Below are positions 1 through 64,000 of a DNA stretch of 64,000 nt, piece after piece (position 1 is the stretch's first letter; every line of letters starts with the position of its first letter). Source of the DNA: a candidate division WWE3 bacterium RAAC2_WWE3_1 (GTDB lineage Bacteria; Patescibacteriota; WWE3; UBA101185; UBA10185); assembly GCA_000503835.1 (NCBI GenBank), contig CP006914.1, positions 721,680 through 785,679 of the forward strand. The letters run 5' to 3'. The position numbers were made by a program, and so were the translations under genes. The notes below the pieces were generated by a model. It ran no database searches and was not told where the DNA came from. It saw nothing but the letters and a program-made list of their open reading frames with translations.

Positions 1-416
1 AATTTTACGTTTTTGATAACTTTTCCTCATTTCAAGTAGAATACGATGGTTATTTATGGGCTACTTCCGAACATGCCTATCAGGCAAAAAAATTCAAAGA
101 TACTTCACCTGAAGTATATGACAAAATTAAACATACTCGCTCTGCACACGATGCCCAAAAGGTTGCAAATGAAAATAAGAGTGTCCAAAATCCTAATTGG
201 AATACTGTAAAAAAAGAAGTTATGAAAGAGATTCTCCGAAATAAGATTAACCAACACCCATATGTCTTAAAAAAACTTCTTCAGACAGGCACAAGAGAAA
301 TAATAGAGGATTCGTGGAGAGATGCTACTTGGGGGTGGGGCCCTAATAAAGAAGGGAAGAATCTTTTAGGAGCACTGTGGATGGAATTGCGTGACGAGTA
401 CAAAGAGAAACCCTAA
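1..416 (+). CDS. NADAR (YbiA-like, DUF1768) domain protein, 5' partial at window edge
   Basis: Frame continues from position 3 without a start. The translation ...YLWATSEHAYQAKKF...WRDATWGWGPN matches the NADAR/YbiA hallmark motifs. Confidence 0.6.
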   Translation, partial: FYVFDNFSSFQVEYDGYLWATSEHAYQAKKFKDTSPEVYDKIKHTRSAHDAQKVANENKSVQNPNWNTVKKEVMKEILRNKINQHPYVLKKLLQTGTREIIEDSWRDATWGWGPNKEGKNLLGALWMELRDEYKEKP

Positions 417-478
417 CTTACCAAAAATAAGGGGTCATCATGTTTAAATTTCCTTCATGATCTTTGAAAGACTCGTAT

Positions 479-1216
479 TTAATATATATTACCAACCAGA
501 ACATCACCTTTTACAGGAATACAAGTGTACACGTCTGCGTTTGGAGCAACAAAACAATATTTTTCCGGCTCTCGTTTAAGTAGCCGGACTTGAATGACCG
601 TGTTTTTTACTGTGTCCTTAACCCTTGTAACTATTGTATCGAAGGTATTGTCATCCAGTTCGAACGTTGTTTTAAAGTGGTTACCTCTATTTATTGGATT
701 AAATTCCATCAACGTCCAATAATCTATTTTTTTACTTTCCAAAAAATTGCCGATATTTACTATGTCATCAGAATTTATCTTAGTTATAAGCGTCTTAACA
801 TTCACAGGAATACCGATTTCGATAATCTGGTCTAGCAACCGGATAACACTCGTGTATGCTTTGGGGTCCTTTCTCATGCTCACACATATATTTTCAGTTG
901 ATCCATCCAAAGATAGACTAATTCTGGTTACTAATGGTCGGATTAAATTTAATAGAGAGGCATCAAACTTTACTGCGTTTGTATGTACAGTTGTGGCAAT
1001 CCCGTTTTCTTTAAATCGCTTCAAAACATTTACAAAATCTTTATTTATAGATGGTTCCCCGCCGCTTATCGTCACTTGTTTAAACCCGGCTCTTATTATA
1101 TTGTCAATAATATTTTCCTTAATTTCCCACGAAACATCTTGAACGCGCATATCCCAGAAACAAAAATCGCAGCTGAGATTACAACTATTTCCCAGCAAAT
1201 AATGAATCCCTTTCAT
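479..1216 (-). CDS. radical SAM protein
   Basis: N-terminal CNLSCDFC (CxxxCxxC) radical SAM cluster motif plus GGEPS glycine-rich motif. 245 aa. Confidence 0.6.
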   Translation of the reverse strand: MKGIHYLLGNSCNLSCDFCFWDMRVQDVSWEIKENIIDNIIRAGFKQVTISGGEPSINKDFVNVLKRFKENGIATTVHTNAVKFDASLLNLIRPLVTRISLSLDGSTENICVSMRKDPKAYTSVIRLLDQIIEIGIPVNVKTLITKINSDDIVNIGNFLESKKIDYWTLMEFNPINRGNHFKTTFELDDNTFDTIVTRVKDTVKNTVIQVRLLKREPEKYCFVAPNADVYTCIPVKGDVLVGNIY

Positions 1217-1311
1217 ACATTGAGTATATTACTTTTGATTGTACCTCGGTTACAGCCTTTTATGACAACATGACATTTGGGTAGTTACTAAAGAGTTCCA
1301 AAGTTAGCATG

Positions 1312-1833
1312 CTACAGCTCAGAAAGTAAGTGTTCTACGATCTTTGTAGTTGATTTGGACTTTTCATAGTTTATATCAAGTAAATTGATGCCGAGTTTAT
1401 TAGCCCTTTTTTCTTTGCTCTTCCAGTATTTATCCATCTTTTTGGTGGTTATAAGATAGTGCGGTGTCACCGTTTTAAGTATATTGCTGTGTATTCTTGT
1501 TGCTTCTTTGTCATTACTGTAATCAAAGGTATCAATAATTGGAAATACATAATCTATATATTGCACAGCCTCTAAAAACCTCGTCCTAGAGTTTTGATTA
1601 TTTATTGGTCTATTAACTCCTTTTGATTTTCTGATTGTTTCATCATTTTCTACACCTACTATCAAAATATCTACCTGATTTTTTGCAGATTGGAATAATG
1701 CAATATGACCAATATGTAAAATATCAAAACATCCTGTAATTAAACCAATAGTTTTACCCTTCTTCTTATATTTACTAACGATTACCGGAAGCTCTGAAAT
1801 TAGCCTTATTTTACCTTTGCTCATTAAAACCAT
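1312..1833 (-). CDS. cytidylyl/adenylyltransferase family protein (RfaE domain II-like, heptose-1-phosphate adenylyltransferase-like)
   Basis: GCFDILHIGH (HxGH nucleotidyltransferase motif). The region RPINNQNSRTRFLEAVQYIDYVFPI resembles the HldE C-terminal domain. Confidence 0.55.
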   Translation of the reverse strand: MVLMSKGKIRLISELPVIVSKYKKKGKTIGLITGCFDILHIGHIALFQSAKNQVDILIVGVENDETIRKSKGVNRPINNQNSRTRFLEAVQYIDYVFPIIDTFDYSNDKEATRIHSNILKTVTPHYLITTKKMDKYWKSKEKRANKLGINLLDINYEKSKSTTKIVEHLLSEL

Positions 1834-1948
1834 TATACTATCTGCATGTTGGAGAAGAGTGTGGGTGTTTTATTAAAGAAAGTTCCAAGTATGCCCCATG
1901 CCTCCCCCGGGAATTTACGACAGGCTCTAGCCCCGTGAAATCGCTTTA

Positions 1949-3514
1949 GTGAAGTATCTTGATATACTTCATACAGTGTCTCTTTCAAAACCCATTTTAG
2001 CTAAAATTGTACTCTCCCTATTACTAATTCTTGTATTTGCCTCCTTTTTTCCCAAGAAAATAAATTTGGTAATAGCGGACCTGGGGCAGCATTTGAAAAC
2101 AGGAGAGATTTTTTTTAACACGGGCCGGATTATTAAATCAAATTACTATTCCTACACCGAACCTGACCGCCCTGCAGTAAATCACCGTTGGTTGTCAGGG
2201 GTGATTTTTTATGTCGTTTACAAGTATTTTGATTTCGTAGGGTTGAGTATTTTCTTCGCCCTGCTGTCCGGCGTAACTTTATTCATATTTTTTCGGTTGA
2301 TACACAAGAAGGTAGGATTTGTCTGCGCCATCGCATTAATATTTTTGGCATCCCCATTCATACTTTCACGCGTGGAAATCAGACCCGAAGTGTTTAGCCA
2401 TCTTTTTACCGGCCTTTACCTTTACTTGTTTGCGCAATATCGGGAGGGGCGTCTTAAATTCAATAAACTCTTGATTATTGTTTTTCTGATACAGGTGTTG
2501 TGGGTCAACGCGCACCTATTTTTTGTAATCGGGCTATTTTTGTCTTTAGTATTTGCATTTAATTTTTACCTGGAAAATAGATACGATTCTATGCGAAATT
2601 TCCTATCACTTTTTGTGTTGCTTGTTGTCGCAAGCTTAATCAACCCGTCCGGTATTTACGGTGTCTTTGAGCCCTTTGCAATTTTTAGAGAGTATGGCGT
2701 CGATGTTAGTGAAAATGTCGGATTGATAAATTTCTTTTCTTTGGCCTCAGAAATTCCGAATAGTAAAGGATTTTTGTTTATGTTTTTTACCGTATTTATT
2801 TTAGGAATTTTCTCCGGTGTATTTGTCCTCCGTAGGTTTAAAAACAGGAAGGATTGGGTGTGGCTAATCTTATTTATTATCTTTGGGTCCGCTCCTTTAA
2901 TGATGGTAAGACTAGTTGCTGTGTTCGGGTACTACTCAATATTATATTTTGGGACATTGCTCGCAAACTTTCCCGTACTCATTCAGCGCGCCTCGAAAGT
3001 TTTTAGATATTTCATTCCTTTTTTCATAATTAACGGGCCTTTTCTTTTCCCTAACTATGGTGTTGGATTAAGGCCGGCCGTTCAGGATTCGGCTAATTTT
3101 TTCAAGTATAACAACTTACACGGGCCGATTTTTAATAATTACGATATAGGAGGTTACCTTATATATAATCTCTTTCCGGAAGAACGCGTATTTGTAGATA
3201 ATCGTCCGGAGGCTTATTCTGTTTCTTTTGCCGGGAAAGCGACCGGGCGGTTGGGTAGCGATGAAGCAGCATGGGAAAAACTGGACATGGAGTACCGGTT
3301 TAATACAATCTATCTTTCTCTCTGGGGCAAAAAAGATAGTACAAAAGAATTTCTATTTAAGCGTTTCGGGGATGCACGGTGGAGTACGGTGTTTATGGAT
3401 GGTTACGCAATAATTTTAGTTAGGGATATTCCGGAATTTGATAACGTGGTACATGACTATCGTATATCAAATCCAGGCGAGAGATATTTGTCGGAACCCC
3501 AGCCGCCTTACTAA
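1949..3514 (+). CDS. polytopic membrane protein, possible GT-C-type glycosyltransferase
   Basis: 521 aa with more than 10 predicted TM helices and no recognizable catalytic motif. Fold-family assignment is inference. Confidence 0.35.
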   Translation: MKYLDILHTVSLSKPILAKIVLSLLLILVFASFFPKKINLVIADLGQHLKTGEIFFNTGRIIKSNYYSYTEPDRPAVNHRWLSGVIFYVVYKYFDFVGLSIFFALLSGVTLFIFFRLIHKKVGFVCAIALIFLASPFILSRVEIRPEVFSHLFTGLYLYLFAQYREGRLKFNKLLIIVFLIQVLWVNAHLFFVIGLFLSLVFAFNFYLENRYDSMRNFLSLFVLLVVASLINPSGIYGVFEPFAIFREYGVDVSENVGLINFFSLASEIPNSKGFLFMFFTVFILGIFSGVFVLRRFKNRKDWVWLILFIIFGSAPLMMVRLVAVFGYYSILYFGTLLANFPVLIQRASKVFRYFIPFFIINGPFLFPNYGVGLRPAVQDSANFFKYNNLHGPIFNNYDIGGYLIYNLFPEERVFVDNRPEAYSVSFAGKATGRLGSDEAAWEKLDMEYRFNTIYLSLWGKKDSTKEFLFKRFGDARWSTVFMDGYAIILVRDIPEFDNVVHDYRISNPGERYLSEPQPPY

Positions 3515-3627
3515 AACGCCCCGCTTTACTCCAACTTCCTTATTGATAACCCACAGCTAAGAAACCAAAATGCCCCCAAAACGGTTAAAAAATCGTCCGG
3601 GGGCTTCATTTTGATAGAATATAAATC

Positions 3628-4356
3628 ATGAAAACAGAAATGATATTAACTAAAACTCAAATTGTCCCTCACATTAGAAACGAACTGAAGAAAAATGCAG
3701 ACGCCAAAACTCTGGCAAGCTTTCAAAGGTTTTTTAAGCAGACTGTTTTGTGCCACGGAGTGAAGTCCGGAGTAGTCGGAAAAATCGCTAATGAAAACTT
3801 TATTCATGTAAGTGGGTTGAGCAAAAAAGAATTATTTTCAGTTGCCGAGGATCTTTTTAAATCGGGATACTGCGAAGAGTCCTGGGTTGCCGCAGGATGG
3901 GTACATCGAAAGGGAGATTTTGCCGAAAGCGATTTTCCAATTTACGAACGCTGGATTGACAAGTATATCGACAATTGGGCGGAATGTGACACGTTTTGTA
4001 ACCATACCGTCGGTGCCTTTATAGAAAAATATCCTAAGTATGTTAGTAAACTCAAAGTTTGGGCCGGGAGTAAAAATCTCTGGTTACGTAGGGCAGCGGC
4101 AGTAAGCTTAATTATTCCCGCCAAAGAAGGTAAGTTTCTAAAGGATGTTTTCGAAATTGCGGATATTTTATTAACAGACAAAGAGGATATGGTTCAAAAG
4201 GGATATGGGTGGCTGTTAAAAGTCGCGGGCAGCAAACATCAAAAAGAGGTGTTCGATTACGTTCAGAAAAATAAAGATAAAATGCCTCGTACCGCGCTGA
4301 GATACGCAATAGAGAAGATGCCGGAAAATCTAAAAAAACGCGCGATGGCAAAGTGA
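3628..4356 (+). CDS. DNA alkylation repair protein (AlkD-like HEAT-repeat glycosylase family)
   Basis: 242 aa helical protein with the WIDKYIDNWAECD motif typical of the AlkD/DNA_alkylation family. Confidence 0.55.
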   Translation: MKTEMILTKTQIVPHIRNELKKNADAKTLASFQRFFKQTVLCHGVKSGVVGKIANENFIHVSGLSKKELFSVAEDLFKSGYCEESWVAAGWVHRKGDFAESDFPIYERWIDKYIDNWAECDTFCNHTVGAFIEKYPKYVSKLKVWAGSKNLWLRRAAAVSLIIPAKEGKFLKDVFEIADILLTDKEDMVQKGYGWLLKVAGSKHQKEVFDYVQKNKDKMPRTALRYAIEKMPENLKKRAMAK

Positions 4357-4387
4357 CCTCCTGCACAACAAGTTGATATAATGAATC

Positions 4388-5467
4388 ATGAAGTTTATCG
4401 TCAGCGCCGGAGGCCAGGGCACGAAACTATGGCCATACAGCAGAGAAAATAACCCCAAGCAATTTCAGAAAATCTTAAACGGAGAATCGCTTTTTTCATA
4501 CAACGTAAAAACTTTACTTAGAAAATACCCCGCAAACGATATTCTTATTTCGACCAAAGACCGGTACGTAAAAATCGCGCGTGAGCAGGTTCCGCAGATA
4601 CCTTTGGAAAATTATATTCTAGAGCCGGACACACCTAAGAACAGAGGTCCCGCCGACGGACTAGCAATTGTTTACCTCGACGTTAAATTTCCGGGCGAAC
4701 CCTTTATGATCGTTCAGTCGGATTGCGTCAGAATTCCCGAAAACAATTATCTATTATTAATAGAAACTGCCGAAAAGCTAGTGAAAGAATATAAAAAGTT
4801 TATTTCGGGCGGAATTGCTGTCACATACCCCGACCTTGGGGTTGACTACCTAAAGCTCGGCAGAAAAATCCATTCTTATGGGAACGTCGATGTTTATGAA
4901 GCAAAAGAATTCGTTGACCGCCGTTCAAATTATGTTGAAACGAAAGAACTCATCGAAAATTTTAACGTTGTAAAGCACAGCAACCACAACTGCTGGTACC
5001 CACAACTGCTGTTAGAAGCGTATGAAAGATACAAACCGGATTGGTATACGGCGCTAATGCAGATTAGAAAAATTATTAGTGAAACGAACAGTCTCGAGGG
5101 CGTTTCAGCTATTTATCAGGGAATGGAAGCCGGTGCAACCGAAATCGTCACCCGCCATTTATTTAAAGACGCGCTGATTTTGCAGCTCAATTATAATTGG
5201 GTCGACATCGGTACGTGGAATTCGCTTTACGAGTATGTCGCGCGTAAAGATCAGGTGTACAAAGAGGGAAACGTGATTGCCCTGGACTCAAAAAGCTCTT
5301 TGATTAAAAGTGACAATCCCGACAAACTGATAGCGGTGTTCGGACTAAAGGATATGGTGGTTGTAGATACTGCGGACACGCTGTTGATTGTGCCTAAAGA
5401 TAAAACCGACAAAATCAAAGACATTCAGGACGAGCTGCGCAGTAAAAAGCTGGACAAGTATTTGTAG
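4388..5467 (+). CDS. mannose-1-phosphate guanylyltransferase-like nucleotidyltransferase
   Basis: N-terminal SAGGQGTKLWPYSR (GGxGTRLWPLSR sugar-nucleotidyltransferase motif). 359 aa. Confidence 0.6.
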   Translation: MKFIVSAGGQGTKLWPYSRENNPKQFQKILNGESLFSYNVKTLLRKYPANDILISTKDRYVKIAREQVPQIPLENYILEPDTPKNRGPADGLAIVYLDVKFPGEPFMIVQSDCVRIPENNYLLLIETAEKLVKEYKKFISGGIAVTYPDLGVDYLKLGRKIHSYGNVDVYEAKEFVDRRSNYVETKELIENFNVVKHSNHNCWYPQLLLEAYERYKPDWYTALMQIRKIISETNSLEGVSAIYQGMEAGATEIVTRHLFKDALILQLNYNWVDIGTWNSLYEYVARKDQVYKEGNVIALDSKSSLIKSDNPDKLIAVFGLKDMVVVDTADTLLIVPKDKTDKIKDIQDELRSKKLDKYL

Positions 5468-5535
5468 GATTTATAGGGTAGGACGGTTCAAGTTTGTGTT
5501 AAAATCAAGGCTGTTCCGGTGCTAAATGCGGCTTT

Positions 5536-5625
5536 GGAGGGATGCGAGAGCGGTCTAATCGGCTCGCTTGGAAAGCGACGCGTCGCGAAAGCGGCACGAG
5601 GGTTCGAACCCCTCTCCCTCCGCCA
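5536..5625 (+). tRNA. tRNA-Ser(GGA), type II with long variable arm, CCA encoded
   Basis: Acceptor GGAGGGA/TCCCTCC; D-loop GAGCGGTCTAA; anticodon loop TTGGAAA (U33, GGA, A37); long variable arm; T-arm GAGGG-TTCGAAC-CCCTC; discriminator G plus CCA. Architecture parallels E. coli tRNA-Ser(GGA). Confidence 0.85.
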
Positions 5626-5826
5626 TGCCTTCGGCAGACTTGCCGACAGGTAAGGCTGACGAAGCATTGCTGAAGTGAATTGGTTCGAAAGGCGCAGGCA
5701 CGACGGTACCGAGCCGGGGTCGACGGAATTCTCAGCAGAGAATTACCGGTGACCGAACCCCATAATTTGAGCTACGCGAGAATTATACAAGGAAGCGCAG
5801 CGAGTACTTGAGCGAGCAAGCTTTTA

Positions 5827-5838
5827 CTCCCTCCGCCA
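5827..5838 (+). repeat. 12-nt exact direct repeat of the tRNA-Ser 3' end (CTCCCTCCGCCA), 213 bp downstream of the tRNA
   Basis: Identical to 5614..5625. The intervening 200 bp is GC-richer and structured and contains a GGTTCGAAAGG T-loop-like motif. Confidence 0.5.
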
Positions 5839-5848
5839 AAAAATTCTT

Positions 5849-5905
5849 TTCAAAAATAAGCATAAAAAACGCCCCGGCAATATCTAATTGATATGCAAGG
5901 GCGTG
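5849..5905 (-). terminator. Rho-independent terminator of the 5884..6741 gene
   Basis: On the minus strand, hairpin ACGCCC..GGGCGT (overlapping the stop codon) followed by TTTTTTATGCTTATTTTT. Confidence 0.4.
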
Positions 5906-6741
5906 TAAGACGCTTCTAGTACATTTAACAAAATCACGTAACGATAGTAGGTAGGTTCCAGATTGGGACCCCATCCGCAGAAGTTAATCATTATTTCGTG
6001 GCCGTTATTTTTTACGGTTTCGAAAGCTTCTGCATTTCCTATCGATTCGTATCTGCCGTCAGTGACTATGTCTAGTACTTGCTCCGGATTTAGTCGTATT
6101 TCTTCGGCAGCGTTGTGATCCATTCTAATTGCTGCCACAACTTCTACTTCAACCTTAGTTCCGCTTGAGTAGAGTTTTCCTCTGCTTCCCACGGCTTGCT
6201 GAAGTTTCTTGAGGACGGATTCTTCGGAAGTTTTTCCCCGACGTTCAAAGTAAAATCGAAAGGGTTCTGCTTCCAACGGTTCGTCTTTATGGTACCCGGA
6301 GTGGATTCCAATCAAAATATTTCCATAATTTTCTGCTCTGGAAACACCGATCCCGTTTCCTACTTCCAAACCTTCGGAGGTACTTGCGTAACCCCCAAGA
6401 TTTACGGGACTAATCAATTCCGCCGAGATCTCGATTCCCTCAAATCCGCCACCATCAAATTGCATGACGACAGGACCGATAGAGAGGTCTATATTGCCGT
6501 CTGCCGCCCGGAAGATATAAGGATTTACCTCTTCTTTCGGGAGTGGGGTTGGCGTGGCGGTTGTCAAAGGCTGCTTGGTGGCAATAATTTCCTGGAGTAC
6601 GGGAGTATTCCCGAGTACTTCAAGATCTTTTGTTGCCGCAAATTCGGATTTTGCGATACGCGGTGCGCTTGTTTTGTATGTCGCAAAATCAAACGACAGT
6701 ATCGCAAGTATCAAAAATACCATCAGGCCCAATTTTTTCAT
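5884..6741 (-). CDS. secreted hypothetical protein (signal peptide)
   Basis: N-terminal MKKLGLMVFLILAILSF hydrophobic signal. 285 aa with no confident family assignment. Confidence 0.4.
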   Translation of the reverse strand: MKKLGLMVFLILAILSFDFATYKTSAPRIAKSEFAATKDLEVLGNTPVLQEIIATKQPLTTATPTPLPKEEVNPYIFRAADGNIDLSIGPVVMQFDGGGFEGIEISAELISPVNLGGYASTSEGLEVGNGIGVSRAENYGNILIGIHSGYHKDEPLEAEPFRFYFERRGKTSEESVLKKLQQAVGSRGKLYSSGTKVEVEVVAAIRMDHNAAEEIRLNPEQVLDIVTDGRYESIGNAEAFETVKNNGHEIMINFCGWGPNLEPTYYRYVILLNVLEASYTPLHIN

Positions 6742-6810
6742 CGGAACCTCCGTGAATAAACGTGGGAGAGGCGCTAAGAAATTTTTCGCTTAACGCCTCT
6801 CCGATAAGGG

Positions 6811-7572
6811 TTACATTATTTTCTTAATAATCACCGCTGCCGCTGTTACAAGCACCAGAACGTACAGCCAAATATTATCGGCGCGTTCCGGAACTTCACC
6901 GCCTAACGATGGTTCTGTTGGCGTGGGGTCGGCGGGCGGTATGTCGGTTATTGTGACAACCGGGGTGCCCGTTTCTTCGGGTGTACTTGTGGGTGTCACA
7001 GTCGAAGGAGTTTGGGTGATCGTTCCCGTTGGAGTTTCTGTAATTGTAACAGTCTCTGTCGGGGTAACGGTAACCGTCTCGGTTTGCGTTTCTGTTTTTG
7101 TTGGGGTGATGGTGTTGGTTGGTGTTACGGTCTCTGTTTCGGTTGGCGTTTCCGTTGTGGATACAACTGTTGTCACCACGGGTGTGGGTGTAATTTCACC
7201 GCATGGACCGTGAGAAAGAACAAATTGTCCATCCCAACCAACGTAAATTTCCGCCGTCGCTTCGGTGATGTAACTGCCCAGGTTGGAAGTGGTGCGATAA
7301 TGCGCGGCACCTCCGGTAAAACTGAACCTGTTTACATCCTCCTTAGCGCCGTTTAACCATTCTACTGTGATGTGGTCCGGTGCTTGCTCTACCGAACCAA
7401 TCTGGTTAATTATGATTTCCCACACAGTCGAATCGCAACCGTGGTCTTTCAAAGACCCGTCCTTGATAGAAATGGTCATCGTTTCGCTTACCTGCGCGTT
7501 TGCAGATAAAGCGGCAGTACCAAGTACTGCGATTAAACCCAGCGTTACTACTAACCGTACAAAAGTTTTCAC
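6811..7572 (-). CDS. cell-surface protein with Thr/Pro-rich repeat linker and C-terminal membrane anchor
   Basis: Signal peptide, about 90-aa TPTETETVTPT... low-complexity repeat, C-terminal hydrophobic LYVLVLVTAAAVII followed by KK. Confidence 0.45.
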   Translation of the reverse strand: MKTFVRLVVTLGLIAVLGTAALSANAQVSETMTISIKDGSLKDHGCDSTVWEIIINQIGSVEQAPDHITVEWLNGAKEDVNRFSFTGGAAHYRTTSNLGSYITEATAEIYVGWDGQFVLSHGPCGEITPTPVVTTVVSTTETPTETETVTPTNTITPTKTETQTETVTVTPTETVTITETPTGTITQTPSTVTPTSTPEETGTPVVTITDIPPADPTPTEPSLGGEVPERADNIWLYVLVLVTAAAVIIKKIM

Positions 7573-7780
7573 CTTTTCCTCCTAATATAATATTGGTTTA
7601 TCAACGTGCGTTAGATGATTACAGCCTCATTAAAGGCTTTGGTATTATAACACCCCATAGCCGTTTGGTAAAGTACTATAGGGTCGAAATGCACAGCCTA
7701 AAATACCGTTCAATCCCGTCTGCTCAACCATTTTTGGGTTTTGTTTGTGATTTAATCCGAGGTATGCTATACAAAGAACA

Positions 7781-9541
7781 ATGGACACGATTAATGAGAT
7801 CAAGCAGAAAATAGATATTGTCGACCTGGTAGGCTCCTACGTAAGTTTGAAAAAAGCAGGCCGCAACTATAAGGGCATTTGTCCCTTTCATTCCGAGAAT
7901 ACCCCCTCTTTTATGGTTTCACCCGAGCTTCAGATTTTCAAGTGTTTCGGTTGTGGTGAAGCGGGTGACATTTTTAAATTTGTCGAAAAAATCGAAGGCA
8001 TTGAATTTTCGGCAGCGTTAGAACAGCTGGCGGTAAAAGCCGGTATAAAACTTGAGAAAAAAGATTACGATCCGGAATCGGCCAGGAGAAAAGAGCTGTA
8101 TCAGATAAACAGTCTGACGGCAAAGTATTACCACTATATTTTAACTAAGCACCCGCAGGGAAAACCCGGATTGGACTATCTTACACAGAAAAGAAAACTC
8201 ACCCCGGAGACGATTGACTTCTTTCAAATGGGGTACGCTCCGGATACCTGGGATTCCCTCCACAACTTCCTTAAAAAACAGGGCATACACGAGAACGAGA
8301 TGTTAGACGCCGGGGTAATTTCCGAAAAAAGTTCAGGCGACGGTTATATCGATAAATTCCGTGGCAGAGTAGTTTTTCCCTTCAAGGGAATTGACGGGAA
8401 CATTGTCGGTTTTAACGGCAGAACTATACTGGACCGCGAACCCAAGTATTTAAACACTGCAGAAACGGCTGTATTCCACAAAGGAACTTTTCTGTTTAAT
8501 TTGGTAAACGCCAGGATAGATATAAAAAAGCACGGTGCCGTCGTGGTTGAGGGGCAAATGGATGTTATAAGTGCTTACCAGGACGGAATAAGAAATATGG
8601 TGGCTTCTTCCGGCACAGCGTTGGCGGAGAACCAGCTAAAAATCCTGCAAAGGTACACTAACGACCTTACATTCTGTTTTGACGCAGATTCTGCAGGAGT
8701 AAACGCAGTTTACCGCGCGGTAGAAATTGCCGAAAAGCTGGGATTTAACATAAAAGTGGCTTTAATTCCGGCTCCTTACAAAGATATAGACGAAGTACTT
8801 AAGGCAGAACCGGAAAAGGCCAAAATCGCTATCCGCGACGCAGTAGATGTTTATGATTTCTACATATCCAGCACACTTAAAGCTAATAGCAAAGAGTCCG
8901 CTCTGGGAAAAAAGATTATATTAGAAGCTTTGGTACCCGTCTTTTCAAAAATAAATAATCCGGTAATTGTGGACCACTATTCAAAAATGCTGGCTACGGA
9001 ACTCGGACTATCCGAAGACACCGTGACTACCATGTTCAAAGGAGGTACCCTGGGCAATTACGTCGGTCCGGAAGACGACCAGAAAATACCTCTTTTGTCG
9101 CGGGACAACCCTGAAGGATACTTTCTAGCCCTTCTCTTCAAGGCGGATATTGACATAATGCGTGAATACGCGTATAAGATGGACGTTGAGGATTTCTTAA
9201 ACCCTATAGTGGTTAATATCTATGAGGCCTTAGTTGCCTACTTAAAAGAAGACAGAAAATCCTTCAACATTAAACAAGTCATAAAAAAAGCCGAAGAAGG
9301 CCATCATGACAACATTTCGGAACTTTACCTTTGGGATTTTGATGGTATTATTGAGGTCGAGTCCCCTCAGATACTTGAGAGGGAGATTGAAAGTGTATTT
9401 AAACGTATTAAAAAAGATTCTGCTAAACGGGCAGTGAAAGCTTTGACGGAGAAGATAAAGGTTGCGGAACTGGAGAAAGATTGGGACCTGGTTCTAAAAC
9501 TAACAAAAAAGGTAGAAAAACTTAAAAAATCGTTTCTATAA
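7781..9541 (+). CDS. dnaG: DNA primase DnaG
   Basis: CPFHSENTPSF...FKCFGCG zinc-ribbon motif, Toprim region (VVEGQMDVIS), 586 aa, located immediately upstream of rpoD. Confidence 0.9.
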   Translation: MDTINEIKQKIDIVDLVGSYVSLKKAGRNYKGICPFHSENTPSFMVSPELQIFKCFGCGEAGDIFKFVEKIEGIEFSAALEQLAVKAGIKLEKKDYDPESARRKELYQINSLTAKYYHYILTKHPQGKPGLDYLTQKRKLTPETIDFFQMGYAPDTWDSLHNFLKKQGIHENEMLDAGVISEKSSGDGYIDKFRGRVVFPFKGIDGNIVGFNGRTILDREPKYLNTAETAVFHKGTFLFNLVNARIDIKKHGAVVVEGQMDVISAYQDGIRNMVASSGTALAENQLKILQRYTNDLTFCFDADSAGVNAVYRAVEIAEKLGFNIKVALIPAPYKDIDEVLKAEPEKAKIAIRDAVDVYDFYISSTLKANSKESALGKKIILEALVPVFSKINNPVIVDHYSKMLATELGLSEDTVTTMFKGGTLGNYVGPEDDQKIPLLSRDNPEGYFLALLFKADIDIMREYAYKMDVEDFLNPIVVNIYEALVAYLKEDRKSFNIKQVIKKAEEGHHDNISELYLWDFDGIIEVESPQILEREIESVFKRIKKDSAKRAVKALTEKIKVAELEKDWDLVLKLTKKVEKLKKSFL

Positions 9542-9573
9542 AGTATAAATTTTCCTAATAATCAAACTTAAAC

Positions 9574-10827
9574 ATGGTAAAAAAATCTAAAGAGCCCGAA
9601 GAAAAAAAAGGCAAGGGTGCGATAAGCGACGCAGTCATTTCACGTCTGGTAACCAAAGGAAAAAAGCAGGGTTTTCTGACATTGGACAACATACTTGAAC
9701 TGTTTCCACAAGCTGAGGAAGAGCTTGAAACATTGGATTTTCTTTACGAGAAACTTGTAGATGCAGGAGTTGATGTTTTCGACGTGACTTCTGAAAAAGA
9801 AGCCGAAAAGATTCACAAGTTCGAGGACATCGACCTTTCACAGATAAAACTTGATAAGACCGTGAGCTCCGACCCGGTAAGGATGTATCTGAGAGAAATT
9901 GGTAATTATAGTCTGCTTACATCTCTTGAAGAAGTAGATTTGGCAAAAAAGGCTGAGGTTTTGAGATACAAAAAGATAATTAAGGATCTGCAGCACGCCG
10001 GAAATAAAAAGCCCGGCCCTAAAGATATTTCCAAAGAAATGGGTCTTAAAGAAAGGGAAGTGAAGGAGATTGAGGCGTTTTCCCACGGTACTAATGACAG
10101 AGAAGGTGCGCGCGCTCACGAGATGCTGATAAAGGCTAATACCCGTCTTGTTGTTTCCATCGCGAAAAAGCATATGGGCAGGGGGCTTCAATTCTTAGAC
10201 CTTATTCAGGAAGGAAACATGGGTTTGATGAAAGCCGTTGATAAATTCGACTGGCGCCGGGGATTTAAATTTTCTACTTATGCTACCTGGTGGATTAGAC
10301 AAGCTATCACCCGAGCTATTGCAGACCAGGCCAAGACGATACGAGTTCCTGTTCACATGGTGGAAACAATCCACAAGTACAAAAAAATTGAGCGCGAACT
10401 GGAACAAAAATTTGAAAGGACGCCGACCCCCGAAGAAGTAGCCAAGGTCATGGGTATAGAGCCCGAGAAAGCTCACGATATCGTAAAGATCGCTCAGGAT
10501 GTTACCTCTCTCGAAACCCCGGTGGGCAAAGAGGAAGATACAAGGTTAAAAGAATTTATCGAGGACGAGACTACTTTATCTCCTTTCGAGGCCGCCAGTC
10601 GCGAGCTGTTAAAAGGACATATCGACGAAGTCTTGCAGTCCTTAAATCCGAGAGAAAGAAAAGTTTTGGAACTGAGGTTCGGGTTAAAAGACGGGCGTAC
10701 CCGCACACTTGAGGAAGTGGGAAAAGAGTTCGGTGTCACCCGCGAAAGAATACGACAAATAGAAGCCAAAGCATTGAGAAAACTCAGACATCCTTCCAGG
10801 AGCAAACGTCTTAGAGATTATCTTTAG
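9574..10827 (+). CDS. rpoD: RNA polymerase sigma-70 factor RpoD
   Basis: [36 protein letters not shown] (region 2.4/3), and C-terminal region 4 [30 protein letters not shown]. Confidence 0.92.
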
Positions 10828-12403
10828 GCTGTAAAAAGGGAATTACTTCCGAAATAGGTATAGTTTTCTTGTCTAAATTCCTGTATATAAACACGTCCGA
10901 TAACGGAATTAAATTCGGTTTTGACAATGTGAAATCCTTCACAAGCTCAAATTTTTCCGGGGAATTAAGAACCCGGACGAAACTATTCCACCTAAGATAA
11001 TATTCGGGAAATGCATCTTTGACTTCCGGGCGTTTGTGGTTTTCCAGGGGCCGCGAAGAAACTACAATGTAATCGTAGTAAGAAGGGTCTTTGGGATAGA
11101 AAAGTTCCGCATTTTTTGAAGCATAAACCTCGTACTGATAGACTTCGGCTACCGGCAATTTGTTCATCGGGTCTAATCCTTCCTCGGTGTAGACAAGCTT
11201 GGCCGAAAGTTCGGGTATGTTTTTCTGCATCCACAAATAGGCTTCGGACTTGGGTGTCCACTTTTGAAATTGAGTTAACAAAAGCGCGGGAAAATATAAA
11301 TAATATCCCAGTAGCGCAGCAGTTATAAAGTAGGCCGGTTTGAGGCCGAACTTCCCCCGTAATTCTTTTAGCCCCCGGACCGTGAAATATAGAACCATCG
11401 GCAAAACAGGAAGGAGCCACCTGTCCACTCTTCTTGATTGTAACGAGAAAAAGAGCAGGTAAATGAGAACGTTAAGTATGAGGAACAGATCGAATTTTAC
11501 TTTTCCTTTTGAAAATATTCCGAATCCGGATAGAACGGCAATCGCCGGGGTGACCATAAAACCTAATGCGTAAACGTATTTAAAATACCCGCGGTCGACG
11601 GAGTCGAAGACCAGACCCCCTTCTTTAAACATCATTTCGTATATCCTGAAAACGAAATCCTGAACAAAAATAAGAGCGAAAGGATTGGACAAAGCAAACA
11701 CACCCAAGGTTATGAACAGCAGAGCTGCCACGTTCCTGAATTGTCCCTTCTTATAAAAGATCCAGACGTAGAGCGGGAGGGTAATAAGAGCGGTGATTTT
11801 AGTGCCTACAGCCAGTCCCAGGAGCACCCCCGTTATTACTGTAAGAGCCGTATCGTTCTTTTCTTTTTCGGCATAAAGCAAAGAAGTAAGAAGGGACAAT
11901 GAGATCAGCAAGGTTAGGAGGACGTCGGCATTGATGTAATGGGCATGAACGATTAGTTTCCAGTTGAGCGCGAGCAGGAAATAGAGAGCCAGCGTAGGTT
12001 TTATGTCCTTCGTTTTTTTATAAAAAAGAAAAGAAACGACCGGGGCTATCAAAAAACTTAACAGCGCATTAAAGACCCTCATTGCCACGTAAAGGTCGTA
12101 TTTAGCGGCGGAAGTTCCCAGGATGTTGGAAATTTTGCTGAATCCCATGACGAAAAAAGTAAAAAGATATGAGGGAAATGTTCCATAAACGTAGGATACG
12201 GGAGTCAATTTATAGTAATCGCCCTCAGCAATTATCGACCTGAACTCGTAAGTGTATTTAATGGCAAGTTCCGCTATCTCGGGCTCGTCGGCGTAAAAAC
12301 TGTGGGGGAGACCGAACTCTATGTGCCACAATCGGAAAAATATTCCCGCTACGGTAATTAACGTAATAATTATGATGACAATTTTTTTATTTCTCATACA
12401 CAA
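10811..12403 (-). CDS. polytopic membrane protein, GT-C (ArnT/PMT-like) glycosyltransferase candidate
   Basis: 530 aa with about 12 TM helices. N-terminal loop contains a YADEPE (DE) motif like GT-C family 39/83. Assignment is inference. Confidence 0.4.
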
Positions 12404-12474
12404 GCTTATGCTGAGTATATCAAAATTTCCTTTGGGTTCTTCAATGACTGCTCAAATGAAGTATAATTTTTCAT

Positions 12475-13023
12475 ATGGATGAAGAAAAGAAAACGGCGGG
12501 CTGGACGATTGTAGGCATCCTCATTTCCGGTATTATCGTAGTTTTGTCTATGAGGTATTTCGACAGCTTGGAATTTATTCTCAAATCCACGGGACTGCTG
12601 GGGCCGATAATAAGTATCGGTTTATATGGTGTGTTCAGTGTTACACCCGTACCTACGGACTCGCTTACTGTAGTGAACGGTCTGGTGTTCGGAACTCTGG
12701 TCGGTACTGTTTTGGCTACGGTGGGGAACACCATCGCCGCGTTAGTGGAGTATTTCTTAGGTTTAAAGGTCAGGGATGTCACAGGCACGAAAGGTAAGAC
12801 TTTCACTATTCCGATAATAAAGAAAAAGTTTCCCGTAAACTCAGCCATGTTCCTGATATTCGGAAGGTTTTTACCGGGCTACGGCGGAAAAATAGTAAGT
12901 GTGGTCGGAGGTATGTATAAGGTTTCGTTTTGGAAATATACATGGACCGCCTTAGTAGCGAACTTTATCGGGGCGCTGATGTTTGCTTACGGGGGTAGTC
13001 TTTTGAGAACACTTTTATATTAA
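12475..13023 (+). CDS. DedA/SNARE-associated (TVP38) family membrane protein
   Basis: 182 aa, multi-TM, with conserved VTPVPTD and GT(L/V)VG motifs typical of the DedA family. Confidence 0.55.
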   Translation: MDEEKKTAGWTIVGILISGIIVVLSMRYFDSLEFILKSTGLLGPIISIGLYGVFSVTPVPTDSLTVVNGLVFGTLVGTVLATVGNTIAALVEYFLGLKVRDVTGTKGKTFTIPIIKKKFPVNSAMFLIFGRFLPGYGGKIVSVVGGMYKVSFWKYTWTALVANFIGALMFAYGGSLLRTLLY

Positions 13024-13079
13024 CTATATTTACGATCTCCCGAGGTTGAATTAAAAAATTTATACTGGATAATTAGTTA

Positions 13080-14045
13080 ATGATGATCCTGCTCCGGGCT
13101 GTGGTGTATTTTTTCATGTTCTTTGTGTTGTGGCTGGGTTCCGGTTTGATAATTTCAGCAGTTGAAAAAGCCTCAAAAGTATTAAAGATATCAACTTTCG
13201 CTCTGTCCTTTTTTGTACTGGGTCTGCTGACGTCCATACCGGAGATTGCGGTAGGAGTGACGTCGGTTGTAGAGAACGATCCCCGGATTTTCGTCGGTAA
13301 TCTTCTCGGCGGGGTGATAGTCATTTTTCTGTTAATAATTCCCGTTCTGGCGATATTAGGTAATGGCATAAATCTTAACCATCGTATGGACAAAAAGGGA
13401 TTGTTAGCCGCGATGATAGTCAGTGTTGCGCCGGCGCTGTTGGTAGCCGATAAAAGGGTCGGAATGTTCGAGGCGGTACTTATGATCCTTCTCTATATTT
13501 CAACTTTGTATATTGTTCAGAGAAAGCAGAGTCTTGTGGAGAAAATCGAAACCATTCAAACCTCGTTAAAGACCGACGGGAGAACGCACATTCAAAACAT
13601 ACTAAAAATATTGGTCGGATTAGTTATAGTCTTTTTCGGAAGCGAGTATATTGTGAAAGAAACGTTAGCGTTCTCTGAAATTATAAAGGTGTCCCCGTTC
13701 TTGTTGAGCATTTTGGTACTGTCCATCGGAACAAACCTTCCCGAACTTTTTCTTGCCGTAAGAGGCATAAGGAAAAACAAGAAAGATGTAGCCTTCGGAG
13801 ATTACATAGGGTCGGCGTCTGCGAACACCCTGATATTTGGAGGGCTGGTATTTATGAATGGCGGAACAGTTACCCTTACAAATAATTTCATGCAGAGCTT
13901 GATATTTATTATTATCGCTCTGACCTGTTTCTATTTTTTCGCGAGGTCAAAAAGCACAATCTCGAGAAAAGAAGGCATAGTTCTTGTGCTGATATACATT
14001 TGTTTTGTAGCGCTTGAGTTCTGGGCGGCGTCTAACGGAAAATAA
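13080..14045 (+). CDS. Ca2+/Na+ antiporter (CaCA/YrbG family)
   Basis: Two alpha-repeat regions: GNLLGGVIVIFLLIIP and SIGTNLPELFLAV (GTSLPEL-like). 321 aa, about 10 TM helices. Confidence 0.7.
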   Translation: MMILLRAVVYFFMFFVLWLGSGLIISAVEKASKVLKISTFALSFFVLGLLTSIPEIAVGVTSVVENDPRIFVGNLLGGVIVIFLLIIPVLAILGNGINLNHRMDKKGLLAAMIVSVAPALLVADKRVGMFEAVLMILLYISTLYIVQRKQSLVEKIETIQTSLKTDGRTHIQNILKILVGLVIVFFGSEYIVKETLAFSEIIKVSPFLLSILVLSIGTNLPELFLAVRGIRKNKKDVAFGDYIGSASANTLIFGGLVFMNGGTVTLTNNFMQSLIFIIIALTCFYFFARSKSTISRKEGIVLVLIYICFVALEFWAASNGK

Positions 14046-14065
14046 ACAAGAACGCCGGCTTAGAG

Positions 14066-14368
14066 TTAAGCCTTTTTCTTATCCAACTTGTCCAGCTTTA
14101 GAACTTTCACGCCTGTATATACGACGAGTGCGATTACGACGAAGTCGATAAGGACATTCAAAAAACTGCCCCACATTATTTTTGCCGAACCCACCTGAAG
14201 ATAAGCACCCTGAAGGTTCTCGATGTTTTTCAACGCCAGTGCCAGCAGCGGGCTGATGATGTCTCCTACCAGGGAAGCTACCAGTTTGGACACCGCACCG
14301 CCTAAAATAAACCCGACCGCTAATCCCACGACACCTTGTTCTCTTACAAAATCCAAAAATCCTTTCAC
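14066..14368 (-). CDS. mscL: large-conductance mechanosensitive channel MscL
   Basis: MKGFLDFVREQGVVGLAVGFILGGAVSKLV. 100 aa, two TM helices. Canonical MscL N-terminus. Confidence 0.85.
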   Translation of the reverse strand: MKGFLDFVREQGVVGLAVGFILGGAVSKLVASLVGDIISPLLALALKNIENLQGAYLQVGSAKIMWGSFLNVLIDFVVIALVVYTGVKVLKLDKLDKKKA

Positions 14369-14489
14369 GGAAGATCACCTCCTAATCGGAACTTTACTGT
14401 TCTCAGTATATCAACTGTCTCTAAAATAAAAAAAGGCACCGGAGACAGGAATGAACCTTATCTGAGGTGCCTTGCGTAAATGTTACTCA

Positions 14490-15482
14490 CTACCTTTTAG
14501 GAAAGTTCAACTTAAGTTGACGCGGTTTCACGGGCAGTATCCGGGGCCAGACCTTCACTTCTCCGCCTGATTCTATCCCGTCGGTCGGTTCCGTGGTCAT
14601 TAACGGACGGTCGGGGTTGAGCGCGCCGCATTCCTTAAAGAAATCGCATCTTTTGCAGTGGCGTCCGAAGTGCGGAGGATACGATTCATCTTTTATACCG
14701 TTCACTATGTATCCCATGATTTCCAGGAACGTTCCAAAATCGTTCTTATTCCTATACGTCATGAAGGCTTTACCGTCTCTTAGGTGATACCAGTAAAAGG
14801 CTACCGGCAATTTTTTATACACCTGATAGTAGAGCCAGTAATACGCGGTTACCTGAAGGTCTTCATGCAGTTCGAATTGGTGCGCCGCCAGGGCAAGATC
14901 GCTGATGTTGGGGTCGAACCTGCGTGGATCATAGGATTCTTTTCCGGTCTTAAGATCGATGATAGCGACAGGATCGTACCCTTCCTTCAATCTTCCGTTG
15001 ACGATTAGTTCGGGCCTGATTTTTGCTATCGATTCCGTCGGCATCATTCTTATTTGGTCGACGATACCGACAAACATCACTCTTGGAAATAACGGGACTT
15101 CGTATCTTTTTTCAACATACAGGGGAGCGGGTTTATCGATATTCTGCTTCCAGTAGTTGTTGATACAGAACCACCCGTCTCTTCCGTAGTCACTGCTTTT
15201 TTCATTAGACCGGACAATTAGTGTGTCGGCATTTTCTTCAAGTGCCCTTTTCCAGGTCCAAAACCAGGCTCTTCGTGCGTTGTCTATGTTTTGGTAATAG
15301 AGCGGGTTGCGGTTTGACTTGTGCATTTTAGCCACGAATTGATGGACCGTGTGACCCATAAGCCTCGGACAGTCGGTTTTTCCCGGCAGTCCTAAAATGT
15401 GAGGGAACCAGTAGCTTCGGGGACAGTCCAGATAAGACCCGCCCGAGCTTTTACTCAGCCGCAGAGACCATTTTCCGGCCAT
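14490..15482 (-). CDS. PD-(D/E)XK nuclease with Cas4/AddB-type 4Fe-4S cysteines (Cas4-like/RecB-family exonuclease), stand-alone
   Basis: N-terminal GSYLDCPRSYWF (first Cys) and C-terminal CKRCDFFKEC (CxxC..C), a Cas4/DUF83 signature. Start chosen at ATG 15482 preceded by GGAGGAG RBS; the ORF track extends in-frame to 15662 but that region has no RBS. Confidence 0.6.
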   Translation of the reverse strand: MAGKWSLRLSKSSGGSYLDCPRSYWFPHILGLPGKTDCPRLMGHTVHQFVAKMHKSNRNPLYYQNIDNARRAWFWTWKRALEENADTLIVRSNEKSSDYGRDGWFCINNYWKQNIDKPAPLYVEKRYEVPLFPRVMFVGIVDQIRMMPTESIAKIRPELIVNGRLKEGYDPVAIIDLKTGKESYDPRRFDPNISDLALAAHQFELHEDLQVTAYYWLYYQVYKKLPVAFYWYHLRDGKAFMTYRNKNDFGTFLEIMGYIVNGIKDESYPPHFGRHCKRCDFFKECGALNPDRPLMTTEPTDGIESGGEVKVWPRILPVKPRQLKLNFPKR

Positions 15483-15670
15483 TTCTCCTCCTTTTCTCTT
15501 AGGTTGTGAAAGTGCTGATTTACGCCATTTATTGATAGGCGTGGGTAGTTGGCTAATAATATAACATTTTAGGGCAAATTTTTCGCTTTTCGGGACGGAT
15601 GGAACACGGTGTAAATTTCCAATACAATGATGTAGACCGAGGAAAGCTGCCGGATTTTTCATAGGAAGTT

Positions 15671-17404
15671 ATGTCAAAAATTACAAAAAGCCAGAAAAAA
15701 TTCCTAAAAAACGCATACAAAAATACACCTCTCGGGGAGCTTTCAAAAAAGACCGGCATCCCCCGGGAAGAAGTTTTGTCCTACATAAAAAAATCCGGAA
15801 AAAACCCGGATAAAATTATCGGGAACGAAAGTGAAAACAAAGTTAAGTCTTTTTCTGAAATTTTATTGGTTCTTAAGGAAAGCAAATGGGTAGTATTGGG
15901 ACTTTTTATTTTGGTTTCGGCATTATACTTCAATTCTTTAAAAGGACAGTTCGTGGCCGATGACATTTTGGGGTTTCGTGACAACCCGCAGGTTAAAAAT
16001 CTCGCCGTTTCTTTTCGTTCGATGAGAGCTCAGGCGATTGTTTATGCGTTGTCATATAAATTTTTCGGATTAAGTCCGGTGCCCCTCCACGCAGCCTCAA
16101 TTTTGTACCATTTAATAAACTCGCTCCTGGTCCTTATTTTGGGAACTTTGTTGTTTGGAAGGAAGATCGGGACTTTGGCGGCCTTTTTATTCGCGGCATT
16201 CCCCGTTAATACCGAGGCTGTTTCCTGGATCTCGGCATCGAACTATTCTTTAGAAACATCGACCTTTTTGGTAATGGCTATTCTTTATGTTTTTTACAAA
16301 TCTTCGGGAAGAAAAACTTATTTATCCGGGGCAATTGCGGCAAATGCTTTCGCAATATTTATCGTGGGAAGCAATTTCGTTATTTCCTTCGTGCCCCTGA
16401 TATTTTTAATCGACAGGTTCTTTATAGAAAAGAAAAGTTTCGTAAGTTCGCTGAAAAACGTTGCGTTCCTTATTCCTTTAACGGTAGTAAATTTTTTGTA
16501 CAAATACGGACAGTACAATAACAGGGTCTCGTACCTGTCCGGTTCGGCCGAAGCCAATGTTGAAGCCGCAATGCCTTATTTTTTGAGGTTTCCTTATACA
16601 CTTTACTCGAACCTCAGGCTGCTCGTTTTTCCCGATAATCTTTCGATTTTTCACGAAGGAGACGTAATAACGGACACGGGTTTTCTGTTAATGTGGCTCT
16701 TTACTTTAACGTTTTTCGGCGTGGCCTTTTTCCTGAAAAAAAGAAACGCGGAAATTGCGGGGCTTATGTTTTTTATACCCACAGCCTTGTTGTTAACTTT
16801 CAGCCCGGTGCTTATCTCAAGTTATTATGCCGAAAGGTACATGTATTTGGCTACGGTAGGATTTAGTATTCTCGCGGCCTCGCTTTTTGTAATGCTTGAA
16901 GAAAAAATTAGAATTAAACACCTGGCTGTAATTTGTGCCGTGTTCGTACTGGGTTTTTATTCATTCAGGGTTGTGACGAGAAATGTTGAGTGGTCCACTC
17001 CGGAAAAACTTTGGGTTTCAACGGCAAGAGAGGTTCCCAACAGCCCTCGGGCACACAAAGTGTTGGCCGACTATTACATTGAGAATAAAGATTTCGATAA
17101 TGCTGCAAAAGAATCTGAAATTGCTCTGAAGTTGAGGGACGGAGACTATCCGGGAGCGCGCAACAACCTTGGTTTAAGCTATTTAAGGATGGGGATGGCC
17201 GATAAAGCGGAAGAGCATTTTATAAATAATATCGAGAACTATCCTGATATGTGGCAATCCTACTTTAATATGTCGGAGATCGAAGTTAACAGAAATAATC
17301 TAAAGGGGGCGGTTTTTTATCTGGAAAAAGTCCTCGAACTGGACCAGGGAAATGATAGAGCCCGGTACATTTTAGGGAAAATAAAGGAAGGGTCGGGGTT
17401 ATAG
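15671..17404 (+). CDS. membrane protein with C-terminal TPR repeats (TMTC/PMT_2-like O-mannosyltransferase candidate)
   Basis: 577 aa: cytoplasmic N-terminus, about 9 TM helices, then TPR repeats (NNLGLSYLRMGMADKAEEHF...). This architecture is common in CPR genomes. Confidence 0.5.
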   Translation: MSKITKSQKKFLKNAYKNTPLGELSKKTGIPREEVLSYIKKSGKNPDKIIGNESENKVKSFSEILLVLKESKWVVLGLFILVSALYFNSLKGQFVADDILGFRDNPQVKNLAVSFRSMRAQAIVYALSYKFFGLSPVPLHAASILYHLINSLLVLILGTLLFGRKIGTLAAFLFAAFPVNTEAVSWISASNYSLETSTFLVMAILYVFYKSSGRKTYLSGAIAANAFAIFIVGSNFVISFVPLIFLIDRFFIEKKSFVSSLKNVAFLIPLTVVNFLYKYGQYNNRVSYLSGSAEANVEAAMPYFLRFPYTLYSNLRLLVFPDNLSIFHEGDVITDTGFLLMWLFTLTFFGVAFFLKKRNAEIAGLMFFIPTALLLTFSPVLISSYYAERYMYLATVGFSILAASLFVMLEEKIRIKHLAVICAVFVLGFYSFRVVTRNVEWSTPEKLWVSTAREVPNSPRAHKVLADYYIENKDFDNAAKESEIALKLRDGDYPGARNNLGLSYLRMGMADKAEEHFINNIENYPDMWQSYFNMSEIEVNRNNLKGAVFYLEKVLELDQGNDRARYILGKIKEGSGL

Positions 17405-17457
17405 GTCGAAAAAAAGCACCTGAGTTTTTTAAAACAGGTGCTCGGTGTCACTTACGA

Positions 17458-17841
17458 CTAGTTGGGATATTTTCCTCTCACAGTGTACTCCGCAATTTTT
17501 TTACAATCGGGAAAGGTCCTGAGAACAACCTCCTCTTTTTTATATTTTTTTGCGAATGTCCAAAGAGCGTAATGTTCAATCGGGGAAATATATTTCGGGT
17601 CCATGCTTAAATACAATTTGGACACGTGTTTCCATCTGGGGAAAGCCATTTCGCCCCTATGCATGTCCGCCAGAGACCCGATAATTAGGGTCGTGTTACC
17701 CGGGCCAAGGAAAATCTTCTTGAATTGGTCATAGCTCATAGGCGGGTTTCTCGGACGCTTAGACATAAAAATGTAGGTTAGTCCGGATCCAACAAGCGCT
17801 CCGGATACAAGACTAACGGCTAATTCCAGCCACAGATCCAT
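17458..17841 (-). CDS. hypothetical protein with N-terminal TM helix
   Basis: 127-aa ORF. AAGGAG RBS 7 nt upstream of ATG at 17841. Confidence 0.4.
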   Translation of the reverse strand: MDLWLELAVSLVSGALVGSGLTYIFMSKRPRNPPMSYDQFKKIFLGPGNTTLIIGSLADMHRGEMAFPRWKHVSKLYLSMDPKYISPIEHYALWTFAKKYKKEEVVLRTFPDCKKIAEYTVRGKYPN

Positions 17842-18046
17842 TTTTCACTCTCCTTTAAAATGTTCCGAACCCTTCAACTTATTGTTTGAGGAATCGGGGG
17901 ATTTGAACCTAACTTTGTGTGTGGGGATATTAGCACAAACCGGTGCGGTAGTAAACTATGGGATCATAGAGACACAACCAACCTCCGGACGTGAACCGTA
18001 GAGTAGTAAATAAAAACCTTTTCTCCCCGTTTAACCCGGATGGTAG

Positions 18047-18319
18047 TTACTTGACGAGCATCTTACGAACCGAGATAAATATGTATCCGACCACCCATGC
18101 AGTGATCACGGATGAGATAAGACCCAGTATGAATGACGACGCTGTCGTATCCCATGCTCCTGGTTTGACAAAATCAATGCTGTGGAACCAGGATCGAACG
18201 ATGGTAACTGAAACACCGGGGAACAGACCTACCAAGACTCTGCACAGAACATAAATTATTCCCGTCGTAAGAGCGAGGGTATTAGGGATGACCAAAAATT
18301 GGTTTTTCATTAACTTCAC
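18047..18319 (-). CDS. small membrane protein (2 TM), hypothetical
   Basis: 90-aa ORF with two hydrophobic helices. Confidence 0.3.
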   Translation of the reverse strand: MKLMKNQFLVIPNTLALTTGIIYVLCRVLVGLFPGVSVTIVRSWFHSIDFVKPGAWDTTASSFILGLISSVITAWVVGYIFISVRKMLVK

Positions 18320-18356
18320 CCCCTTCGGTAAAACTTACTTCTTTAAACTCAGTCTA

Positions 18357-18587
18357 TCAAAACTTATTATCCGCTTCCATTTGTTTAGGCGGACATTTAC
18401 TGTCTGAGTACGAGCAAAAAACACAGCAATCCCCGTTTTTAGGCTCGAGCATTTCTCCGCAGTGAATACATTTGTAAAAATGCTGACAGGCATTTACGGG
18501 CATGGTAGCAGACTGGTCCCTGCCGCATTTGGGACAGGTCAGAACGGCGTCCGTTTTAATATGTGGCATATAATTAGTATAGCGCAT
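18357..18587 (-). CDS. cysteine-rich zinc-ribbon-like small protein
   Basis: 76 aa containing CPKCG, C..H, CIHCG and GDCCVFCSY motifs (10 Cys). Confidence 0.4.
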   Translation of the reverse strand: MRYTNYMPHIKTDAVLTCPKCGRDQSATMPVNACQHFYKCIHCGEMLEPKNGDCCVFCSYSDSKCPPKQMEADNKF

Positions 18588-18794
18588 TTTAGCGTGTGTA
18601 CAGCGGGCGTATAAATCTCATCCGGGGTGCGGTCATTTTATAAGGACGGTTCGGCGATCTCAGAAATTCTGCACCCGATTTTTTTAAAGAAACCGCGTCC
18701 GTTTACAGCGAAGCGCTTACCGCGGTAAACAGGAAGCCGGAAGTTAGTAATTAGAAAAAGGAACGTCCCAACTTATAGAGTATATAAAGTTGTT

Positions 18795-19139
18795 TTATTC
18801 TCCGTCTTTTTTCCTTCTTCTTGATCCGTAGTAGATTAGTGTTTCTAAGGCTTCGGTTGCTATGTAACCCATAAAAGCGTATGCGATGAGCGCAAAAAGA
18901 GCGGAGAATTCAATAATAAAACCTTCCGGTAACTTCGGTGACGGAAACATGCCCTGAAACGGGTAGAGGAGCGGCTGGGTAGTTTCGTACATCCATGTAA
19001 CAAACGGAGCGGTTGTTGAGGCCCCGAAAAGTTTAAGAAGAATACGCAATCCTAAAAAACCCTCAATAACACTCAGTACAAAATTTATCAAAGATTCTAT
19101 GAGCCGGGGTATGTATGAATATACTCTATTCACTAACAC
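18795..19139 (-). CDS. YggT family membrane protein
   Basis: 114 aa, two TM helices, GFLGLRILLKLF motif similar to the YggT/Ycf19 family. Confidence 0.5.
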   Translation of the reverse strand: MLVNRVYSYIPRLIESLINFVLSVIEGFLGLRILLKLFGASTTAPFVTWMYETTQPLLYPFQGMFPSPKLPEGFIIEFSALFALIAYAFMGYIATEALETLIYYGSRRRKKDGE

Positions 19140-19420
19140 GCATTATAAGTGTAAATAATTGAGAAGTAAAATACGCATGCCGTAATTTAAGACACACCAT
19201 GCCTGTAGCTTCACAAGAACCGTGCTTACCGTTGTACCGCCACGGGCCTAGGTGAACAATAGTATCAGGCCGAGAACAAGCACAAGAACAATTATGATAG
19301 GATAACGGGCCACGAAACGTTTGATTGTTATTACTATCCCTGACATTAATTGAATGATACCGCAAAAGGGTAAAACTTGTCTGCTCTTCTCACCCCTGTT
19401 TAATATTTTTTGGAAACCCC

Positions 19421-19464
19421 TTGACACAATCTTACTGAGCAGTTAATATATCTGAATATTCAGA
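19421..19464 (+). promoter_or_regulatory. sigma-70-like promoter (TTGACA, 17-nt spacer, TAATAT) followed by a perfect 14-bp palindrome TCTGAATATTCAGA (putative operator)
   Basis: -35 at 19421..19426, -10 at 19444..19449, palindrome at 19451..19464. Located directly upstream of the AbrB-type regulator gene. Confidence 0.4.
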
Positions 19465-19502
19465 CGGGTCAGGACCGTCAGAATAATAAAAAGGATAAAA
19501 CA

Positions 19503-19754
19503 ATGAAAAAACAAAAATCAGACATTCTTAACTGCTGCAAAGTACAGGCAATTGTGCCGGTAGACGGTAGAGGACAAATGGTCTTGCCCAAAGAAATTAG
19601 GGAAAAAGCGGATATCAAAGCCGGAGATAAACTTGCAATCGTTACGGGAGAACAGAACGGACAGGTTTGTTTAATTGCCCTTATAAAGGCGGAACAGTTG
19701 GAAGAAACAGTTGAAAGCATGCTTAAGGTGTTGGGAGGGCAGACGCGAAAATAA
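19503..19754 (+). CDS. AbrB/MazE/SpoVT-family (swapped-hairpin) DNA-binding protein
   Basis: VPVDGRGQMVLPKEIREKADIKAGDKL matches the AbrB-N looped-hinge helix motif. 83 aa. Confidence 0.5.
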   Translation: MKKQKSDILNCCKVQAIVPVDGRGQMVLPKEIREKADIKAGDKLAIVTGEQNGQVCLIALIKAEQLEETVESMLKVLGGQTRK

Positions 19755-20434
19755 TGATAGGCCGGATAAACACTAATAAGCATACGGGGGTAATCGAAGC
19801 CCCACTAAAGGTCGATAAGATTAGAAGTCTTTACAATTTTGCAAGTAATTTCTACGCTCTCGCTAACTTTATCGAAGAAAAACATCATTTAAGAGCTTTG
19901 CAGTTGGCAAATATTCAGTCGGAAGAAAAAGTCTTGGAAGTGGCCGTCGGGCTGGGATACACATTCTCGAAAATTCTGGGTAAAGTTGACGCTGAGAATA
20001 AAGTACACGGCATCGATCTTTCGGAGAAGATGCTAGATAAAACAAAAAAGCGTGCCATCAAAAACGGTTATTCAAACTTTGATCTTAAAATCGGCGACGC
20101 CCGCAACCTTCCGTATCCTGACCAAACGTTTGATGTAGTCTACAACAGTTACATGTTGGACCTCATTCCGCTAGCCGATATGCCCGTTGTCCTTAAAGAA
20201 TTTCACAGAGTTCTAAAAAAAGGAGGACGCCTGGTTCTGCTCAATTTCAGTAAAAAAGACACCTCTCCTGTTTTCGCGGAGACGCTTTACAGGTTAATGC
20301 CGTCTATGTGGTTTGGTTGCAGACCGGTACTTATGGAGTCGTTTGTTAAAGAAACCGGGTTTAAAGATGTGACAAGGGAAGTTCCCAGGTTTTTCCTATC
20401 TTTACCGTCGGAAATTGTTATGGCCAGAAAGTAG
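19754..20434 (+). CDS. class I SAM-dependent methyltransferase (UbiE/COQ5-like)
   Basis: Motif I VLEVAVGLGY and post-I acidic residue. 226 aa. The start overlaps the upstream stop (ATGA). Confidence 0.65.
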   Translation: MIGRINTNKHTGVIEAPLKVDKIRSLYNFASNFYALANFIEEKHHLRALQLANIQSEEKVLEVAVGLGYTFSKILGKVDAENKVHGIDLSEKMLDKTKKRAIKNGYSNFDLKIGDARNLPYPDQTFDVVYNSYMLDLIPLADMPVVLKEFHRVLKKGGRLVLLNFSKKDTSPVFAETLYRLMPSMWFGCRPVLMESFVKETGFKDVTREVPRFFLSLPSEIVMARK

Positions 20435-20673
20435 AGTGTGGGTGGGGACTTACCGACACGCTTCTTTATGAAACTTGCCGTTGTTTCTCTTAGTTCCTAA
20501 ACTTTACCGCCTTGTGCCGCGAGGATAAGTGCATTCTTCACCGTCTCTGTAGGAGTGTCTGTTAGTTTATTGATAATGCAAATAGGCACTCTTGTAAGAT
20601 AGGAAATTACATTCCAGTATTGTGCGGTCGTTTCCGGTGAGACTTTTATTTAAAGTTGATAAAGAATCGTCCG

Positions 20674-20735
20674 GAGAAAAAGAAAACCGCCTTGGGGAGT
20701 TGTGAAAATCGCTTATTCACAGTCCCTTACGACGG
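20674..20735 (-). terminator. conserved about 60-nt hairpin element, copy A (terminator-like: CCGYC..GGCGG stem plus T-run on minus strand)
   Basis: About 85% identical to 23365..23424. Inner inverted repeat GTGAA-N9-TTCAC. Lies directly 3' of minus-strand gene 20772..21014. Confidence 0.4.
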
Positions 20736-20771
20736 TTTGTTGTATTACGTATTTGAAGGCGGAGACTGCAA

Positions 20772-21014
20772 TCAATATCTCGGCGGTTCCGGTAGATCCA
20801 ATGCTGTTGCAACTGCTCTAAATGCCATGTAAAGACTATCAAGCATTTGGTCCCCGGTACTTTTAACAGCTTCTTTGGGAATCTCGCTTTTGTAGAATTT
20901 TATTATTTTGCCCTTGGAATCTGTCAACAACGCTACCCCCTCCGCAATGATTATTCCCCAAATTCCCCACCGGCTTTGGATCAAGTCCCCTACTAAGAAC
21001 TTTTCTTCTGACAT
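20772..21014 (-). CDS. hypothetical small protein
   Basis: 80-aa ORF followed by a terminator-like hairpin. Confidence 0.35.
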   Translation of the reverse strand: MSEEKFLVGDLIQSRWGIWGIIIAEGVALLTDSKGKIIKFYKSEIPKEAVKSTGDQMLDSLYMAFRAVATALDLPEPPRY

Positions 21015-21199
21015 GTCACTCTCCTTTTTTGTTATGTAGAAAGTTTAGCTTGGTAGTCGGCATTCTAAGCTATCAAAGTTACCTTGTAAAGTGTGGCTTA
21101 GTGGCCCTCGTATATTATTTATTAGAGACAGGGTATCAGCATAATTCCAGGAAAAAAATTGAACCCCGCACGATTGTGATCGTTTAGGGTTCTGTTTGT

Positions 21200-21502
21200 T
21201 TATCCGACGAATCTTGTGTCTCCTTTGGACGGGATTTCCCACACTTTTTGTTCGTTGTGTACCATCTCTACTACGGAGACACGATAGCCCTTCTTTCCTA
21301 CAAATTCTTCTCCGAATTCCTTCTCCAATAGTTTCCGTACGGGGTCGTTGATTCGTGAAAGCGATCCCATCACAGTTAGAAATGCTTCGCTAGCTGTACC
21401 CGCCTCGATTATACTATTTGATTTCTCGAGAAAACGAATTTCCGGCTCGTGGTCACGCGTAGCGAAATGAGGTTGAAAGACCTTAACATTGAACAGCATC
21501 AT
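21200..21502 (-). CDS. hypothetical protein
   Basis: 100-aa ORF with no recognizable motifs. Confidence 0.3.
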   Translation of the reverse strand: MMLFNVKVFQPHFATRDHEPEIRFLEKSNSIIEAGTASEAFLTVMGSLSRINDPVRKLLEKEFGEEFVGKKGYRVSVVEMVHNEQKVWEIPSKGDTRFVG

Positions 21503-21803
21503 TTTTTCTCCTTTTCTATCTTGATAGCACGGGAATTTTATTACCCGATACCCCTCAAGTCAAGTACTACAGGATACTGGCTCTACACGACAGAGGGTGT
21601 TAGGTGGTATTTGTGTAAGCTTAGCTCTTTGCCAGTTCTTTTTTAATATCTTTTACAAAGTCGGATTTTAACAATTCCACCCAAGGTAAAAACAAGTACC
21701 AAGGTATTTGAAAAACTTTAAATTAATAGCAGAACTTAGCCAGGAGATTGGTAAACTCAAGAACAATTACTTTGACTCCTGCGCCGATACAGCCAGCCAA
21801 TGT

Positions 21804-22724
21804 TTAAAAAGCCCTATTTACCAGATAAACGCCTATCGTAATTGCCAATATTGCAAACATTCTCTGCGCAAGTGTCTTTCTTGATATATCCTCTTTTGAT
21901 ATTCTTGGAAAAAGAATTGTAAGTATTATTCCAAACAAAAACACAAAAAAAGGCTGGAGACCATTGATTATCCATATCAGTGTCACCGGAGCAAGTATGG
22001 ACGCATAATTGAAGGAAATTTTAGCAACTATATTTACAATTTCGTTTGTAATATTTACTCCCAGAACTTGAGTTTTATTTGTTTTTAATACACTAATAAA
22101 TCCATCTCTGTAGCTTTTGATAAAGATGAGTAAAAATAATCCGAATAATCCAAATCCAATATATTCCCAGAAACTTGTTATAAAGAAGTCTGTTTCCACT
22201 GCAAAATATTTAAAGAATATAAAATTAAGAGAATACAGAAGACTTGATAGTACCATCAAGAGGAATACATCCCACTTCATATGAATTTTTTTAATATCCG
22301 CTAGGTTGAGCGAAATGAAAACGGAAGATACAAGAATTATTATCCCTCCAAGGATTTGATTGATATCCAAAACCTCTCCTAGAAAGATATAACCAAGAAT
22401 AAAGGAGAAAACAGGAATCATTTGGAACAGTGGAACCGTTAGCGATGCGTCATCTTTATCAAGAGCGTAGAAGTAGGGTAAGGTTGCCAATAGATAAAAA
22501 GACCCGTTTACAACAATTAACAAGTAGCTAAGGTTGAATTGTTGAAGGACTACCGGGTGAATTATTGCTATTACCGGAAGGAGGAGTACGGAAACACTGG
22601 CTGAGAATATCATAACCGAACCAACAGCACCCTTGTTAAAGAACTTAGTTAGGAGATATTTATCTATATGGTTTGTAACGCTCCAAAGTATTGGGGGTAA
22701 GAGTGCCATTAAAAACCAATCCAT
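21804..22724 (-). CDS. EamA/DMT-family transporter
   Basis: 306 aa, 10 TM helices in two 5-TM halves. The HIDKYLLTKFF region is typical of EamA. Confidence 0.6.
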   Translation of the reverse strand: MDWFLMALLPPILWSVTNHIDKYLLTKFFNKGAVGSVMIFSASVSVLLLPVIAIIHPVVLQQFNLSYLLIVVNGSFYLLATLPYFYALDKDDASLTVPLFQMIPVFSFILGYIFLGEVLDINQILGGIIILVSSVFISLNLADIKKIHMKWDVFLLMVLSSLLYSLNFIFFKYFAVETDFFITSFWEYIGFGLFGLFLLIFIKSYRDGFISVLKTNKTQVLGVNITNEIVNIVAKISFNYASILAPVTLIWIINGLQPFFVFLFGIILTILFPRISKEDISRKTLAQRMFAILAITIGVYLVNRAF

Positions 22725-22790
22725 ACGGAGATTATATCAGGGTTCGATTGTTATCCGGTGGGTTTTTTTGTTATGTTAAGTAAGATTTGT
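22725..22790 (-). promoter_or_regulatory. repeated promoter module, copy 1 (TGATATAATCTCCGT immediately 5' of the ATG; leaderless-type)
   Basis: Shares AGATTATATCA..GTTATC..TTAAGTAAGATTTG with 23273..23320. A TATAAT -10 lies 8-9 nt from the start codon. Confidence 0.35.
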
Positions 22791-22894
22791 CTCCCCCTCG
22801 CCGACCGTAACCTTAACATAACTAAGTATTTTATGCGAACCATTAAGATATTTGAGGATTTTAAGCTAGTACAAGGATTGAGGGAAGAAATAAA

Positions 22895-23272
22895 TTATTT
22901 CAAATTTCCATCAGAAAAATAATGCGATTCATCCTGAAACCTATTTGGCCAGAAGTCCAACTGTTCTCCTGGAATATTTAGTCTTTTACCAAAATCAATT
23001 ATCGGTTTCCAAGAGTTAGCATGAGGTTTTACATCAAAAACCTTGTTTTTAAAAAGTACAATTAGCCTCTCATCATTATAAAGGTGGGCATACCACGTCC
23101 CCTCGCTCTTCATATTTTTTTGAATCTTATTAATCACTTCCTGTAACTGAGAATCGTCAATTTCAATTCCATAGATACGCCACGACCCGTCTTGTTTTTT
23201 AGCGAATATTTTAAAAGAGTTTATAAATTCCTGGTCAATAAATTCCTGGTCAATAATAATTCCATGGTACAT
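22895..23272 (-). CDS. hypothetical protein
   Basis: 125 aa. Contains an internal 15-nt tandem duplication (IDQEF IDQEF). Confidence 0.4.
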   Translation of the reverse strand: MYHGIIIDQEFIDQEFINSFKIFAKKQDGSWRIYGIEIDDSQLQEVINKIQKNMKSEGTWYAHLYNDERLIVLFKNKVFDVKPHANSWKPIIDFGKRLNIPGEQLDFWPNRFQDESHYFSDGNLK

Positions 23273-23320
23273 ACGAAGATTATATCATCAGTTATCTTAA
23301 GTAAGATTTGGCTCACCATA
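23273..23320 (-). promoter_or_regulatory. repeated promoter module, copy 2 (TGATATAATCTTCGT immediately 5' of the ATG)
   Basis: Near-identical core to copy 1 at 22725..22790. Confidence 0.35.
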
Positions 23321-23364
23321 CACAACTATATCCGAGTATTATGAAAATGCTGGTGGGCTGTTAA

Positions 23365-23424
23365 GAGAAAAAATACCGCCTTGGGGAACTGTGAAAATTG
23401 CTTATTCACGTTTCCTTACGGCGG
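23365..23424 (-). terminator. conserved about 60-nt hairpin element, copy B (terminator-like)
   Basis: On the minus strand CCGCC..(GTGAATAAGCAATTTTCAC)..GGCGG followed by TATTTTTTCTC. Directly 3' of gene 23453..23743. Confidence 0.4.
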
Positions 23425-23452
23425 AGTGAGCTTAAATTTTATTTAAAGCATT

Positions 23453-23743
23453 TTATGGGAACAAGGCAAGGATAAGAGTTCCAAATAGGTGAAATGCGGC
23501 CAGCGCTGCAAACGAAAGAAACACAAGACCTGCTGCCACATACCCCCGTCCTGTGTGTTTGAGGAAAATTACCCCAATAATCACAGCGCAGGAACCATAG
23601 ATCGTGCTCAGCACAATTTCAAGCGGTTTAGATACAGCATATAGACCGATGTAGCCCAAAAAATCATAGATTACAGCAAGGTAAAATATTACCGCTACGG
23701 TGACTAATAGCCACATCAGATTTTTTTGTGCCTTAATAAACAT
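23453..23743 (-). CDS. small membrane protein (3 TM), hypothetical
   Basis: 96-aa hydrophobic ORF. Confidence 0.4.
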   Translation of the reverse strand: MFIKAQKNLMWLLVTVAVIFYLAVIYDFLGYIGLYAVSKPLEIVLSTIYGSCAVIIGVIFLKHTGRGYVAAGLVFLSFAALAAFHLFGTLILALFP

Positions 23744-24050
23744 GATTTTCTCTCCTTTTATCTATACAGTCCGCAAAGAATTTGTGCGGTTTATGAACGA
23801 TTTGTAGAGATTATAGCTTAGAATGGGTGAATAGTCAACCTATAGTGTAGATATTGGCTCGCTAGTTGGGGCGCTTTTCGTACTATGGAAATAGAGAGTT
23901 TTGTTTATGAAGAGGCTTTAGAAGTTTTGAGTTAGTAATTACCCCACACCTTCACACACTTTACTTTTTGATAAAAAAAGAGCCCTCTATTTTCATAGTG
24001 AGCTCTGTTTGCCGTAATGGCGATAAATATTTCTTTTGACGTTCTTGTCT

Positions 24051-24251
24051 CTATTCGGCTACAACGAGTTCGTATTCGCCGCAATCGCAGTGAGCAGTTC
24101 TGGAACCGAGGTTTCCCGATGTTTCGCGAGACAGGTGCACATGGCTACCATGACAATATGGGCAATCGCCCACGATGATGCAAAAACCGCCAACCTTCAA
24201 TTTCATCCCAACTCTTGCTTTTGCTGTAGGGAGATTTTTTTCTTCTGGCAT
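24051..24251 (-). CDS. small Cys/His-rich protein, hypothetical
   Basis: 66 aa with GDCPYCHGSHVH and HCDCGEYE motifs. Sits in a locally GC-rich (about 50%) segment. Confidence 0.3.
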   Translation of the reverse strand: MPEEKNLPTAKARVGMKLKVGGFCIIVGDCPYCHGSHVHLSRETSGNLGSRTAHCDCGEYELVVAE

Positions 24252-24260
24252 TTCTTCCTC

Positions 24261-24656
24261 CTAGCTCACAACGTAGTAGTAGGGCATGCCGCCTGGAAGT
24301 GCTGACCACATTTCGCGCGGAAGACAGGGTTTGACCTTGCCAATGGCGATGCCAAGCTGGAACAGTTGCTCCATAGTTTGGTGCATTCCCGTCCATTGGT
24401 TACCGTTTCGGTCGAAGCAAGCGTTCAGGAAAGACATACCTCCACCACCAGAAACCTTGAAATCATCAGGCAGTCCGGCGAGCATTGCTTCGATGTCTTT
24501 GCGGTGACTCTCGAGTCGCTGTGGGTTGAATCCGACCGTGCATGTAATGCCTTCGGCATTGACATGGTTCGTTGTGTCTTCGCCGTCCTTGAACATGCAG
24601 TCGTTAAAGACCGCGACGACCTTCTCTGCTGTTAAAGCATTCTGGTCCATTTTCAC
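24261..24656 (-). CDS. hypothetical protein (GC-rich foreign-looking segment)
   Basis: 131-aa ORF with GGAGAGG RBS. Local GC is clearly above the window average. Confidence 0.4.
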   Translation of the reverse strand: MKMDQNALTAEKVVAVFNDCMFKDGEDTTNHVNAEGITCTVGFNPQRLESHRKDIEAMLAGLPDDFKVSGGGGMSFLNACFDRNGNQWTGMHQTMEQLFQLGIAIGKVKPCLPREMWSALPGGMPYYYVVS

Positions 24657-24792
24657 CTCTCTCCTTTGTTATTGGTGGATATTGATAGCGGTATTATAAG
24701 GTAAAATCGTGGTTTAATCAACCTGTAGTGTATGATACATGTTCTGAAACATAGACACGGTCTTTGTAGAAAGAGATGTAATAGGCTAATAG

Positions 24793-25275
24793 TTTCAGGA
24801 GTTTACAGGTGAAAGAAACGAGCTTATAGACCAAAGGAAGAGGCTAAACACAAAGGACAGTAGCTTTTATGAGAAAACTGCAACACTTTACGACGTTGCC
24901 CAAGAGGGTATAGCGATTTATGAAGGTTCAAAAGAATTTGGAAAGCGCAGACTTATAAAGCTTATGTTCACAGATATGGTTCTAAATAGTGGGAACCTAC
25001 CTTTTGCCTATACAAAGCCTTATAAGACATTAAGAAAAGCTGTAGAAGAAACTAACGGTTCGAAAATAGCTGAAAATCCTACCTTTATGAAAAATATTTT
25101 CGAACTCAAGGATTTCAGCGAAGTGAAAGCAAAAATGGAGCTTTTGGGCGTCGATTGTTCTAATTGGCTCCGAGCTGTGCAGGAACTTAGAACCGTTATT
25201 TTAAGCGGTCGGCACTCCTACGAAATGGAGGCGGCTGTCAAAAAGCTCCGAGGAGAAGAACCGTTCGATGAGTAA
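24793..25275 (+). pseudogene. 5'-truncated gene fragment, copy 1 of a duplicated unknown gene (island boundary repeat)
   Basis: Open frame from stop 24790..24792 with no start until an internal Met at 24964. About 75% nt identity to 34726..35148. Translation ...ERNELIDQRKRLNTKD..FTDMVLNSGNLPFAYTKPYKTLRKAVEETNGSK... Confidence 0.5.
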
Positions 25276-25427
25276 ACGATGAGGTGGATGGAGAGGGTTA
25301 AGCCTGTAGCCAGTTCACGCTAAAAGGCGAAATTTTAGTGAATTGAATACTGTTTATTGTTCTTATTCACTAAACTTCAAAAGTGAACTGGAAAGGACCT
25401 TCAACGCCCTTTCCAGTTAAAAAGAGG

Positions 25428-28307
25428 TTATTCTGGAAAGCTGTACTTTTGTTCTCGTTTTTGGAATGCCTCTTGACCTCCCTCGAGAATTTCACAGACA
25501 TGCTGCCGAATCCCTTTGCGATATAAAATCGCTGGCTCTTCTGTAGCCTCTAACTCAAAGGTATTTTCAAGCGCACCAGAAACGTACTCAAAGCGAAACT
25601 TCTTATTTTCTCTCCCCACCTCCTGTCCGGACTGATTCGCAACAACTGTTTCTTCCGCGTCCGCACCGACAACAAGATTCGGGTTATGAGTGACAATGAC
25701 AATTTGCCTCTGCAATTTTTTCTTTTTCAAGAAATCAACCAAGTCATCATATACAGATCGATTATCAAGATCGTCCTCTGGCTGATCGAGAAGAATAGGC
25801 CACTCTTCGTCACTTAAATTAATAAGCAGCTGTAGAAGTACTAATCCCTTTTTGCCCGGTGACATTTTGTCGAGAGAGTCATTTTTATAGAAAATCCTGA
25901 AGTCGAGATAAAAATAGTTTTCCAAAAGCTTGGCAACAGCATCTTTTGGCTGTCGGTTCTTGACGGTGTTTATCGTCCCCTCGATAAGCCCCTCAAATAC
26001 TGTCGTCATATTGGCCAAATGTTTGGCCGGATCGTACTTGTAAACGAATTCATCACCCCACTCTGCCTCTACAATGACGCGCTTGAGGTCATTTTTATTT
26101 ATATATTCTTTAACCACGTCTGAGTTGAAGACATCGTCGTTAAAACTGACATGTACTCCAAGGGTGATTTCACCGAATTTACTTTCAAATTTCTTGAACT
26201 CATTCCGTAAGCCTTCATGCTTAGCAACTATCAATTTATATGAATCAATGACCCCGTCAGCCTTCTTTTTATAGGAGGCCTTCTTCGTCTTGAGATTATT
26301 TCTCTTGATGGCGATCTCATTTAATTTCTGTTGTTCTTTTTTAATAGCGTCGGTTTTTTCTTGAAGCTCCGATTGTAACTTAACTTTAGCTAGCAAAGGT
26401 GCTAACTCCGCTTTGATTTTGATTAGCTCCGCGTTGTAAGTCGTGATCTTTGTGTCGATAGCCGTAACCAAATTTGTGGTAGCAGATTTTACATTCGGAG
26501 CAAATGAATCCACTACTTTTAGTTCGATTTTAAACTTGGCTTTGATTTCAGCATCGTTGAGATATGCTTCATATTCGTCTGCCATTGTCCGCAAACCATC
26601 GACTTGGGATACCAAGCTGGTGTTGAGGTTTTTAATCGTCTTTTTATCTTCTTCGAGATTTGAAACTTGAGTAGTAATGTCCTTTTCTTTTGTTACCAAG
26701 TCCTCGTACTGCTTAAGTTGCTCTTCCGATAAGCCTGATTTTGCTTTGATATCATCGGCTTGTTTTTGGAGGGTTTGTATATAGCTCTCAATACCTTTTT
26801 CATCACCGGTCTGCTTCAGTTCTTCTTCGGTTTTCTTAATATCGTCCCGATCAGAAAATAGCTCACCAATCTCGGTTGGGATAGACTTAACCTTAACCTT
26901 TATTTCTTGCACGGTCTCCTCGTATTTTTCTCTGATAGTCGGTTCTTGAAGAATTACATTCAAAACAAACTCATTAAGTGCCTCACGGCTTTTAATGTTT
27001 GCTTCTGAAAGAGTGTTTAGATATTTCTGCGGTATATAAAGAATTTTTCGCTCCTTAGACTCATCTTCTGTGGCTCCATCCGGCACTCTTAGCAAAGTAC
27101 GCTGACCATCTTTCCACGTTACTTCAAAATTGAAATCAACTGATGCATCAAAGTCGTATTTTACCGGTACCCCACTATCAGCTGTCCGGTTCTTAACTTC
27201 TTCTCGGTCAATCGTTTTGGCCATGTAATAAAGCAATAGAGACTTGCCGGTTGATTTGCCTCCAATAATCGTAGTTAGATTTTGATTGATCTCAATTGAC
27301 TCACTGCCAAATTTTGCATCGCTGGTATTATCAAGAAAGCGGACTTTATCGATAACAAAATAAGATTTTTTCTCTTCGGGTTTTTGAGGGCCGACAAAGA
27401 TACGTTGCTCTGGTTCGTAAATAATCTGCTTCAATCCCTCAAATGTAGGGTCTGCTTTAATCCATAAGAAATTATCATCCTGATCGCATCGGCCAAGGTC
27501 TCTAAGTGACCTTGCGTCTGAACTAATATGGGCGCAAAACTTTGATGTAAGTGTTGCATTGGTCTTAATATATTCAGAAACAGCAACGGAAGATTGATTG
27601 TGCTGTGACTGTAAAAGATTTACTTTCTGATGATTGAAAATATCCGCGAGATGAGTTCTGTCTGTGCTTGTCCTTTCCTGAAATAACCCATTGCTACTAT
27701 TACAGTGAGGATAGATCACGATGCTGTTATTCTTTTTTGCCTCATTTAAGATATCCTTTATATCCGCAGTCGTTGTAGTAAGCACCCCATCTACATTCGT
27801 TCGATTGTTAATATTGAATTTCGTTAAAAAAGCATGAATCCCAGCCGAAAAAGTTTCTTTTCCATAAAGCTTCTCCCGGAAAAATAAAAGCATGTGAATG
27901 CCTTGGCAGTTGATTTCAACACCCGGTATCACTTTGCACCGAGATTGTTTTGCATATTCTATAAAAGAATCGAGCAAGCAATCATCAAAATAGTTATGAT
28001 CCGTAATGCCAATGCATTCAAGTTCGGGATTAAAGACGTCTAAAAATGCAAAATAACTTCTGACGTAATTAACACATCGATCATTCTTGGGAATGGCCGT
28101 ATCGTTAAAATAAGCCTTCGAGTCATACAGCAGAGCATTCTCTTCGCCACCAACTTTAGCAATGTATTGTTGCCAACCGGTAGGATTCGCTAGTTTTAGC
28201 TCTTCGGAATATTGACTAAGGGATATGTAGCCATCGTCCAATATGGTTTGCGTTTGCAAGTCCCATTTTCGCCATATTGAACCTTTTGTATATGGAAAGT
28301 TGCTCAT
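25428..28307 (-). CDS. PHP-like phosphoesterase domain fused to a Rad50/SbcC-like coiled-coil ABC ATPase (candidate defence nuclease/ATPase)
   Basis: N-terminal PHP-like motifs (KWDLQTQT, IGITDHNYF, VIPGVEI, IVIYPHC, HISSDAR) with His to Gln/Arg substitutions. Walker A IIGGKSTGKS, about 350-aa coiled-coil, signature-like MSPGKKGLVLLQLL, Walker B ILLDQPEDDLD, H-loop IVTHNP. Confidence 0.7.
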   Translation of the reverse strand: MSNFPYTKGSIWRKWDLQTQTILDDGYISLSQYSEELKLANPTGWQQYIAKVGGEENALLYDSKAYFNDTAIPKNDRCVNYVRSYFAFLDVFNPELECIGITDHNYFDDCLLDSFIEYAKQSRCKVIPGVEINCQGIHMLLFFREKLYGKETFSAGIHAFLTKFNINNRTNVDGVLTTTTADIKDILNEAKKNNSIVIYPHCNSSNGLFQERTSTDRTHLADIFNHQKVNLLQSQHNQSSVAVSEYIKTNATLTSKFCAHISSDARSLRDLGRCDQDDNFLWIKADPTFEGLKQIIYEPEQRIFVGPQKPEEKKSYFVIDKVRFLDNTSDAKFGSESIEINQNLTTIIGGKSTGKSLLLYYMAKTIDREEVKNRTADSGVPVKYDFDASVDFNFEVTWKDGQRTLLRVPDGATEDESKERKILYIPQKYLNTLSEANIKSREALNEFVLNVILQEPTIREKYEETVQEIKVKVKSIPTEIGELFSDRDDIKKTEEELKQTGDEKGIESYIQTLQKQADDIKAKSGLSEEQLKQYEDLVTKEKDITTQVSNLEEDKKTIKNLNTSLVSQVDGLRTMADEYEAYLNDAEIKAKFKIELKVVDSFAPNVKSATTNLVTAIDTKITTYNAELIKIKAELAPLLAKVKLQSELQEKTDAIKKEQQKLNEIAIKRNNLKTKKASYKKKADGVIDSYKLIVAKHEGLRNEFKKFESKFGEITLGVHVSFNDDVFNSDVVKEYINKNDLKRVIVEAEWGDEFVYKYDPAKHLANMTTVFEGLIEGTINTVKNRQPKDAVAKLLENYFYLDFRIFYKNDSLDKMSPGKKGLVLLQLLINLSDEEWPILLDQPEDDLDNRSVYDDLVDFLKKKKLQRQIVIVTHNPNLVVGADAEETVVANQSGQEVGRENKKFRFEYVSGALENTFELEATEEPAILYRKGIRQHVCEILEGGQEAFQKREQKYSFPE

Positions 28308-28311
28308 AAGC

Positions 28312-29184
28312 TTAATTCGATTTTTGGTTAAAATATATTACCTTATCTATTTTCTTAAAAAGAAAATTCAAGAATGACAACAGGTCCAGAGCCTCTTCTC
28401 GGTTAATAGGCCAATCAAGTGCTGGTTCATGGGCTTGGGGGTTACGAATAGCTCGCATTAGACCTACCGAAAGATGCATAACACCCTCTTGTTCATTCTT
28501 TTCAGTTCTTGTCTGTTGTGCATTCAGCTTAAGCGTACCGGTAAGCGCAAGAGCGTTTTCCATTAATCGCGATCCATACTCAGACATCTGAGATTTTTCT
28601 TGAATTTCTTTGTCATAAACCTTGCAACATTCAAAGACCGCATGAAAATAATTTCTCTCGGTAAATAGTTTTCGAGCATGCTGGGAAATTTTATTGTGAA
28701 ATTTACGGTCATCAAAAATTTTGGCGTTCTCCGGTATAGCCTTCGATAAAGATGTGATTTTCTCTCCGGACTTCCGTAGCTTCCCATCATCGCCAACCAG
28801 CAAACCGTAAAACCTTAAAATTTGATTCACTTGTTTACAAATAACCTCATGTTTTTCTGGAGCAGAAAAATACTCCTGTGGATCACAAAGTTGTTGAATC
28901 AGCGTCGCGATGTTAAATGTGCCGTAGGTCTGTTTCTGCATTGCTTCCAGAGCAGCATAAACGAACCGCCACTTCGTGCCGCCATCATGGGATATCTCTG
29001 GAAAGCCTGCTTTACGAAAAAGCTCGGATATTTCTGACCCGGTATAGTTGTCTCCGATTATTTTTGCCAGTGCTTCAAGGGCAGGCAACTTAAATGGTTC
29101 TAATTCCATATTCGCTACTTTAGTAATCCACAACCGAACCGCTTCCGTTTTCGTAAGATTTTCGGTATAATGGAAATATAGCAC
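28312..29184 (-). CDS. HEPN-domain protein of the Ymh/TIGR02391 type (Rx4HxE motif)
   Basis: C-terminal NYFHAVFECCKVYDKEIQ...EQEGVMHLSVGLMRAIRNPQAHEP...EALDLLSFLNFL matches the Hypoth_Ymh/TIGR02391 HEPN pattern. 4-bp gap to the downstream ATPase gene, so operonic. Confidence 0.6.
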   Translation of the reverse strand: MLYFHYTENLTKTEAVRLWITKVANMELEPFKLPALEALAKIIGDNYTGSEISELFRKAGFPEISHDGGTKWRFVYAALEAMQKQTYGTFNIATLIQQLCDPQEYFSAPEKHEVICKQVNQILRFYGLLVGDDGKLRKSGEKITSLSKAIPENAKIFDDRKFHNKISQHARKLFTERNYFHAVFECCKVYDKEIQEKSQMSEYGSRLMENALALTGTLKLNAQQTRTEKNEQEGVMHLSVGLMRAIRNPQAHEPALDWPINREEALDLLSFLNFLFKKIDKVIYFNQKSN

Positions 29185-29211
29185 TTTCGGCTTTAAACAT
29201 CAATCAAACTT

Positions 29212-30906
29212 ATGGGTATTCCAGTCACTAAACGACAAAAAGAAGTTTTAGACTTCGTAAAAACCTTCATTGATGATCAGGGCTACTCTCCGACTCTGGA
29301 AGAAATAAAGAAAAAATTACACCTCTCTGCTGTATCAACGGTTCACCAGCATATTAACGCCCTCATTGATAAAGGTTATATAAAAAAGTTCGACAATCTT
29401 GCTCGAGCTATTGAAGTCAATGGCCGGAGGGAAGAAAGTGTAAATAATTTTATAGAAATCCCTCTACTAGGCATGATCGCGGCTGGTAAGCCAATAGAGG
29501 CTATAGAAATACCAGAAACTATTTCCGTGCCTAAAGATTTTACATCAGGCCATGCCCGACACTATGCATTAAAAGTTCGCGGAGATAGTATGCAAGACGA
29601 CGGAATCTTTGATAGTGATACTGTGATTGTCCGCGAACAACCAGTGGTTGATAATGGTGAGATCGGCGTGGCTATTATAAATGGAAACGAAGCTACTCTT
29701 AAAAGAATCTACAAAGAAAAAAATGGTATCAGACTTCAACCAGCCAATGAAAGTTATAAACCTATACTCACCAAGAATGTCGAAATTAGAGGCAAAGTCA
29801 CGGGCGTATTACGAAACAGGTTCGATTCTTTACCTGAACCAGCCCAGCTCCCCTTATTCGTCTATCCTCAAAAAAGCGAACAACGGTTACTTCAAATACA
29901 TAACCGAAGGTTTCTGGGTAACAAAACTAAACTTCTTGGTTTTATAGGAGACATTGTAGCTGACAAATGTCGTGGCTATTATAGCTTTTGTGATATCTTT
30001 GCGGGTACCGGAGTTGTTGGACATTATTTCAATAGGCCAGATACCAAAATCATCTCGAATGATATTCTCGATAGTAGCTTTGTATCTCTTCAATGCTGGC
30101 TGAACACCAAAAATTACAACGAAGAAAAGATATCAAACATCATCGGACATTTAAATAACCTTCAACCGAAGAAAGAGAATTACGTATCGGAAATTTTTGG
30201 CGGCTCTTATTTTACTAAGGAAAATGCACAGAAAATCGGAGCTGTCAGAGAAAAAATAGAAAAACTACATAAAGATGGGGAGATCGACCAGGAAGAGAAA
30301 AATATTCTGCTGACTTCATTAGTTTACGCAATTGATAAAGTGGCTAATACTGTCGGCCATTATGAGACCTATAGAAAAAAACTCGATACAATACAGAGTT
30401 TGCGACTTTTAATGCCAGGCATTGATGTGAAAAACAATCTTAATAATGAAGTTCATCAAAAAGACGCAAATCAACTGATTAGAGAAATCGCGTGTGATGT
30501 GCTTTATATTGATCCACCATACAACTCAAGACAGTATGGAGATTCCTATCACCTACTAGAGAATATTGTTACCTGGGAGAAACCAAAAGTTGAGGGTATA
30601 GGAAAAAAAATGGTAGACCGCGAACATCTAAAAAGCCGTTACTGTTTAAAGGGTGCAGTTCACGCTTTCGAAGATTTGATACAGAACGCAAAAACAAAGC
30701 ATATTCTGGTCTCCTATAACAACACCGGCGAGAAAATGAACGAACGCTCCAACGCTAAAATACCCGATCACAGGATTATTGAGATTTTGAAAGAGCGAGG
30801 AGAGGTTGAGGTCTTCGAGCGAGAATATAAAGCATTCACTACCGGTAAAAGCGAAGCACCGGGTCATACCGAGCGCGTATTTTACTGCAAAGTTACAGGT
30901 AAATAA
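29212..30906 (+). CDS. LexA-like repressor (wHTH plus S24 autopeptidase) fused to a Dam-family (D12 class) N6-adenine DNA methyltransferase
   Basis: Residues 1-200: HTH, AAG cleavage site, GDSM catalytic Ser and LKR Lys of LexA/S24. Residues about 225-564: RRFLGNKTKLL, FCDIFAGTGVVG (motif I) and DPPY (motif IV) of Dam/D12 MTases. Single uninterrupted ORF. Confidence 0.75.
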   Translation: MGIPVTKRQKEVLDFVKTFIDDQGYSPTLEEIKKKLHLSAVSTVHQHINALIDKGYIKKFDNLARAIEVNGRREESVNNFIEIPLLGMIAAGKPIEAIEIPETISVPKDFTSGHARHYALKVRGDSMQDDGIFDSDTVIVREQPVVDNGEIGVAIINGNEATLKRIYKEKNGIRLQPANESYKPILTKNVEIRGKVTGVLRNRFDSLPEPAQLPLFVYPQKSEQRLLQIHNRRFLGNKTKLLGFIGDIVADKCRGYYSFCDIFAGTGVVGHYFNRPDTKIISNDILDSSFVSLQCWLNTKNYNEEKISNIIGHLNNLQPKKENYVSEIFGGSYFTKENAQKIGAVREKIEKLHKDGEIDQEEKNILLTSLVYAIDKVANTVGHYETYRKKLDTIQSLRLLMPGIDVKNNLNNEVHQKDANQLIREIACDVLYIDPPYNSRQYGDSYHLLENIVTWEKPKVEGIGKKMVDREHLKSRYCLKGAVHAFEDLIQNAKTKHILVSYNNTGEKMNERSNAKIPDHRIIEILKERGEVEVFEREYKAFTTGKSEAPGHTERVFYCKVTGK

Positions 30907-30913
30907 TAAATTT

Positions 30914-32731
30914 ATGAAAAAAATTTGGAGCATATCAACAACGGTTAGAAACCCAGAGAGAATCAGGAACTTCCTGGTCGCCCTAAAACCTTTAGATGGT
31001 GAGGTCTGGAATCACGATACTCAAAGGCGATTCCAAATACTCCTCATTCAGCACAAATTATACGGTGCTGGGAATAAACAATTTACAAACAATCTCTCTC
31101 GGGAGCATAGAGAATTGTTGGAAAATTCAGAGACTCTTACCTACGAACAAGCCGAAGAAATTCTAAATGCGAGAAATTATGTCGGTGCTGGTGATATGCG
31201 AGGCCGACAATCATTCAATCCGATTAAAAAGATGGGACTGGCAAAAATAGATGACCAGGGTCGGATTCGGATAACTTCTTTTGGAGAATACCTGCTGAAA
31301 GAAGATGCCGATCTTGGTGAAATGTTCTTTAAGAGTTTTCTTAAATGGCAATTACCGAATCCTCTTTCAAGAGATTTTAAGGTTGAAGATGGATATGACA
31401 TTAAACCTTTCATCGCGACGCTCCACCTCATCAACAAAGTGAATAAAATTTGTCGCAAGCGCGGACTTACTGAGAAAGGGCTATCTCAAGCTGAGTTTGA
31501 TATCTTTGTTCCTACACTTATTAGCTATCAAAATATTCAGGCTCAAGCTCGTAAGGTACTAGAATTTCGAACAGGTCTCGAGAGACTTGCCAATGAGCGA
31601 GAAAAACAAACGTACACCCATAGTTATGTAAGCGAAAACTTTGAAGATTTTGAAAATATGGAACACACCAAGGACTATGGCGACAATATTCGTCGCTATT
31701 TTCGAATGACTAGGTACTTCCATTTGCGTGGCAACGGTTATTATATTGATCTTGAGCCAAGGAGAAGTATTGAAATTCAAAAGATATTGAAGACGGACAA
31801 CGGCTCAAGCCAAGATTTTACTGCGGAAGCATATATTGATTACATCTCTGACATTAACCTGCCAATTCTGCCTTGGGAAACTCAAACAGAGTTGGTGCGA
31901 ATTAGTAACTATACAGCTGATGATATCAGGCAGTATCAAAACCAACTCAGAGAACAAAGAATACAAATACCTGATTTTGAATTTAAGAACACCGATCGTC
32001 TTTCGGTTGAACAACTAAAAGCCTATGTCGGTGAATTGAGAGATTACCGCAGAACTCTTCAAGAAACCGAGGATCACTTTGTATCTCAGAATGTCGACAA
32101 GGTCAGAGAATATATAGATCGGCTACGCAACATTCGACAATCCAAAGAGAAAAAGAGCATTGAGCTTGAACATTTAGCTACTCTAGCTTTGAATGCTATT
32201 AATGACGCACTTGCAATAAAGCCAAACTATCCAGTGGGAGACGATAACCAGCCAACTTTTACAGCACCAGCAAACAAACCAGACATTGAATGTTTCTACG
32301 ACGCATTTAATGGCGTATGCGAAGTAACCATGCTTACTAACCGCGCTCAGTGGATGCAAGAAGGTCAGCCAGTAATGAGACATCTAAGGGACTTCGAGGA
32401 TGCAAATAATAGTAAAGATACTTACTGTTTGTTTGTCGCTCCAACTTTGCATAGAGACACCGTAAATACTTTCTGGACAGCTGTTAAATATGAGTATGAA
32501 GGACGTCGACAAAAGATCGTACCGTTGACGATTAATGAACTCGCAAAATTACTAGAAGCGATTATTGCGATGAAGGACCGTGGTCAGCGACTTGATCACC
32601 GGCAACTCATGAATCTTTACGATTCCATAATCAACTTGACCAGCACAGCGCCTAGCTCTGATGTCTGGACTTCGCAAATATCCGGAGTCGTCGAACAGTG
32701 GTCTCGAGAAATTTTATCAGCACAAGTATGA
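30914..32731 (+). CDS. Type IIS restriction/nicking endonuclease, AlwI/N.BstNBI (RE_AlwI) family
   Basis: N-terminal WSISTTVRNPERI..GEVW, central RRYFRMTRYFHLRGNGYYIDLEP, PDIECFYDAFNGVCEVT, YCLFVAPT and C-terminal IVPLTINELAKLL. These co-linear blocks match N.BstNBI/AlwI family proteins as I recall them. Start set at ATG 30914 just after the upstream stop; the ORF track's 30806 start overlaps the upstream gene. Confidence 0.7.
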   Translation: MKKIWSISTTVRNPERIRNFLVALKPLDGEVWNHDTQRRFQILLIQHKLYGAGNKQFTNNLSREHRELLENSETLTYEQAEEILNARNYVGAGDMRGRQSFNPIKKMGLAKIDDQGRIRITSFGEYLLKEDADLGEMFFKSFLKWQLPNPLSRDFKVEDGYDIKPFIATLHLINKVNKICRKRGLTEKGLSQAEFDIFVPTLISYQNIQAQARKVLEFRTGLERLANEREKQTYTHSYVSENFEDFENMEHTKDYGDNIRRYFRMTRYFHLRGNGYYIDLEPRRSIEIQKILKTDNGSSQDFTAEAYIDYISDINLPILPWETQTELVRISNYTADDIRQYQNQLREQRIQIPDFEFKNTDRLSVEQLKAYVGELRDYRRTLQETEDHFVSQNVDKVREYIDRLRNIRQSKEKKSIELEHLATLALNAINDALAIKPNYPVGDDNQPTFTAPANKPDIECFYDAFNGVCEVTMLTNRAQWMQEGQPVMRHLRDFEDANNSKDTYCLFVAPTLHRDTVNTFWTAVKYEYEGRRQKIVPLTINELAKLLEAIIAMKDRGQRLDHRQLMNLYDSIINLTSTAPSSDVWTSQISGVVEQWSREILSAQV

Positions 32732-33498
32732 AGCTAAACACCATTCACAAAGGCGATTGCCGGACAATATTAAATAAGGACATCCCGGAAGAAAGCGTGG
32801 ATTTGATTTTTGCCGATCCTCCATACAACCTGTCAGGGAATGGCCTTAAATGGGAAGGAAATAAAACAGGTGGAGACTGGTTCATGGTTAACGAAAAGTG
32901 GGACCGGATGACCGAAGCCGAGTATTTAAAATTTACCAAAGAATGGATAGAGGCCTGCAAAAGAGTTTTAAAACCGACTGGCAGTATTTATATTTCCTGC
33001 ACATATCATAATATTGGTGAACTAATCATGGTTCTTAAGGCTCTTGGATTTATTCCAAGGAATATTATTACCTGGCACAAGAATAACGCTATGCCAAGCA
33101 TGACTCGACGCACCTTTACTCATTCATGCGAATACATACTATTTTTCTCAAAGGGTAAGAAATGGGTATTTAATTATTCAGAGATCAAAAAAATAAATCC
33201 AGAGAGAGCAAAAGATGGGTCCGAAAAACAAATGCGTGATCTCTGGATTATGCCTATTGTACAGGGCAAAGAACGAGTGAAGGATAAAACCGGTCGCTCT
33301 GCTCATCCAACACAAAAACCAGAGAATCTACTTGAAAGAGTTATCCTGGCTAGCAGCAACAAAGGAGATATTGTCCTTGATCCTTTTCTCGGAAGTGGAA
33401 CTACTGCAGTAGTAGCTAAACGTTTGGGTAGGAAATGGGTAGGTATTGAAACTGAAGATAAGTATGTAAAAGTCGCTGAAAAACGCCTCAATAATTAG
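32728..33498 (+). CDS. beta-class N6-adenine/N4-cytosine DNA methyltransferase (N6_N4_Mtase)
   Basis: DPPY (motif IV) precedes FLGSGTT (motif I), which is the beta permutation. ATG 32728 overlaps the endonuclease stop (ATGA), suggesting translational coupling. Confidence 0.8.
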   Translation: MKLNTIHKGDCRTILNKDIPEESVDLIFADPPYNLSGNGLKWEGNKTGGDWFMVNEKWDRMTEAEYLKFTKEWIEACKRVLKPTGSIYISCTYHNIGELIMVLKALGFIPRNIITWHKNNAMPSMTRRTFTHSCEYILFFSKGKKWVFNYSEIKKINPERAKDGSEKQMRDLWIMPIVQGKERVKDKTGRSAHPTQKPENLLERVILASSNKGDIVLDPFLGSGTTAVVAKRLGRKWVGIETEDKYVKVAEKRLNN

Positions 33499-33516
33499 AT
33501 ATTCACAAATAAGCAT

Positions 33517-33546
33517 TGACGGTCCATTCTCGGACCAGCTATAATA
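33517..33546 (+). promoter_or_regulatory. strong sigma-70-like promoter TTGACG-18-TATAAT
   Basis: TTGACG at 33517 and TATAAT at 33541. The spacer contains the palindrome GGTCC..GGACC. Confidence 0.5.
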
Positions 33547-33552
33547 AATACA

Positions 33553-33690
33553 TCAGAGTTAGTTGGTCTGACGGCGACTGAGTTCTCAGTCTAAACGCGA
33601 CGGGACTACGACTACTGTTATCGGCACTGCCATTTGGCGTGTGCATTTGATGACAAGAGTCGTGGTCCCGTTTTTGTTTTCCAGCTCGCT
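33553..33690 (+). ncRNA. candidate small RNA (about 135 nt) bounded by a promoter and an intrinsic terminator
   Basis: Downstream of the promoter there is no ORF with an RBS. Long hairpin GGGACTACGACT..AGTCGTGGTCCC followed by GTTTTTGTTTT at 33601..33690. Confidence 0.4.
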
Positions 33691-33791
33691 CTGCTAATAA
33701 ATAATTTCCCTCTGAGGCTAAGGTGCCTCGATTAGACTGACGAATTTGATTAGACAGATAAAGGCTAGTTCCCGGCAGGGGCCAGCCTTTT

Positions 33792-33992
33792 ATGTTGCCC
33801 CAAGAAGCAATTCAAGAATTCAAAGAATTATACGAGAAACGCTACGGCGTAAAGCTCTCCGACGAGGAGGCCGCTTTGCGTGCCAACAATCTTTTTAAAC
33901 TCTACAAAATCACCTACATGGGTGAGCCAAACATCGATGACTTTAAAGAAAAAGTAGTGAAAAGCCATGACCTACAACAAAACCACAATTAG
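33792..33992 (+). CDS. hypothetical small protein
   Basis: 66-aa ORF. Upstream tandem GATTAGAC(A) direct repeats at 33745..33771. Confidence 0.3.
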   Translation: MLPQEAIQEFKELYEKRYGVKLSDEEAALRANNLFKLYKITYMGEPNIDDFKEKVVKSHDLQQNHN

Positions 33993-34275
33993 CGAAACCC
34001 AGTTCTATCCGGTTAAACCCCAGGACGGCCTCCTAGGGTTTGTTTTGTTTGTCCTGGACGGGAAATTCTGGATGGGATCAGTGGCCGTGTTTAGTCGGCC
34101 GGACGGCCGATACCGGTTGGTTTACCCGACACGAAAAGTTGGCGGCCAAAATATTAATGTCTTTCATCCAATTAACCAAGAGGCAGGCCAACAGGTCGAA
34201 GCGGCCGTCAGTGAAAAAGTAGCTGAAATATTTAGTGAATCATGTGAACAAACCGAACCGGACAACACGTGGTAA
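33967..34275 (+). CDS. SpoVG-like protein
   Basis: FYPVKPQDGLLGFVLFVLDGKFWMGSVAVFSRPDGRYRLVYPTRKV...VFHPINQEAGQQVEAAV parallels the SpoVG fold (..ASITLD..F.V....G..VAMPS......HPIN...R..I). Confidence 0.45.
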   Translation: MTYNKTTISETQFYPVKPQDGLLGFVLFVLDGKFWMGSVAVFSRPDGRYRLVYPTRKVGGQNINVFHPINQEAGQQVEAAVSEKVAEIFSESCEQTEPDNTW

Positions 34276-34675
34276 AAGCTTAAATTTCTTTCCCGCTCCT
34301 CACCTAGTCTTCGATGACGACCGGCTGAAGAATTCGCTCACACATGCCGAGCGAGATTTTCTCATGGTAATCTGCCATCTCTCAAACCGCTATGCAAATG
34401 CAGACGGCTGGTTTTGGCATACCGATCGATTGTTTACGACGCGCGAAGATAAAGAGCGCGGGTTCGCTTCGTTCGGATTAAGTAGATCAACATGCCGACG
34501 TGTGAGAAAGAAGCTTGCCAGCCTTGGACTTATAGAAATCAGACCGGGAACATCGGAACGCGGCCGGTGGGCCGGAACTTTGTATCGCCTTAACCCAAAA
34601 CTTCTCCAATCCACCGAGGTTCATAATGAAGCACGGTCAGGCGTCTTGGAGAATCACGGCCCAGCTCCACCATGA
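34235..34675 (+). CDS. HTH-domain protein (replication-initiator/DnaD-like candidate), GC-rich
   Basis: FGLSRSTCRRVRKKLASLGLIE helix-turn-helix. Local GC is elevated. The start may be internal because the 5' end overlaps the upstream gene. Confidence 0.35.
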   Translation: MNHVNKPNRTTRGKSLNFFPAPHLVFDDDRLKNSLTHAERDFLMVICHLSNRYANADGWFWHTDRLFTTREDKERGFASFGLSRSTCRRVRKKLASLGLIEIRPGTSERGRWAGTLYRLNPKLLQSTEVHNEARSGVLENHGPAPP

Positions 34676-34725
34676 AGCACTTAGTAATAAAGATTGAGTA
34701 AGAAAGAAATAATAATAAAGCTTAA

Positions 34726-35148
34726 ATAAAGCTCGATGGAAAAATAACCGAGGATTTTTATCAAGAAAAGTACCAAGAGTTTACAGCTGAAAGAAATGAA
34801 CTCATTGTCCAAAGAAAGAAGCTAAACACAAAGGATAATAGTTTCTATGAGAAAACTACCGCTCTTTATGATGTAGCTCAAAAAGGTATTGAGATTTACG
34901 AGGAATCTAAAGAGTTAAGGAAACGCAGATTAATACGGCTTATATTTACAGACATGACCCTTAATAGTGGAATATTATATTTTGCCTACATAAAGCCATA
35001 TATGATATTAAGAAAAGCGGTTGAAGAAACTAATGGTTCGAAAGTAGCTGAAGACGAGACTTTTATGGAAAATATTTTCGAACTTAAGGATTTTAGCGGT
35101 GTTAAAGCAGAAATGGAGCCTTTGGGCATTGATTGTTCTTTATGGCTC
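34726..35148 (+). pseudogene. gene fragment, copy 2 of the duplicated unknown gene, truncated at both ends and abutting the tRNA-Asn 3' end
   Basis: No start codon. About 75% identical to 24793..25150. Identity to copy 1 ends at TGGCTCC, exactly where the minus-strand tRNA 3' terminus (TGGCTCCCCCGGG) begins. Confidence 0.5.
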
Positions 35149-35183
35149 CCCCGGGTGGATTCGAACCACCAACCTGCCGATTA

Positions 35184-35752
35184 CATGTGATCCGTTTGTT
35201 TCCAAACAGCATGGACTATCTCATCATCTTTTGTGTCACCACATTAAGATGTCGGGCGCTCTAGGGTGTAATCACCTAGTCTCTGCACCTTTTCATGTGT
35301 ACCCGGCAAGGCGTACAAATGAACTTGGCTCAGGATTACCATGTCCGTCGATTAATCGACAGAGTTAGGTTTCCCTGAGTTCACCCAATTTTTCAACCGT
35401 CGTTTCCGGCGGAAGCTGCACTACTCCGTTATGAATTTCCTTGTGACAGTTCGAACAGACTAAAACACATTTTTCAAGCTCTCTTTTAATTGTTTCCCAA
35501 CTTCTCGTTAGTCCGCGACTGGCGAGCCCGAAGTCTTTTTTCTGCCCATCTTTATGGTGAAACTCTAATGCCGCAAAGCATTTGTTATAACCACAAAGGT
35601 TGCATTTATTTCCAAGGTACTCGACTGCCAGCATTTTCAGTTTTCGTCTTCTCTTAGAGACAGCGAGACTGAGATAGCGGGGTCTGTCTGAGTACCTTCG
35701 GGTTTCCTTCGTCACAAGATATTTATATAACTTTCATAACGGTTGTCAACGT
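35184..35752 (-). other. tRNA intron (group I-like, inferred) carrying an HNH endonuclease ORF
   Basis: Lies between the two tRNA-Asn exons. Contains CDS 35365..35715 on the same strand. The secondary structure was not verified. Confidence 0.45.
35365..35715 (-). CDS. HNH homing endonuclease
   Basis: CNLCGYNKC...EFHHKDGQKKD...CSNCHKEIHNG. Canonical HNH motif with zinc-binding Cys pairs. 116 aa. Confidence 0.7.
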   Translation of the reverse strand: MTKETRRYSDRPRYLSLAVSKRRRKLKMLAVEYLGNKCNLCGYNKCFAALEFHHKDGQKKDFGLASRGLTRSWETIKRELEKCVLVCSNCHKEIHNGVVQLPPETTVEKLGELRET

Positions 35753-35857
35753 ACAGTCGGACGCTCTACCATTGAGCTACAGGGGAACGAAGCACAGAAA
35801 TACTAACATAACCGCTTCGGGGCTTCAATAATCGATTACTTTTCTATTTAGTGGATT

Positions 35858-36724
35858 TTACGGCTTTTCCTGAGTAGCAACTTCGACAGGATTCTTCCCA
35901 ATCTCCCTCAGCACAAAAACCCCCATTACCAAATTCACCGCCAGAAACCAATATGTAATCGGCATCGGCAGGTTTACAACGCTTAGAACAGTATCTATAA
36001 GCACGGGGAGGGTCATGGCGTGAAGCCCTATCCTAAAAGCATTTTTGTAGGGGACACCGGCCCCCAGTGCCCTTCCGGCAATAAATAACAGACCACCGAT
36101 GACTAATAGATAGGCGCCCCTAAAAATGGAATAGTAGACCATGAGCCCTGCAAACACCGGTACTATCAGGAACAGAGGAAGTATCCAGCCTGAAACCTCG
36201 CGGACATCTGTAATAGTTTTCGTTACTTTGCCTTTATCCAATATCGTGTCCGGTATGTCTTTAAGAGGATAAACTCCCGGTTCTCCTGCCTTTTTGATTA
36301 GGAGATTTTTTTCGTTTACAAGTAGGGCGGTGTTGTATTTCTCGAGGTCCCCGACCGTTCCGTTTTTATCGAAAACCACAAGGTTAGCGGGTAGTTTTTC
36401 TTTATCCTCAGCTTCATAGTTTCCCGGGAAAGGTATTACCAGGGGCTGAGGCTGGTTTATTTCCCACTCCCCGGCTTTTATCGTGAAAACCAGGTTTTCC
36501 GGGTATACCCTTTCGGCTTCGGAAAGTGCATTTTGGAAGGTATCTCGAATCTTCGGAGCCTCGATAAAGTAAGTTCCGACAGAGGTAACCACCGCGGCTA
36601 TCAGCACAAGGACCGCGTAGTACTTCAAAGAAAACTCAAAATGTGTTTTCAGAATTTCGTCATAATATTTGGGGGACACTACGCTTTTATATGCGACGTA
36701 GAAAAATGCTTTAATCTTTTTCAC
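35858..36724 (-). CDS. membrane protein (DUF1189-like), hypothetical
   Basis: 288 aa with N-terminal and C-terminal TM segments and a large extracytoplasmic middle. Family assignment is tentative. Confidence 0.35.
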   Translation of the reverse strand: MKKIKAFFYVAYKSVVSPKYYDEILKTHFEFSLKYYAVLVLIAAVVTSVGTYFIEAPKIRDTFQNALSEAERVYPENLVFTIKAGEWEINQPQPLVIPFPGNYEAEDKEKLPANLVVFDKNGTVGDLEKYNTALLVNEKNLLIKKAGEPGVYPLKDIPDTILDKGKVTKTITDVREVSGWILPLFLIVPVFAGLMVYYSIFRGAYLLVIGGLLFIAGRALGAGVPYKNAFRIGLHAMTLPVLIDTVLSVVNLPMPITYWFLAVNLVMGVFVLREIGKNPVEVATQEKP

Positions 36725-36820
36725 CTAAGTATTTTAACACGCCACAACGCAGAAGGAGGGTAGGGCGCTCCCACCACATTGGTTGACTTCTCAAGTCATA
36801 TAGACTAATATCTATTCGTT

Positions 36821-37099
36821 ATGTCAGAGACACCTTGCATAAAGTGTTTCGGCACCCTGGGTGTCGGATCACGCATGAAAATATTCGAATATCTTAGAAA
36901 AACCGGCAAATCCACGGTTAATGAGATAGTGGGGTTTATTAATTTAACACAGCCCACAATCTCCTATCATTTGAGAGAGATGAAGATGGCAGGTCTTCTG
37001 GAGAGCGACAAATCAGGCAAGGAGGTCTTCTACTCCATTAGAAGACGCTGCCCTTCCCGTAACGGTGATTGTATACTTAGTAAGGTAAGATTTTCGTAA
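36821..37099 (+). CDS. ArsR/SmtB-family transcriptional regulator, candidate suf regulator with C-terminal Cys pair
   Basis: HTH LTQPTISYHLREMKMAGLL. C-terminal CPSRNGDC. Directly upstream of sufC with a 1-nt overlap. Confidence 0.6.
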   Translation: MSETPCIKCFGTLGVGSRMKIFEYLRKTGKSTVNEIVGFINLTQPTISYHLREMKMAGLLESDKSGKEVFYSIRRRCPSRNGDCILSKVRFS

Positions 37100-37866
37100 T
37101 GGTGTATTCCCTTGAAATAAAAAACTTAAGATCGGGTATTGAGCAAAAAGAGATATTGAAGGGTGTCGACCTTACGATAAAACCCAAAGAAGTTCACGCC
37201 TTAATGGGAAGGAACGGTTCAGGTAAGAGTACGCTTGCTCAGACTTTAATGGGGAGTCCCACATACAAAGTACTGGAGGGTTCCGCCAAAATTTTCGGAA
37301 AAGATATTCTGGAACTTGAAACTACCGAACGCGCAAAAACCGGTCTATTTCTGTCTTTCCAGTATCCGAGCGAAATACCGGGAGTGAAAGTTTACAGTTT
37401 TTTAAGGATGATTTACAACAAGTCTCATGAAGCTAAATTGTCCCCCAGAATGTTCAGAGAGTTTTTAGAGAAAAAGATTGAAGTTCTTGAAATGGACCCG
37501 TCCTTTTCGGATCGTTTTTTGAACGAAGGTTTTTCGGGAGGCGAGAAAAAAAGAATGGAAATGCTTCAGATGCTCATGTTGGAACCAAAAGTAATTATTC
37601 TCGATGAAGTAGATAGCGGCCTTGATATTGATGCGATAAAAGTTGTTTCCCGCGCGGTAAATTATTTAATTGAGGAACACAACTCTTCCGTATTACTCAT
37701 AACTCATTACTCAAGGATTCTAAATTACATCAAACCCGATTTTGTTCATATAATGCTCGACGGAAAAATCGTTAAAACAGGCGGAGAAGAGGTGGCATCG
37801 CATTTGGAGGAATACGGCTACAGCGATTCCGAGTTGGACGTTCCCGTTTTAAAGAATGAAGAATAA
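37099..37866 (+). CDS. sufC: Fe-S cluster assembly ATPase SufC
   Basis: Walker [13 protein letters not shown] signature FSGGEKKR, Walker [11 protein letters not shown]. 255 aa. Confidence 0.9.
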
Positions 37867-39265
37867 TCAATTAAAAGACATTCGTGAAACCTACGCTACG
37901 AAATTCGGTTTCAACATGCCCGAGGCTCCCTTTTCAAAAGCACAGATGGGTTTGTCGGAAGATGTGGTAAGAGAAATTTCAAAAAATAAAGGTGAACCCG
38001 AATGGATGCTGGAATACAGGCTTAAAGCTTACGAAGCATTTAAACAGAAACCCATGCCTTCGTGGGGTGCGGACCTTTCACACATTGATCTACAAAATAT
38101 TTATTACTACATTAAACCGACGGGTGCCGAAAAAAGAACCTGGGAGGATGTTCCGGAAAATATTAAAACAACATTTGATCGTCTGGGGGTGCCCCAGGCC
38201 GAAAGGGAGTACCTTTCCGGAGTAAAAGCCCAATACGATTCCGAGGTCGTGTACTCGTCATTAATGGACGAGCTTGAAGAAGAAGGTGTCATCTTTTTAT
38301 CAACAGACGAGGCCTTACGTAAACATCCCGAAATTTTTAAAGAATATTTCGGAAAAGTAATACCTTACGCCGATAACAAGTTCTCGGCATTGAACAGCGC
38401 AGTCTGGTCCGGAGGCTCCTTCGTTTATATCCCGAAAGGCGTTTCGGTTAAACGTCCTCTTCAGGCTTATTTCAGAATTAATGCTCAAAATATGGGGCAG
38501 TTCGAAAGAACGTTAATAATTGCCGAGGAGGGTAGTTTTGCTCATTACGTTGAGGGTTGCACAGCTCCGGTTTATTCGTCGGATTCACTCCACGCCGCAG
38601 TGGTGGAAGTTATAGTAAAGCCGGGCGCCCGGTTCAGATACACGACCATTCAGAATTGGTCGGACAATGTTTACAACCTCGTTACAAAAAGAGCCCGTGT
38701 TGAAAAAGACGCGGTTATGGAATGGGTTGACGGGAACCTCGGATCGAAAGTGACCATGAAATATCCGTCGTGCTATTTGATTGGCGAGGGTGCGAGAGGC
38801 GAGGTTTTGTCTATCGCCTATGCTTCCAAAGGTCAGCACCAGGACGCTGGTGCCAAAATGATCCACGCCGCGCCCAACACTTCCTCGAGCATAGTCTCTA
38901 AATCAGTAAGTCTTCGCGGAGGCCGTACCAGTTACCGCGGACTTGTTGATGTGGCGCTGTCGGCCCCGAACGCAAGAGCGCGTGTGGAATGTGACGCTTT
39001 GATCCTGGATTCAATTTCGGCGACGGACACATTTCCTACCATGAGAATTAACGAGAGTAGTGCAAATGTGGAACACGAAGCCACAGTAAGTAAGATCGGG
39101 GAAGAAAAACTGTTTTATTTAATGAGCAGAGGCCTGACCGAAAGTGAAGCGATGGGCTTGATAGTATCAGGATTTATTGAACCGATCGTCAGAGAACTTC
39201 CCATGGAATACGCAGTCGAATTGAACAGGTTAATAGAACTTGAAATGGAGGGAAGTGTCGGATAA
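37856..39265 (+). CDS. sufB: Fe-S cluster assembly scaffold SufB
   Basis: 469 aa with conserved SufB C-terminal core ([41 protein letters not shown]). Confidence 0.9.
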
Positions 39266-39852
39266 TGAAAAGTTTATTATTGGAGCAAAATAAGAATATT
39301 TCGATATCTCCGGTCGAAGACACACAGTATGTTTATGTTCTGCCGGGTGTTTCTACGGAACCGACGAACCTTGAACTTAATTTTGAAAAAGAAGGAGTTA
39401 CCTGCGAAATCATAGTGTTGGGTAAAATGCACGAGGGACAGTCTGTGGAACTCACAACTATCTCACGTCATCTTGTTCCCAATACTTCCTGTGTCACGAA
39501 TTATTATGTGGCTTTAGAAGACGGTTCCTCGTCCAACTATGTAGGAAAAATAATCATCGCTAAGAAAGCCTTTCAAACAAATTCTTACCTGAATAATAAA
39601 ACTCTGGTTATCGGGGAGGGCACGAAAAACATAACCCGTCCCATACTTGAGATTGAGGCTGATGATGTAAAAGCGTCGCATGGCGCAACGACCGGAAGGG
39701 TCCGGGGAGACGACATTTATTACCTCACAAGCAGGGGACTTACAAAAAAAGAGGCCGAAGAGCTCGTAGTTGAAGGTTTTTTTGAAAGTATGGTGGAGAA
39801 AATTGAGACCGGGGATGTTAGAGAAAAAGCCCGGGCCGGGGTAAAATCATAA
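39265..39852 (+). CDS. sufD: SufD-like protein (short form)
   Basis: SufBD C-terminal motif DDVKASHGATTGRVRGDDIYYLTSRGLTKKEAEELVVEGF. 195 aa. Confidence 0.65.
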   Translation: MKSLLLEQNKNISISPVEDTQYVYVLPGVSTEPTNLELNFEKEGVTCEIIVLGKMHEGQSVELTTISRHLVPNTSCVTNYYVALEDGSSSNYVGKIIIAKKAFQTNSYLNNKTLVIGEGTKNITRPILEIEADDVKASHGATTGRVRGDDIYYLTSRGLTKKEAEELVVEGFFESMVEKIETGDVREKARAGVKS

Positions 39853-39856
39853 TATT

Positions 39857-41077
39857 ATGGACATAAAAAAGCTCAAAAAAGATTTTCCTATACTTTTTCG
39901 AAAAATAGGTTTAAACGACCTCGTATATTTAGATAATGCAGCTACAAGCCAAAAACCTGTGCAGGTTGTTGAAGCAGTAAAAGACTTTTATCTGGAACAT
40001 AATGCCAACGTCCACCGCGGTATCCACACTTTGAGTGAAGAAGCGTCCGGTATGTATGAAGACGCCCGTAAAAAAGTGGCCCGTTTTATTAATGCGATCT
40101 ATCCCGAGGAAATTATTTTTACCCACGGAGCGACCGAATCTCTAAACATGGCCGCGTTTTCATGGGGTGTTCCCAATTTGAAAAAGGGTGACAAGATTTT
40201 ACTGACCGGATTTGAACATCACAGCAATTTAATACCTTGGCAGATTGTTGCTAAGAACACAGGTGCGGAACTGAAGTTTGTTAAGACCGAATCGAACGGT
40301 ACCGTTGATATGTCCGAGTTTAAAAATGTTTTAACACCCGACGTTAGGTTGGTATGTGTTGCGCACGCCTCGAATGTTTTAGGAACGATTCTTGATGTCA
40401 GGGAAATATCTAAATTGGCACATGCCGTGGGAGCTCTGGTTTGTGTCGATGGGGCTCAGGCAGTACCTCACATTCCGGTAAATATTCAAAGCTTGGGCTG
40501 TGATTTTTACGCTTTTTCCGGGCATAAGATGTTGGCCCCTATGGGCATCGGTGTTTTGTACGTAAAAAAGAGTGTAATGGAGCAAATGGTTCCTTCTCAG
40601 TTCGGTGGCGGGATGATAAAGGAAGTTTCGCTTACTGAAGCAAGCTGGGCAGAGGCTCCCGAAAAATTCGAGGCCGGAACACCCGACGTAGGAGGTGCCA
40701 TAGGACTTGCCGCAGCGGTGGATTACCTCTTGGCCATCGGTATGGACAAGGTTAGGGAACACGAAATTGAATTAAACAGACATGCAATCGAAAAACTTAA
40801 CTCAATTGAGGGAATAAAGATAATAGGGCCTGTAGATCCCGAAAAAAGAACCGGTTTGGTTTCCTTTTATTCCGAAAAAGTTCACGCTCATGATATCGCG
40901 TCGGTGCTTAACAGTTCCGGAGTTGCCGTCAGGTCCGGCCATCATTGCGCGATGCCTTTACATAAAGAGATGGGATTGCCTGCCACAGTGAGGGCGTCTT
41001 ACTACATTTATAATGACCTTTCGGATATTGATAAGTTGGCAGAAGGTGTAGAAAAAGCTTTAAAGATGCTTTCTTAA
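39857..41077 (+). CDS. sufS: cysteine desulfurase SufS
   Basis: PLP-binding SGHK motif (FSGHKMLAPMGIGVLY), catalytic Cys region (RSGHHCAMPL). 406 aa. Confidence 0.9.
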   Translation: MDIKKLKKDFPILFRKIGLNDLVYLDNAATSQKPVQVVEAVKDFYLEHNANVHRGIHTLSEEASGMYEDARKKVARFINAIYPEEIIFTHGATESLNMAAFSWGVPNLKKGDKILLTGFEHHSNLIPWQIVAKNTGAELKFVKTESNGTVDMSEFKNVLTPDVRLVCVAHASNVLGTILDVREISKLAHAVGALVCVDGAQAVPHIPVNIQSLGCDFYAFSGHKMLAPMGIGVLYVKKSVMEQMVPSQFGGGMIKEVSLTEASWAEAPEKFEAGTPDVGGAIGLAAAVDYLLAIGMDKVREHEIELNRHAIEKLNSIEGIKIIGPVDPEKRTGLVSFYSEKVHAHDIASVLNSSGVAVRSGHHCAMPLHKEMGLPATVRASYYIYNDLSDIDKLAEGVEKALKMLS

Positions 41078-41079
41078 AT

Positions 41080-41454
41080 ATGGACAATATATATCAGGAA
41101 GAACTTATGGATATTTATAAAAATCCCGCAAAACGGGGCCTTCTCGACGGTGCCGACGTTTCAATCTCCCAATCAAATCCGATGTGCGGAGACGACGTCA
41201 GTGTGCAATTGAAAATTGAAAACGGAATTGTCAAAGATGCCCGGTTCCACGGAAACGCATGTATGGTGAGCATAGTTTCCAGTGAAATTTTACTGGACTA
41301 CTTGGTCGGCAAAACACTGGACGAAGTTAAAGTCGTTACAAAAGAAAAATTTCTTGAAATGCTGAATCTGAATTTGTCGACAAGCCGTATCGGGTGTGCA
41401 ACCCTTGCTTTGGGAGCAGTGCAGAAGGCGGTAAACGAATATGAAAAAAAATGA
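41080..41454 (+). CDS. sufU: SufU/IscU-like sulfur-transfer scaffold protein
   Basis: NPMCGDD, HGNACMVS, and IGCATLAL. Three conserved Cys of NifU-like proteins. Confidence 0.7.
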   Translation: MDNIYQEELMDIYKNPAKRGLLDGADVSISQSNPMCGDDVSVQLKIENGIVKDARFHGNACMVSIVSSEILLDYLVGKTLDEVKVVTKEKFLEMLNLNLSTSRIGCATLALGAVQKAVNEYEKK

Positions 41455-41491
41455 TGAGACAAAAGAAATAAAAATAACAAAGGAGTTTAAT

Positions 41492-41680
41492 ATGGGCGAA
41501 CTCGTCTATAAATATCCCGATGCCGAAGAAGTTTTGCTGGATTACGGATTGCATTGTGCGGGGTGTTTTGCGAATTCGTTTGATTCGGTAGAAGCCGGGG
41601 CGAAGGCTCACGGTATGACCGATCCCGAGATAGATGAAATGCTCGAAAGAGTGAACGAGGTATTAAATTTCCACGAGTAG
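41492..41680 (+). CDS. DUF1858-like small redox protein
   Basis: LHCAGC motif. Start set at ATG 41492, which has an AAGGAG RBS; the longer ORF from 41441 overlaps sufU. Confidence 0.4.
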   Translation: MGELVYKYPDAEEVLLDYGLHCAGCFANSFDSVEAGAKAHGMTDPEIDEMLERVNEVLNFHE

Positions 41681-41694
41681 GGGAGGTATTTAAA

Positions 41695-41925
41695 ATGAAG
41701 ATCTCGAAAGTAGCTGTCGATCGGAATGTCTGCATAGGTTCGGCGACCTGCGTAGTAATTTCACCCGACGCTTTTGAACTGGATTCCGAAGGAATTTCCA
41801 CAGTAAAGAAAGACGCGTTAAAAGTTGACGAGGAGACGTTGCTTAAAGCCGCAAAATCGTGCCCTGTCCAAGCCATAAGTATTTTTGATGAGGACGGGAA
41901 CAGGATTTTTCCGGTTTCCAGGTGA
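41695..41925 (+). CDS. small ferredoxin
   Basis: CIGSATC ... CPVQAI cysteine pattern of single-cluster Fe-S ferredoxins. 76 aa. Confidence 0.6.
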   Translation: MKISKVAVDRNVCIGSATCVVISPDAFELDSEGISTVKKDALKVDEETLLKAAKSCPVQAISIFDEDGNRIFPVSR

Positions 41926-41940
41926 TGTTAAAATACCCGT

Positions 41941-42282
41941 ATGAACTATCAAATTACTTCCGATAATATGACCGTGTCTCCCAGCATGGATTCGTTAGCA
42001 AAAACTAAATTTGAAAGAGTATCGAAGAGATTTGATAACGTGGGGGAGGACGCAAAATTTGCCCGCATTGTTTTGAACACAGCACCTAATGAAATGTTCC
42101 ACGTCAAAGCTAATATTACGATTGCGGGAAAAGAGTATTTTTCCGACGATACCGACTATAACCTGGAGACAGCGATGATAAACACCGTCGAGGAGATTCT
42201 CCAGATGATAGAAAAAGATAAAGACGTTCAGGACAAAACTGCGCTAAAAGAGGAAATTGACTTGATAGACGAAATAGAATAA
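41941..42282 (+). CDS. hpf: ribosome hibernation promoting factor (HPF/RaiA family)
   Basis: 113 aa. N-terminal MNYQITSDNMTVSPSMDSLAKTKFERVSKRF matches the sigma-54-modulation/HPF family. Confidence 0.6.
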   Translation: MNYQITSDNMTVSPSMDSLAKTKFERVSKRFDNVGEDAKFARIVLNTAPNEMFHVKANITIAGKEYFSDDTDYNLETAMINTVEEILQMIEKDKDVQDKTALKEEIDLIDEIE

Positions 42283-42337
42283 CCTACACGTTGGAAGTTC
42301 AGCTTATTGTGACCTTGTCGGAGCTGCCGTACTTTAG

Positions 42338-42372
42338 GGGTGATTAGCTCAATTGGCAGAGCTCTCGTCTTA
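42338..42372 (+). pseudogene. partial tRNA: 35-nt duplicate of the 5' part (acceptor, D-arm, start of anticodon stem) of the downstream tRNA-Ile
   Basis: GGGTGATTAGCTCAATTGGCAGAGCTCTCGTCTTA is identical to 42461..42495, then diverges. No T-arm follows. Confidence 0.5.
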
Positions 42373-42460
42373 CGTTTGACGCTATAGTGAGCATCGCGAG
42401 CTATGGCTCAAAGGAAAGTCCTCGTGAACTTTGGTAATTTTGAAAAACCTGGTCTTGTGG

Positions 42461-42536
42461 GGGTGATTAGCTCAATTGGCAGAGCTCTCGTCTTATACAC
42501 GAGCGGTTCCTGGTTCGATCCCAGGATCACCCACCA
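42461..42536 (+). tRNA. tRNA-Ile(UAU)
   Basis: Acceptor GGGTGAT/ATCACCC, D-arm GCTC-AATTGGCA-GAGC, anticodon stem CTCGT/ACGAG with loop CTTATAC (TAT), T-arm CCTGG-TTCGATC-CCAGG, A plus CCA. Confidence 0.7.
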
Positions 42537-42590
42537 GAAACATTAAATCCCACCGCACAGCTGGATGTTTTTATAGAAAATTATTTCAGT

Positions 42591-43466
42591 TTAAAGAGTA
42601 TCCAGTTCGGTCTTTTCCTGTTCACCGGTTCTGTCTATGTACTGAAGATACCTTTCGGTTGTGGAAATTCTTTTGTGTCCTGCAATTTTAGACAAGTAGA
42701 TTATGCTAACTCCGCTTGCTAAATGATGGGCTACAAAAGTGTGTCTTAGATCGTTGACCTTGGCTTTTTCCACACCGGCAAGTTTAAAGAATCTATCTAT
42801 GGTAGACCTTATATTTCTTATCAATAGGGGGTTGCCGGTTTTTGTGATGAACAGATAGCCGGAGCTTTTAACGATAGATCTTTCTTCACTCATGTATTTA
42901 TTTACCGCATCTATAACAGCCTTGTTCAAAGGAATGGTTCTCGCTTCTTTATTATTTTTCTTGGCAACAAAAAGATTTCCGTTAGATCCGGAAATAGTTA
43001 AATTCTCTGTTTTTATTTCTGCAAGTTCGGAAATGGTCACACCTGTCTGTAAAAGCATTTCGATCATTGCGTAAGTTCTAAGGTCATTTCTCGTCGCGTC
43101 TCTTAAAGCCCTGTACTCCATTTTGGTTAGGATTCTCGGAGCCTTGGTTTCGAGTTTAGGGTGTTTTAATCCAAGGGAAACATTTTCCGCAATTTCTCCC
43201 TCAGCGTGGAGGTATTTAATAAATGTTCTGGTGGCGTTGGTCTTTCTGGAGACAGATTTTAAAGTGTAGTCAGCATTAGCCAGTTTCTTCATAAAATCCT
43301 CTAAATGACCGAGCTTTATCTCGCTAACCAGGTTTACGCCCATACCGGATAGATGGGACAATAGTTGCTCAACGTCCTTGCTATAAGCTACAACGGTAGC
43401 TCCGGACTTGCCTTCGCTCTTAAGTTTTTCTACAAAGTTTTTATGCGCAGCTTCAAGATTCAGCAT
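42591..43466 (-). CDS. tyrosine site-specific recombinase (XerC/XerD-like)
   Basis: C-terminal catalytic region LRHTFVAHHLASGVSIIYLSKIAGHKRISTTERYLQ (R..H..R..Y). N-terminal SAM-like core-binding domain. 291 aa. Confidence 0.8.
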   Translation of the reverse strand: MLNLEAAHKNFVEKLKSEGKSGATVVAYSKDVEQLLSHLSGMGVNLVSEIKLGHLEDFMKKLANADYTLKSVSRKTNATRTFIKYLHAEGEIAENVSLGLKHPKLETKAPRILTKMEYRALRDATRNDLRTYAMIEMLLQTGVTISELAEIKTENLTISGSNGNLFVAKKNNKEARTIPLNKAVIDAVNKYMSEERSIVKSSGYLFITKTGNPLLIRNIRSTIDRFFKLAGVEKAKVNDLRHTFVAHHLASGVSIIYLSKIAGHKRISTTERYLQYIDRTGEQEKTELDTL

Positions 43467-43597
43467 AGTTTTTAATTATTTAAGCAGTTTTAAAAGGGAT
43501 TCCGAAACCAAATAAAAATCCTGTCATAGGTGAAATCCTATGGGCTATATTAGCACTTGCCTTGCCAAGTGTCAATTAATTAACTATCATCGCATTA

Positions 43598-43975
43598 ATG
43601 TTAAAAAGAGGCACTCGCGGACGGGTACTAATTTCCCTGGTTTTGCTTGTCATATCGGCCAATTTTATAAAATCCACGGTGGATGTGCTGAACAGTCGGA
43701 AAAGGCTTGAGGACGCCCTGGAAAAGGAAGAAAGCCTCACTTTTGAGAGAGACTCGCTTAAAAAACGGATAGAGTACAAAAAAACCGGAGAATACATAGA
43801 GGAAAGCGCCCGCAACGAGCTGAACATGGTAAAACCGGGCGAAAAAGTGTATGTAATGGATGAGGTGGTTCCGGCACCCGGAGAGGTTGCTGGGGCTTCT
43901 GAGATGAGGAAACTGACCCCGGCCAGTGACAGCGAGGATCCGAACTGGTATCTTTGGTACAAGCTGTTTTTTTGA
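43598..43975 (+). CDS. septum formation initiator (FtsB/DivIC-like)
   Basis: N-terminal TM helix followed by a coiled-coil (RKRLEDALEKEESLTFERDSLKKRIEYKKT). 125 aa. TTGCCA-17-TATCAT promoter upstream. Confidence 0.45.
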   Translation: MLKRGTRGRVLISLVLLVISANFIKSTVDVLNSRKRLEDALEKEESLTFERDSLKKRIEYKKTGEYIEESARNELNMVKPGEKVYVMDEVVPAPGEVAGASEMRKLTPASDSEDPNWYLWYKLFF

Positions 43976-44003
43976 CAATAAGAGGCTTATCTGTTAGATT
44001 TTT

Positions 44004-44077
44004 ACCGTAATAACGCGGGGTGGAGGAATGGCACCTCACCGGGCTCATAATCCGGGGGTCCTGGTTCGAGTCCAGGC
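44004..44077 (+). tRNA. initiator tRNA-fMet(CAU)
   Basis: C1-A72 mismatch (CGCGGGG / CCCCGCA), anticodon stem CCGGG/TCCGG with loop CTCATAA, T-arm CCTGG-TTCGAGT-CCAGG, A plus CCA. Confidence 0.75.
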
Positions 44078-44134
44078 CCCGCAACCAATTATTCCCACTT
44101 TCTATTGATATCTGTATAATCTCTTCTGAGGCAG

Positions 44135-44211
44135 GCCAACATAGCTCAGTCGGTAAGAGCGGTCGTTTCATAAGCGACAGGTCCCAGGTTCGATCCCTGG
44201 TGTTGGCACCA
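44135..44211 (+). tRNA. tRNA-Met(CAU) elongator, or tRNA-Ile2 (lysidine); not distinguishable from sequence
   Basis: Acceptor GCCAACA/TGTTGGC, D-arm GCTC-AGTCGGTA-GAGC, anticodon loop TTCATAA, T-arm CCAGG-TTCGATC-CCTGG, A plus CCA. Confidence 0.75.
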
Positions 44212-44293
44212 TATAACTCAAATCGTCCCCTCCCTAAAGAAAAAGCGCCTTTTTTATGTTAAATTTATCCTAGAAATTATTACGTTAAACACC

Positions 44294-45295
44294 ATGAGAA
44301 AAAGGATACTGACAGGAGACAATACAACAGGACGACTTCACTTGGGCCATTACGTGGGCTCTCTGGAGAATAGGGTTAAACTTCAAAACGATTACGATAC
44401 GTTTATAATTCTCGCCGATGTCCATTCACTGGCTTACCCCAAATATATAGGCGAACCGAATTTAATTGCCGATTCTATACTTCAGGTGGCTATGGACAAT
44501 CTTTCCGTGGGCCTTGATCCTGCAAAGGTGACAATATTTGCCGAGTCGACCGTTCCGGAAATATACGAACTGGCTTTATTACTCTCGATGTTGGTGCCCT
44601 ACTCTAGAGTTCTCAGAAACCCCACAATTAAGGACGAGATAAAAGAAAAAGAATTGGGGGACAACTATTCTTTAGGTTTTTTGAATTTTCCGGTAATGAT
44701 GGCCGCGGATATTTTGTCGGTAAATGCCGATCTTGTGCCGGTCGGAGAAGATCAGAGCCCGCATTTGGAACTTACCCGCGAGCTGGCGCGTAAGTTCAAT
44801 ACTACCTACGGGGATGTGTTTAAGGAACCTGAAGGCATGGTAGGAAGGGTCGCCCGACTTGTCGGTCTCGATGGAGGGGTGAAGATGACAAAAAGCTTGG
44901 GTAACGCAATATTTCTAAGTGATGACGCCGAAACTGTTCGCAAAAAAGTGATGAAAATGTACACCGACCCAAATCGTCTGCACCCGTCCGATCCGGGCAA
45001 AGTGGATGGAAACCCGGTTTTTATCTATCACGATGCATTTAATGAGGATAAAGAAGAGGTAGCCGACCTGAAAAAGAGGTACGTTACCGGAAAGGTCGGG
45101 GACGTTGAGGTGAAGGAAAAACTCATCGGTGCTCTGGAAAGGTTGTTAGAACCTATCAGACAGAGAAGGTCTGAGTACGAAAGCGATACGGACGCTGTCC
45201 GCGGCATCCTAATAGAGGGTGCAAAAAGGACCAGAACAGAGGCTTCGGCGACACTGGATTTGGTCAGAGAAAAGATGAAGCTACCCCGCTTTTAA
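44294..45295 (+). CDS. trpS: tryptophan--tRNA ligase
   Basis: Class I HIGH-type motif TGRLHLGHY and KMTKS motif. 333 aa. Confidence 0.9.
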   Translation: MRKRILTGDNTTGRLHLGHYVGSLENRVKLQNDYDTFIILADVHSLAYPKYIGEPNLIADSILQVAMDNLSVGLDPAKVTIFAESTVPEIYELALLLSMLVPYSRVLRNPTIKDEIKEKELGDNYSLGFLNFPVMMAADILSVNADLVPVGEDQSPHLELTRELARKFNTTYGDVFKEPEGMVGRVARLVGLDGGVKMTKSLGNAIFLSDDAETVRKKVMKMYTDPNRLHPSDPGKVDGNPVFIYHDAFNEDKEEVADLKKRYVTGKVGDVEVKEKLIGALERLLEPIRQRRSEYESDTDAVRGILIEGAKRTRTEASATLDLVREKMKLPRF

Positions 45296-45313
45296 TGTAT
45301 AATTCACACGCTT

Positions 45314-47185
45314 ATGGCGAATAAGAACGGCTCAAACAAGAATGGCAAAAAGGCCAAAAAACAGAATATTTCCATTCCTTTTATAGGTGATATAAATCCC
45401 AAGAACCCGTGGGGAAATATCTTTTTCTACATATTTCTGATCTTCCTTTTCTTTATGATATTCGGCGGGTCGGGCGGTCTGTCTCCAAAACCGGAGCAGG
45501 TAGGCGTTAACGAACTGGTAAAACTTATTAAAGACGAAAGAGTACAGGACGTTGTTGTGGCCGGGGATAAGCTGGAAGTTCAGCTCAAGGACGGTACAAA
45601 ACTTTTGGTAGAAAAAGAAAGCTCGATCAGTTTCGACCAGATCTTAACAAATAACGAAGTTGACAGGTCTAAAATAGCCGGTGATGTAAAAGTAGAACGT
45701 CGCATCAGTTTCGAGCAGATACTTACGCCCGTATTAATGTTCGCATTTCCGTTGATAATTCTTTTTTTCATTTTCAGGCAAATGAGAAGTGCGAACAGCG
45801 ATATCACATCTTTCGGAAAAAGCCGCGCCCGTTTGTTTAAAAAAGGGCAAACCCAGATTACTTTTAACGATGTTGCCGGCAACGAAGAAGCGAAAACCGA
45901 GATGATGGAGATAGTGGACTTTTTGAAGAACCCCGAAAAATACAGGAAACTTGGAGCAAGAATACCAAAAGGAATTTTACTGGTAGGACCGTCGGGCGTA
46001 GGAAAAACATTATTGGCTAAAGCTATTGCGGGCGAAGCTAACGTTCCTTTTTATTCTGTAGCAGGAAGCGAATTCATGGAAATGCTGGTAGGAGTGGGGT
46101 CTTCCAGAGTAAGAGATCTTTTCGATGTGGCCAGGAGCAATCAGCCCAGCCTTATTTTTGTTGACGAGATAGACGCCATCGGAAGACAAAGGGGCATGGG
46201 TATCGGTGGGGGGCATGACGAAAGAGAACAGACCCTTAATCAAATACTCATTGAAATGGACGGGTTTGACGCCCGTACCGACGTTATTGTTCTGGCAGCC
46301 ACCAACAGGCCGGACATGCTCGATCCCGCGCTAATAAGACCGGGAAGATTCGACAGGACCATAACAGTCATGTTGCCTGATTTGAAAGACCGCGAGGCCA
46401 TAATAAAAATTCACATGAGAGAAAAACCTGTTGCAGAAGATGTGAAGGTAGAGCAGATAGCAAGAAAAACCGTAGGTTTCAGCGGGGCCGATATCGAGAA
46501 TATGATGAACGAAGCGGCGATACTTGCCGCCCGCGTGGGAAAAACAAAAATAGAGCAGGTGGATATTGAAGAAGCCGCGCTGAAAGTAACTTTGGGATCC
46601 GAAAGAAAAACTTTACAGACCGAGGAAGAAAGAAAAATGACGGCATATCACGAAGCGGGACACGCTTTAGTTTCAGCCTTTGTGAAAGATATGGATCCTG
46701 TTTACAGAGTATCTATAATCGCTCGGGGTGCTTCACTGGGTCACACAAGCTTTCCTCCGGAAAGAGACCGTTACAACGAAACTAAGACACGCTTGTCCTC
46801 CATAATTTCAACTATGCTTGGGGGGCGGGCAGCCGAAGAAATAGTTTTCGGCGAGCTTACGGTGGGCGCATCCGATGATATAGGTAAAGCCACGGGTATT
46901 GCAAGAAAGATGGTAGCCGAATGGGGAATGAGTTCCCTGGGACCCGTTTCGTACGATATAGGCGGCGGTCAGTTTTGGCTTGCCCGCGGGATAGAAGAAG
47001 GAAACAAAGTAAGTGAAGCCATGGCGGCCAAAATCGATACCGAAGTGGAGGAACTGGTTCATAAAGCTTACATCCACGCTAAGGAAATAATAGAAGCCAA
47101 TAGAGATAAACTGGACAGAGTAGCCGCGAAACTCCTTGAAAAAGAAACGATAGATGGTGAAGAGTTCAGAGCCCTGGTGGCTTAA
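45314..47185 (+). CDS. ftsH: ATP-dependent zinc metalloprotease FtsH
   Basis: N-terminal TM, AAA Walker A GPSGVGKT, Walker [13 protein letters not shown], zinc-binding HEAGHA. 623 aa. Confidence 0.92.
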
Positions 47186-47187
47186 AT

Positions 47188-47970
47188 ATGTTAGTAGACT
47201 CCCATTGCCATCTAAAAGATTCCCGTTACGGTAAATCCCCTCTTGAAGTGGCCGAAGATAGCAAAAAAGAAGGAGTCTCCCTTTTTATAAACATAGCAAC
47301 ATCCCTTGAAGATAGTTTTGACTCTTCTAAGATATGCGGCGAGATCCCTTATGTATACGGGACGGTCGGAATATATCCCCATAGCGATGTCGGTAAAGAA
47401 AACGGCGGAATGATGACAGCTCTCGAAAAAATGATTGACGCTAATCCGAAGATCGTAGGTATAGGTGAGTGCGGGATAGATGTACCGGAAAATCGACCTC
47501 AAAGGAGTGTTAAAGACCAGAGCCGGCTTTTTGATGAGCATATAAAGCTAAGCATTAAAAAGAAACTTCCTCTGATAATTCATAATAGGAATGCCGATGC
47601 CACTGTTTTAGAAATGCTTTCTCATTATGAAAACTCGGGATTAAAGGCAGTTGCCCATAGTTTCTCTTCAAATTGGGCCACGGCCAAAAAACTTTTAGAC
47701 TTGGGAATATACTTATCTTTTTCAGGAATGATAACCTATCCGTCCCGCAACGATTTGCGGGAAGTTGTTTCTAAGGTACCTGATGATATGTTTTTACTTG
47801 AAACCGACTCGCCGTGGCTTCCGCCTCAGGGACACCGGGGAGAATTAAATTATCCCAAATATGTTAAAATTGTTGCTGAAAAAGTCTCACAGGTAAAGGA
47901 AAAACCCTACCTGACCGTAGCCTCTCTTTCAACAGCCAACGCCCGCAGACTTTTCAACATCAGCCTATGA
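47188..47970 (+). CDS. tatD: TatD-family metal-dependent hydrolase (DNase)
   Basis: N-terminal VDSHCHL motif. 260 aa. Confidence 0.8.
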   Translation: MLVDSHCHLKDSRYGKSPLEVAEDSKKEGVSLFINIATSLEDSFDSSKICGEIPYVYGTVGIYPHSDVGKENGGMMTALEKMIDANPKIVGIGECGIDVPENRPQRSVKDQSRLFDEHIKLSIKKKLPLIIHNRNADATVLEMLSHYENSGLKAVAHSFSSNWATAKKLLDLGIYLSFSGMITYPSRNDLREVVSKVPDDMFLLETDSPWLPPQGHRGELNYPKYVKIVAEKVSQVKEKPYLTVASLSTANARRLFNISL

Positions 47971-49511
47971 TGGCTTCTTTTGTAGAAAAACACGACAAAT
48001 TCGTGCACAGGGTATTAGAAATGTCTCTGGGTGTGATGACGTGGACACTTCTTACATCTCCGATATGGCTGGGAGTTATTTACCCCCCGGCCATTGTTTA
48101 TATGCTTACCCTTTTTACCGTTTACTGGAGCTATCTTGCGGCCAAACATTCGTTCGGCCTTTTCCTGGGTTACAGGAAATATAAGGAAGAATTGAAAGTA
48201 AATTGGGGCGAAGAGTTCGATAAAATTGCGTTTTCCGAATTACCCGATCCTGCGACTTTGCCGGAGAGCAAGGACGCTCTGAAACACCTTATTCTGATAC
48301 CGGCTGTGAACGAACCCGTGGGTGTTTTAAAAGAGAGCATAGAAAGTATTTTTAACCAGACGTTCAACACTAAAAAGATTACCCTTGTTTATACCCTCGA
48401 GGAGAAATATTCGGAAGAAACCGAAAGGTGTATAAGAGAAATAGTTGGCGACCGTGTTGATAAACTCGAAAAACTTTTGATCTTTGTGCATCCCAGAGGT
48501 ATTGTCGGCGAGGCAATCGGTGCGGCTGCTGCTAACAGGACGTGGGGAGCAAAACACGCGGTCGATGTGTTACGGGAAGAAGGGGCGAACATAAGAAATT
48601 ATATTTTCAGCACTATCGATGCCGATCACGTCCTCCATCCCCAATATTTATCAAGGTTATCCCACCTGTACCTGTCAACAGATAGAAGGGACAACCATTA
48701 TTACTCCACTGCCGTGCACCTTTTCAATAACAATCTCTGGCGTGTGCCCGTTATGATGCGCATTGAGGCTAACGCCGTTACGATGGGAAGTTTATCCGAC
48801 TGGAGTGCCTCCAAAGGCGCTTTGAAAGACAGTTTTTCTTCTTACTCTGCTTCCCTTCAAACCCTGATTGATGCTAATTACTGGGATGTTGCGCTGGGTG
48901 TCGATGATACGATTTTCTACTGGAGAGCGTTTTTTGTACGCAACGGGGATTTTGACGGAGTCCCTCATTATATTCCGTACTCAGCAGATGCAGTGGAAGG
49001 AAGTAGTTACATAGATTCGCACGTCAGACTCTATAGACAGTTACTAAGATGGGGCTGGGGAGCCATAGACTTCCCCTTATCTATGAAAGAGTTTATGAAA
49101 AATAAAAAGATACCCGCTTCAAAAAAAATAGGATGGCTGATTAAACACATCGAAAGAAGAGTCATTTTGATAAATATAGTATTCTTAATTACGTTCGGTT
49201 TCGGACTCGTTACACTGGTTAATCCGTACGTTAAACAGTCCAACTTCGCGTACAGTCTGCCTGACATTATGAGTTTGATATTGACCATAACTTTGGTGTT
49301 TTTGATACCGGCGACGATCTTGAGGATGGGGCTTGTCACACCAATGCCCAAGAAATGGCCTATATGGAGGAAGTTTTTTGTTCTTTTAGAGGGCCCGCTC
49401 ATCATGCTTAATCTTTTGACCTACTCTTTTTTTCCGTGGGTACAGGCTCAGACTAAGATGCTGTTCGGTCACAAAATGAAGGACCTTTACCACACTCCGA
49501 AGGTGAGGTAG
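47967..49511 (+). CDS. membrane-bound family 2 glycosyltransferase-like protein
   Basis: ILIPAVNEPVGVL...NQTF (GT2 DXD-region-like) with N-terminal and C-terminal TM helices. 514 aa. Confidence 0.45.
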   Translation: MMASFVEKHDKFVHRVLEMSLGVMTWTLLTSPIWLGVIYPPAIVYMLTLFTVYWSYLAAKHSFGLFLGYRKYKEELKVNWGEEFDKIAFSELPDPATLPESKDALKHLILIPAVNEPVGVLKESIESIFNQTFNTKKITLVYTLEEKYSEETERCIREIVGDRVDKLEKLLIFVHPRGIVGEAIGAAAANRTWGAKHAVDVLREEGANIRNYIFSTIDADHVLHPQYLSRLSHLYLSTDRRDNHYYSTAVHLFNNNLWRVPVMMRIEANAVTMGSLSDWSASKGALKDSFSSYSASLQTLIDANYWDVALGVDDTIFYWRAFFVRNGDFDGVPHYIPYSADAVEGSSYIDSHVRLYRQLLRWGWGAIDFPLSMKEFMKNKKIPASKKIGWLIKHIERRVILINIVFLITFGFGLVTLVNPYVKQSNFAYSLPDIMSLILTITLVFLIPATILRMGLVTPMPKKWPIWRKFFVLLEGPLIMLNLLTYSFFPWVQAQTKMLFGHKMKDLYHTPKVR

Positions 49512-49521
49512 AAGTTAAGTA

Positions 49522-51027
49522 ATGAATATAATTGCAAGGATAAAAAGATTGTCGGATATTTTCTTCGCGGGCAAAAGAAGGAGCGTCGCACCTTTTGTTT
49601 TGCTGAATATTTTCCTGATACTGCTCGAGGTCTTATATATATTTTCCAGGTATAAGTATATTAATTCAGAAATACCTTTTTGGTTCGCAAAAAGTTGGGG
49701 TGACTTTCAATTATCCCCCAAATACTATATCTATTATTTGCCGGCGACCGCGTTCGTGTTAACTATGCTTGCGGGAACGATAAGATACGTTAATCGTTTA
49801 TACCTGAGATATTTTGATGAGATTGTTTCCTATTTTGTATCCATAGTTAACGTATTCTTTTTCTATTCTATCTATTACATCATACAGTCGGCCTCTCTGC
49901 CTTTTCCGCCCATTATTTCGGCAAAATTTTTAACCTTGGTTCCTCCGTTCATCGCAGCTTTTTTGGCAGTTTATGCGGTGCTCCCGTACTTTATCGATTT
50001 AGCCCACAGGAAACGTCTTGTTACGGACCCGGGAGTGCATACCCACCCGGCGATGCTTTTAAGAGAACCTTCTGCCCGCGGAGGAGGTTTTGTATATGCA
50101 ATAATATTTTTACTTCTTAGTGCGGTATTTCTGGGGGTTGGAAAACAATTCCAGGGTGTTTATCTTTCTGTTTTCATGCTCGCCGTTCTTGGCATCATCG
50201 ATGACTTTCAGAATACCCACCCGACGTCTGAATTCAGGGTGCTGGAAAACCCGCTTTTACGTTTGCTACTGTTGTTCCTCTGTGTGCTTCCCGTAATTTT
50301 ATCGGGCCTGGTCGTAAGCACGGTAAGCATACCTTTTAACGGTCTTGTGAATTTAGGGAATATTAGCATTTCAGTAGGCTCCGTTTCCATACCGGTTGTT
50401 TCCGCTGTTCTAACAATGATCTGGGTTGTCTGGATGATGAACTCTCTTTCGTGGTCCAACGGGATTGATGGACAATTTGCCGGGGTGATAGGTATTTCTT
50501 CAATCTTTGTCGCCATATTGGCATTAAGGTTTGAGGACCTCGAGCCTCTGCAAAGGAGCGTAGCGGTAATGGCTGCAATAAGCGCCGGGGCGGCCTTCGG
50601 ATTTACAAAGTATACGTGGTATCCGTCAAAGATTATGTGGGGTTTCGGTGCGATGGCGGCGGGTCTTGTGATAGCTGCGCTCTCGATTGCAGTTCAAACC
50701 AAGGTTCTGGTTTCGGTACTTTTCATCTTAATACCCTTTCTCGACGCGCTGGTCACTTTCTTCAGAAGAATTTTCCAGGGGAGAAATCCATTATCGGGAG
50801 ACAGGGGGCATCTGCACCATTTGCTGTTGGACAGGGGGTGGAGCGTTCAGAAAATAGCGCGTTTTTATTGGTCCGCAGCACTTGTTTTTGGGCTAATAGG
50901 ACTCTTGTCGCCGGAGAGATACATAGTTAAACTGTCCCTTACAATAATCGGTGCCGTTGGATTTCTTATAGCGCTGTTGAACCTAAAATCATTAGGGCGG
51001 AGAAAGCAGAAACAAGAATCTGCGTAA
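49522..51027 (+). CDS. polyprenyl-phosphate N-acetylhexosamine-1-phosphate transferase family (MraY/WecA, GT4-type) with long N-terminal membrane extension
   Basis: LGIIDDF (DDxxN-like) and NSLSWSNGIDGQFAGV motifs of the MraY/WecA family. 501 aa polytopic. Confidence 0.5.
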   Translation: MNIIARIKRLSDIFFAGKRRSVAPFVLLNIFLILLEVLYIFSRYKYINSEIPFWFAKSWGDFQLSPKYYIYYLPATAFVLTMLAGTIRYVNRLYLRYFDEIVSYFVSIVNVFFFYSIYYIIQSASLPFPPIISAKFLTLVPPFIAAFLAVYAVLPYFIDLAHRKRLVTDPGVHTHPAMLLREPSARGGGFVYAIIFLLLSAVFLGVGKQFQGVYLSVFMLAVLGIIDDFQNTHPTSEFRVLENPLLRLLLLFLCVLPVILSGLVVSTVSIPFNGLVNLGNISISVGSVSIPVVSAVLTMIWVVWMMNSLSWSNGIDGQFAGVIGISSIFVAILALRFEDLEPLQRSVAVMAAISAGAAFGFTKYTWYPSKIMWGFGAMAAGLVIAALSIAVQTKVLVSVLFILIPFLDALVTFFRRIFQGRNPLSGDRGHLHHLLLDRGWSVQKIARFYWSAALVFGLIGLLSPERYIVKLSLTIIGAVGFLIALLNLKSLGRRKQKQESA

Positions 51028-51442
51028 GTATCCCCCACGGGAGAGGAGATTGAAATTGAAGTTTCGCCTGAACCCGGTTATTTATTTTTAGTAAACCGTT
51101 CAGGTTTTTGAGGTACATTGTCATTCCGCTAAGAAGGTCCGGTAAAACTCCCCCTATCCCGCAAATTAGCATTCGGAACGCAAGCGTTGGGTCATTTACA
51201 ATCCAAAGAGCGTAAAGGACCGAAGCTGTTCCTGCGGATACAGCGAGGGACAGTTCTCCGGCTACTGCTAAGGGCCGCCATCCGGAAACCCTTTCTTCTT
51301 CGGTCGTGCCTGAGAAAAAATCCCAATGCGGAACCATGTCGCCCAGGTAATGCATACCTATAGAGACCGGAAACGCTATTAAGGGATTTTTTACCACTGT
51401 CGCCACTGCCAGGCCTACGAGTGTGTGAGGTGTTAGAAGCAT
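50966..51442 (-). CDS. membrane protein, hypothetical
   Basis: 158 aa with 4 hydrophobic helices. Convergent overlap with the upstream gene end. Confidence 0.3.
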   Translation of the reverse strand: MLLTPHTLVGLAVATVVKNPLIAFPVSIGMHYLGDMVPHWDFFSGTTEEERVSGWRPLAVAGELSLAVSAGTASVLYALWIVNDPTLAFRMLICGIGGVLPDLLSGMTMYLKNLNGLLKINNRVQAKLQFQSPLPWGILTQILVSAFSALMILGSTAL

Positions 51443-51653
51443 AACAAGATAGAATTTTAATTTATCTACGTATAAAATTCAACCCCGGTTCACTTTTTTC
51501 ATTCTATTTTCATTTTTGAAGTCTAGTTATTGTTTATTTACATTTTTACTCAAGCCGGAGTAGGAGGATAGGTTCCACACTTACATGAAAAACAAAAGAA
51601 GAATACTCTAATACATGTGGGTGTATATTAAATTGGACTAACGAATATTTCAA

Positions 51654-52322
51654 ATGAGATTTCTCTTAGTTAATTCCGGAAGTTTTCGGGAACAAACTGT
51701 TCTGAACGAAATACGTAAATACGGTGTCTGCGATGTAACCGCCGATTCAGGCGAGTGTCTTTATATGGCAGATTGTACCGAATATGACTGTCTGGTTCTG
51801 ACTCCTAACATAAAAGGAAAACAGGCTCTGGAATTATGCAAAGAACTTCGTGCAAATGATGTCAAAATACCCATAGCGTATCTTTCGCCAAGCCCCAACT
51901 CCGAGGAGAAAGTTCTGTTCCTGAACTCCGGCGCGGACATATATTTGTCATCGAAAGCGCTGGCAGGTGAGTTCCACGCGGAGTTTCGGGTTTTATTAAG
52001 ACGCGACCTGGCTACAAAAACATACGATACGGTAGAGTTTAAAGGATTCAATTTAAACTTGCGCAGCCGCCTGTTATTTTTCGGAGAGCAGGGGGTTCAC
52101 CTGAGAAAAAAGGAGTACGAACTAATGGAGTATTTTGCTTTTAACAGGGGGAGGGTTATTACCCGGGAGATACTTTTAGAGCATATCTGGGAATTGGGTT
52201 TAGAGATTCCTTCGAACACCCTGGTAGTTCATATAAGGAACCTGAGGATAAAATTCAAAATGTATACTTCGGAGCAGATTATTGAGACCAAAAGAGGTCG
52301 CGGATATATTTTGCATGCTTGA
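51654..52322 (+). CDS. OmpR/PhoB-type winged-helix transcriptional regulator with atypical receiver-like N-domain
   Basis: C-terminal LRKKEYELMEYFAFNRGRVITREILLEHIWE...VVHIRNLRIKF...RGRGYIL (trans_reg_C). Confidence 0.55.
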   Translation: MRFLLVNSGSFREQTVLNEIRKYGVCDVTADSGECLYMADCTEYDCLVLTPNIKGKQALELCKELRANDVKIPIAYLSPSPNSEEKVLFLNSGADIYLSSKALAGEFHAEFRVLLRRDLATKTYDTVEFKGFNLNLRSRLLFFGEQGVHLRKKEYELMEYFAFNRGRVITREILLEHIWELGLEIPSNTLVVHIRNLRIKFKMYTSEQIIETKRGRGYILHA

Positions 52323-53299
52323 GAAAAAGTGAAAAAAGCCATATTATTCCACTAATGGTCTACACATTCTATCAACTGATTAGAACGGCACGTCCCAGGC
52401 AGTGGCTGAAAAATTTAAGCCTGTTTGCCGCCCCCATTTTTGCGGGAAGACTGTTTTACCCCGATACTATGGCTTTAACTTCAAAGGCGTTTATTGCTTT
52501 TTGTCTATTATCGTCAGGAAGTTACTTTGTAAACGATATTATCGACGCTCAGAAAGACCGGCTTCACCCGATAAAGAAGAACCGTCCGATAGCTTCCGGC
52601 CGTCTTTCTCCAACCCTCGCATCTATCGTTGCGGGGATTCTTATAGTGTCTTCCCTGCTTGTAGGTTTCGGTGCCGTGGGTACTTACTTCGGATTATCGT
52701 TAGTGGCTTACATAGTTCTGCAGATGTCGTACTCACTGTATTTCAGGAATGTAATAATCATGGACTCTTTGGTTGTGGCTACCGGATTTGTTCTTAGGGT
52801 TTTTGCAGGCGGCCTGGCGTCATACGCATCTATTTCAAGCTGGCTGGCTCTGACCACTATCGGGATTTCTCTTCTTTTGGCGTTTGGAAAGAGAAGATCG
52901 GAAAAGACAATTCTTTCAAGATATTCTCCGTCTCAGGGCGAAATGGCAACGAGAAAAACTCTCAGGCATTACCCTGACAACCTTTTGGATAGCATGATCT
53001 CTATGGCGGCCACTTACACGATAATAACTTACTCACTATTTGTTTTTCAGATATCTCCGAGAGGAACGAACGACGCTTTGTTAAAGATACTGCCTTCAAT
53101 ATTGAAATCTCCGAAGTGGATGATGCTTACTATACCGCTGGTTATCTACGGCGTGGCAAGATATTTGTATGTAATATATGAAAAAGACGAAGCGGAATCT
53201 CCTGAGAGAGTGTTGCTTTCGGATAAACCTCTTCTTCTCACCGTAACTTTTTGGGGGCTTCTGACGATGCTGATTATATTTTTAATTCCCGATCTCTAG
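52319..53299 (+). CDS. UbiA-family prenyltransferase (decaprenyl-phosphate phosphoribosyltransferase-like)
   Basis: NDIIDAQKDRLHPIKKNRPIASGRL (NDxxDxxxD motif). 8-9 TM helices. 326 aa. Confidence 0.7.
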   Translation: MRKSEKSHIIPLMVYTFYQLIRTARPRQWLKNLSLFAAPIFAGRLFYPDTMALTSKAFIAFCLLSSGSYFVNDIIDAQKDRLHPIKKNRPIASGRLSPTLASIVAGILIVSSLLVGFGAVGTYFGLSLVAYIVLQMSYSLYFRNVIIMDSLVVATGFVLRVFAGGLASYASISSWLALTTIGISLLLAFGKRRSEKTILSRYSPSQGEMATRKTLRHYPDNLLDSMISMAATYTIITYSLFVFQISPRGTNDALLKILPSILKSPKWMMLTIPLVIYGVARYLYVIYEKDEAESPERVLLSDKPLLLTVTFWGLLTMLIIFLIPDL

Positions 53300-53599
53300 T
53301 TCGTCAGGCACTGATGATTCAGCGGTTCCGGAAGACCCGGATGTTACCCCGGGCTCTGCAGACTGTCTTGCCATCTCAAGCTCGACTTTTCTTATTATCT
53401 CCTCCAGTTCAACGGGCATGTCGTTGTACAATTTTTCTCCCTTGTTGATATTTTCATCCTGAGCTGACAACACCTCGGAGCTTTCAACTGTCCCCGCGTT
53501 GAAACCTGCCATTGAAACTGCCAGCACCGGTATAAGGAGCAGTAAAGAGAGAACGGAGAAAAGCCCGGCGTTCATAAATAGTTTATTTATGAATTTCAT
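53282..53599 (-). CDS. hypothetical protein with N-terminal TM anchor
   Basis: 105-aa ORF. Confidence 0.3.
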   Translation of the reverse strand: MKFINKLFMNAGLFSVLSLLLLIPVLAVSMAGFNAGTVESSEVLSAQDENINKGEKLYNDMPVELEEIIRKVELEMARQSAEPGVTSGSSGTAESSVPDELEIGN

Positions 53600-53601
53600 A
53601 G

Positions 53602-54159
53602 TTAATCCGTGTTTACCTCCAAAAATGTGACGTTGTGATCCAGACCGTCATCTTCAGATGTCTTAACCTCATTCTCAATATCGGAAATCAAAAAGATAGA
53701 AGAAACCACTGCTACGGTAAGTGTTATGTAGAAAACGAAGGAGTATATGTATGAGTATAACGCCAGAGCTCCGGTAAGTATTGTCATAAGATAGGCATAC
53801 GAGATCCAGATTGCCCCCTTGGTGTAAAGATCCAGTGAACTTTGAACCAACCCCTGCATCCTTAAGGAAAAGAGCATGGCTGTCAATTTCGGCGTAATGT
53901 GGGTGTCATGGAATACGTGGGCTTTCAGAAGGAAAAAGGCAAGGCTTATGGCAAGTACTGCGGTCATTATTAACATTGAGTAGGAGTTTATCTGGATATA
54001 CTGCTCTTTGCCCTCGAAGATAAATCCCTTATTTGTCAGTTCAAACGGCACTTCGAAATACATCGCTAAAAGAGCCATCGAAACTATTCTTGTTGAAACC
54101 AGCACAACCGCGGGAACTATAGCCTGGTCGATAAGTTTAATAAGCAGTTTAGAGAACAT
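53602..54159 (-). CDS. membrane protein, hypothetical
   Basis: 185 aa with 4-5 TM helices. Confidence 0.35.
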   Translation of the reverse strand: MFSKLLIKLIDQAIVPAVVLVSTRIVSMALLAMYFEVPFELTNKGFIFEGKEQYIQINSYSMLIMTAVLAISLAFFLLKAHVFHDTHITPKLTAMLFSLRMQGLVQSSLDLYTKGAIWISYAYLMTILTGALALYSYIYSFVFYITLTVAVVSSIFLISDIENEVKTSEDDGLDHNVTFLEVNTD

Positions 54160-54214
54160 AATATTTGCACCGGCCGGAGAAAGATTTGGGCAGGCTTGAT
54201 ATGATATTACTACT

Positions 54215-55510
54215 ATGCATTTTGTTCCGTCAATAAAACGGTTCTTGAGTAAGCCTTATTTGCTCATATATTCTTTTCTCATTTTTGTCCTGCCTTTTGT
54301 TTTTTCCCGCGAAACCGCCGAACTATATGAGTTTCCCAAGATTACGTTTTTCTATCTGATTTGTACTATCACAGCAGCTTTGTTTCTATCCGATGTCATC
54401 CTGAAACCGCGAAAAATATCTTCGGTTCCTCCGGCTATAGTTCTATTTCTTATTTCGGCCGGTATTTCCACTCTGCTTTCTTCCCACATCTATACCTCGG
54501 TATTTGGATATTATTCGAGATTTGCCGATTCTTTTGTTTTTTATATCACACTCGCTATTTTTTATTACGTTGCAGTGAATGTGTTTTCTGCCGAAGATCT
54601 AAAGACGCTTTTTAAGGTCGCCCAGGCCGGATCCGTGTTTCTTTTTATGTTCGCCCTCGGTCAGTATTTTAAACCGTTCGAATTTTTATGGGGAGGACAG
54701 TTGCAGGACAGGGTGTTCTCGACCCTGGGGCAACCTAATTGGTATGCTCAGTACATCATAATATTGTTAGGGATTAGTTTGTACGAATTCATTTTTCGTA
54801 ACGGGAAGATATATTTTGTTTTGTTTGTTGTTCAGTTCTTTTCTCTTTGGCTGACTTTCTCAATGTCGGGCCTGGCCGGATTTTTAGTGCTTCTCATTTT
54901 TTACTTTTCGCGTTCTTTCCTTGATAAGGAAAAAGCCGAAGAAAGATCGGCCATGGCTTTCCGTTTCGCGGCTGTTGCGCTCGTGACGTTAATCATTCCT
55001 ATTTTATTTCCGGGAATGTTCAGAGAAAGACTTAACGATGTTCTCATCGATGCCAAAAAAATTGTGAGTAAATATACTGTGGTTCGGGCGCAAACCGAAG
55101 ATCAGGCTAATTTTGTTTCTGATCCCGGGTACATAAGATCGGGGTTGTGGAAAGGTACGGTGGACATGATTGTTTCGGAGCCGAAAGTATTTTTGTTCGG
55201 CAGCGGACCGGAAACATTTCCTTATTACTTTCAAAAATTCAGACCTGCCAGCCTGAACTATTCTTCCGAGTGGAACTACGTTTTTAATAAACCCCACAAT
55301 TATTACCTGGAAATGTGGGCGGAACAGGGATTGGCCGGCGTCTTTTCATATATATTTTTACTTTTCTTTTTGTTCAGATGCACAGACAGGAGATATAAAG
55401 GCGGTATTTTGGCATTTGCCGTCACTAACATGTTCGGGTGGCCGACTGTAGCGTCGTCAATACTGTTCTGGCTTTTATTGGTTTCGACCGGGAGGAGGGG
55501 GGAGCTGTGA
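54215..55510 (+). CDS. O-antigen ligase/polymerase-like (Wzy_C) membrane protein
   Basis: 431 aa with about 10 TM helices. Periplasmic loop with NKPHNYYLEMWAEQGLAGV (O-antigen ligase His-containing motif). Confidence 0.5.
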   Translation: MHFVPSIKRFLSKPYLLIYSFLIFVLPFVFSRETAELYEFPKITFFYLICTITAALFLSDVILKPRKISSVPPAIVLFLISAGISTLLSSHIYTSVFGYYSRFADSFVFYITLAIFYYVAVNVFSAEDLKTLFKVAQAGSVFLFMFALGQYFKPFEFLWGGQLQDRVFSTLGQPNWYAQYIIILLGISLYEFIFRNGKIYFVLFVVQFFSLWLTFSMSGLAGFLVLLIFYFSRSFLDKEKAEERSAMAFRFAAVALVTLIIPILFPGMFRERLNDVLIDAKKIVSKYTVVRAQTEDQANFVSDPGYIRSGLWKGTVDMIVSEPKVFLFGSGPETFPYYFQKFRPASLNYSSEWNYVFNKPHNYYLEMWAEQGLAGVFSYIFLLFFLFRCTDRRYKGGILAFAVTNMFGWPTVASSILFWLLLVSTGRRGEL

Positions 55511-56106
55511 AGTTTTTTAAGCTGTTATCGGTAGCGGTAGTTTGGGTCTCTGCGGTCTACGTAATTTCTTTTGTAAATAGAATTTATATGGCGGACAAGC
55601 TATCCGTGCAAGCGTCAGATTTTCTGAAGGAGATGGAGTATGAGAAGGCTTTGAATGCGGCAAACAGATCGTTGGAACTGAATTCTTCAGAGCCCTCGTA
55701 CTACAGAACTAGGGCATTGATATATCTGACGTTGGGTGCTGCAGAAAAAGATGGGGTTAAAAAGCTTGCCCACAAAAGAAGTGCTTACGGTGATCTGCGG
55801 AAATCTCTCAGTTTAAATCCGAATAATCTCGTGACGGAAAGGAATCTCGTTCCGGTTTACTACTTTTTGGCTAACGAAGATCCGGCCGCCGAACCCGGAA
55901 CCGGCAACCATGCCCCGGAGTTTATCAGTGAGACAAAAAATTATTTTCAAATGCTTAAGGGAAAATATTCCCGTGACGCCGGAGTTATCTCGTTGGTTGC
56001 GGATTACGAGAAAAAGCTCGGTTTAATCGAGGAGTATGAGAAAAGTAAGGAAATTATTAGATTACTTAGACCCGACCTGCTGGAGTGGTACGGTTCATTC
56101 AACTAG
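55507..56106 (+). CDS. TPR-repeat protein with N-terminal TM helix
   Basis: GTG start at 55507 after GGAGG, overlapping the upstream stop (GTGA). TPR-like helices. Confidence 0.4.
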   Translation: MKFFKLLSVAVVWVSAVYVISFVNRIYMADKLSVQASDFLKEMEYEKALNAANRSLELNSSEPSYYRTRALIYLTLGAAEKDGVKKLAHKRSAYGDLRKSLSLNPNNLVTERNLVPVYYFLANEDPAAEPGTGNHAPEFISETKNYFQMLKGKYSRDAGVISLVADYEKKLGLIEEYEKSKEIIRLLRPDLLEWYGSFN

Positions 56107-57285
56107 TTCTACATAGTCTGCAGATACCCAGCCCTCCGAAGTATCGGAGACCCTTATTTTCACCCATCCTGTTTGTTCTTCGAGCACCCGGTATATTCCG
56201 CCGGTGTCGACGCGTGTTATTTCGGTTCCATCCAGGCTTGGTTCGCTCCTCACCCTGAGCCATCCGGTAGGGGTTGTCTTTATCTTCGCTTGTTTACCGG
56301 TGGCCACTGTGCCGAGTAAAGTTTCAATGGTTTGTTTGGCCTCTTTAGAAAGTCCGGGTCCGTCGACCGTTCGTCCGAGATAGGCAATTCTACTTTCTGT
56401 TTTAACTGACGCCAGCTCTTCTTTTGTGGTGATGGGCGTCCCTTCCGCATTAAAAAGGTCTCCTTTATATGAAAGGAACAGTTCAAAAAACGTCTCTTTA
56501 TTCTCACCGGTTCCTTCGACGTTCAGGCCTCTGGACTTATTCCAGTGTATTACCGCTTTAGCCCATTCCTGAGGACTTGTGGTAACGACATTATTGTCCG
56601 AAGATAGGTCGTATATATTCCTGGATCCCTCAAAGGATGATATTTTCTGGGGAACGGGCAGAGGGAAGAGCTTAAACGTGGTATTCAGCGTGTACCCCTT
56701 ATTTATAGTTATCCTTGAAGATTGGGGTTCAAATCCTGCTACAACTACTTTTAGCTCGTAATCCCCGTTGCTAATGTTGTTTGACAAGAAAGGGGTGACT
56801 CCTACCTCGGAGTTGTCGATGTAGACTTTGGCTCCCGACGGTTCGCTTATTACCCTGAGGACGTTGCCTGAAGTATCTTTCTCGAACCAAAACTCTCTAC
56901 CTGAACTGAAAGTATCTGAACTCCCGAGATCCCTCACGATACCTACATAATGGATATTGTCGCCCTCACGGGGTAAGAAATTTATAGAAGTTTGGTATTG
57001 TCTATCCCCGCTTTTTAGGGTGACTTTATTGCTTCCTGAGGCTATGTCGTTCGATGTGTACGGTGTTTTACTGACGAATTTATCGTTAATGTATATTTCG
57101 GCCGATTCTCCCGAAACCTCAACATTTAGCCCTGATTTTGACCTTAATTTGTCGGCGTTAGTTATGATATACCCCCCAAAATACACTATAAGTCCCACAC
57201 CTATAATACCGATGATGTAGAGGACGGCGTTGGGCAGTGATTTTTCCTTGTTAGCAATAGTAGATATTGACATGGAACAATACAT
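56095..57285 (-). CDS. membrane-anchored protein with PEGA domains and C-terminal SH3b domain
   Basis: Two PEGA-like segments (YINDKFVSKTPY..., VYIDNSEVGVTPF...) and C-terminal GWLRVRSEPSLDGTEITRVDTGGIYRV...GWVSADYVE. Confidence 0.5.
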   Translation of the reverse strand: MYCSMSISTIANKEKSLPNAVLYIIGIIGVGLIVYFGGYIITNADKLRSKSGLNVEVSGESAEIYINDKFVSKTPYTSNDIASGSNKVTLKSGDRQYQTSINFLPREGDNIHYVGIVRDLGSSDTFSSGREFWFEKDTSGNVLRVISEPSGAKVYIDNSEVGVTPFLSNNISNGDYELKVVVAGFEPQSSRITINKGYTLNTTFKLFPLPVPQKISSFEGSRNIYDLSSDNNVVTTSPQEWAKAVIHWNKSRGLNVEGTGENKETFFELFLSYKGDLFNAEGTPITTKEELASVKTESRIAYLGRTVDGPGLSKEAKQTIETLLGTVATGKQAKIKTTPTGWLRVRSEPSLDGTEITRVDTGGIYRVLEEQTGWVKIRVSDTSEGWVSADYVELVE

Positions 57286-57317
57286 AAATTATCACGGCAA
57301 TGGTAAAATGGCAACAT

Positions 57318-57392
57318 GGCCTGGTAGCCAAGCGGCAAGGCAAGGGTCTGCAAAACCCTCATGCGCGGGTTCGATTCCCGCCCAGGCCTCCA
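57318..57392 (+). tRNA. tRNA-Cys(GCA)
   Basis: Acceptor GGCCTGG/CCAGGCC, D-arm GCC-AAGCGGCAA-GGC, anticodon stem AGGGT/ACCCT with loop CTGCAAA, T-arm GCGGG-TTCGATT-CCCGC, T plus CCA. Confidence 0.8.
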
Positions 57393-57495
57393 AAGACTAC
57401 GACGTACATTTTGTACGGCGAAGTTTTTGTGGTTTGGTAGGAAGAAGCGCCACGCGAAGCGGTTCGACTTTTGGTGCTATAGTAATCTATAGCTC

Positions 57496-57600
57496 AAATG
57501 GAACGTTCTCGAGCGGAGCGAGAGGTTGTTACTTTTTGTAAAGTAAATGGAACGTTCTCGAGCGGAGCGAGAGGTTGTTATTCCCGCCCAGGCCTCCAAA
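57496..57600 (+). repeat. tandem duplicated 36-mer (57496..57531 and 57545..57580) ending in a 21-nt exact copy of the tRNA-Cys 3' end (57580..57600)
   Basis: AAATGGAACGTTCTCGAGCGGAGCGAGAGGTTGTTA occurs twice. ATTCCCGCCCAGGCCTCCAAA is identical to 57374..57394. Confidence 0.6.
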
Positions 57601-57656
57601 AAAGTTCGGCAGGTATGCTGCCTGACGAAGTGTGTCGTCACGGGAACTATCGCTTT

Positions 57657-59495
57657 ATGACATCTAAAGAAATACTACAAAAATATATAAACTTTTATAC
57701 GGAGCGCGGGCACAAGCAAATCCCCAACGTTTCACTTATTCCCGAAGGAGACTCAACATTACTTTTCGTAAACTCAGGCATGTTTCCTTTAGTACCTTAC
57801 CTTTCCGGAGAGCAGCACCCTTTGGGTAAAAGGTTAGTAAATGTACAGCGTTCGTTACGTTTCGAGGACATAGAGGAAGTTGGTACGACGATAAGACACA
57901 CAATAGCTTTTCATATGATAGGGAATTGGTCGCTCGGCGATTATTTTAAAAAAGAACAATTGCCTTGGGCATACGAATTTCTTATCGAAGTATTAGGACT
58001 AGCTCCGGAAAAACTTTTTGCAACCGTTTTTGAAGGGGACGCCAACGCTCCGAGAGACGACGAATCCATAGCAATTCTAAAAGAAGTTTTTAAAAAATAC
58101 GGCATTGAGGCAAAGGAAGGTGAAAGGATCTTTTTATGCGGTAAAAAGGACAATTGGTGGCAGCGCGGTGACGCCGTAGGCGAGCTCGGAGGTCCCGATA
58201 GCGAGGTTTTTTATTACCTCGGCTCAGGAACCGGCGTAGGAAAATCCCCGACCGATAGTCCGGATGAATTTTTAGAAATCGGAAACTCGGTTTTTATGCA
58301 ATATAAGAAGACCGAAAAAGGTTGGGAGCCCCTTTCACAAAAGAACGTAGATTTCGGCGGCGGACTGGAAAGATTAGCCGTGGTTTCTCAAAATAAACAC
58401 GATATTTTCGAAACAGATAATTTCTGGCCTATTGTGGAAAAAATTGAGGAATTATCAGGAAAGTCCTATTCTTCCGACGACAGGACCAAGCGGGCAATGA
58501 GGATTATATCTGACCACATGAGAGCCGCGTGTTTGCTGGGAATGGACGGCGTACAGCCTGAAAACAAAGACCAGGGGTATGTTTTAAGGAGGCTGTTAAG
58601 AAGAATGGTGAGGTCGGGAAAAATTCTGGGAATTGAAAAAGAGCTTACTTCTTCTTTGGTAGACCCCGTTATAACTGCCGTGGGATGGCTTTATCCCCAA
58701 CTATCAGAGAGAAAAGAACAGCTTAAAAAAACCTTTACGGATGAGGAAGAGAAGTTCAGAAAAACCCTAACGAGGGGCTCAGTCATTTTAGAAAAAGCTT
58801 TGCTTAAAATCGGACACGAAGAACTCAAGAAGAAAACACTTAGGGAGTGGGCTCAAATGTCTTTTGATCTGTTCCAGTCCGTGGGTTACCCCGAAGAAAT
58901 TTTCATAGACGATCTTGAGGATAAGGGAATACTTCCGGACCATAAAGATTTTCACAAGGAGTTTTTAGCCGTATTTGACCTTCACCAGCAAAAATCACGT
59001 GCGGGAGCGGAAAATAAGTTTAAGGGCGGTCTGGCAGATCACAGTGAGGCGGTCATCAAATATCATACGACGACTCATCTGTTACAGGCAGCACTCAGGA
59101 AAGTATTGGGCGACCATGTGGGACAGTTGGGCAGCAACCTGACCGCCGAAAGACTGAGGTTCGATTTTTCCCATCATGGGAAAAAGATAAGTGAGCAGGA
59201 GGTTGCCGAGGTTCAGTCCATTGTAAACTCGATAATAAAGGAGGCGCTTCCCGTAGGTTTTATTGTTATGCCTAGAGAAGAAGCTGAAAGATCGGGTGCT
59301 CTCTACATGAAACATGAGACCTACCCTGACGAAGTTAAGGTTTATTATGTCGGAAACGATTTTTCTAATGCTGTTAGCAAAGAATTTTGCGGCGGACCCC
59401 ATGTGGCCAACACGGGTGAATTAGGTGAGTTCGAAATATATAAGCAGGAGAGTATCGGAGAAGGCAAACTTCGTATCTACGCCCATTTGAAATGA
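57657..59495 (+). CDS. alaS: alanine--tRNA ligase (short form lacking the C-terminal Ala domain)
   Basis: Class II catalytic core, then editing-domain HTTTHLLQAAL...CGGPHV motifs. Start at ATG 57657; the upstream in-frame region overlaps the tRNA-Cys repeat. Confidence 0.85.
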   Translation: MTSKEILQKYINFYTERGHKQIPNVSLIPEGDSTLLFVNSGMFPLVPYLSGEQHPLGKRLVNVQRSLRFEDIEEVGTTIRHTIAFHMIGNWSLGDYFKKEQLPWAYEFLIEVLGLAPEKLFATVFEGDANAPRDDESIAILKEVFKKYGIEAKEGERIFLCGKKDNWWQRGDAVGELGGPDSEVFYYLGSGTGVGKSPTDSPDEFLEIGNSVFMQYKKTEKGWEPLSQKNVDFGGGLERLAVVSQNKHDIFETDNFWPIVEKIEELSGKSYSSDDRTKRAMRIISDHMRAACLLGMDGVQPENKDQGYVLRRLLRRMVRSGKILGIEKELTSSLVDPVITAVGWLYPQLSERKEQLKKTFTDEEEKFRKTLTRGSVILEKALLKIGHEELKKKTLREWAQMSFDLFQSVGYPEEIFIDDLEDKGILPDHKDFHKEFLAVFDLHQQKSRAGAENKFKGGLADHSEAVIKYHTTTHLLQAALRKVLGDHVGQLGSNLTAERLRFDFSHHGKKISEQEVAEVQSIVNSIIKEALPVGFIVMPREEAERSGALYMKHETYPDEVKVYYVGNDFSNAVSKEFCGGPHVANTGELGEFEIYKQESIGEGKLRIYAHLK

Positions 59496-59499
59496 ACAG

Positions 59500-59530
59500 T
59501 TGACACTCTCCAACTTTGAGTGCTATAAAT
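59500..59530 (+). promoter_or_regulatory. CIRCE-like inverted repeat (TTGACACTC-N9-GAGTGCTAT) overlapping a TTGACA-18-TATAAA promoter upstream of groES
   Basis: Compare CIRCE consensus TTAGCACTC-N9-GAGTGCTAA. Positioned about 65 nt upstream of the groES start. Confidence 0.5.
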
Positions 59531-59593
59531 TGATACGTTGTAGAATTGCCCTTATAAATTAAAGTAGTAAATTTTATTGCAACGGAGGTTTGT

Positions 59594-59896
59594 ATGGCTT
59601 CAGCAGCTAAAATAAAACCGCTTTTTGATTATTTATTGGTCGAGCCTATGCAAAAGGACACGACACTTCCGTCAGGTATTGTTATTCCTGATACGGCAAA
59701 GGAAAAACCCCTGGAAGGCAAGGTTGTATCTGTAGGTTCGGGTAAAAGAGATGAATCCGGGAACAGGATTCCCATGGAAATTAAAGCCGGAGATGTAGTT
59801 ATGTACAAGAAATGGGGTGGAACCGAAATTAAATTAGATGGAAAAGATATGCTTCTTATTAAAGAGGAAGATATTTTAGCTATAGTTGAGGGTTAA
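59594..59896 (+). CDS. groES: co-chaperonin GroES
   Basis: KPLFDYLLVEP...LPSGIVIPD...GKVVSVGSG canonical Cpn10. 100 aa. Confidence 0.92.
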   Translation: MASAAKIKPLFDYLLVEPMQKDTTLPSGIVIPDTAKEKPLEGKVVSVGSGKRDESGNRIPMEIKAGDVVMYKKWGGTEIKLDGKDMLLIKEEDILAIVEG

Positions 59897-59908
59897 AGGA
59901 GGAATTAT

Positions 59909-61558
59909 ATGGCAGTAAAAAACATAATCTATGGAGACGCCGCGAGAATGAAACTTAAAGCAGGTGTCGATAAGCTAGCGAAGGCCGTGGCGACGACGCT
60001 CGGGCCCAAGGGAGGAAATGTTGCTTTGGATAAGAGTTGGGGAACGCCCGCTGTTGTACACGACGGTGTTACCGTAGCCAAAGAGATTGAGCTTGAAGAC
60101 AAGTTCGAAAACATGGGCGCTCAGATTGTAAAAGAAGCCGCCTCAAAGACAAACGATGTAGCAGGTGACGGAACCACAACAGCAACCGTACTTGCACAGG
60201 CGATAGTTGAAGCCGGACTGAAAAATATCTCAGCCGGAGCCAACGCAATGATGGTAAAAAGGGGTCTGGAAAAGGCCGTTGATGCAGTGGTTGAAGAGAT
60301 TAAGCACATGTCTAAGAAGATTTCCAGCAAGGAAGAAAGAGTGCAGGTAGCAACTATTTCAGCACAAAGCGAGGAAATCGGAAAAATAATAGCCGATGCC
60401 ATGGAAAAAGTCGGAGAGCAGGGTGTCATTACCGTGGACGAATCCAAAGGTTTTGATATTGAGCTCGAATACAAGGAGGGAATGCAATTCGATAAAGGTT
60501 ATTCTTCACCCTATTTTGTTACTAATCCCGATAAAATGGAGTCGATAGTGGAGGAACCCTACATTTTGGTTACAGATTCCAAGATTTCAGGTATGCAGGA
60601 TTTACTGCCAATGCTTGAAAGCTTTGTTAAGGTGTCCAAGAATTTGGTGATAATCGCTGAAGATGTTGAGGGGGAGGCCCTGGCAACTTTGGTAGTAAAC
60701 AAATTAAGAGGCGTTTTAAATGTATTGGCAGTAAAAGCTCCGGGCTTTGGTGATAGAAGAAAGGCTATGATGGAGGATATCGCTATATTGACCGGCGCCA
60801 GCTTTGTGAGCCAGGAAACAGGAAGAAAGCTTGATTCGATAACGATAGATGATCTCGGCAGGGCAGACAGGATAATCGCCGACAAGGACAATACCACAAT
60901 AGTCGGGGGAAAAGGCGACTCAAAAGAACTTCAGGAAAGACTTAAACAGATAAGAACACAGATTGAACAAGGCACATCCGATTACGACAAGGATAAGATG
61001 AAAGAAAGGCTCGCTAAGCTAAGCGGAGGGGTCGCCGTAATAAAAGTCGGAGCAGCCACCGAAGCTGAGTTGAAAGAGCTGAAACTAAGAGTTGAAGATG
61101 CCGTAAATGCCACAAAAGCAGCAGTAGAAGAAGGAATAGTACCCGGCGGCGGCATCACTTTCCTTAACGTCAGAAAAGCCATCGATAAACTTGAGTTGCA
61201 GGGAGATGAAAATACAGGAGCTAAAATTCTCAACGAAAGTCTGGAAAAACCGGCTCGTTTACTGATCAGAAACACCGGTGCTGATGACGGGAAAATTTTA
61301 GCCGAAATCGAAAGAAGGATGGTTGATGAAAAGAATACGAACATAGGTTACAACGTGGTAAAGATGTCTTTTGTCGATATGGTTCTTGACGGGATCATAG
61401 ACCCTGCCAAAGTTGCACGAAGTGCTTTACAGAACGCGGTTTCTGCGGCGACTATGATACTCACTACAGAATGTCTTGTTGCAGAAGCTCCGAAAAAAGA
61501 TGACTCGAAACCCGGTAATCCCGGAATGGGCGGAATGGACATGGACGGAATGATGTAA
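59909..61558 (+). CDS. groEL: chaperonin GroEL
   Basis: [15 protein letters not shown]..., [11 protein letters not shown], and C-terminal GGMDMDGMM repeat. 549 aa. Confidence 0.95.
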
Positions 61559-61577
61559 ACTTTTACTTTTAAAGTAA

Positions 61578-61614
61578 GGTCAGCAAACGGAGGGCGCCGC
61601 ACGGCGCTCTTCTT
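61578..61614 (+). terminator. intrinsic terminator after groEL (possibly bidirectional)
   Basis: GGAGGGCGCCGCACGGCGCTCTTCTTTTTACC. GC-rich hairpin followed by a T-run. Confidence 0.4.
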
Positions 61615-61622
61615 TTTACCGA

Positions 61623-62528
61623 TTATCCGGATACTTTTAATCTTTTTAACGAGGACTTGTAAGCCTCCATAATCCTGGGGGAGTTATCGTTCTTGTTAAA
61701 GTGAATTATGTGGGATTTCAGCACTTCCGTAGTAACTTTCTTTTTCATGTATACCATCTGAGACCGCTTTGCAATTTTTTCCAAGGCATTAAGAAGGATT
61801 CCGCTGTTTTTTCGTTTGACCTTTGCGGGGTAGTTAATTTTAAAATTCGGAAAATACTCTGAAACCCAACTGTTTTCTTTCATAAACTGCAGGTAAGTGT
61901 CGGATTTGTCCACAACGGGTTGCATTATAACTATGTCCGAAGCCACAAAAATATTTCTCCTGTCTTTGTCCCAGGCCATTTTCGTTTCGTCCATAAAGAG
62001 GTTTGTGCAGAAACTACCCGGTTGTCCGTCATACTCAGGATGTTTTTTTAACATTTTTAGAATCAAAGCCACAAAACCGCGCGTCAGCCAAACCCTGTTC
62101 TTACCCGTAATTATTAGTAGATCGATATCGGAATCTTTTTCCGGATTATAGGCAGCCAAAGACCCGGTAACGGCGATCATCTTTATCCAGGGAATTCCTC
62201 CGAGAAATCTGAGCAACCGGGCATTTTCGTTAAAGATTCTTGTGGCGTGTTTGTATTTCCAAAGCCAGTTTGTATATTTTTCACCGCAGATTTCGTATTT
62301 TCCGTATCTTTTCCTCACCCAATTTTCTTTTATTAAATTGTTTATGGACTCTCTAAGTTTTTTTCCTTCAGTAACTTTTGGTGAAATTAAAAAAGTCGAG
62401 ATCTGGAAGAAACTCATCGGGTATAGGAATATTGACCGGTAGGCAAGCGTACGCTTAATTGCTTTTGCCGTTTCCTTTCTGGTACTTTTTTTCATTTTAG
62501 CGGTCCTTGGGGGAGTATTGGTAAGCAT
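61623..62528 (-). CDS. nucleotidyltransferase-domain protein (Pol-beta superfamily)
   Basis: GSLAAYNPEKDSDIDLLII (GS-x9-D-x-D). The true start is probably the internal MKKSTRK near 62495. Confidence 0.45.
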   Translation of the reverse strand: MLTNTPPRTAKMKKSTRKETAKAIKRTLAYRSIFLYPMSFFQISTFLISPKVTEGKKLRESINNLIKENWVRKRYGKYEICGEKYTNWLWKYKHATRIFNENARLLRFLGGIPWIKMIAVTGSLAAYNPEKDSDIDLLIITGKNRVWLTRGFVALILKMLKKHPEYDGQPGSFCTNLFMDETKMAWDKDRRNIFVASDIVIMQPVVDKSDTYLQFMKENSWVSEYFPNFKINYPAKVKRKNSGILLNALEKIAKRSQMVYMKKKVTTEVLKSHIIHFNKNDNSPRIMEAYKSSLKRLKVSG

Positions 62529-62916
62529 CTAAGGCTTTGTTGACCAAAAGGTCGGCGTCCTGATTATTTTCTCTTAGTACGTGGTTAAATTCTATTTCTT
62601 TGAATTTTGATGCCAAATCTTCGGCTGTTTGCCATAATACTTTAAGATCGGCATTCTTAACTTTATATTCCCTTCTCATTTGCTTTACAATCAGCTCGCT
62701 GTCCAGTCGACAGTCGAGTTGCGTAATGTTTCTTTCCAGGGCTGCTTTTAAACCTTCTATCAGAGCTGTGTATTCCGCCTGGTTGTTAGTGGCTTTTCCG
62801 ATGTACGTGCCCATTTCAAAAACTTTTTCTTTTTTTTCGTCTCGTATCACAATACCTATTCCGGAGGGTCCTGGATTGCCACGTGCACCGCCGTCAGTGT
62901 TCATCACATATCTCAT
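62497..62916 (-). CDS. rnhA: ribonuclease H (RNase HI-like)
   Basis: MNTDGGARGNPGPSGIGIVI, ..NNQAEYTALIEGL.., and ..DADLLVNKALD with catalytic D/E/D residues. 139 aa. Confidence 0.75.
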   Translation of the reverse strand: MRYVMNTDGGARGNPGPSGIGIVIRDEKKEKVFEMGTYIGKATNNQAEYTALIEGLKAALERNITQLDCRLDSELIVKQMRREYKVKNADLKVLWQTAEDLASKFKEIEFNHVLRENNQDADLLVNKALDAYQYSPKDR

Positions 62917-63518
62917 TTCAGATACTCCTTTAAAGCTATTTTCAGGAGAGAAATTGTCAGACCGGCTAACAAACCACCCAACACATAGTTTATAAAAGGT
63001 CTTTGTTCCTGCCTTAACACAGGTTCGTCCGAAAGGGAGGTCACGGATATATTTTCGTCCGTTCCTGCGCTGATCTTTTCACCGGTCTCAAGGAATTTTG
63101 ATGAAATTGCCGTAAAGGTATTTAGGGATCTGGCATAGTCATAATCAGTCACGGATAGAGTAATAACCTGAGGCCCGTTCTTCGATACTCTGTAGCTTCT
63201 GGAAAGTTTTCTAATGTTAATGTCCGTTACGGGAAATCCTAATTCGCTCAAGACCCTCCTTTTCAGGTCCTGACTTTCAAGGAGGGCAATTGCTGTATTC
63301 GTGTACGATTGTGCTGTTTGCTGGGCGTAGTAACCTTCGTATGTAAAAAACTCAGTGCTCGGTTTATCGGCCGCCCTGCCTACAAAATAAGAAATTTCGG
63401 CCTTAAATTTACCCGGAAGAAAGGACACAGCCAGACCCAAAAGTCCCCCGCAAATTATAAATAATCCGATTTCGCGCCGTTTTTTGTTCAGTATTTTCAT
63501 TATTTCCTTTAGTTCCAT
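62913..63518 (-). CDS. Wzz-like (chain-length determinant-type) bitopic membrane protein
   Basis: N-terminal and C-terminal TM helices flanking a soluble domain. 201 aa. Family assignment is tentative. Confidence 0.3.
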   Translation of the reverse strand: MELKEIMKILNKKRREIGLFIICGGLLGLAVSFLPGKFKAEISYFVGRAADKPSTEFFTYEGYYAQQTAQSYTNTAIALLESQDLKRRVLSELGFPVTDINIRKLSRSYRVSKNGPQVITLSVTDYDYARSLNTFTAISSKFLETGEKISAGTDENISVTSLSDEPVLRQEQRPFINYVLGGLLAGLTISLLKIALKEYLK

Positions 63519-63527
63519 AGGTGCCTT

Positions 63528-63602
63528 CTGAATTAGAGATCCAAATTCATGCCTGAATTAGAGACCCAAATTCATGCCTGAATTAGAGACCCAAATTCAT
63601 GC
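63528..63602 (+). repeat. three exact 25-nt tandem repeats (CTGAATTAGAGAYCCAAATTCATGC) followed by about 3 degenerate copies to about 63700
   Basis: Units at 63528, 63553 and 63578. Each unit contains the inverted motif TGAATT..AATTCA. Lies between divergent genes. Confidence 0.6.
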
Positions 63603-63731
63603 CTGAATTATAGCAATAAATTCACTACATGAATTGTAGCAACAAATCGCCGATTTAGAGTAACAAATCATTGTGTCAGCAGTCCGCTTTTGGTTATACT
63701 TATAACCAGAATTTGTTAAGAAACTGCCCTA

Positions 63732-64000
63732 ATGGTCAAAAATCAGTCCATTAAAAAAAATTCGCTCGCCCCGACGATCTTAGTCAGCGGCGGCGCAGGA
63801 TTTATAGGATCTCATCTTGTTGAGGCACTGCTTGCTAACGGAGCTAAGGTTCTGGTGGCAGACAATTTTAACACCGGAAAAGAAATCCACGTCAAACACC
63901 TCCTTTCAAACCCCAACTTTGCTCTTTTTAACGTTGACATTAATGAAGGTCTTCCGCCTGAAATCGAGAGTGTCGACTATGTTTTCCATATGGCCGGACT
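63732..64000 (+). CDS. NAD-dependent epimerase/dehydratase (UDP-sugar 4,6-dehydratase/decarboxylase-like), 3' partial
   Basis: ILVSGGAGFIGSHLVEAL Rossmann motif. Runs off the window end. Confidence 0.7.
   Translation, partial: MVKNQSIKKNSLAPTILVSGGAGFIGSHLVEALLANGAKVLVADNFNTGKEIHVKHLLSNPNFALFNVDINEGLPPEIESVDYVFHMAG

Follow-up and report, generated by a model that had tools for sequence, protein, structure and literature searches.

The window, a 64,000-nt stretch of DNA from a candidate division WWE3 bacterium analysed here as a whole, contains an intact tRNA-Ser(GGA) gene whose 3' end recurs shortly downstream. The repeat, CTCCCTCCGCCA, occurs at exactly two sites in the 64 kb, 5614 and 5827, and still at two when one mismatch is allowed. 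Chance predicts 0.13 matches, and two copies were reached in 0 of 100 shuffles. The original prediction of an exact 12-nt copy of the tRNA 3' end is thus borne out, and its concern that the 12-mer might simply be frequent is settled by the same counts. By itself the 12-mer is marginal, the best repeat in mononucleotide shuffles of the 450 nt downstream of tRNA-Ser being 11 nt; we take it as real because of the family evidence given below.

The spacer between gene and repeat is GC-richer than its surroundings (0.53 versus 0.42 in the window and 0.43–0.44 in the flanks) and folds more stably than shuffles (z = -3.5), as had been claimed for the bracketed stretch. The 213 nt behind the gene (5626..5838) are non-coding, with no open reading frame of at least 100 aa, in line with the earlier view that the stretch is too small to encode anything. 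That view also treated it as a single segment, which comparison with relatives overturned: blastn breakpoints against the related locus L023 divide it into two nested small elements, an X unit and a W module. The features, all on the + strand, are the following.

5536..5625, +: intact tRNA-Ser(GGA) gene with encoded CCA (ARAGORN; Rfam tRNA, 44.2 bits with the region scanned alone)
5626..5761, +: X unit, made up of a hairpin, T-arm-like GGTTCGAAAG, and two hairpins around invariant GGGGTCGA, with GTGAC
5626..5666, +: 5' hairpin of the unit, directly after CCA (fold and comparison of relatives)
5667..5680, +: linker TTGCTGAAGTGAAT; a TTGNTGAAG-like linker also occurs in L009 and L018
5681..5691, +: degenerate T-stem 5' strand and start of the T loop (TGGTTCGAAAG)
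5691..5715, +: hairpin H1 of core X (GGC-GCA-GGCAC..GGTACC-GA-GCC), whose base helix GNC/GN'C covaries
5716..5723, +: junction motif GGGGTCGA, invariant in 8 of 8 seed sequences
5724..5748, +: hairpin H2 of core X (CGGAATTCT-CAGCAGA-GAATTACCG), strongly covarying, loop consensus YAGCAGR
5749..5761, +: GTGAC, the 3' end of core X, then CGAACCCC
5762..5826, +: W module, 65 nt, with hairpin ATAATT..AATTAT and then ACAAGGAAGCGCAGCGAG..GCAAGCTTTTA (blastn breakpoints 5761 and 5827)
5827..5838, +: tail, last 12 nt of the tRNA 3' copy (CTCCCTCCGCCA)

What the unit copies is the last 21 nt of tRNA-Ser (5605..5625, CGAACCCCTCTCCCTCCGCCA), and CGAACCCC is the first 8 nt of that segment, from T-loop C56 onward. 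The 12-nt repeat is a shortened form of a once 21-nt repeat whose copy is split by the 65-nt insertion at 5762..5826; because W inserted into the copied segment, only 12 of the 21 repeated bases stand at the distal end. The syntenic L023, the closest relative found, lacks W and is 82–85% identical to the window on both sides of it. W is homologous to the core of a unit behind tRNA-Ala in L037.

The T-loop-like motif pointed out earlier, GGTTCGAAAGG at 5682..5692, proved to be a conserved motif of the family, in which the T-stem-like strand has the consensus GGA-TTCGAA-(A/T)G or GGA-TGAGAA-(A/T)G. Relatives differ in the sequence of the 5' hairpin yet keep the hairpin, which resembles an intrinsic terminator in many family members. 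Simple scans of 5300..6000 found no promoter or terminator. The invariance of GGGGTCGA was established on the eight seeds, the motif itself being part of the later search patterns. A covariance model of the family matches 5673..5774 with 90.9 bits. An A-rich tract follows the tail in the window; it is not general, and we rejected it as a mark of retroposition.

No tmRNA was called in the window by ARAGORN, a program that also reports tmRNA tag peptides, and Rfam 15 returned nothing for the region at E up to 10 except the flanking tRNAs. At E up to 0.1, eight related loci matched only tRNAs and, ahead of the L082 unit, a group I intron that lies in the tRNA there. The spacer is thus neither a tmRNA variant nor another ncRNA known to these tools, as had been considered at the outset, and we found no description of the unit in Rfam or in the literature searched. 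Group I introns also occur in tRNA genes of the same window.

Units at other tRNA genes

Three of the five ARAGORN-called tRNA genes of the window have an appended unit. At tRNA-Cys the last 19 nt of the gene are repeated, with shuffles reaching at most 10 nt, which upholds the claim that the same geometry recurs there and argues against chance. The third, missed originally, is a mirror image: the first 35 nt of tRNA-Ile(UAU) are repeated upstream at 42338..42372, ending inside the anticodon.

57318..57598, +: tRNA-Cys instance overall, with the tRNA-Cys gene at 57318..57392
57393..57579, +: W-type unit behind tRNA-Cys, with T-arm-like GCGGTTCGA at 57459..57467 and a hairpin at 57476..57493
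57496..57531 and 57545..57580, +: 36-nt module, present twice in the tRNA-Cys unit
57580..57598, +: 19-nt copy of the tRNA-Cys 3' end
42338..42536, +: mirror-image instance at tRNA-Ile(UAU), with the intact gene at 42461..42536
42381..42407 and 42408..42434, +: W-like hairpin and CAAAGGAA module of the 88-nt insert of the tRNA-Ile instance

A Xer-like recombinase gene (42591..43466) adjoins tRNA-Ile in the window.

Beyond the window, type X cores (H1, GGGGUCGA, H2, GUGAC) occur at 120 or more metagenomic loci, plus CPR genomes. A genome scan gave real matches only in MAGs, labelled Saccharibacteria (2), WWE3 (3), Paceibacteria (1) and the unclassified ADurb.Bin212 (1); all loci with organism labels are CPR MAGs, and metagenome contigs carry no taxonomy. 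The tRNA genes that these cores closely follow are of at least 13 types (Ser, Ala, Gly, Gln, Trp, Val, Arg, Tyr, Asn, Thr, Lys, Leu and Glu), same-strand upstream tRNAs being the partners searched for. The layout, on the same strand 3' of the tRNA, runs from a hairpin, often terminator-like, through a degenerate T-stem 5' strand and T-loop start to the core and then an exact copy of the tRNA from C56 to its 3' end. Duplication of the 3' segment leaves the tRNA gene whole, with the element housed in a partial T-arm that is redundant.

The tail is specific to its tRNA. CGAA and the tail together reproduce exactly the stretch from T loop to 3' end of the tRNA some 50–120 nt upstream. The copy is 17–23 nt long in most matched loci, with a mode of 21, and reaches 28 in a few. 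Some tails are perfect and others, in a quarter of units, have decayed, a spread expected if copies are born and die. Genes without an encoded CCA mostly have tails without one, which shows that the template was DNA, not mature tRNA; two possible exceptions (L039, L077) are about what chance would give. We rejected a retro-copy of mature tRNA on this pattern and on the co-copying of trailer bases.

In 1.06 Mb of related DNA, 93 of 196 tRNAs have a copy of at least 12 nt of their 3' end within 450 nt downstream, tRNAs on either strand being counted, a share inflated by the fact that most loci were picked for having core X; of the 128 other tRNAs, 25 (about 20%) still carry an appendage. Of the 93, 25 have a core that is not strict X but belongs to family W, Y or Z, and each family has its own T-loop junction position. 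X cores also occur elsewhere in tRNA copies: in L045, a full 53-nt 5' copy of tRNA-Arg containing X adjoins the intact gene, and in L092 an X-like element follows the D arm in tandem partial copies. Tandem arrays occur, and H2 variants are shared mosaic-like between units on different tRNA types; units that differ in both contig and tRNA type can be as much as 85% identical. Median unit identity is 46% within a contig versus 42% between contigs; same-contig copies are usually as diverged as between-contig copies, which gives no indication of recent bursts. About 10% of units close into a mini-tRNA-like fold by means of an acceptor 5' strand of their own and a conserved hairpin (L035, L082, L131, L126).

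Unit content also varies among close relatives at one and the same tRNA-Ser. L001, L005 and L006 have none, L037 has unit B, L009 has A and B, L023 has A', and the window has A' and W; tRNA-Ser loci free of the segment, which the original prediction had suggested looking for in related genomes, do therefore exist. L009 differs from L037 by exactly one extra unit and one extra 21-nt repeat, with identical flanks, and the extra unit is the one that adjoins the tRNA. This pair fits excision restoring a single att site but also deletion, and deletion between 21-nt direct repeats could also produce the other differences in presence and absence.

Fold and covariation of the core

Covariation in homologous segments, proposed earlier as a check, is very strong. 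In 122 sequences aligned by fitting to the model, the covariation score is 0.634, versus 0.150 for shuffled and at most 0.09 for slid alignments, a signal that single-stranded DNA would give as well as RNA. Cells are paired in 93.1% of cases versus 65% after shuffling, and 18 of 22 pairs show double changes. In the H1 base helix, column pair 24/169 is CG in 50 sequences, GC in 32, AU in 24 and UA in 9. It is the sense strand that folds, as one G.U pair is invariant and G.U/U.G exceed A.C/C.A by 48 to 22. An RNAalifold pairing of GAUUCG with CGAGUC was set aside because the sequences agree with it less consistently than with the base helix GNC/GN'C, which the 122-sequence alignment bore out.

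The T-stem-like 5' strand and the tail maintain a modest but real complementarity: pair 4 is paired in 0.63 and pair 5 in 0.57 of units, versus 0.52 and 0.45 when shuffled. Several named structures were tried and rejected. A hammerhead-like three-way junction, HDV-like and hairpin motifs, a bulge-helix-bulge intron and a canonical kink-turn, all checked by eye, do not fit, and Rfam was negative. An intron-containing or giant tRNA-Ser/Sec would need an anticodon arm, which is absent, and most units have no acceptor 5' strand. Likeness to a tmRNA 5' region (UUCGACGGG) suggested a tmRNA or two-piece tmRNA, ruled out by ARAGORN, by Rfam and by the normal tmRNA in L037.

Resemblance to known systems

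Like tRNA-targeting integrative elements and CIMEs, the unit sits on the 3' side of a tRNA, keeps it intact through a T loop-to-3'-end repeat and forms tandem arrays. The direct repeats are those of such elements: 12 nt at tRNA-Ser (21 before W), 19 nt at tRNA-Cys and a family mode of 21. Unlike them, it spans 100–200 bp, with no integrase or cargo in about 120 loci listed or within the 213 bp studied here. Its body consists of conserved covarying hairpins, the distal T-arm copy is itself interrupted by the core, and the cores fall into four types or more, each joined at a position of its own. Tycheposons, too, reportedly leave partial tRNA copies.

MITEs, REP/BIME, Correia and Rickettsia palindromic elements are similarly short, non-coding, multi-copy, hairpin-forming and non-autonomous, and such repeats can nest, vary between strains and persist in reduced genomes. 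In contrast to them, the units are strictly tied to tRNA genes and to one strand, lack terminal inverted repeats (no inverted repeat pairs were found in 5500..5900), and carry a repeat of about 21 nt set by tRNA structure (17–23 nt in most loci) in place of a short fixed target duplication. Miniatures of the IS200/IS605 type (PATEs) have subterminal hairpins, insert 3' of a short target with no duplication and go with TnpA/TnpB in the genome; the units show hairpins and a strand-specific fold together with a 21-nt duplication.

Mobile introns at non-canonical tRNA positions are described for archaeal Thermoproteales (Fujishima 2010, as cited in PMC10714607). These and group I introns of bacterial tRNA genes resemble the units as small structured inserts in tRNA loops, including the T loop, that spread between tRNA types. 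The units differ in lying within partial redundant tRNA copies and not in the functional gene, and we saw no bulge-helix-bulge by inspection, no group I signature in Rfam and no signs of splicing. The tRNA-like domains of tmRNA and YrlA Y RNA also join a T-arm-like element and a CCA acceptor-type 3' end to a non-tRNA body; unlike them, the units have acceptor and T sequences that change with the neighbouring tRNA, the acceptor strand here being that of tRNA-Ser and not the alanine type (G3:U70) of tmRNA, and have no match in ARAGORN or Rfam.

Some casposons target tRNA 3' ends. Casposon and CRISPR integration duplicate a repeat of fixed length, as the units do (mode 21 nt), and the extra unit of L009 adjoins the tRNA. 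The likeness is one of analogy only: no Cas1 or casposase was seen, and the "spacers" are a conserved structured family, not captured foreign DNA. We also discarded a guide RNA or mini-CRISPR, with scaffold plus guide or with the 36-nt module of tRNA-Cys as CRISPR repeat, on finding that the "guide" is the copied tRNA segment. TnpB, IscB and Cas proteins were absent from the 13 window ORFs scanned and from the recurring neighbours of the 120 loci listed.

Origin and significance of the units

We read 5626..5838 as a resident copy of a non-coding, non-autonomous family of insertion elements specific for tRNA T-arms in CPR/Patescibacteria, with units of about 100–200 nt, and hold this reading with roughly even confidence. 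Of the two options in the original prediction, a miniature non-autonomous element or an excision/integration scar, the former leads because close relatives vary in the presence and number of units at the same tRNA-Ser. Units would arrive by insertion, either through single-crossover (Campbell-type) recombination of a small donor comprising tRNA 3' segment, hairpin and core with a tRNA gene, or through a staggered cut giving a target duplication of roughly 21 bp. An enzyme encoded elsewhere, for which a Xer-type tyrosine recombinase is a candidate, may mobilise them in trans, and the sense-strand fold, as RNA or single-stranded DNA, may be the recognition structure. W is a second, smaller element that inserted later into the copied segment of the tRNA-Ser unit.

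For insertion speak the exact repeats beyond chance, the variable locus content, the size and host range of the family, tails copied from the neighbouring tRNA and decayed to varying degrees, insertions in redundant tRNA copies, the arrays and mosaics, and the lack of coding capacity and of a conserved neighbouring gene. Against it, no excised form, transposase, terminal inverted repeat or donor copy was found, recent bursts have left no trace, a move to a new tRNA type would require a re-matched tail and T-stem strand, the T-stem-like strand and the tail keep their complementarity, and the very strong covariation with invariant junction bases is what a functional RNA would show. Such an RNA, transcribed by read-through from the tRNA or alone, would mimic the tRNA top half (T stem, T loop, elbow-like junction and acceptor 3' strand, in some members with their own acceptor 5' strand). 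It would act on the cognate tRNA or together with it: it might direct processing by RNase P, RNase Z or the CCA-adding enzyme, serve as a decoy, or pair with the tRNA 5' strand in place of the usual partner. We regard this, the main rival, as rather unlikely overall. All four Watson-Crick types at single positions of the covarying H1/H2, the G.U bias toward the sense strand and the placement behind same-strand tRNAs (the only ones searched for X cores) favour it, as do the tenth of units that close into a mini-tRNA-like fold, the retention of units at a large share of tRNA genes in streamlined genomes, and same-genome copies that have diverged while keeping the fold. Many units, however, are separated from their tRNA by a terminator-like hairpin with no promoter-like site in between, and most lack the acceptor 5' strand that a tRNA-like acceptor stem needs. 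A host function also sits poorly with the close relative L001, which has no unit at the same tRNA, with the decayed tails, with one geometry shared by the structurally unrelated cores X, W, Y and Z, and with elements nested in one another.

That the units are scars of ordinary integrase islands, phages or plasmids, each an attR-proximal end whose body was deleted, is improbable. Direct repeats from T loop to tRNA 3' end, as seen here, are what Williams in 2002 is said to have described as the classic identity block of T-loop-targeting tyrosine integrases. tRNA 3' ends do serve as attachment sites in these lineages, L009 having the same 12-mer beside an element with Rep and a serine recombinase, and the Xer-like recombinase beside tRNA-Ile would suit an island origin too. 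In L100, tRNA-Gln is separated from tRNA-Gln-tailed units by islands of 3.6 kb and 1.3 kb, with a 6–7-nt CAGCCA junction; L100 and L115 are, however, better explained by later insertion of islands or an IS between a tRNA and a unit already there. About 100 loci have the core 55–150 nt from the tRNA with nothing between, and no recombinase family or other conserved protein is enriched within 3 kb of the 120 units listed. Of two viral-contig scans, one gave no match and the other a single match resembling chance, and we rejected phage or plasmid origin on these. Random deletion remnants would not share a common covarying fold across CPR classes, and it is this conserved two-hairpin core, at more than 120 loci and many kinds of tRNA, that tells against the scar proposed originally. 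A chance repeat, a simple local tandem duplication or a known RNA (tmRNA variant, intron or riboswitch) is scarcely credible: the 12-mer barely exceeds the best shuffle and the tRNA-Ser 3' end is of low complexity, but 19-nt and 35-nt repeats stand at two more tRNAs of the window, the family is large, and the ARAGORN and Rfam searches were negative for the region and the eight related loci.

Taken together, X, W, Y and Z may, we suggest tentatively, form a new class of T-arm-embedded structured RNAs of CPR, either mobile at the level of RNA or single-stranded DNA and copying the last ~21 nt of the target tRNA gene by a new mechanism, or recruited by the host as per-tRNA top-half mimics in maturation or surveillance where the RNA-processing machinery is minimal. 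If mobile, they would represent a new way to inhabit an essential gene family while leaving it functional; if functional RNAs, a per-tRNA accessory RNA with no known counterpart. The family is a major unannotated genome feature in a large part of the bacterial tree, and its strongly covarying core is ready for a covariance model and systematic annotation. Partial tRNA copies could plausibly mislead the annotation of tRNAs and att sites, and units supply extra attachment sites for islands, as L100 suggests. They also break assemblies: five independent contigs from relatives end inside the unit.

Repeats and units at the window's tRNA genes

Units are small folded non-coding elements that lie 3' of a tRNA gene and end in a copy of that tRNA's 3' end, the tail; four core types are distinguished, X, W, Y and Z. 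Three tRNA genes of the window carry such repeats:

5536..5625, tRNA-Ser(GGA) (ARAGORN; 44.2 bits with the Rfam tRNA model, region searched alone)
57374 and 57580, the two copies of a 19-nt repeat at tRNA-Cys, whose unit has a W-type core
42338..42536, tRNA-Ile with the unusual anticodon UAU, an upstream 5' copy and a W-like module between them

The original prediction, that tRNA-Ser is followed by a 12-nt copy of its own 3' end and that the same geometry recurs at tRNA-Cys, is confirmed on both counts. Even with one mismatch tolerated, CTCCCTCCGCCA occurs in the 64 kb only at 5614 and 5827, against an expected count of 0.13, and none of 100 shuffles contained two matches; by itself the 12-mer is marginal, shuffles attaining 11 nt. 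The spacer between tRNA and repeat is also, as predicted, GC-richer than its surroundings (0.53 versus 0.42) and structured (folding z = -3.5 relative to shuffles). tRNA-Ile shows a mirror form in which its first 35 nt recur 123 nt upstream; the insert, which contains a W-like hairpin and a CAAAGGAA module, sits beside this 5' copy, which ends within the anticodon.

Two local observations accompany these repeats. The tRNA-Cys unit contains a 36-nt module, AAATGGAACGTTCTCGAGCGGAGCGAGAGGTTGTTA, twice (57496..57580, 13 nt between copies), the W core having been duplicated locally in tandem. Directly downstream of tRNA-Ile, on the opposite strand, lies a Xer-family tyrosine recombinase (42591..43466) that scores below the XerC/XerD equivalog cut-offs.

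A conserved fold joined to a tRNA-derived tail

All X units share the same seven parts in fixed order:

Part 1, a T-stem-5'-like strand ending in GGA
Part 2, UUCGAA or UGAGAA
Part 3, hairpin H1, its base made of three pairs (GNC/GN'C) and its internal loop being G(G/C)A // GA
Part 4, GGGGUCGA
Part 5, hairpin H2 with loop YAGCAGR, sometimes with a long extension tipped by GAGC-NNN-GCGA
Part 6, GUGAC
Part 7, the tail

Starting from 8 sequences, a covariance model recovered 122 copies in 100 loci, and the window contains exactly one X core by this model (5673..5774, 90.9 bits). Across the 122-copy alignment, 93.1% of cells are paired versus 65% after shuffling, a figure somewhat inflated by fitting the alignment to the model. 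Covariation scores 0.634, versus 0.150 for shuffled alignments and at most 0.09 with slid partners, and double changes occur in 18 of 22 pairs. The central pair in the base of H1 takes all four Watson-Crick forms (CG 50, GC 32, AU 24, UA 9); together with the slid controls, such four-way variation is hard to account for without true helices. Cells with G.U or U.G outnumber those with A.C or C.A (48 versus 22) and a G.U pair at one position never varies, so the folding strand is the tRNA-sense strand, as RNA or single-stranded DNA. Within H1, GGCACGACGGT (5697..5707) matches GGCACGAGGGT at the tRNA-Ser variable-arm/T-stem junction (5593..5603) at 10 of 11 positions, a likeness that could be fortuitous or could point to an origin of H1 from tRNA sequence.

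The other cores keep the geometry and differ in sequence:

W core, a hairpin, then ..GGAAGCGCAGYGAG..GCAAGCTYTT
Y core, GGGAAGGGGTCGGGAAACGG...
Z core, GCCCGATTGAG..GGGGTACTGAA.CTGTAAGT

Each type joins the T loop at its own position: C56 for X, A58 for W, T54 for Z and T60/C61 for Y.

Immediately 3' of GUGAC, CGAA plus about 17 nt form an exact copy of the upstream tRNA from the T loop (C56) to the 3' end. The source gene is on the same strand, 50-120 nt upstream, and may be tRNA-Ser, Ala, Gly, Gln, Trp, Val, Arg, Tyr, Asn, Thr, Lys, Leu or Glu. Copies are 17-23 nt long in most matched loci (mode 21; a few up to 28), and the start position is unchanged where the T loop departs from UUCGAA (CAAC.. 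in L075, CGAG.. in L127). Because tails usually lack CCA where the gene lacks it, and sometimes include a few trailer bases, the copy derives from DNA (or a precursor); mature tRNA is ruled out as the source. Complementarity between the T-stem-like 5' strand and the tail, weak but significant, extends past the universal GGA/UCC. In about one in ten units (L035, L082, L131, L126) the acceptor 5' strand is copied as well and a conserved hairpin is present, which gives a closed mini-tRNA-like fold.

Together, the units make up a large family of small structured elements that accompany tRNA genes and end in a copy of their own tRNA's 3' end. A pattern of two motifs (GGGGTCGA ... GTGACCGAACCCC), which are thereby invariant by construction, was scanned against 185,579 species genomes; true matches were confined to MAGs carrying the labels Saccharibacteria, WWE3 and Paceibacteria and to a single unclassified MAG, the remainder being chance matches in GC-rich genomes. 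A slightly looser pattern found at least 120 loci in JGI metagenomes, whose contigs were counted without taxonomy, organism labels coming from the genome-scan MAGs. Two pattern scans of viral contigs gave nothing convincing. Among 196 testable tRNA genes (1.06 Mb), 93 have a 3'-end copy of at least 12 nt within 450 nt downstream, 68 with a strict X core and 25 with other cores. Units lie among housekeeping genes, with no recurring protein family nearby; in the window these genes are a ManC-like nucleotidyltransferase upstream (closest named homologues from Patescibacteria/Saccharibacteria) and AlaRS after tRNA-Cys.

Differences in number, nesting and probable recombination among relatives

Units differ in number between relatives and can nest. 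Related loci compare as follows after tRNA-Ser:

L001, L005, L006, nothing comparable
L037, a terminator hairpin and one unit ("B")
L009, an extra unit ("A") between tRNA-Ser and the terminator, then B as in L037
L018, a unit and a remnant
L023, a unit near-identical to the window's and 65 nt shorter

L009 exceeds L037 by precisely one unit and one 21-nt repeat, CGAACCCCTCTCCCTCCGCCA. L023 belongs to the closest genome found, MAG GW2011_GWC2_41_23, labelled candidate division WWE3, which is syntenic with the window on either side of tRNA-Ser at 82-85% identity. Their blastn alignment ends at 5761 and restarts at 5827, so the window's spacer comprises two elements:

5626..5761, resuming in the tail 5827..5838, an X-type unit
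5762..5826, W, a nested 65-nt module

W interrupts the original 21-nt repeat, of which the 12-nt copy originally noticed is the leftover. The nested W and the core of the tRNA-Ala unit in L037 are homologous. Five Logan contigs assembled independently from relatives (L002-L004, L008, L010) stop within the tRNA-Ser unit, as repeated or variable sequence would be expected to cause; such elements therefore fragment short-read assemblies.

Copies within a single contig are mostly diverged (median identity 46%), units of different tRNA types on different contigs reach 85% identity, and H2 variants are common to several tRNA types, a combination indicating that units probably evolve as mosaics through recombination. 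Other loci depart from the usual layout. L115 has an IS-like ORF between tRNA and unit. In L100 (28..5230), the stretch between tRNA-Gln and two X units that carry tRNA-Gln tails contains two islands, one of 3.6 kb with an HNH-motif protein and one of 1.3 kb. A 6-7-nt CAGCCA marks the joint of each, as if one had entered the end of the tRNA and the other a unit tail; these junctions suggest that tails may act as secondary attachment sites. L045 (1..274) has a full tRNA-Arg 5' copy (53 nt identical) whose T loop carries an X core, with the intact tRNA-Arg directly after it, and L092 (730..1247) has an X-like core after the D arm within tandem partial copies before tRNA-Gln. Cores inside upstream partial tRNA copies reverse the usual downstream arrangement. 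Separately, an element with genes for a Rep-like protein and a serine recombinase (L009 1..3124; GCA_046128295.1, JBJSVZ010008421.1) ends beside a further CTCCCTCCGCCA copy 3 kb upstream of tRNA-Ser(GGA), and from this the tRNA-Ser 3' end appears also to be an attachment site for larger elements.

Origin of the units

We infer, at about even chances, that units are non-autonomous insertion elements occupying a redundant partial T-arm, which would leave the essential tRNA intact. A small donor would be installed by a Campbell-type single crossover or, alternatively, through a staggered cut producing a duplication of about 21 bp, and an enzyme would mobilise it. The main rival, that units are host-used RNAs mimicking the top half of their tRNA, is rather unlikely. 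Strong covariation, a strand-specific fold, copies that are diverged yet intact within genomes and closed mini-tRNA-like forms all speak for it; it sits poorly, however, with terminators between tRNA and core (many hairpins there resemble intrinsic terminators), close relatives lacking units, decaying tails, nesting, and several unrelated cores sharing one geometry. Scars of ordinary integrases are improbable, since a conserved fold without any integrase would go unexplained. A chance repeat or a known RNA is excluded.

Units match att-flanked integrative elements and CIMEs in geometry but lack the recombinase gene that defines them. They recall MITE/REP/RPE elements in size, multiplicity and hairpins, yet have no terminal inverted repeats and follow a tRNA-structural target logic. 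Like mobile archaeal tRNA introns (cited in PMC10714607), they occupy a tRNA-loop position; unlike those introns, they insert in redundant copies and show no splicing motif. The tRNA-like domains of tmRNA and Y-RNA are only loosely similar. No Rfam family matches the unit, and neither Rfam nor the literature searched describes the family. We file units as small non-autonomous elements exploiting tRNA genes, a kind already known; there is a considerable chance, though below even, that they constitute a categorically new RNA class.

Other tRNA features were seen alongside the units. A group I intron (RF00028, 90.3 bits at 35192..35472) splits a tRNA gene at 35130..35790 on the minus strand and holds a 116-aa ORF (35365..35715) with an HNH-like Cys/His pattern and no Pfam or NCBIfam match. 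In L082 (1727..1967) the tRNA upstream of the unit also has a group I intron, so introns and tail units co-occur on one tRNA gene. On metagenomic contigs (L135 2552..2627; L054, L055, L111), ARAGORN called a "tRNA-Stop" (UUA) and several "tRNA-Ser" (ACU), which could be suppressor or miscalled tRNAs.

What the first reader, a model, noticed from the sequence alone, without database searches (positions are those of the whole stretch)
24793..35786. About 10-kb island bounded by two diverged copies of the same gene fragment and terminating at an intron-containing tRNA-Asn
Segments 24793..25150 and 34726..35148 are about 75% identical at nucleotide level. Both translate in one frame to the same protein tail (..ERNEL..QRK+LNTKD.SFYEKT..LYDVAQ.GI.IYE.SKE...RRLI+L.FTDM.LNSG.L.FAY.KPY..LRKAVEETNGSK.AE...FM.NIFELKDFS.VKA.ME.LG.DCS.WL). 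Neither has a start codon.

Copy 2 is cut off exactly at TGGCTCC, the first bases of the minus-strand tRNA-Asn 3' terminus. A tRNA 3' terminus is a classic island attachment point.

Everything between the copies is defence or mobile cargo: the HEPN+ATPase pair, the Type IIS RM, a promoter/terminator-bounded sRNA, a SpoVG-like gene and an HTH gene.

Flanking sequence is also atypical: GC-richer patches at 24036..24660 and 34235..34675. No integrase is present inside, so the element may be immobilised or mobilised in trans. The Xer-like recombinase at 42591 is 7 kb away.
Basis: partly seen in the sequence, partly recalled or inferred. Interest (0 to 1): 0.8.

Follow-up and report, generated by a model that had tools for sequence, protein, structure and literature searches.

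The report
Decayed serine-integrase islands stacked at tRNA-Asn
The two repeated "gene fragments" are the leftover tail ends of two different large serine integrase genes, so the region is a fossil stack of two mobile elements inserted one after the other at the end of a tRNA-Asn gene; this integrase family unusually has its recombination site inside its own coding sequence.

Summary
Two in-frame, start-less fragments (24793-25170 and 34726-35148) are 77-79% identical. The second runs into the 3' end of a minus-strand tRNA-Asn(GTT) that carries a 569-nt group I intron.

The interpretation needs revising. The fragments are the C-terminal ~130-140 aa of two distinct large serine recombinase (LSR) integrases, so they are the "missing" integrase.

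Three junctions share the core TGGCTC, the reverse complement of the tRNA's GAGCCA-3' end:
- 23855: non-LSR DNA joined to an orphan LSR tail.
- 25165: LSR copy 1 joined to a second LSR tail.
- 35143: LSR copy 2 joined to the tRNA.

This fits a tandem array. E1 (23855-25170) is a 1.3-kb remnant. E2 (25171-35148) is 10 kb and carries a PD-Lambda-3-like pair and an AlwI-type RM system.

A distant relative (L019) has the same architecture at its tRNA-Asn with two intact LSR genes of 553 and 532 aa. Closer relatives have no LSR-derived DNA at this tRNA.

About 30% of family representatives end in a tRNA-encoded tail (W-x4-DSN); others keep a conserved native tail (W..WDDFRT). The attP crossover therefore appears to lie inside the LSR ORF, so integration swaps the enzyme's C-terminus.

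The window's copy is immobilised. The integrase family's behaviour is the interesting part.

The parts
23855..23935 (+). Outermost junction. Core TGGCTC (23855-23860) followed by a P'-type arm that encodes, in frame, an orphan LSR C-terminal tail WLASWGAFRTMEIESFVYEEALEVLS*. This is the left end of element E1.
   Evidence: 76-80% nt identity to the sequence that follows intact LSR genes in L019/L004. 62% aa identity to the P0003/LSR_A tail. The DNA to its left is not LSR-like.
23936..24792 (.). Interior remnant of E1. GC-rich patch with two small minus-strand ORFs (24051-24251, 66 aa, Cys-rich; 24261-24656, 131 aa).
   Evidence: GC 0.49. ORFs. No Pfam or PADLOC hits. Absent from relatives L007-L017.
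24793..25170 (+). Copy 1: 3' remnant of LSR gene 1 (equivalent to residues about 403-528 of an intact 553-aa LSR). It ends in core TGGCTC (25165-25170).
   Evidence: No start codon and stops upstream.
25171..25275 (+). P'-type arm of element E2. It continues the copy-1 frame as a native-type LSR tail RAVQELRTVILSGRHSYEMEAAVKKLRGEEPFDE*. Together with copy 1 it forms an attP-like P|P' junction.
   Evidence: The tail carries the family motif [DE][FLV]RT.
25428..29184 (-). E2 cargo: 959-aa ATPase (25428-28307) plus a 290-aa Hypoth_Ymh/HEPN-like protein (28312-29184). This is a PD-Lambda-3-like defence pair.
   Evidence: Pfam Hypoth_Ymh 6.5e-33; weak SMC_N/AAA_21/PHP. PADLOC PD-Lambda-3_B 7e-36; Ppl 9e-19 on the ATPase C-terminus.
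29212..33498 (+). E2 cargo: AlwI-family type IIS/nicking restriction-modification system. It comprises a LexA-S24-Dam(D12) methyltransferase fusion (29212-30906), the REase (30806-32731) and an N4/N6 methyltransferase (32698-33498).
   Evidence: Pfam and PADLOC.
33516..33680 (+). E2: near-consensus promoter (33516-33545) followed by a strongly structured RNA of about 133 nt that ends in a hairpin and U-tract. Candidate small RNA.
   Evidence: Promoter matches 11/12. MFE -62 kcal/mol, z=-6.8. No Rfam family.
33792..34675 (+). E2 GC-rich module just upstream of the LSR remnant: 66-aa ORF, SpoVG-like 102-aa ORF (33967-34275), HTH-like 146-aa ORF (34235-34675).
   Evidence: Weak Pfam hits: SpoVG 1.9e-5, below cut-off; HTH 0.01-0.2. 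GC 0.46-0.49.
34726..35190 (+). Copy 2: 3' remnant of LSR gene 2 (equivalent to residues about 389-532). Core TGGCTC lies at 35143-35148. The frame continues into the antisense tRNA as PRVDSNHQPADYM*.
   Evidence: 80% aa identity to intact LSR_A of L019.
35143..35786 (-). tRNA-Asn(GTT). Exon 2 is 35183-35143, the group I intron is 35752-35184 (569 nt, 5' splice after U, last base G), and exon 1 is 35786-35753.
   Evidence: Rfam RF00028 90 bits. Intron-less alleles in L011-L017, L002, L019 define the exon borders. Spliced sequence.
35365..35715 (-). Intron-borne 116-aa ORF, a weak HNH-like candidate homing endonuclease.
   Evidence: Pfam HNH E=0.027, below cut-off. The same 116-aa ORF occurs in the intron-bearing relatives L007-L010.

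Best explanation
Window 23855-35148 is a tandem array of two decayed integrative elements. Each was inserted by its own large serine recombinase (LSR) at the extreme 3' end of tRNA-Asn in a candidate-division WWE3 (CPR) bacterium.

In this LSR family the crossover site lies inside the integrase ORF, at a nearly invariant Trp codon whose TGG is the reverse complement of the tRNA's CCA. The shared core here is TGGCTC.

Integration therefore does three things:
- It leaves the tRNA intact.
- It places the LSR gene convergent with the tRNA and overlapping it, so the enzyme's native tail of about 26-35 aa (W..W.DFRT...) is replaced by about 11-13 aa read from the antisense tRNA (WLPRVDSNH..).
- It strands the native tail codons at the far end of the element.

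A second element then entered at the tRNA-proximal junction. This pushed the first one outward and created an attP-like LSR|tail junction between them.

In the window both LSR genes later lost their first 390-400 codons. E1 is a 1.3-kb stub, and E2 is a fixed 10-kb defence island (PD-Lambda-3-like pair plus AlwI-type RM).

Shown: the homologies, the junctions, the intact counterpart, and absence in relatives.
Inferred: the exact crossover dinucleotide, the order of arrival, and that site-specific rather than homologous recombination built the array.
For: 1. Identity of the fragments. A phmmer search of 1.84 billion representatives gives 316 hits. The full-length ones are 500-550 aa with the match at about residues 384-502. 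They carry Resolvase + Recombinase + Zn_ribbon_recom domains.

2. Three junctions share TGGCTC with different right arms: orphan tail, second tail, tRNA. Both non-tRNA arms keep an open frame encoding the family's native tail motif.

3. An intact counterpart exists. L019 has, next to tRNA-Asn and DUF1189, in this order:
- a decayed LSR fragment, TGGCTC, tail arm;
- element A with an intact 553-aa LSR that has a native tail;
- TGGCTC, tail arm;
- element B with an intact 532-aa LSR ending WLPRVDSNHEP* inside the tRNA.

4. Generality. 25 (strict pattern) to 46 (relaxed pattern) of 152 family representatives end in tRNA-encoded tails (W-x4-DSN). At least 13 have native W..[DE][FLV]RT tails. L018 has an intact 540-aa LSR overlapping tRNA-Ser, and L020 has a fragment abutting tRNA-Gln. 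LSRs with native tails in L022, L023, L025 and L026 have no tRNA nearby.

5. Independent origin of the copies. dN/dS between copy 1 and copy 2 is 0.11, the same as against intact LSR_A (0.11-0.14).

6. Horizontal spread. Copy 2 is 80% aa identical to L019 LSR_A, while the adjacent host DUF1189 proteins are only 31% identical.

7. Unoccupied sites. In L007-L009 (about 81% nt relatives) homology stops exactly at 35143. Then 0.53 kb of unrelated DNA leads to the homologue of window gene 22895-23272. L011-L017 have other genes and no LSR.

8. Decay gradient. In both the window and L019 the remnants are more decayed the farther they lie from the tRNA.
Against: - No recombination activity, circular junction or excision product has been observed. 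The core and crossover are inferred from homology breakpoints only.
- All contigs recovered for this organism are 100% identical clones, so there is no within-species empty site.
- The 'empty' relatives are different species. Their synteny with the window breaks at 23273, not 23855, and they also lack 20434-22880. The left boundary is therefore supported mainly by the junction sequence.
- Secondary integration into an occupied (attR-like) site is not established behaviour for serine integrases.
- The P and P' arms show no obvious dyad symmetry.
- The C-terminal region has no Pfam or PDB sequence match.
Confidence: 0.8

Rival explanations
1. This is the first reader's model: a single ~10-kb island (24793-35786) bounded by direct repeats of one gene fragment that act as its att sites. 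It has no integrase of its own and is mobilised in trans, for example by the Xer-like recombinase at 42591.
For: - Two similar fragments flank the cargo.
- The island abuts a tRNA 3' end.
- There is no intact integrase in the 64-kb window.
Against: - The repeats are integrase coding sequence with dN/dS 0.11, not att repeats.
- A third junction with the same core at 23855 lies outside the proposed island.
- In L019 each such 'repeat' is the end of a separate intact integrase gene.
- The Xer-like gene is syntenic in all relatives regardless of occupancy.
- No tRNA-fragment repeat is present.
Confidence: 0.07
2. The architecture is the same, two LSR elements in tandem, but the array was built by homologous recombination. 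An incoming circular element's LSR 3' region recombined with the resident element's homologous LSR 3' region, rather than by LSR-catalysed recombination with an occupied site.
For: - The LSR 3' ends share 78-82% identity over about 400 bp.
- A single crossover there would give the same LSR|tail...LSR|tRNA order.
- Serine integrases are not known to use attR as a target.
Against: - Homology between the copies ends exactly at the 6-bp core at every junction in two unrelated hosts. That is what site-specific exchange predicts.
- 78-82% identity is a poor substrate for RecA.
- No mosaic breakpoints are visible within the fragments.
Confidence: 0.2
3. A gene fragment was duplicated in situ and then diverged, with no connection to element integration.
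For: Two copies lie in the same orientation 10 kb apart.
Against: - dS is about 1.2 with dN/dS 0.11, which means long divergence under protein-level selection. That is impossible for start-less fragments in place.
- Copy 2 is closer to an LSR in a distant host (82.5% nt) than to copy 1 (78%).
- The copies have different right arms.
Confidence: 0.02

Closest known systems
Large serine recombinase (serine integrase) elements such as phiC31, Bxb1, A118 prophages and SCCmec/Ccr
   Same: - The intact relatives have the same enzyme architecture: Resolvase + Recombinase + Zn-ribbon + long C-terminal region.
- The common core is very short, 6 bp here. Serine-integrase cores of 5-8 bp are described in PMC8092301.
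- No long att duplication is present.
   Different: - The known ones integrate within protein-coding genes or intergenic sites (PMC8092301). Use of a tRNA gene by a serine integrase was called previously unreported in 2020, with only 14/297 computational cases (PMC7192596).
- Here the target is the CCA end of a tRNA, and the crossover lies inside the integrase's own ORF.
SSV1-type archaeal integrases (integrase gene partitioned by integration into a tRNA gene; reviewed in PMC8371274)
   Same: attP lies within the integrase ORF, the target is a tRNA gene, and integration separates the integrase coding sequence into two parts at opposite ends of the element.
   Different: - SSV-type enzymes are tyrosine recombinases with a long tRNA-derived core, and the gene is split into two large parts.
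- Here the enzyme is a serine recombinase, only the last ~26-35 codons are separated, and the body acquires a short tRNA-encoded tail.
Integration-dependent immunity of mycobacteriophages (attP inside the repressor gene, so integration changes the protein's C-terminus; mentioned in PMC8092301, remainder from my own knowledge)
   Same: Integration swaps the C-terminal residues of a phage-encoded protein because the crossover site lies near the 3' end of its ORF.
   Different: There the affected gene is the repressor, the integrase is a tyrosine recombinase, and the functional consequence (loss of a degradation tag) has been shown experimentally. Here no consequence has been tested.
Tandem arrays of genomic islands at tRNA genes (Islander/TIGER; PMC7192596, PMC4383910)
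   Same: Several unrelated-cargo elements are stacked at one tRNA, with the crossover core repeated at each junction and older members decayed.
   Different: The described arrays are built by tyrosine integrases that regenerate a long tRNA 3' segment at each junction. Here only 6 bp recur, and the junction markers are integrase 3' ends and tail arms.

Membership tests
Large serine recombinase (LSR) gene | N-terminal Resolvase catalytic domain | tested here: not met
   No N-terminal LSR sequence occurs anywhere in the window (tblastn with intact LSR_A/B). The window copies are 3' pseudogene remnants. Full-length homologues do have the domain.
Large serine recombinase (LSR) gene | Homology to the LSR-specific C-terminal region (after the Recombinase and Zn-ribbon domains) | tested here: met
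   phmmer hits to residues about 384-502 of 500-550-aa Resolvase+Recombinase+Zn_ribbon proteins. 80% aa identity to residues 389-532 of intact L019 LSR_A.
Site-specific integrative element (genomic island) | Present/absent polymorphism at a defined site among related genomes | tested here: met
   L007-L009 and L011-L017 lack all LSR-derived and cargo DNA at tRNA-Asn, and homology stops at 35143. Not testable within the species, because all contigs are clonal.
Site-specific integrative element (genomic island) | Recombination core repeated at both ends | tested here: met
   TGGCTC occurs at 23855, 25165 and 35143 with the expected arm types. The same is seen at three junctions in L019.
Classical tRNA-targeting island (tyrosine integrase, Islander type) | Tyrosine integrase adjacent to the tRNA, and a displaced tRNA 3' fragment (>=15-20 nt) as a distal direct repeat | tested here: not met
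   No second copy of the tRNA 3' 25-mer at up to 3 mismatches. The only tyrosine recombinase is a syntenic Xer-like gene 7 kb away that is present in all relatives.
SSV1-type self-partitioning integrase | attP inside the integrase ORF, so that integration splits the gene | tested here: met
   Orphan tail arms in frame at 23855 and 25171. In L019 intact LSR ORFs span the junctions. This is an analogy only: the enzyme family differs.
SSV1-type self-partitioning integrase | Tyrosine recombinase catalytic domain | tested here: not met
   The homologues are serine recombinases.
Group I intron in a tRNA anticodon loop | Match to the group I covariance model, 5' exon ending in U, intron ending in G, and intron-less alleles restoring a canonical tRNA | tested here: met
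   RF00028 90 bits. Exon borders come from intron-less relatives. Spliced 75-nt tRNA-Asn. Self-splicing itself is not testable here.
PD-Lambda-3 defence system | Both components A and B present | tested here: inconclusive
   The B component matches at 7e-36. The adjacent 959-aa ATPase matches only Ppl/AriA C-terminal regions, not a PD-Lambda-3_A model.
Type IIS AlwI-family restriction-modification system | AlwI-type endonuclease with cognate methyltransferase(s) | tested here: met
   RE_AlwI 3e-81; D12 MTase 8e-33; N6_N4_Mtase 1e-67. PADLOC REase_II/MTase_II.

The most novel reading that the evidence does not exclude
A widespread family of large serine integrases in CPR bacteria targets the CCA ends of tRNA genes using a crossover site at a conserved Trp codon inside the integrase's own ORF. 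Integration would then exchange a conserved native C-terminal tail (W..WDDFRT..., about 26-35 aa) for a short tRNA-encoded tail. That swap would act as a built-in switch on integrase activity or directionality. It would be a serine-recombinase analogue of SSV1 integrase partition and of integration-dependent immunity. It could also allow repeated stacking of elements at the same tRNA.
Probability: 0.3. Interest if true: 0.75.

Novelty: new variant of a known kind. Interest (0 to 1): 0.55.

Why it matters
For this genome, an odd repeat turns out to be a fixed, immobilised defence island left behind by two integrative elements, with precise boundaries.

The broader points concern the integrase family:
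- Serine integrases are the main tools for large-DNA insertion, yet they are thought to avoid tRNA genes. The 2020 survey PMC7192596 called tRNA use by them unreported.
- This family targets the last bases of tRNAs (Asn, Ser and Gln are seen here).
- It spreads between CPR hosts whose neighbouring genes are only 31% identical.
- It carries its attP inside its own coding sequence, so the enzyme differs between the free and integrated states.

If the tail swap controls activity, it would be a new and very compact directionality mechanism. It would also offer a set of natural integrases aimed at universally conserved tRNA ends.

Tried and rejected
- Pfam on the two fragments gave nothing meaningful. 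A PDB sequence search with an intact relative matched only the N-terminal catalytic domain.
- The word-indexed protein search found only three short relatives. The exhaustive phmmer search was needed.
- ARAGORN does not call the intron-containing tRNA-Asn.
- A search for a second copy of the tRNA 3' end, the classical att repeat, was negative.
- Scanning for further TGGCT+tail junctions left of 23855 found none.
- The viral-contig scan with the fragment alignment found no relatives.
- The genome-contig scan with DUF1189 gave only two loci. One of them ends exactly at the tRNA 3' end.
- The search for a within-species empty site via the 96-aa left-flank protein returned only clones 100% identical to the window.
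- tblastx of the island against related loci showed that no cargo is shared, only the LSR ends and tail arms.
- Literature searches for serine integrases at tRNAs in CPR/Patescibacteria found nothing specific.
- The motif TCAACCTRTAGTGTA at 23836 and 24720 and the 'AATAGTCAA' resemblance to an older LSR remnant left of 23855 are too short to interpret.

Full report
**1. Checking the observation**

The two segments exist as described. MAFFT aligns 24793-25170 with 34771-35148 without gaps. The repeat finder gives 77% over 300 nt. The shared 378-nt coding stretch is 78.3% identical at nucleotide level and 77% at protein level.

Both read in one frame with stop codons just upstream and no usable start. 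Copy 2's open frame starts at 34726. Copy 1's homology starts about 14 codons later in the protein.

Copy 1 continues past the shared part as ..WLRAVQELRTVILSGRHSYEMEAAVKKLRGEEPFDE*. Copy 2 continues as ..WLPRVDSNHQPADYM*.

ARAGORN finds no tRNA at this position, but two results establish one:
- Rfam detects a group I intron at 35192-35472 on the minus strand (90 bits).
- Intron-less relatives align to the window as 35786-35753 followed directly by 35183-35143.

Spliced, this gives a canonical 75-nt tRNA-Asn(GTT) with encoded CCA. The intron is 569 nt, follows a U, ends in G, and carries a 116-aa weakly HNH-like ORF. The GC-rich patches are also real.

**2. What the fragments are**

Pfam is silent on the fragments, and the indexed protein search found only three short relatives. 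An exhaustive phmmer search found 316 relatives. The full-length ones are 500-550 aa with the match at about residues 384-502. They contain Resolvase, Recombinase and Zn_ribbon_recom domains.

The fragments are therefore the C-terminal 130-140 residues of large serine recombinases (LSRs).

The alignment shows a nearly invariant Trp at the point where the tails diverge.
- In 25 (strict pattern) to 46 (relaxed pattern) of 152 representatives, the residues after that Trp read W-x4-DSN or a variant. This is what the reverse complement of a tRNA CCA end, acceptor stem and T-arm encodes when TGG is paired with CCA.
- At least 13 others carry a conserved 'native' tail, W..W.DFRT or a relative of it.
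- An intact 540-aa member overlaps the 3' end of a tRNA-Ser (L018).
- A fragment abuts tRNA-Gln in L020.
- Members with native tails in L022, L023, L025 and L026 have no tRNA nearby.

**3. Junction anatomy in the window**

| Position | Left of core | Core | Right of core |
|---|---|---|---|
| 23855 | non-LSR DNA | TGGCTC | in-frame orphan tail WLASWGAFRTMEIESFVYEEALEVLS*; 76-80% nt identical to the sequence that follows intact LSR genes in L019/L004 |
| 25165 | LSR copy 1 | TGGCTC | a second, diverged native-type tail |
| 35143 | LSR copy 2 | TGGCTC | the tRNA |

TGGCTC is the reverse complement of the tRNA's GAGCCA-3' end. No other TGGCT site in 17-36 kb has such an arm. There is no second copy of the tRNA 3' end.

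The simplest reading is two elements in tandem:
- E1 = 23855-25170: tail arm, GC-rich stub, then the LSR-1 remnant.
- E2 = 25171-35148: tail arm, cargo, then the LSR-2 remnant abutting the tRNA.

**4. An intact counterpart**

The metagenome scan recovered L019, a 56-kb contig. Beside its tRNA-Asn and DUF1189 gene it has, in order:
- a decayed LSR fragment fused to a tail arm (TGGCTC at 2144);
- element A, ending in an intact 553-aa LSR with the native tail (TGGCTC at 10415);
- element B, ending in an intact 532-aa LSR that reads WLPRVDSNHEP* into the tRNA (TGGCTC at 18921).

This is the architecture inferred for the window, with the integrases still whole.

The window's copy 2 is 80% identical in protein to L019 LSR_A. 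The adjacent host DUF1189 proteins are only 31% identical. The elements therefore move between distantly related hosts and keep the same tRNA target.

Cargo is not shared. Only the LSR ends and tail arms are.

**5. Independent origin of the copies**

dN/dS between copy 1 and copy 2 is 0.11, with dS about 1.2. This is the same ratio as between either copy and intact LSR_A (0.11-0.14). The divergence therefore accumulated while both were parts of working genes. The copies come from two different integrases that were truncated later, not from an in-place duplication.

**6. Comparison with relatives**

The window is identical to a contig of a candidate-division WWE3 MAG (GCA_003525165.1). The same clone recurs in many groundwater samples, and three loci are 100% identical over 20.3 kb. 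No within-species polymorphism could be tested.

Relatives at about 81% nt identity (L005, L007-L010):
- They align through the intron-containing tRNA and stop exactly at 35143. Two of these contigs end there.
- In L007-L009 the tRNA is followed by 0.53 kb with an unrelated 160-aa ORF.
- Next come the homologue of window gene 22895-23272, then the UbiE-type methyltransferase (window 19754-20434).
- So 23274-35142 is missing, and 20434-22880 is missing separately.

L011-L017 have an intron-less tRNA-Asn and 8-9 kb of different genes before the conserved TPR gene. They contain no LSR sequence.

Other lineages (L002, L003, L021, L027, L028) keep LSR remnants of various lengths beside the tRNA. 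This fits erosion from the 5' side.

The Xer-like gene at 42591 is syntenic in all relatives.

**7. Cargo of E2**

- A 959-aa ATPase plus a Hypoth_Ymh/HEPN-like protein. The latter matches PD-Lambda-3_B at 7e-36. The ATPase resembles Ppl/AriA only at its C-terminus.
- An AlwI-family type IIS or nicking restriction system with two methyltransferases. The first is fused to a LexA DNA-binding domain and an S24 peptidase domain.
- A promoter-plus-hairpin candidate small RNA.
- A GC-rich trio of small genes: a 66-aa ORF, a SpoVG-like ORF and an HTH-like ORF.

**8. Mechanism**

Shown:
- The homology relations.
- The three junctions with a common core.
- Open-frame tail arms.
- The intact array in L019.
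- tRNA-encoded tails across the family.
- Absence of the DNA in relatives.

Inferred:
- The family's attP spans the Trp codon near the 3' end of its own ORF, and attB is the tRNA CCA end plus downstream DNA.
- Exchange occurs within TGGCTC, so the tRNA stays intact.
- Integration swaps the native tail for a tRNA-encoded one and strands the native tail at the distal end.
- New elements enter at the tRNA-proximal junction. Remnants are more decayed with distance from the tRNA in both the window and L019.

It is open whether the second entry is catalysed on the hybrid site or occurs by homologous recombination. It is also untested whether the tail swap affects activity.

**9. Novelty**

Genomic islands and tandem arrays at tRNAs are well known for tyrosine integrases (PMC4383910, PMC7192596). 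For serine integrases, the 2020 TIGER survey found tRNA use in only 14 of 297 cases and stated it had not been reported before (PMC7192596). Characterised serine integrases use short cores within protein genes (PMC8092301).

An attP inside the integrase gene is known for archaeal SSV-type tyrosine integrases (PMC8371274). My literature searches found nothing comparable for serine integrases or for CPR bacteria. These searches cover only the held library.

**10. Verdict**

The window's island is a decayed, immobile example and is ordinary as a defence island. The family behaviour it reveals is a new variant of a known kind. Interest is 0.55.

Noticed in passing
window 29212-30906 (+): The first methyltransferase of the AlwI-type RM system is fused to a complete LexA-like module (LexA_DNA_bind 5e-17 and Peptidase_S24 1e-29, then D12 Dam-type MTase 8e-33). 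This suggests SOS-type or autoproteolytic control of a restriction-modification system.
   Followed up: no
window 33516-33680 (+): A near-consensus sigma-70 promoter (TTGACG-18-TATAAT) is followed by a ~133-nt RNA with very stable predicted structure (MFE -62 kcal/mol, z=-6.8). It ends in a long hairpin and U-tract. There is no Rfam match.
   Followed up: partly
window 35184-35752 (-), and loci L005, L007-L010 versus L011-L017, L002, L019, L021, L027, L028: The group I intron in tRNA-Asn(GTT), with its 116-aa HNH-like ORF, is polymorphic. It is present in the window and its nearest relatives and absent from other WWE3-like lineages with an almost identical tRNA.
   Followed up: partly
window 42337-42373 and 42460-42536 (+): A perfect 37-nt copy of the 5' half of tRNA-Ile(TAT), up to the anticodon loop, lies ~90 bp upstream of the complete gene. 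It is conserved at 100% in relatives. Relatives L007-L009 also carry an extra GT87 glycosyltransferase gene between the Xer-like gene and this tRNA.
   Followed up: no
window 20675-20735, 23364-23424, and inverted 18262-18289: A 61-nt intergenic repeat (84% identical) with internal hairpin potential, plus a partial inverted copy. It is possibly a terminator-like or REP-like element.
   Followed up: no
window 22722-22796 and 23270-23317: The upstream regions of the EamA transporter gene and the neighbouring 125-aa gene share two short near-identical blocks (families D6 and D20), suggesting a duplicated promoter or leader.
   Followed up: no
window 20434-22880: A separate 2.4-kb segment (two small ORFs and the EamA transporter) is absent from relatives L007-L009. 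In those relatives the 125-aa gene lies next to the UbiE-type methyltransferase. The whole stretch between the TPR gene (15671-17404) and tRNA-Asn is a variable region.
   Followed up: partly
L018 4279-7062: An intact 540-aa LSR overlapping tRNA-Ser sits directly downstream of a gene with a weak Phage_CRI (rolling-circle replication initiator) hit. Some elements of this family may therefore be small replicon-like or inovirus-like.
   Followed up: no
window 23836-23850 and 24720-24734: The motif TCAACCT(A/G)TAGTGTA occurs just left of the outer junction and again ~60 nt upstream of LSR copy 1. Its meaning is unknown.
   Followed up: partly

Follow-up and report, generated by a model that had tools for sequence, protein, structure and literature searches.

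Two adjacent genes beside an RM island of an uncultured CPR bacterium (candidate division WWE3 bacterium RAAC2_WWE3_1) raise the question of whether a Ymh-type HEPN protein and a PHP domain-containing coiled-coil ATPase make up a novel two-gene defence module, as the original prediction had it, or whether known parts have been brought together in a new way. We addressed this question within a stretch of 64,000 nucleotides of contig CP006914.1 (the window); the features of the locus are collected in Table 1.

Direct reading of the sequence confirms that the two genes are co-oriented on the minus strand, the HEPN gene lying 5', and that they are separated by four nucleotides (TAA-GCTT-ATG). The spacer suggests translational coupling of the two genes. 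The TrlF gene opens with ATG and encodes 959 residues. For the HEPN gene, the mechanical ORF call (28312-29184) gives a GTG start and 290 residues, but translation probably begins further downstream, at ATG 29109 (265 aa) or at TTG 29133 (the start of public gene call P0121, 273 aa), because homologues are 260-275 aa long and most begin with MELEPF. The GTG start is also unlikely since a promoter-like -35/-10 site (minus strand, 29203-29175) would fall inside the extended ORF. In the same region there is an imperfect inverted repeat (29133-29166; ACCGAACCGCTTCCG / CGTAAGATTTTCGGT; 73% complementary). The predicted RM setting is evident from the divergent neighbours of the pair, namely a LexA-S24-D12 fusion, an AlwI-family endonuclease and an N6_N4 methyltransferase. 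The G+C content of the island is 0.39, compared with about 0.43-0.45 in its flanks.

Table 1. Features of the HEPN-TrlF locus in window coordinates; protein residues refer to the 959-aa TrlF protein unless stated otherwise.
Feature	Position	Strand	Basis
TrlF-family gene, PHP + SMC/Rad50-class ABC ATPase	25428..28307	-	NCBIfam NF045780, 491.6 bits, E 7.3e-147; 2373 homologues
ABC ATPase C-lobe, residues 712-959 + stop codon	25428..26174	-	SPGKK 816-820, LLDQPEDD 839-846, VTHNP 872-876
Coiled-coil insertion, residues about 438-711	26175..26996	-	long predicted helices; SMC/Rad50-class Foldseek matches
ABC ATPase N-lobe, residues 313-437	26997..27371	-	Walker A GKSTGKS 350-356; Q-loop YIPQ 424-427
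N-terminal PHP-fold domain, residues 1-312	27372..28307	-	AF2 model, Foldseek, ligand-position counts
Spacer GCTT, HEPN stop TAA to TrlF ATG	28308..28311	-	direct read; stop+4 nt+ATG also in loci L084, L087, L089, L095
Ymh/TIGR02391-type HEPN gene, probable CDS 265 aa	28312..29109	-	Pfam, TIGR02391, PADLOC matches; homologue lengths; position of promoter-like site
C-terminal HEPN (Hypoth_Ymh) domain, residues 160-279 (290-aa numbering)	28348..28707	-	Pfam match; RNPQAHE motif
Intergenic/promoter region between the divergent HEPN-TrlF operon and LexA-methyltransferase gene	29110..29211	.	promoter-like site, inverted repeat
Divergent RM operon	29212..33498	+	Pfam results; public gene calls on source contig
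LexA_DNA_bind + Peptidase_S24 + D12 methyltransferase fusion	29212-30906	+	Pfam
AlwI-family endonuclease ORF	30806-32731	+	Pfam; public call of 538 aa places start near 31115
N6_N4 methyltransferase	32698-33498	+	Pfam

The smaller protein is of the Ymh/TIGR02391 type, as predicted, matching both Pfam PF09509 (Hypoth_Ymh, E 6.5e-33) and TIGR02391 (90.2 bits, cut-off 39.45). Its catalytic motif is also present, only with a different spacing from the expected Rx4HxE: RNPQAHE (residues 247-253, nt 28426-28446) is Rx4H with E immediately after. The R, N, H and E of this motif are invariant in an alignment with 23 homologues of 50-85% identity. Judging from such alignments, the HEPN catalytic residues are intact, and both they and the ATPase motif residues described below are conserved far beyond chance. 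The protein also matches the PADLOC model PD-Lambda-3_B (E 7.1e-36, model positions 4-263 of 270). We regard it as a predicted RNase effector and a homologue of component B of PD-lambda-3. A candidate division WWE3 protein matches it at 100% identity.

The larger protein does not represent an undescribed type. It exceeds the 350-bit cut-off of the curated family NF045780 ("TrlF family AAA-like ATPase"), with the match beginning only at residue 92, and is thus, by sequence, a member of the known TrlF family, named after TrlF of Photorhabdus (bioRxiv 10.1101/2020.06.02.129163). The homologue set was collected at E<=1e-10, and PGAP already uses the name TrlF for matching plasmid genes among the 1074 plasmid records holding a relative. 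A canonical SbcC with an SbcD neighbour would have been a more trivial explanation, but the Pfam scan found neither an SbcC match in the protein nor an SbcD/Mre11 gene among those adjoining it.

The predicted architecture, a PHP-like domain followed by a Rad50/SbcC-type ATPase with a coiled coil, holds up well, and all of the quoted motifs are present. The AF2 model of the N-domain (pLDDT 90.9) confirms the PHP fold, the best 19 Foldseek matches in the PDB all being PHP-domain proteins. The PHP motifs (DLQTQ 16-20, TDHN 102-105, PGVEI 128-132, SDAR 263-266) are indeed partly degenerate: three ligand histidines of the metal site are replaced by Q18, Q20 and R266, while D103, H104, E131, H138, H201 and D264 are retained. 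According to ligand-position counts in 72 close homologues, this Q/Q/R variant is conserved across the window TrlF clade. Together with a clade-specific helical insert of about 75 residues (about 21-95), it distinguishes the clade from the NCBIfam TrlF family. The degenerate site has no connection with the HEPN pairing, since the other HEPN-paired TrlFs keep canonical DLH[VI]H and SD[SA]H. As for the ATPase, residues of Walker A, Q-loop, signature, Walker B and H-loop (G349-L357 and Q427 in the N-lobe; the signature-like SPGKK, Walker B LLDQPEDD and H-loop VTHNP in the C-lobe) show no variation across 20 aligned sequences that share 45-84% identity with the window protein. Conservation within the family peaks in the C-lobe, where mean identity is 0.87 among close homologues and 0.78 among distant ones. 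Both lobes are poorly modelled, pLDDT being about 50 for the N-lobe. The coiled coil spans about 275 residues rather than the estimated 350 or so; its predicted helices (438-452, 456-500, 503-521, 528-580, 586-596 and 599-711) mostly have pLDDT of 75-92, and as they contain no cysteine, there is no zinc hook. Structural matches of the full-length model (MukB, Smc, JetC, Rad50, LmuB, RecN) support an SMC/Rad50/LmuB-class architecture.

How specific is the association of the two genes? The pair does recur, in a few other uncultured bacteria. The HEPN gene followed by TrlF with the stop+4 nt+ATG junction is found in four TrlF lineages: that of the window together with loci L079 and L087, that of L084/85, that of L089 and that of L095. 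TrlFs of the latter three reach the family cut-off, scoring 404.5, 576 and 355.9 bits. The mutual identity of paired TrlFs from the four lineages is 24-30% in best local alignments, except for one stretch of 142 residues (46%), whereas the HEPNs of paired loci are 77-96% identical to that of the window. The three-gene RM island of the window also flanks the pair in L089, and its start is present in L087. Viewed from the TrlF side, a Ymh gene is found in none of the 68 TrlF loci of representative genomes and adjoins none of 11 close relatives (75-87% identity). TrlF is an accessory gene of RM operons, whether of Type I, II, IIG, III or IV, beside unrelated genes. It directly follows MvaI/BcnI, CfrBI, XhoI and HinP1I endonuclease genes as well as MmeI and Eco57I-type enzymes, or lies between hsdS and hsdR; it is also found solo on enterobacterial (Enterobacter) plasmids. 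Viewed from the HEPN side, the window clade is also located in RM loci, and 11 of about 13 dereplicated close-clade loci have an NTPase directly downstream. This slot is taken by TrlF (four lineages), AAA_13, SMC-like, UvrD or Res proteins, with AAA_13, SMC-like or UvrD NTPases being as frequent as TrlF, and its occupants resemble the defence NTPases GajB, LmuB/PtuA, PDC-S06 and Ppl. Ymh genes in general often lack an accessory NTPase, standing between hsdS/hsdR or mod/res, or alone. In other words, the pairing is facultative, and both genes behave as independent, mobile RM-linked cassettes. Of the proposed module, then, recurrence is borne out but tightness is not, the NTPases being interchangeable. 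Because the pairing is optional, we consider that HEPN-TrlF joins familiar defence components in a new way and is not a new kind of system, and the original interpretation is partly supported.

What might this combination do? We put at about 0.5 the probability that the two genes form a translationally coupled accessory operon at the AlwI-type RM island, serving as a split PrrC/RloC-like abortive-infection backup. Such split logic seems the most likely mechanism of the pair. We infer a physical or functional coupling in which the DNA-engaging TrlF ATPase would monitor DNA or the restriction state (phage DNA, DNA ends, restriction failure) and gate the HEPN RNase, which in turn would cut tRNA or mRNA and abort the infection once RM has been overcome. 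Several observations speak against this reading. A Ymh gene is missing beside most TrlF genes, plasmids carry TrlF as a solo gene, the related Ppl is a single gene, Ymh is often found without an NTPase, and the ATPase heads are poorly modelled; moreover, HEPNs of 77-96% identity beside TrlFs of only about 25% argue against a co-evolved interface. Much of the same evidence feeds a less probable explanation, according to which these are independent single-gene modules sharing a hitch-hiker slot at the ends of RM operons. TrlF would then act alone like Ppl (PHP nuclease + ATPase), Ymh HEPN alone or with RM enzymes, and their adjacency would reflect cassette shuffling instead of co-function. Each gene is indeed far commoner without the other, insertions of TrlF are found in operons of all the RM types listed above, and Ymh does without an extra NTPase between hsdS/hsdR or mod/res. 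Locus L089, where the RM island and HEPN gene are as in the window but TrlF is only 25% identical, is an instance of cassette replacement. Nonetheless, shuffling does not readily explain why TrlF lineages as deeply divergent as these four have exactly the same coupled 4-nt junction, or why an NTPase almost always directly follows the close HEPN clade. Given how rare TrlF is among genes at large, encountering it at 4 of about 13 dereplicated loci amounts to a strong enrichment. PD-lambda-3, the validated relative, also consists of two genes (PADLOC models A and B; PMC10952713).

It is unlikely that TrlF partners restriction enzymes and that the HEPN gene is a separate upstream insertion. Its SMC/Rad50-class fold and phosphoesterase domain would suit an Mre11-Rad50-like DNA-end processor or translocase, degrading or sensing restriction products or limiting self-restriction damage, and its place directly after endonuclease genes or between hsdS and hsdR agrees with such a role. 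Yet the RM operon of the window is transcribed divergently, and it is with the HEPN gene that TrlF forms a coupled unit. A specific protein partner is also hard to reconcile with such varied RM types, and TrlF occurs without RM genes nearby, as on Enterobacter plasmids and in Photorhabdus, between polA and dsbA (bioRxiv 10.1101/2020.06.02.129163). Even less probable is a toxin-antitoxin-like addiction module, with HEPN as the toxin and TrlF as its neutraliser, that would stabilise the RM island or a mobile element instead of acting against phages. HEPN toxins are common in toxin-antitoxin systems (PMC3710099), and the lowered G+C content of the island is in line with this idea. So is the failure to recover loss-of-function mutations in Photorhabdus trlF despite its being the larger target, which fits a protective role (bioRxiv 10.1101/2020.06.02.129163). 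On the other hand, a 959-aa ATPase would be an atypical antitoxin, the Pfam scan of the pair and adjoining genes revealed no MNT-type partner, Ymh genes are frequently without such a neighbour, and PD-lambda-3, as a homologous system, gives protection from phage lambda (PMC13190303).

The split PrrC/RloC-like reading that we prefer can be set against several known systems. In the anticodon nucleases PrrC and RloC, and in the Ymh-paraMORC fusions of RM loci, a HEPN RNase is likewise found together with an ABC or Rad50-like ATPase; these proteins are RM-linked and have been proposed as a suicidal second line for cases of failed restriction. The RloC anticodon nuclease is controlled by its own Rad50-like ATPase (PMC3458546, PMC3874168), which, like that of the window TrlF, has a long coiled-coil insertion. 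In PrrC/RloC, however, the ATPase is fused to HEPN, whereas in the window each is a polypeptide of its own, encoded with the HEPN gene in first place. Its HEPN domain is of the Ymh and not the PrrC family, and TrlF lacks a zinc hook and has an extra PHP domain. PrrC is also encoded inside a Type Ic hsd operon, while the window pair points away from its neighbouring RM genes, which form a Type II-like AlwI system. The novelty of the arrangement in an RM context was overstated, as Anantharaman et al. 2013 (PMC3710099) had already described Ymh within RM operons and proposed its fusions with paraMORC, a Ymh-plus-ATPase arrangement, as PrrC/RloC analogues.

PD-lambda-3, an abortive-infection system from E. 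coli that has been validated by experiment (Vassallo et al. 2022; PMC13190303; PMC9519451), is also a two-gene operon with a Ymh-type protein, its component B matching the window HEPN over the full length (E 7e-36). Its component A is listed as PD-(D/E)XK nuclease-like (PMC10952713), the window partner being a PHP-ABC ATPase, and neither window protein matches the PADLOC model PD-Lambda-3_A at E<=1. The Temperature Restricting Locus trlR-trlF-trlG of Photorhabdus laumondii shares with the window a TrlF of the same PHP + ABC ATPase architecture, the Photorhabdus protein having been annotated as 'histidinol phosphatase' (bioRxiv 10.1101/2020.06.02.129163), co-operonic with a smaller, likely toxic partner. 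There, however, the partner is the growth-arresting TrlG (AlbA_2 + HATPase_c_4) and lies downstream, not an upstream Ymh HEPN, and a small regulator, TrlR, is present that the HEPN-TrlF pair lacks. Temperature-tolerant mutations all fell in trlG and none in the larger trlF (bioRxiv 10.1101/2020.06.02.129163), which fits TrlF as a regulator and not the toxic effector. Ppl (Gao et al. 2020) has the same domain order, PHP then ABC ATPase, and a recognisably similar C-terminal ATPase lobe (PADLOC Ppl, 65 bits). Nevertheless, the window protein is not Ppl, as it misses the NCBIfam Ppl cut-off tenfold (101.8 versus 1000 bits); the best-matched stretch covers only the C-terminal lobe (PADLOC model positions 773-888 of 894), and Ppl acts as a single gene.

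Finally, Lamassu and Mre11-Rad50/SbcCD, like the window pair, are modular and couple an SMC/Rad50-class coiled-coil ATPase to a nuclease-type effector. The full-length TrlF model matches LmuB (9hqx_B) besides Rad50, JetC and MukB, the LmuB HMM match is marginal (E 0.025), and the window locus has no LmuA or LmuC homologue. The pattern of variation is reversed as well: Lamassu keeps its SMC protein and changes the effector LmuA, whereas the window clade keeps HEPN and changes the NTPase.

The 959-aa protein encoded downstream of the HEPN gene belongs to the TrlF family. It scores 491.6 bits against the NCBIfam model NF045780 (TrlF family AAA-like ATPase; cut-off 350, E 7.3e-147), residues 92-955 aligning with model positions 39-943 of 944, and it has the architecture required of the family, namely an N-terminal PHP fold followed by an ABC ATPase with Walker A, Q-loop, signature, Walker B and H-loop. 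These ATPase motifs are invariant among the aligned homologues. Pfam returns only PHP and SMC_N matches, both sub-threshold, and the Spaf_1101 NCBIfam yields 142.6 bits, far under its cut-off of 475. The partner is a HEPN protein of the Ymh/TIGR02391 type, as originally predicted: Pfam PF09509 (Hypoth_Ymh) matches residues 160-279 with 113.6 bits (threshold 25, E 6.5e-33), TIGR02391 gives 90.2 bits (cut-off 39.45), and none of 23 homologues of 50-85% identity departs from the R, N, H and E of the HEPN motif. Every motif that had been quoted for the two proteins was found in its place.

Genes and motifs of the HEPN-TrlF locus (gene positions are window coordinates; residue numbers refer to the 290-aa HEPN ORF and the 959-aa TrlF-family protein)
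Feature	Position	Strand	Remarks
HEPN ORF	28312..29184	minus	290 aa, GTG start
TrlF-family ORF	25428..28307	minus	959 aa, ATG start
LexA_DNA_bind + Peptidase_S24 + D12 N6-adenine methyltransferase fusion	29212-30906	plus	First RM gene (Pfam)
AlwI-family endonuclease ORF	30806-32731	plus	641 aa, TTG start
N6_N4 methyltransferase		plus	Third gene of RM island, divergent from HEPN-TrlF pair (Pfam)
HEPN motif RNPQAHE (Rx4H)	residues 247-253		HEPN protein
PHP motif DLQTQ	residues 16-20		959-aa protein
PHP motif SDAR	residues 263-266		959-aa protein
Walker A GKSTGKS	residues 350-356		959-aa protein
Q-loop YIPQ	residues 424-427		959-aa protein
Signature-like SPGKK	residues 816-820		959-aa protein
Walker B LLDQPEDD	residues 839-846		959-aa protein
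H-loop VTHNP	residues 872-876		959-aa protein

The full-length AF2 model of TrlF has high confidence in the PHP domain and in the long helices of a coiled coil at residues 438-711, that is, about 275 residues rather than the approximately 350 estimated at first. The ATPase heads are modelled poorly (pLDDT <55 for residues 313-430 and <35 for 872-959), and given these low-confidence heads the best Foldseek matches in the PDB (MukB, Smc, JetC, Rad50, LmuB and RecN) were used for class assignment only; they point to an SMC/Rad50-type ABC ATPase with a coiled-coil insertion. A sequence search of the PDB with the family profile produced nothing useful, the best match being PtuA at E 0.008. There is no cysteine anywhere in residues 275-937, and therefore the coiled coil has no zinc hook.

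The N-terminal domain had been described as PHP-like and partly degenerate. An AF2 model of the first 312 residues, based on an alignment of 20 sequences, reaches a mean pLDDT of 90.9, and its top 19 Foldseek matches in the PDB are all PHP-domain proteins (BVU_3505, BAD_1165, PolC, Pol III alpha, RNase AM, Cv1693 among them), which confirms the PHP fold as opposed to a non-phosphoesterase one. The substituted motifs are indeed present, but the notion of decay does not stand. Among 72 homologues at least 58% identical to the window TrlF, Q18 is kept in 69, Q20 in 63 and R266 in 70, while D103, H104, E131, H138, H201 and D264 occur in all 72; mean identity is 0.74 in the PHP core vs 0.78 in the ATPase N-lobe, and a decaying domain can be ruled out on both counts. 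The full canonical ligand set does occur in the family (DLHFH, TDHH, E, H, H and SDNH in the member P0107), and so do intermediate sites, for example DLQVH with SDAK or DLHVH with SDAR. Taken together, the retained substitutions, the similar conservation of core and N-lobe and the intermediates show a selected variant site, which may or may not still bind metal or hydrolyse a substrate. A degenerate PHP is not a hallmark of HEPN pairing either, as had been proposed, since the HEPN-paired TrlFs outside the window (homologous loci L084, L089 and L095) keep the canonical histidines in DLH[VI]H and SD[SA]H.

The two ORFs are co-oriented, and the sequence read directly across their junction is TAA-GCTT-ATG, with the predicted spacer of 4 nt. 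It was the GTG start of the HEPN gene at 29184 that had to be given up. The gene probably begins at ATG 29109 (265 aa) or TTG 29133 (273 aa), because homologues are 260-275 aa long and mostly begin at the equivalent MELEPF, and because a promoter-like -35/-10 at 29203-29175 falls within the longer ORF. The 273-aa form is also the public call of the identical protein P0121.

The adjoining RM island is real, and all three of its genes run divergently to the pair. The mechanical AlwI ORF shares ~100 nt with the 3' end of the methyltransferase gene; the source contig's public annotation gives it 538 aa, implying a start near 31115. The LexA-like module of the methyltransferase fusion is complete, and the fusion is kept in at least two other loci (L089:3213-4901 and L087:2-994, both on the minus strand). 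A self-cleaving repressor fused to a methylase could tie the expression of both the RM genes and the divergent HEPN-TrlF pair to DNA damage. The 102-bp divergent promoter region holds an imperfect inverted repeat (ACCGAACCGCTTCCG / CGTAAGATTTTCGGT, 29133-29166, 73% complementary), which may be an operator for the fusion and which matches neither the canonical LexA box nor the Cheo box. Just past the RM operon lie a SpoVG-like ORF (33967-34275, plus strand; 25.2 bits, slightly under the threshold of 29.6) and a 116-aa ORF (35365-35715, minus strand) with the CxxC...HH...CxxCH spacing typical of HNH endonucleases and without a Pfam match at E<=0.01. The G+C content is 0.36-0.40 in most 2-kb windows of 22001-32000 (0.44 at 24001-26000) vs ~0.43-0.45 in most flanks, which fits horizontal acquisition of the RM/HEPN/TrlF island.

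Its diverse RM neighbours and its occurrence on plasmids mark TrlF as a mobile accessory gene that is usually RM-linked. We found 2373 homologues at E<=1e-10, the nearest from metagenome-assembled genomes of Patescibacteria (CPR). Gene context was scanned at 78 loci, one genome per species, of which 68 have a TrlF ORF no shorter than 800 aa and 61 extend at least 1 kb upstream. The genes found upstream in tight coupling are extremely diverse and by Pfam include RM components of every type: endonucleases (MvaI/BcnI, CfrBI, XhoI, HinP1I), an HsdM-S fusion, SNF2/ResIII helicases, MmeI and Eco57I-type enzymes, GmrSD-HNH and N6_N4 methyltransferases. In some loci TrlF lies between hsdS upstream and hsdR downstream; in L004:4781-11753 and L006:4746-11778 a TrlF 75-83% identical to that of the window stands directly between them in a Type I operon. 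No consistent gene follows TrlF, with RmuC, DUF2130, DUF4268, a resolvase and Metallophos_2 among those seen. Ymh relatives were detected at none of the 78 loci by phmmer or by an HMM from the HEPN alignment, nor do they neighbour three more close TrlF relatives (85-87% identity), which are RM-linked where the surroundings are readable. TrlF relatives are present in 1074 enterobacterial plasmid records, the top matches being labelled 'TrlF family AAA-like ATPase' by PGAP; on one such plasmid the gene stands alone, adjoining an Abi family protein.

The HEPN gene, followed through look-ups and a metagenome scan, has 593 homologues at E<=1e-5. Candidate division WWE3 has an annotated protein identical to its product, and in all 24 contigs read for that protein the locus is the same as in the window; viral contigs scanned with the HEPN profile gave just two distant matches (23% identity). 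Distant Ymh proteins (44-58% identity) are often inside Type I operons, between hsdS/hsdR or hsdR/hsdS, a location already noted for Ymh genes (PMC3710099, PMC3506569). In the close clade (at least 68% identity), an NTPase is almost always directly downstream. It is TrlF in four dereplicated lineages (the window with L079/L087, L084/85, L089, L095), an AAA_13 ATPase in three (L094, L096/97, L098), and in two each an SMC_N/AAA_23 ATPase with a conserved 64-aa ORF in between (L088, L090/91), a UvrD helicase (L080-83/93, L086/92) or Type III Res (L099, L101). By PADLOC, these NTPases resemble GajB, PDC-S06/LmuB, LmuB/PtuA and Ppl.

Several of these loci have features of their own. The 64-aa ORF (L088:906-1100, L090:4651-4845), which precedes a LmuB/PtuA-like SMC ATPase of 822-824 aa, has no Pfam match, and in L090 a PDC-S53-like helicase (PADLOC E 6e-256) comes after the ATPase. 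In L080:301-5795 (also L081-L083 and L093), the HEPN-UvrD genes and a Type III RM adjoin phage-like Collar and Amidase_2 genes and a divergent NYN-domain gene; the region may be a CPR prophage or phage-derived stretch bearing a defence cluster. At L163:3394-5762, the end of a reverse-transcriptase (RVT_1) gene shares 4 nt with the gene of a distant Ymh protein (28% identity), suggesting another Ymh partnership of DRT or retron-like type.

The HEPN-TrlF pairing is thus recurrent and enriched far above the TrlF background frequency, yet it is facultative and shows no sign of co-evolution. The three non-window TrlF lineages score 404.5, 576 and 355.9 bits, above the family cut-off, and the stop, 4 nt, ATG junction is common to their loci; other pairs come after HinfI or Type III RM genes. 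The HEPNs paired with TrlF are 77-96% identical to that of the window, and the four TrlF lineages share 24-30% identity (best local alignments) except for one 142-residue stretch at 46%. At L089 (618-8778), the same divergent LexA-methyltransferase/AlwI/methyltransferase island accompanies a HEPN 87% identical and a TrlF ~25% identical to those of the window, and therefore the ATPase cassette has been replaced within a conserved locus. That the pair recurs is borne out by these four lineages with their fixed junction, but a tight module is at odds with the TrlF background of 0/78.

Of the readings considered, the likeliest is that of a split PrrC/RloC analogue, an inference that goes beyond domain identity and gene arrangement; we put its probability at about 0.5. 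TrlF, as a DNA-engaging ABC/SMC-class ATPase, would gate the Ymh HEPN, a predicted RNase, and both together would back up the adjoining RM by abortive infection. We favour this reading because the catalytic motifs are intact in both proteins, both genes are RM-linked with a coupled junction, an NTPase slot lies downstream of the close HEPN clade and a two-gene relative, PD-lambda-3, is validated. It also draws on the published suggestion that fusions of Ymh to paraMORC are the functional counterparts of PrrC/RloC (Anantharaman 2013; PMC3710099), on the control of the RloC nuclease by its own Rad50-like ATPase (PMC3458546, PMC3874168) and on Photorhabdus genetics. TrlF owes its name to the Temperature Restricting Locus trlR-trlF-trlG of Photorhabdus laumondii, in which TrlF ('histidinol phosphatase') shares an operon with TrlG (AlbA_2 + HATPase_c_4), and mutants tolerating 36-37 °C were all in trlG and none in the larger trlF (Hapeshi 2020; bioRxiv 10.1101/2020.06.02.129163). 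By analogy, this suggests that the small partner, and not TrlF, would be the toxic component.

The main rival holds that two independent single-gene cassettes share the slot beside the RM operon. The lack of Ymh relatives at scanned TrlF loci and of co-evolution points this way, the repeated junction points to cooperation, and we consider independence possible if rather unlikely. TrlF could also act with the restriction enzymes, a view consistent with its many RM neighbours; such a role seems improbable. An addiction (toxin-antitoxin-like) module is very improbable; the ORFs neighbouring the pair include no nucleotidyltransferase domain such as the minimal antitoxin of HEPN-MNT toxin-antitoxin systems. 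A broader and doubtful extension of the split PrrC/RloC reading is that the CPR-type Ymh HEPN and any following NTPase form an unnamed RM-coupled abortive-infection family. A constant RNase effector would then be licensed by interchangeable DNA-sensing motors (TrlF, AAA_13/PDC-S06-like, LmuB-like SMC, GajB-like UvrD), and TrlF, whose PHP pocket has the conserved Q/Q/R variant, would act in sensing or regulation, not as a nuclease; by the same logic, TrlF would restrain toxic TrlG in the Photorhabdus phenotype.

If the proteins cooperate, the locus would be a natural split PrrC/RloC design with an ATPase sensor gating a HEPN RNase, and tiny-genome CPR bacteria would keep a layered defence in which abortive infection stands behind RM. 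Its sensor slot would then be one that is swapped among at least four NTPase classes with the effector nearly constant, giving a convenient system for studying how SMC-like, ABC and SF1 motors tell an RNase that the 'DNA is wrong', and giving a function to the widespread, uncharacterised TrlF family (relatives in >1000 plasmid records and in the Photorhabdus temperature-restriction locus). If the genes are independent, two known cassette types merely adjoin in a defence island. The locus offers a good starting point for work on TrlF and on modular HEPN systems.

Among known systems, Ppl membership is ruled out (NF042955, 101.8 bits vs a cut-off of 1000); the PADLOC Ppl model gives 65.1 bits, and its best stretch, in the C-terminal lobe, covers model positions 773-888 of 894 only. 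A canonical SbcC/Rad50 with a housekeeping SbcD, against which the original prediction was to be checked, is ruled out as well: NCBIfam Rad50 scores 19.3 bits vs a cut-off of 847, Pfam gives no AAA_23 or SbcC_Walker_B match at E<=1, and no Metallophos/SbcD gene is among the neighbouring ORFs. Whereas Photorhabdus TrlF has TrlG and the small regulator TrlR as partners, the window TrlF has an upstream Ymh HEPN, and neither TrlG-type AlbA_2/HATPase_c_4 nor TrlR is found in the ORFs around it. PD-lambda-3, validated as an abortive-infection system that acts on phage lambda (Vassallo 2022; PMC9519451, PMC13190303), has a second component listed as PD-(D/E)XK-like (PMC10952713). The pair shares a homologue of its component B (PADLOC PD-Lambda-3_B, for which the HMM library has no curated cut-off: E 7.1e-36, HEPN residues 28-282 vs model positions 4-263 of 270), but neither window protein matches PD-Lambda-3_A at E<=1 in PADLOC, and because component A is absent PD-lambda-3 as a system is ruled out.

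The Ymh + TrlF operon is absent from the PADLOC-DB v2.0.0 HMMs and from the literature searched on TrlF, Ymh/TIGR02391/PF09509 and Ppl-PHP (the relevant papers being Hapeshi 2020, Anantharaman 2013, Makarova 2012 and Vassallo 2022), and a single HEPN clade with interchangeable NTPase partners appears neither in PADLOC-DB v2.0.0 nor in the literature searched. Nonetheless, the categorically new module that had been envisaged reduces to a new combination, as TrlF is a named family and an RM-linked HEPN protein that works with an ATPase is an already established concept. PrrC and RloC combine ATPase and HEPN in one polypeptide, whereas the window has two ORFs with a stop codon and spacer between them, and RloC carries a zinc hook (CxxC) at its coiled-coil apex, which the window TrlF does not. 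The pair is not PrrC/RloC itself, because the polypeptides are separate, the hook is missing and the HEPN domain is of a different family. With PrrC it shares linkage to an RM locus, here divergent from the LexA-methyltransferase/AlwI/methyltransferase operon, and the hsdS-hsdR slot occupied by TrlF in L004 and L006 equals the position of PrrC in EcoprrI.
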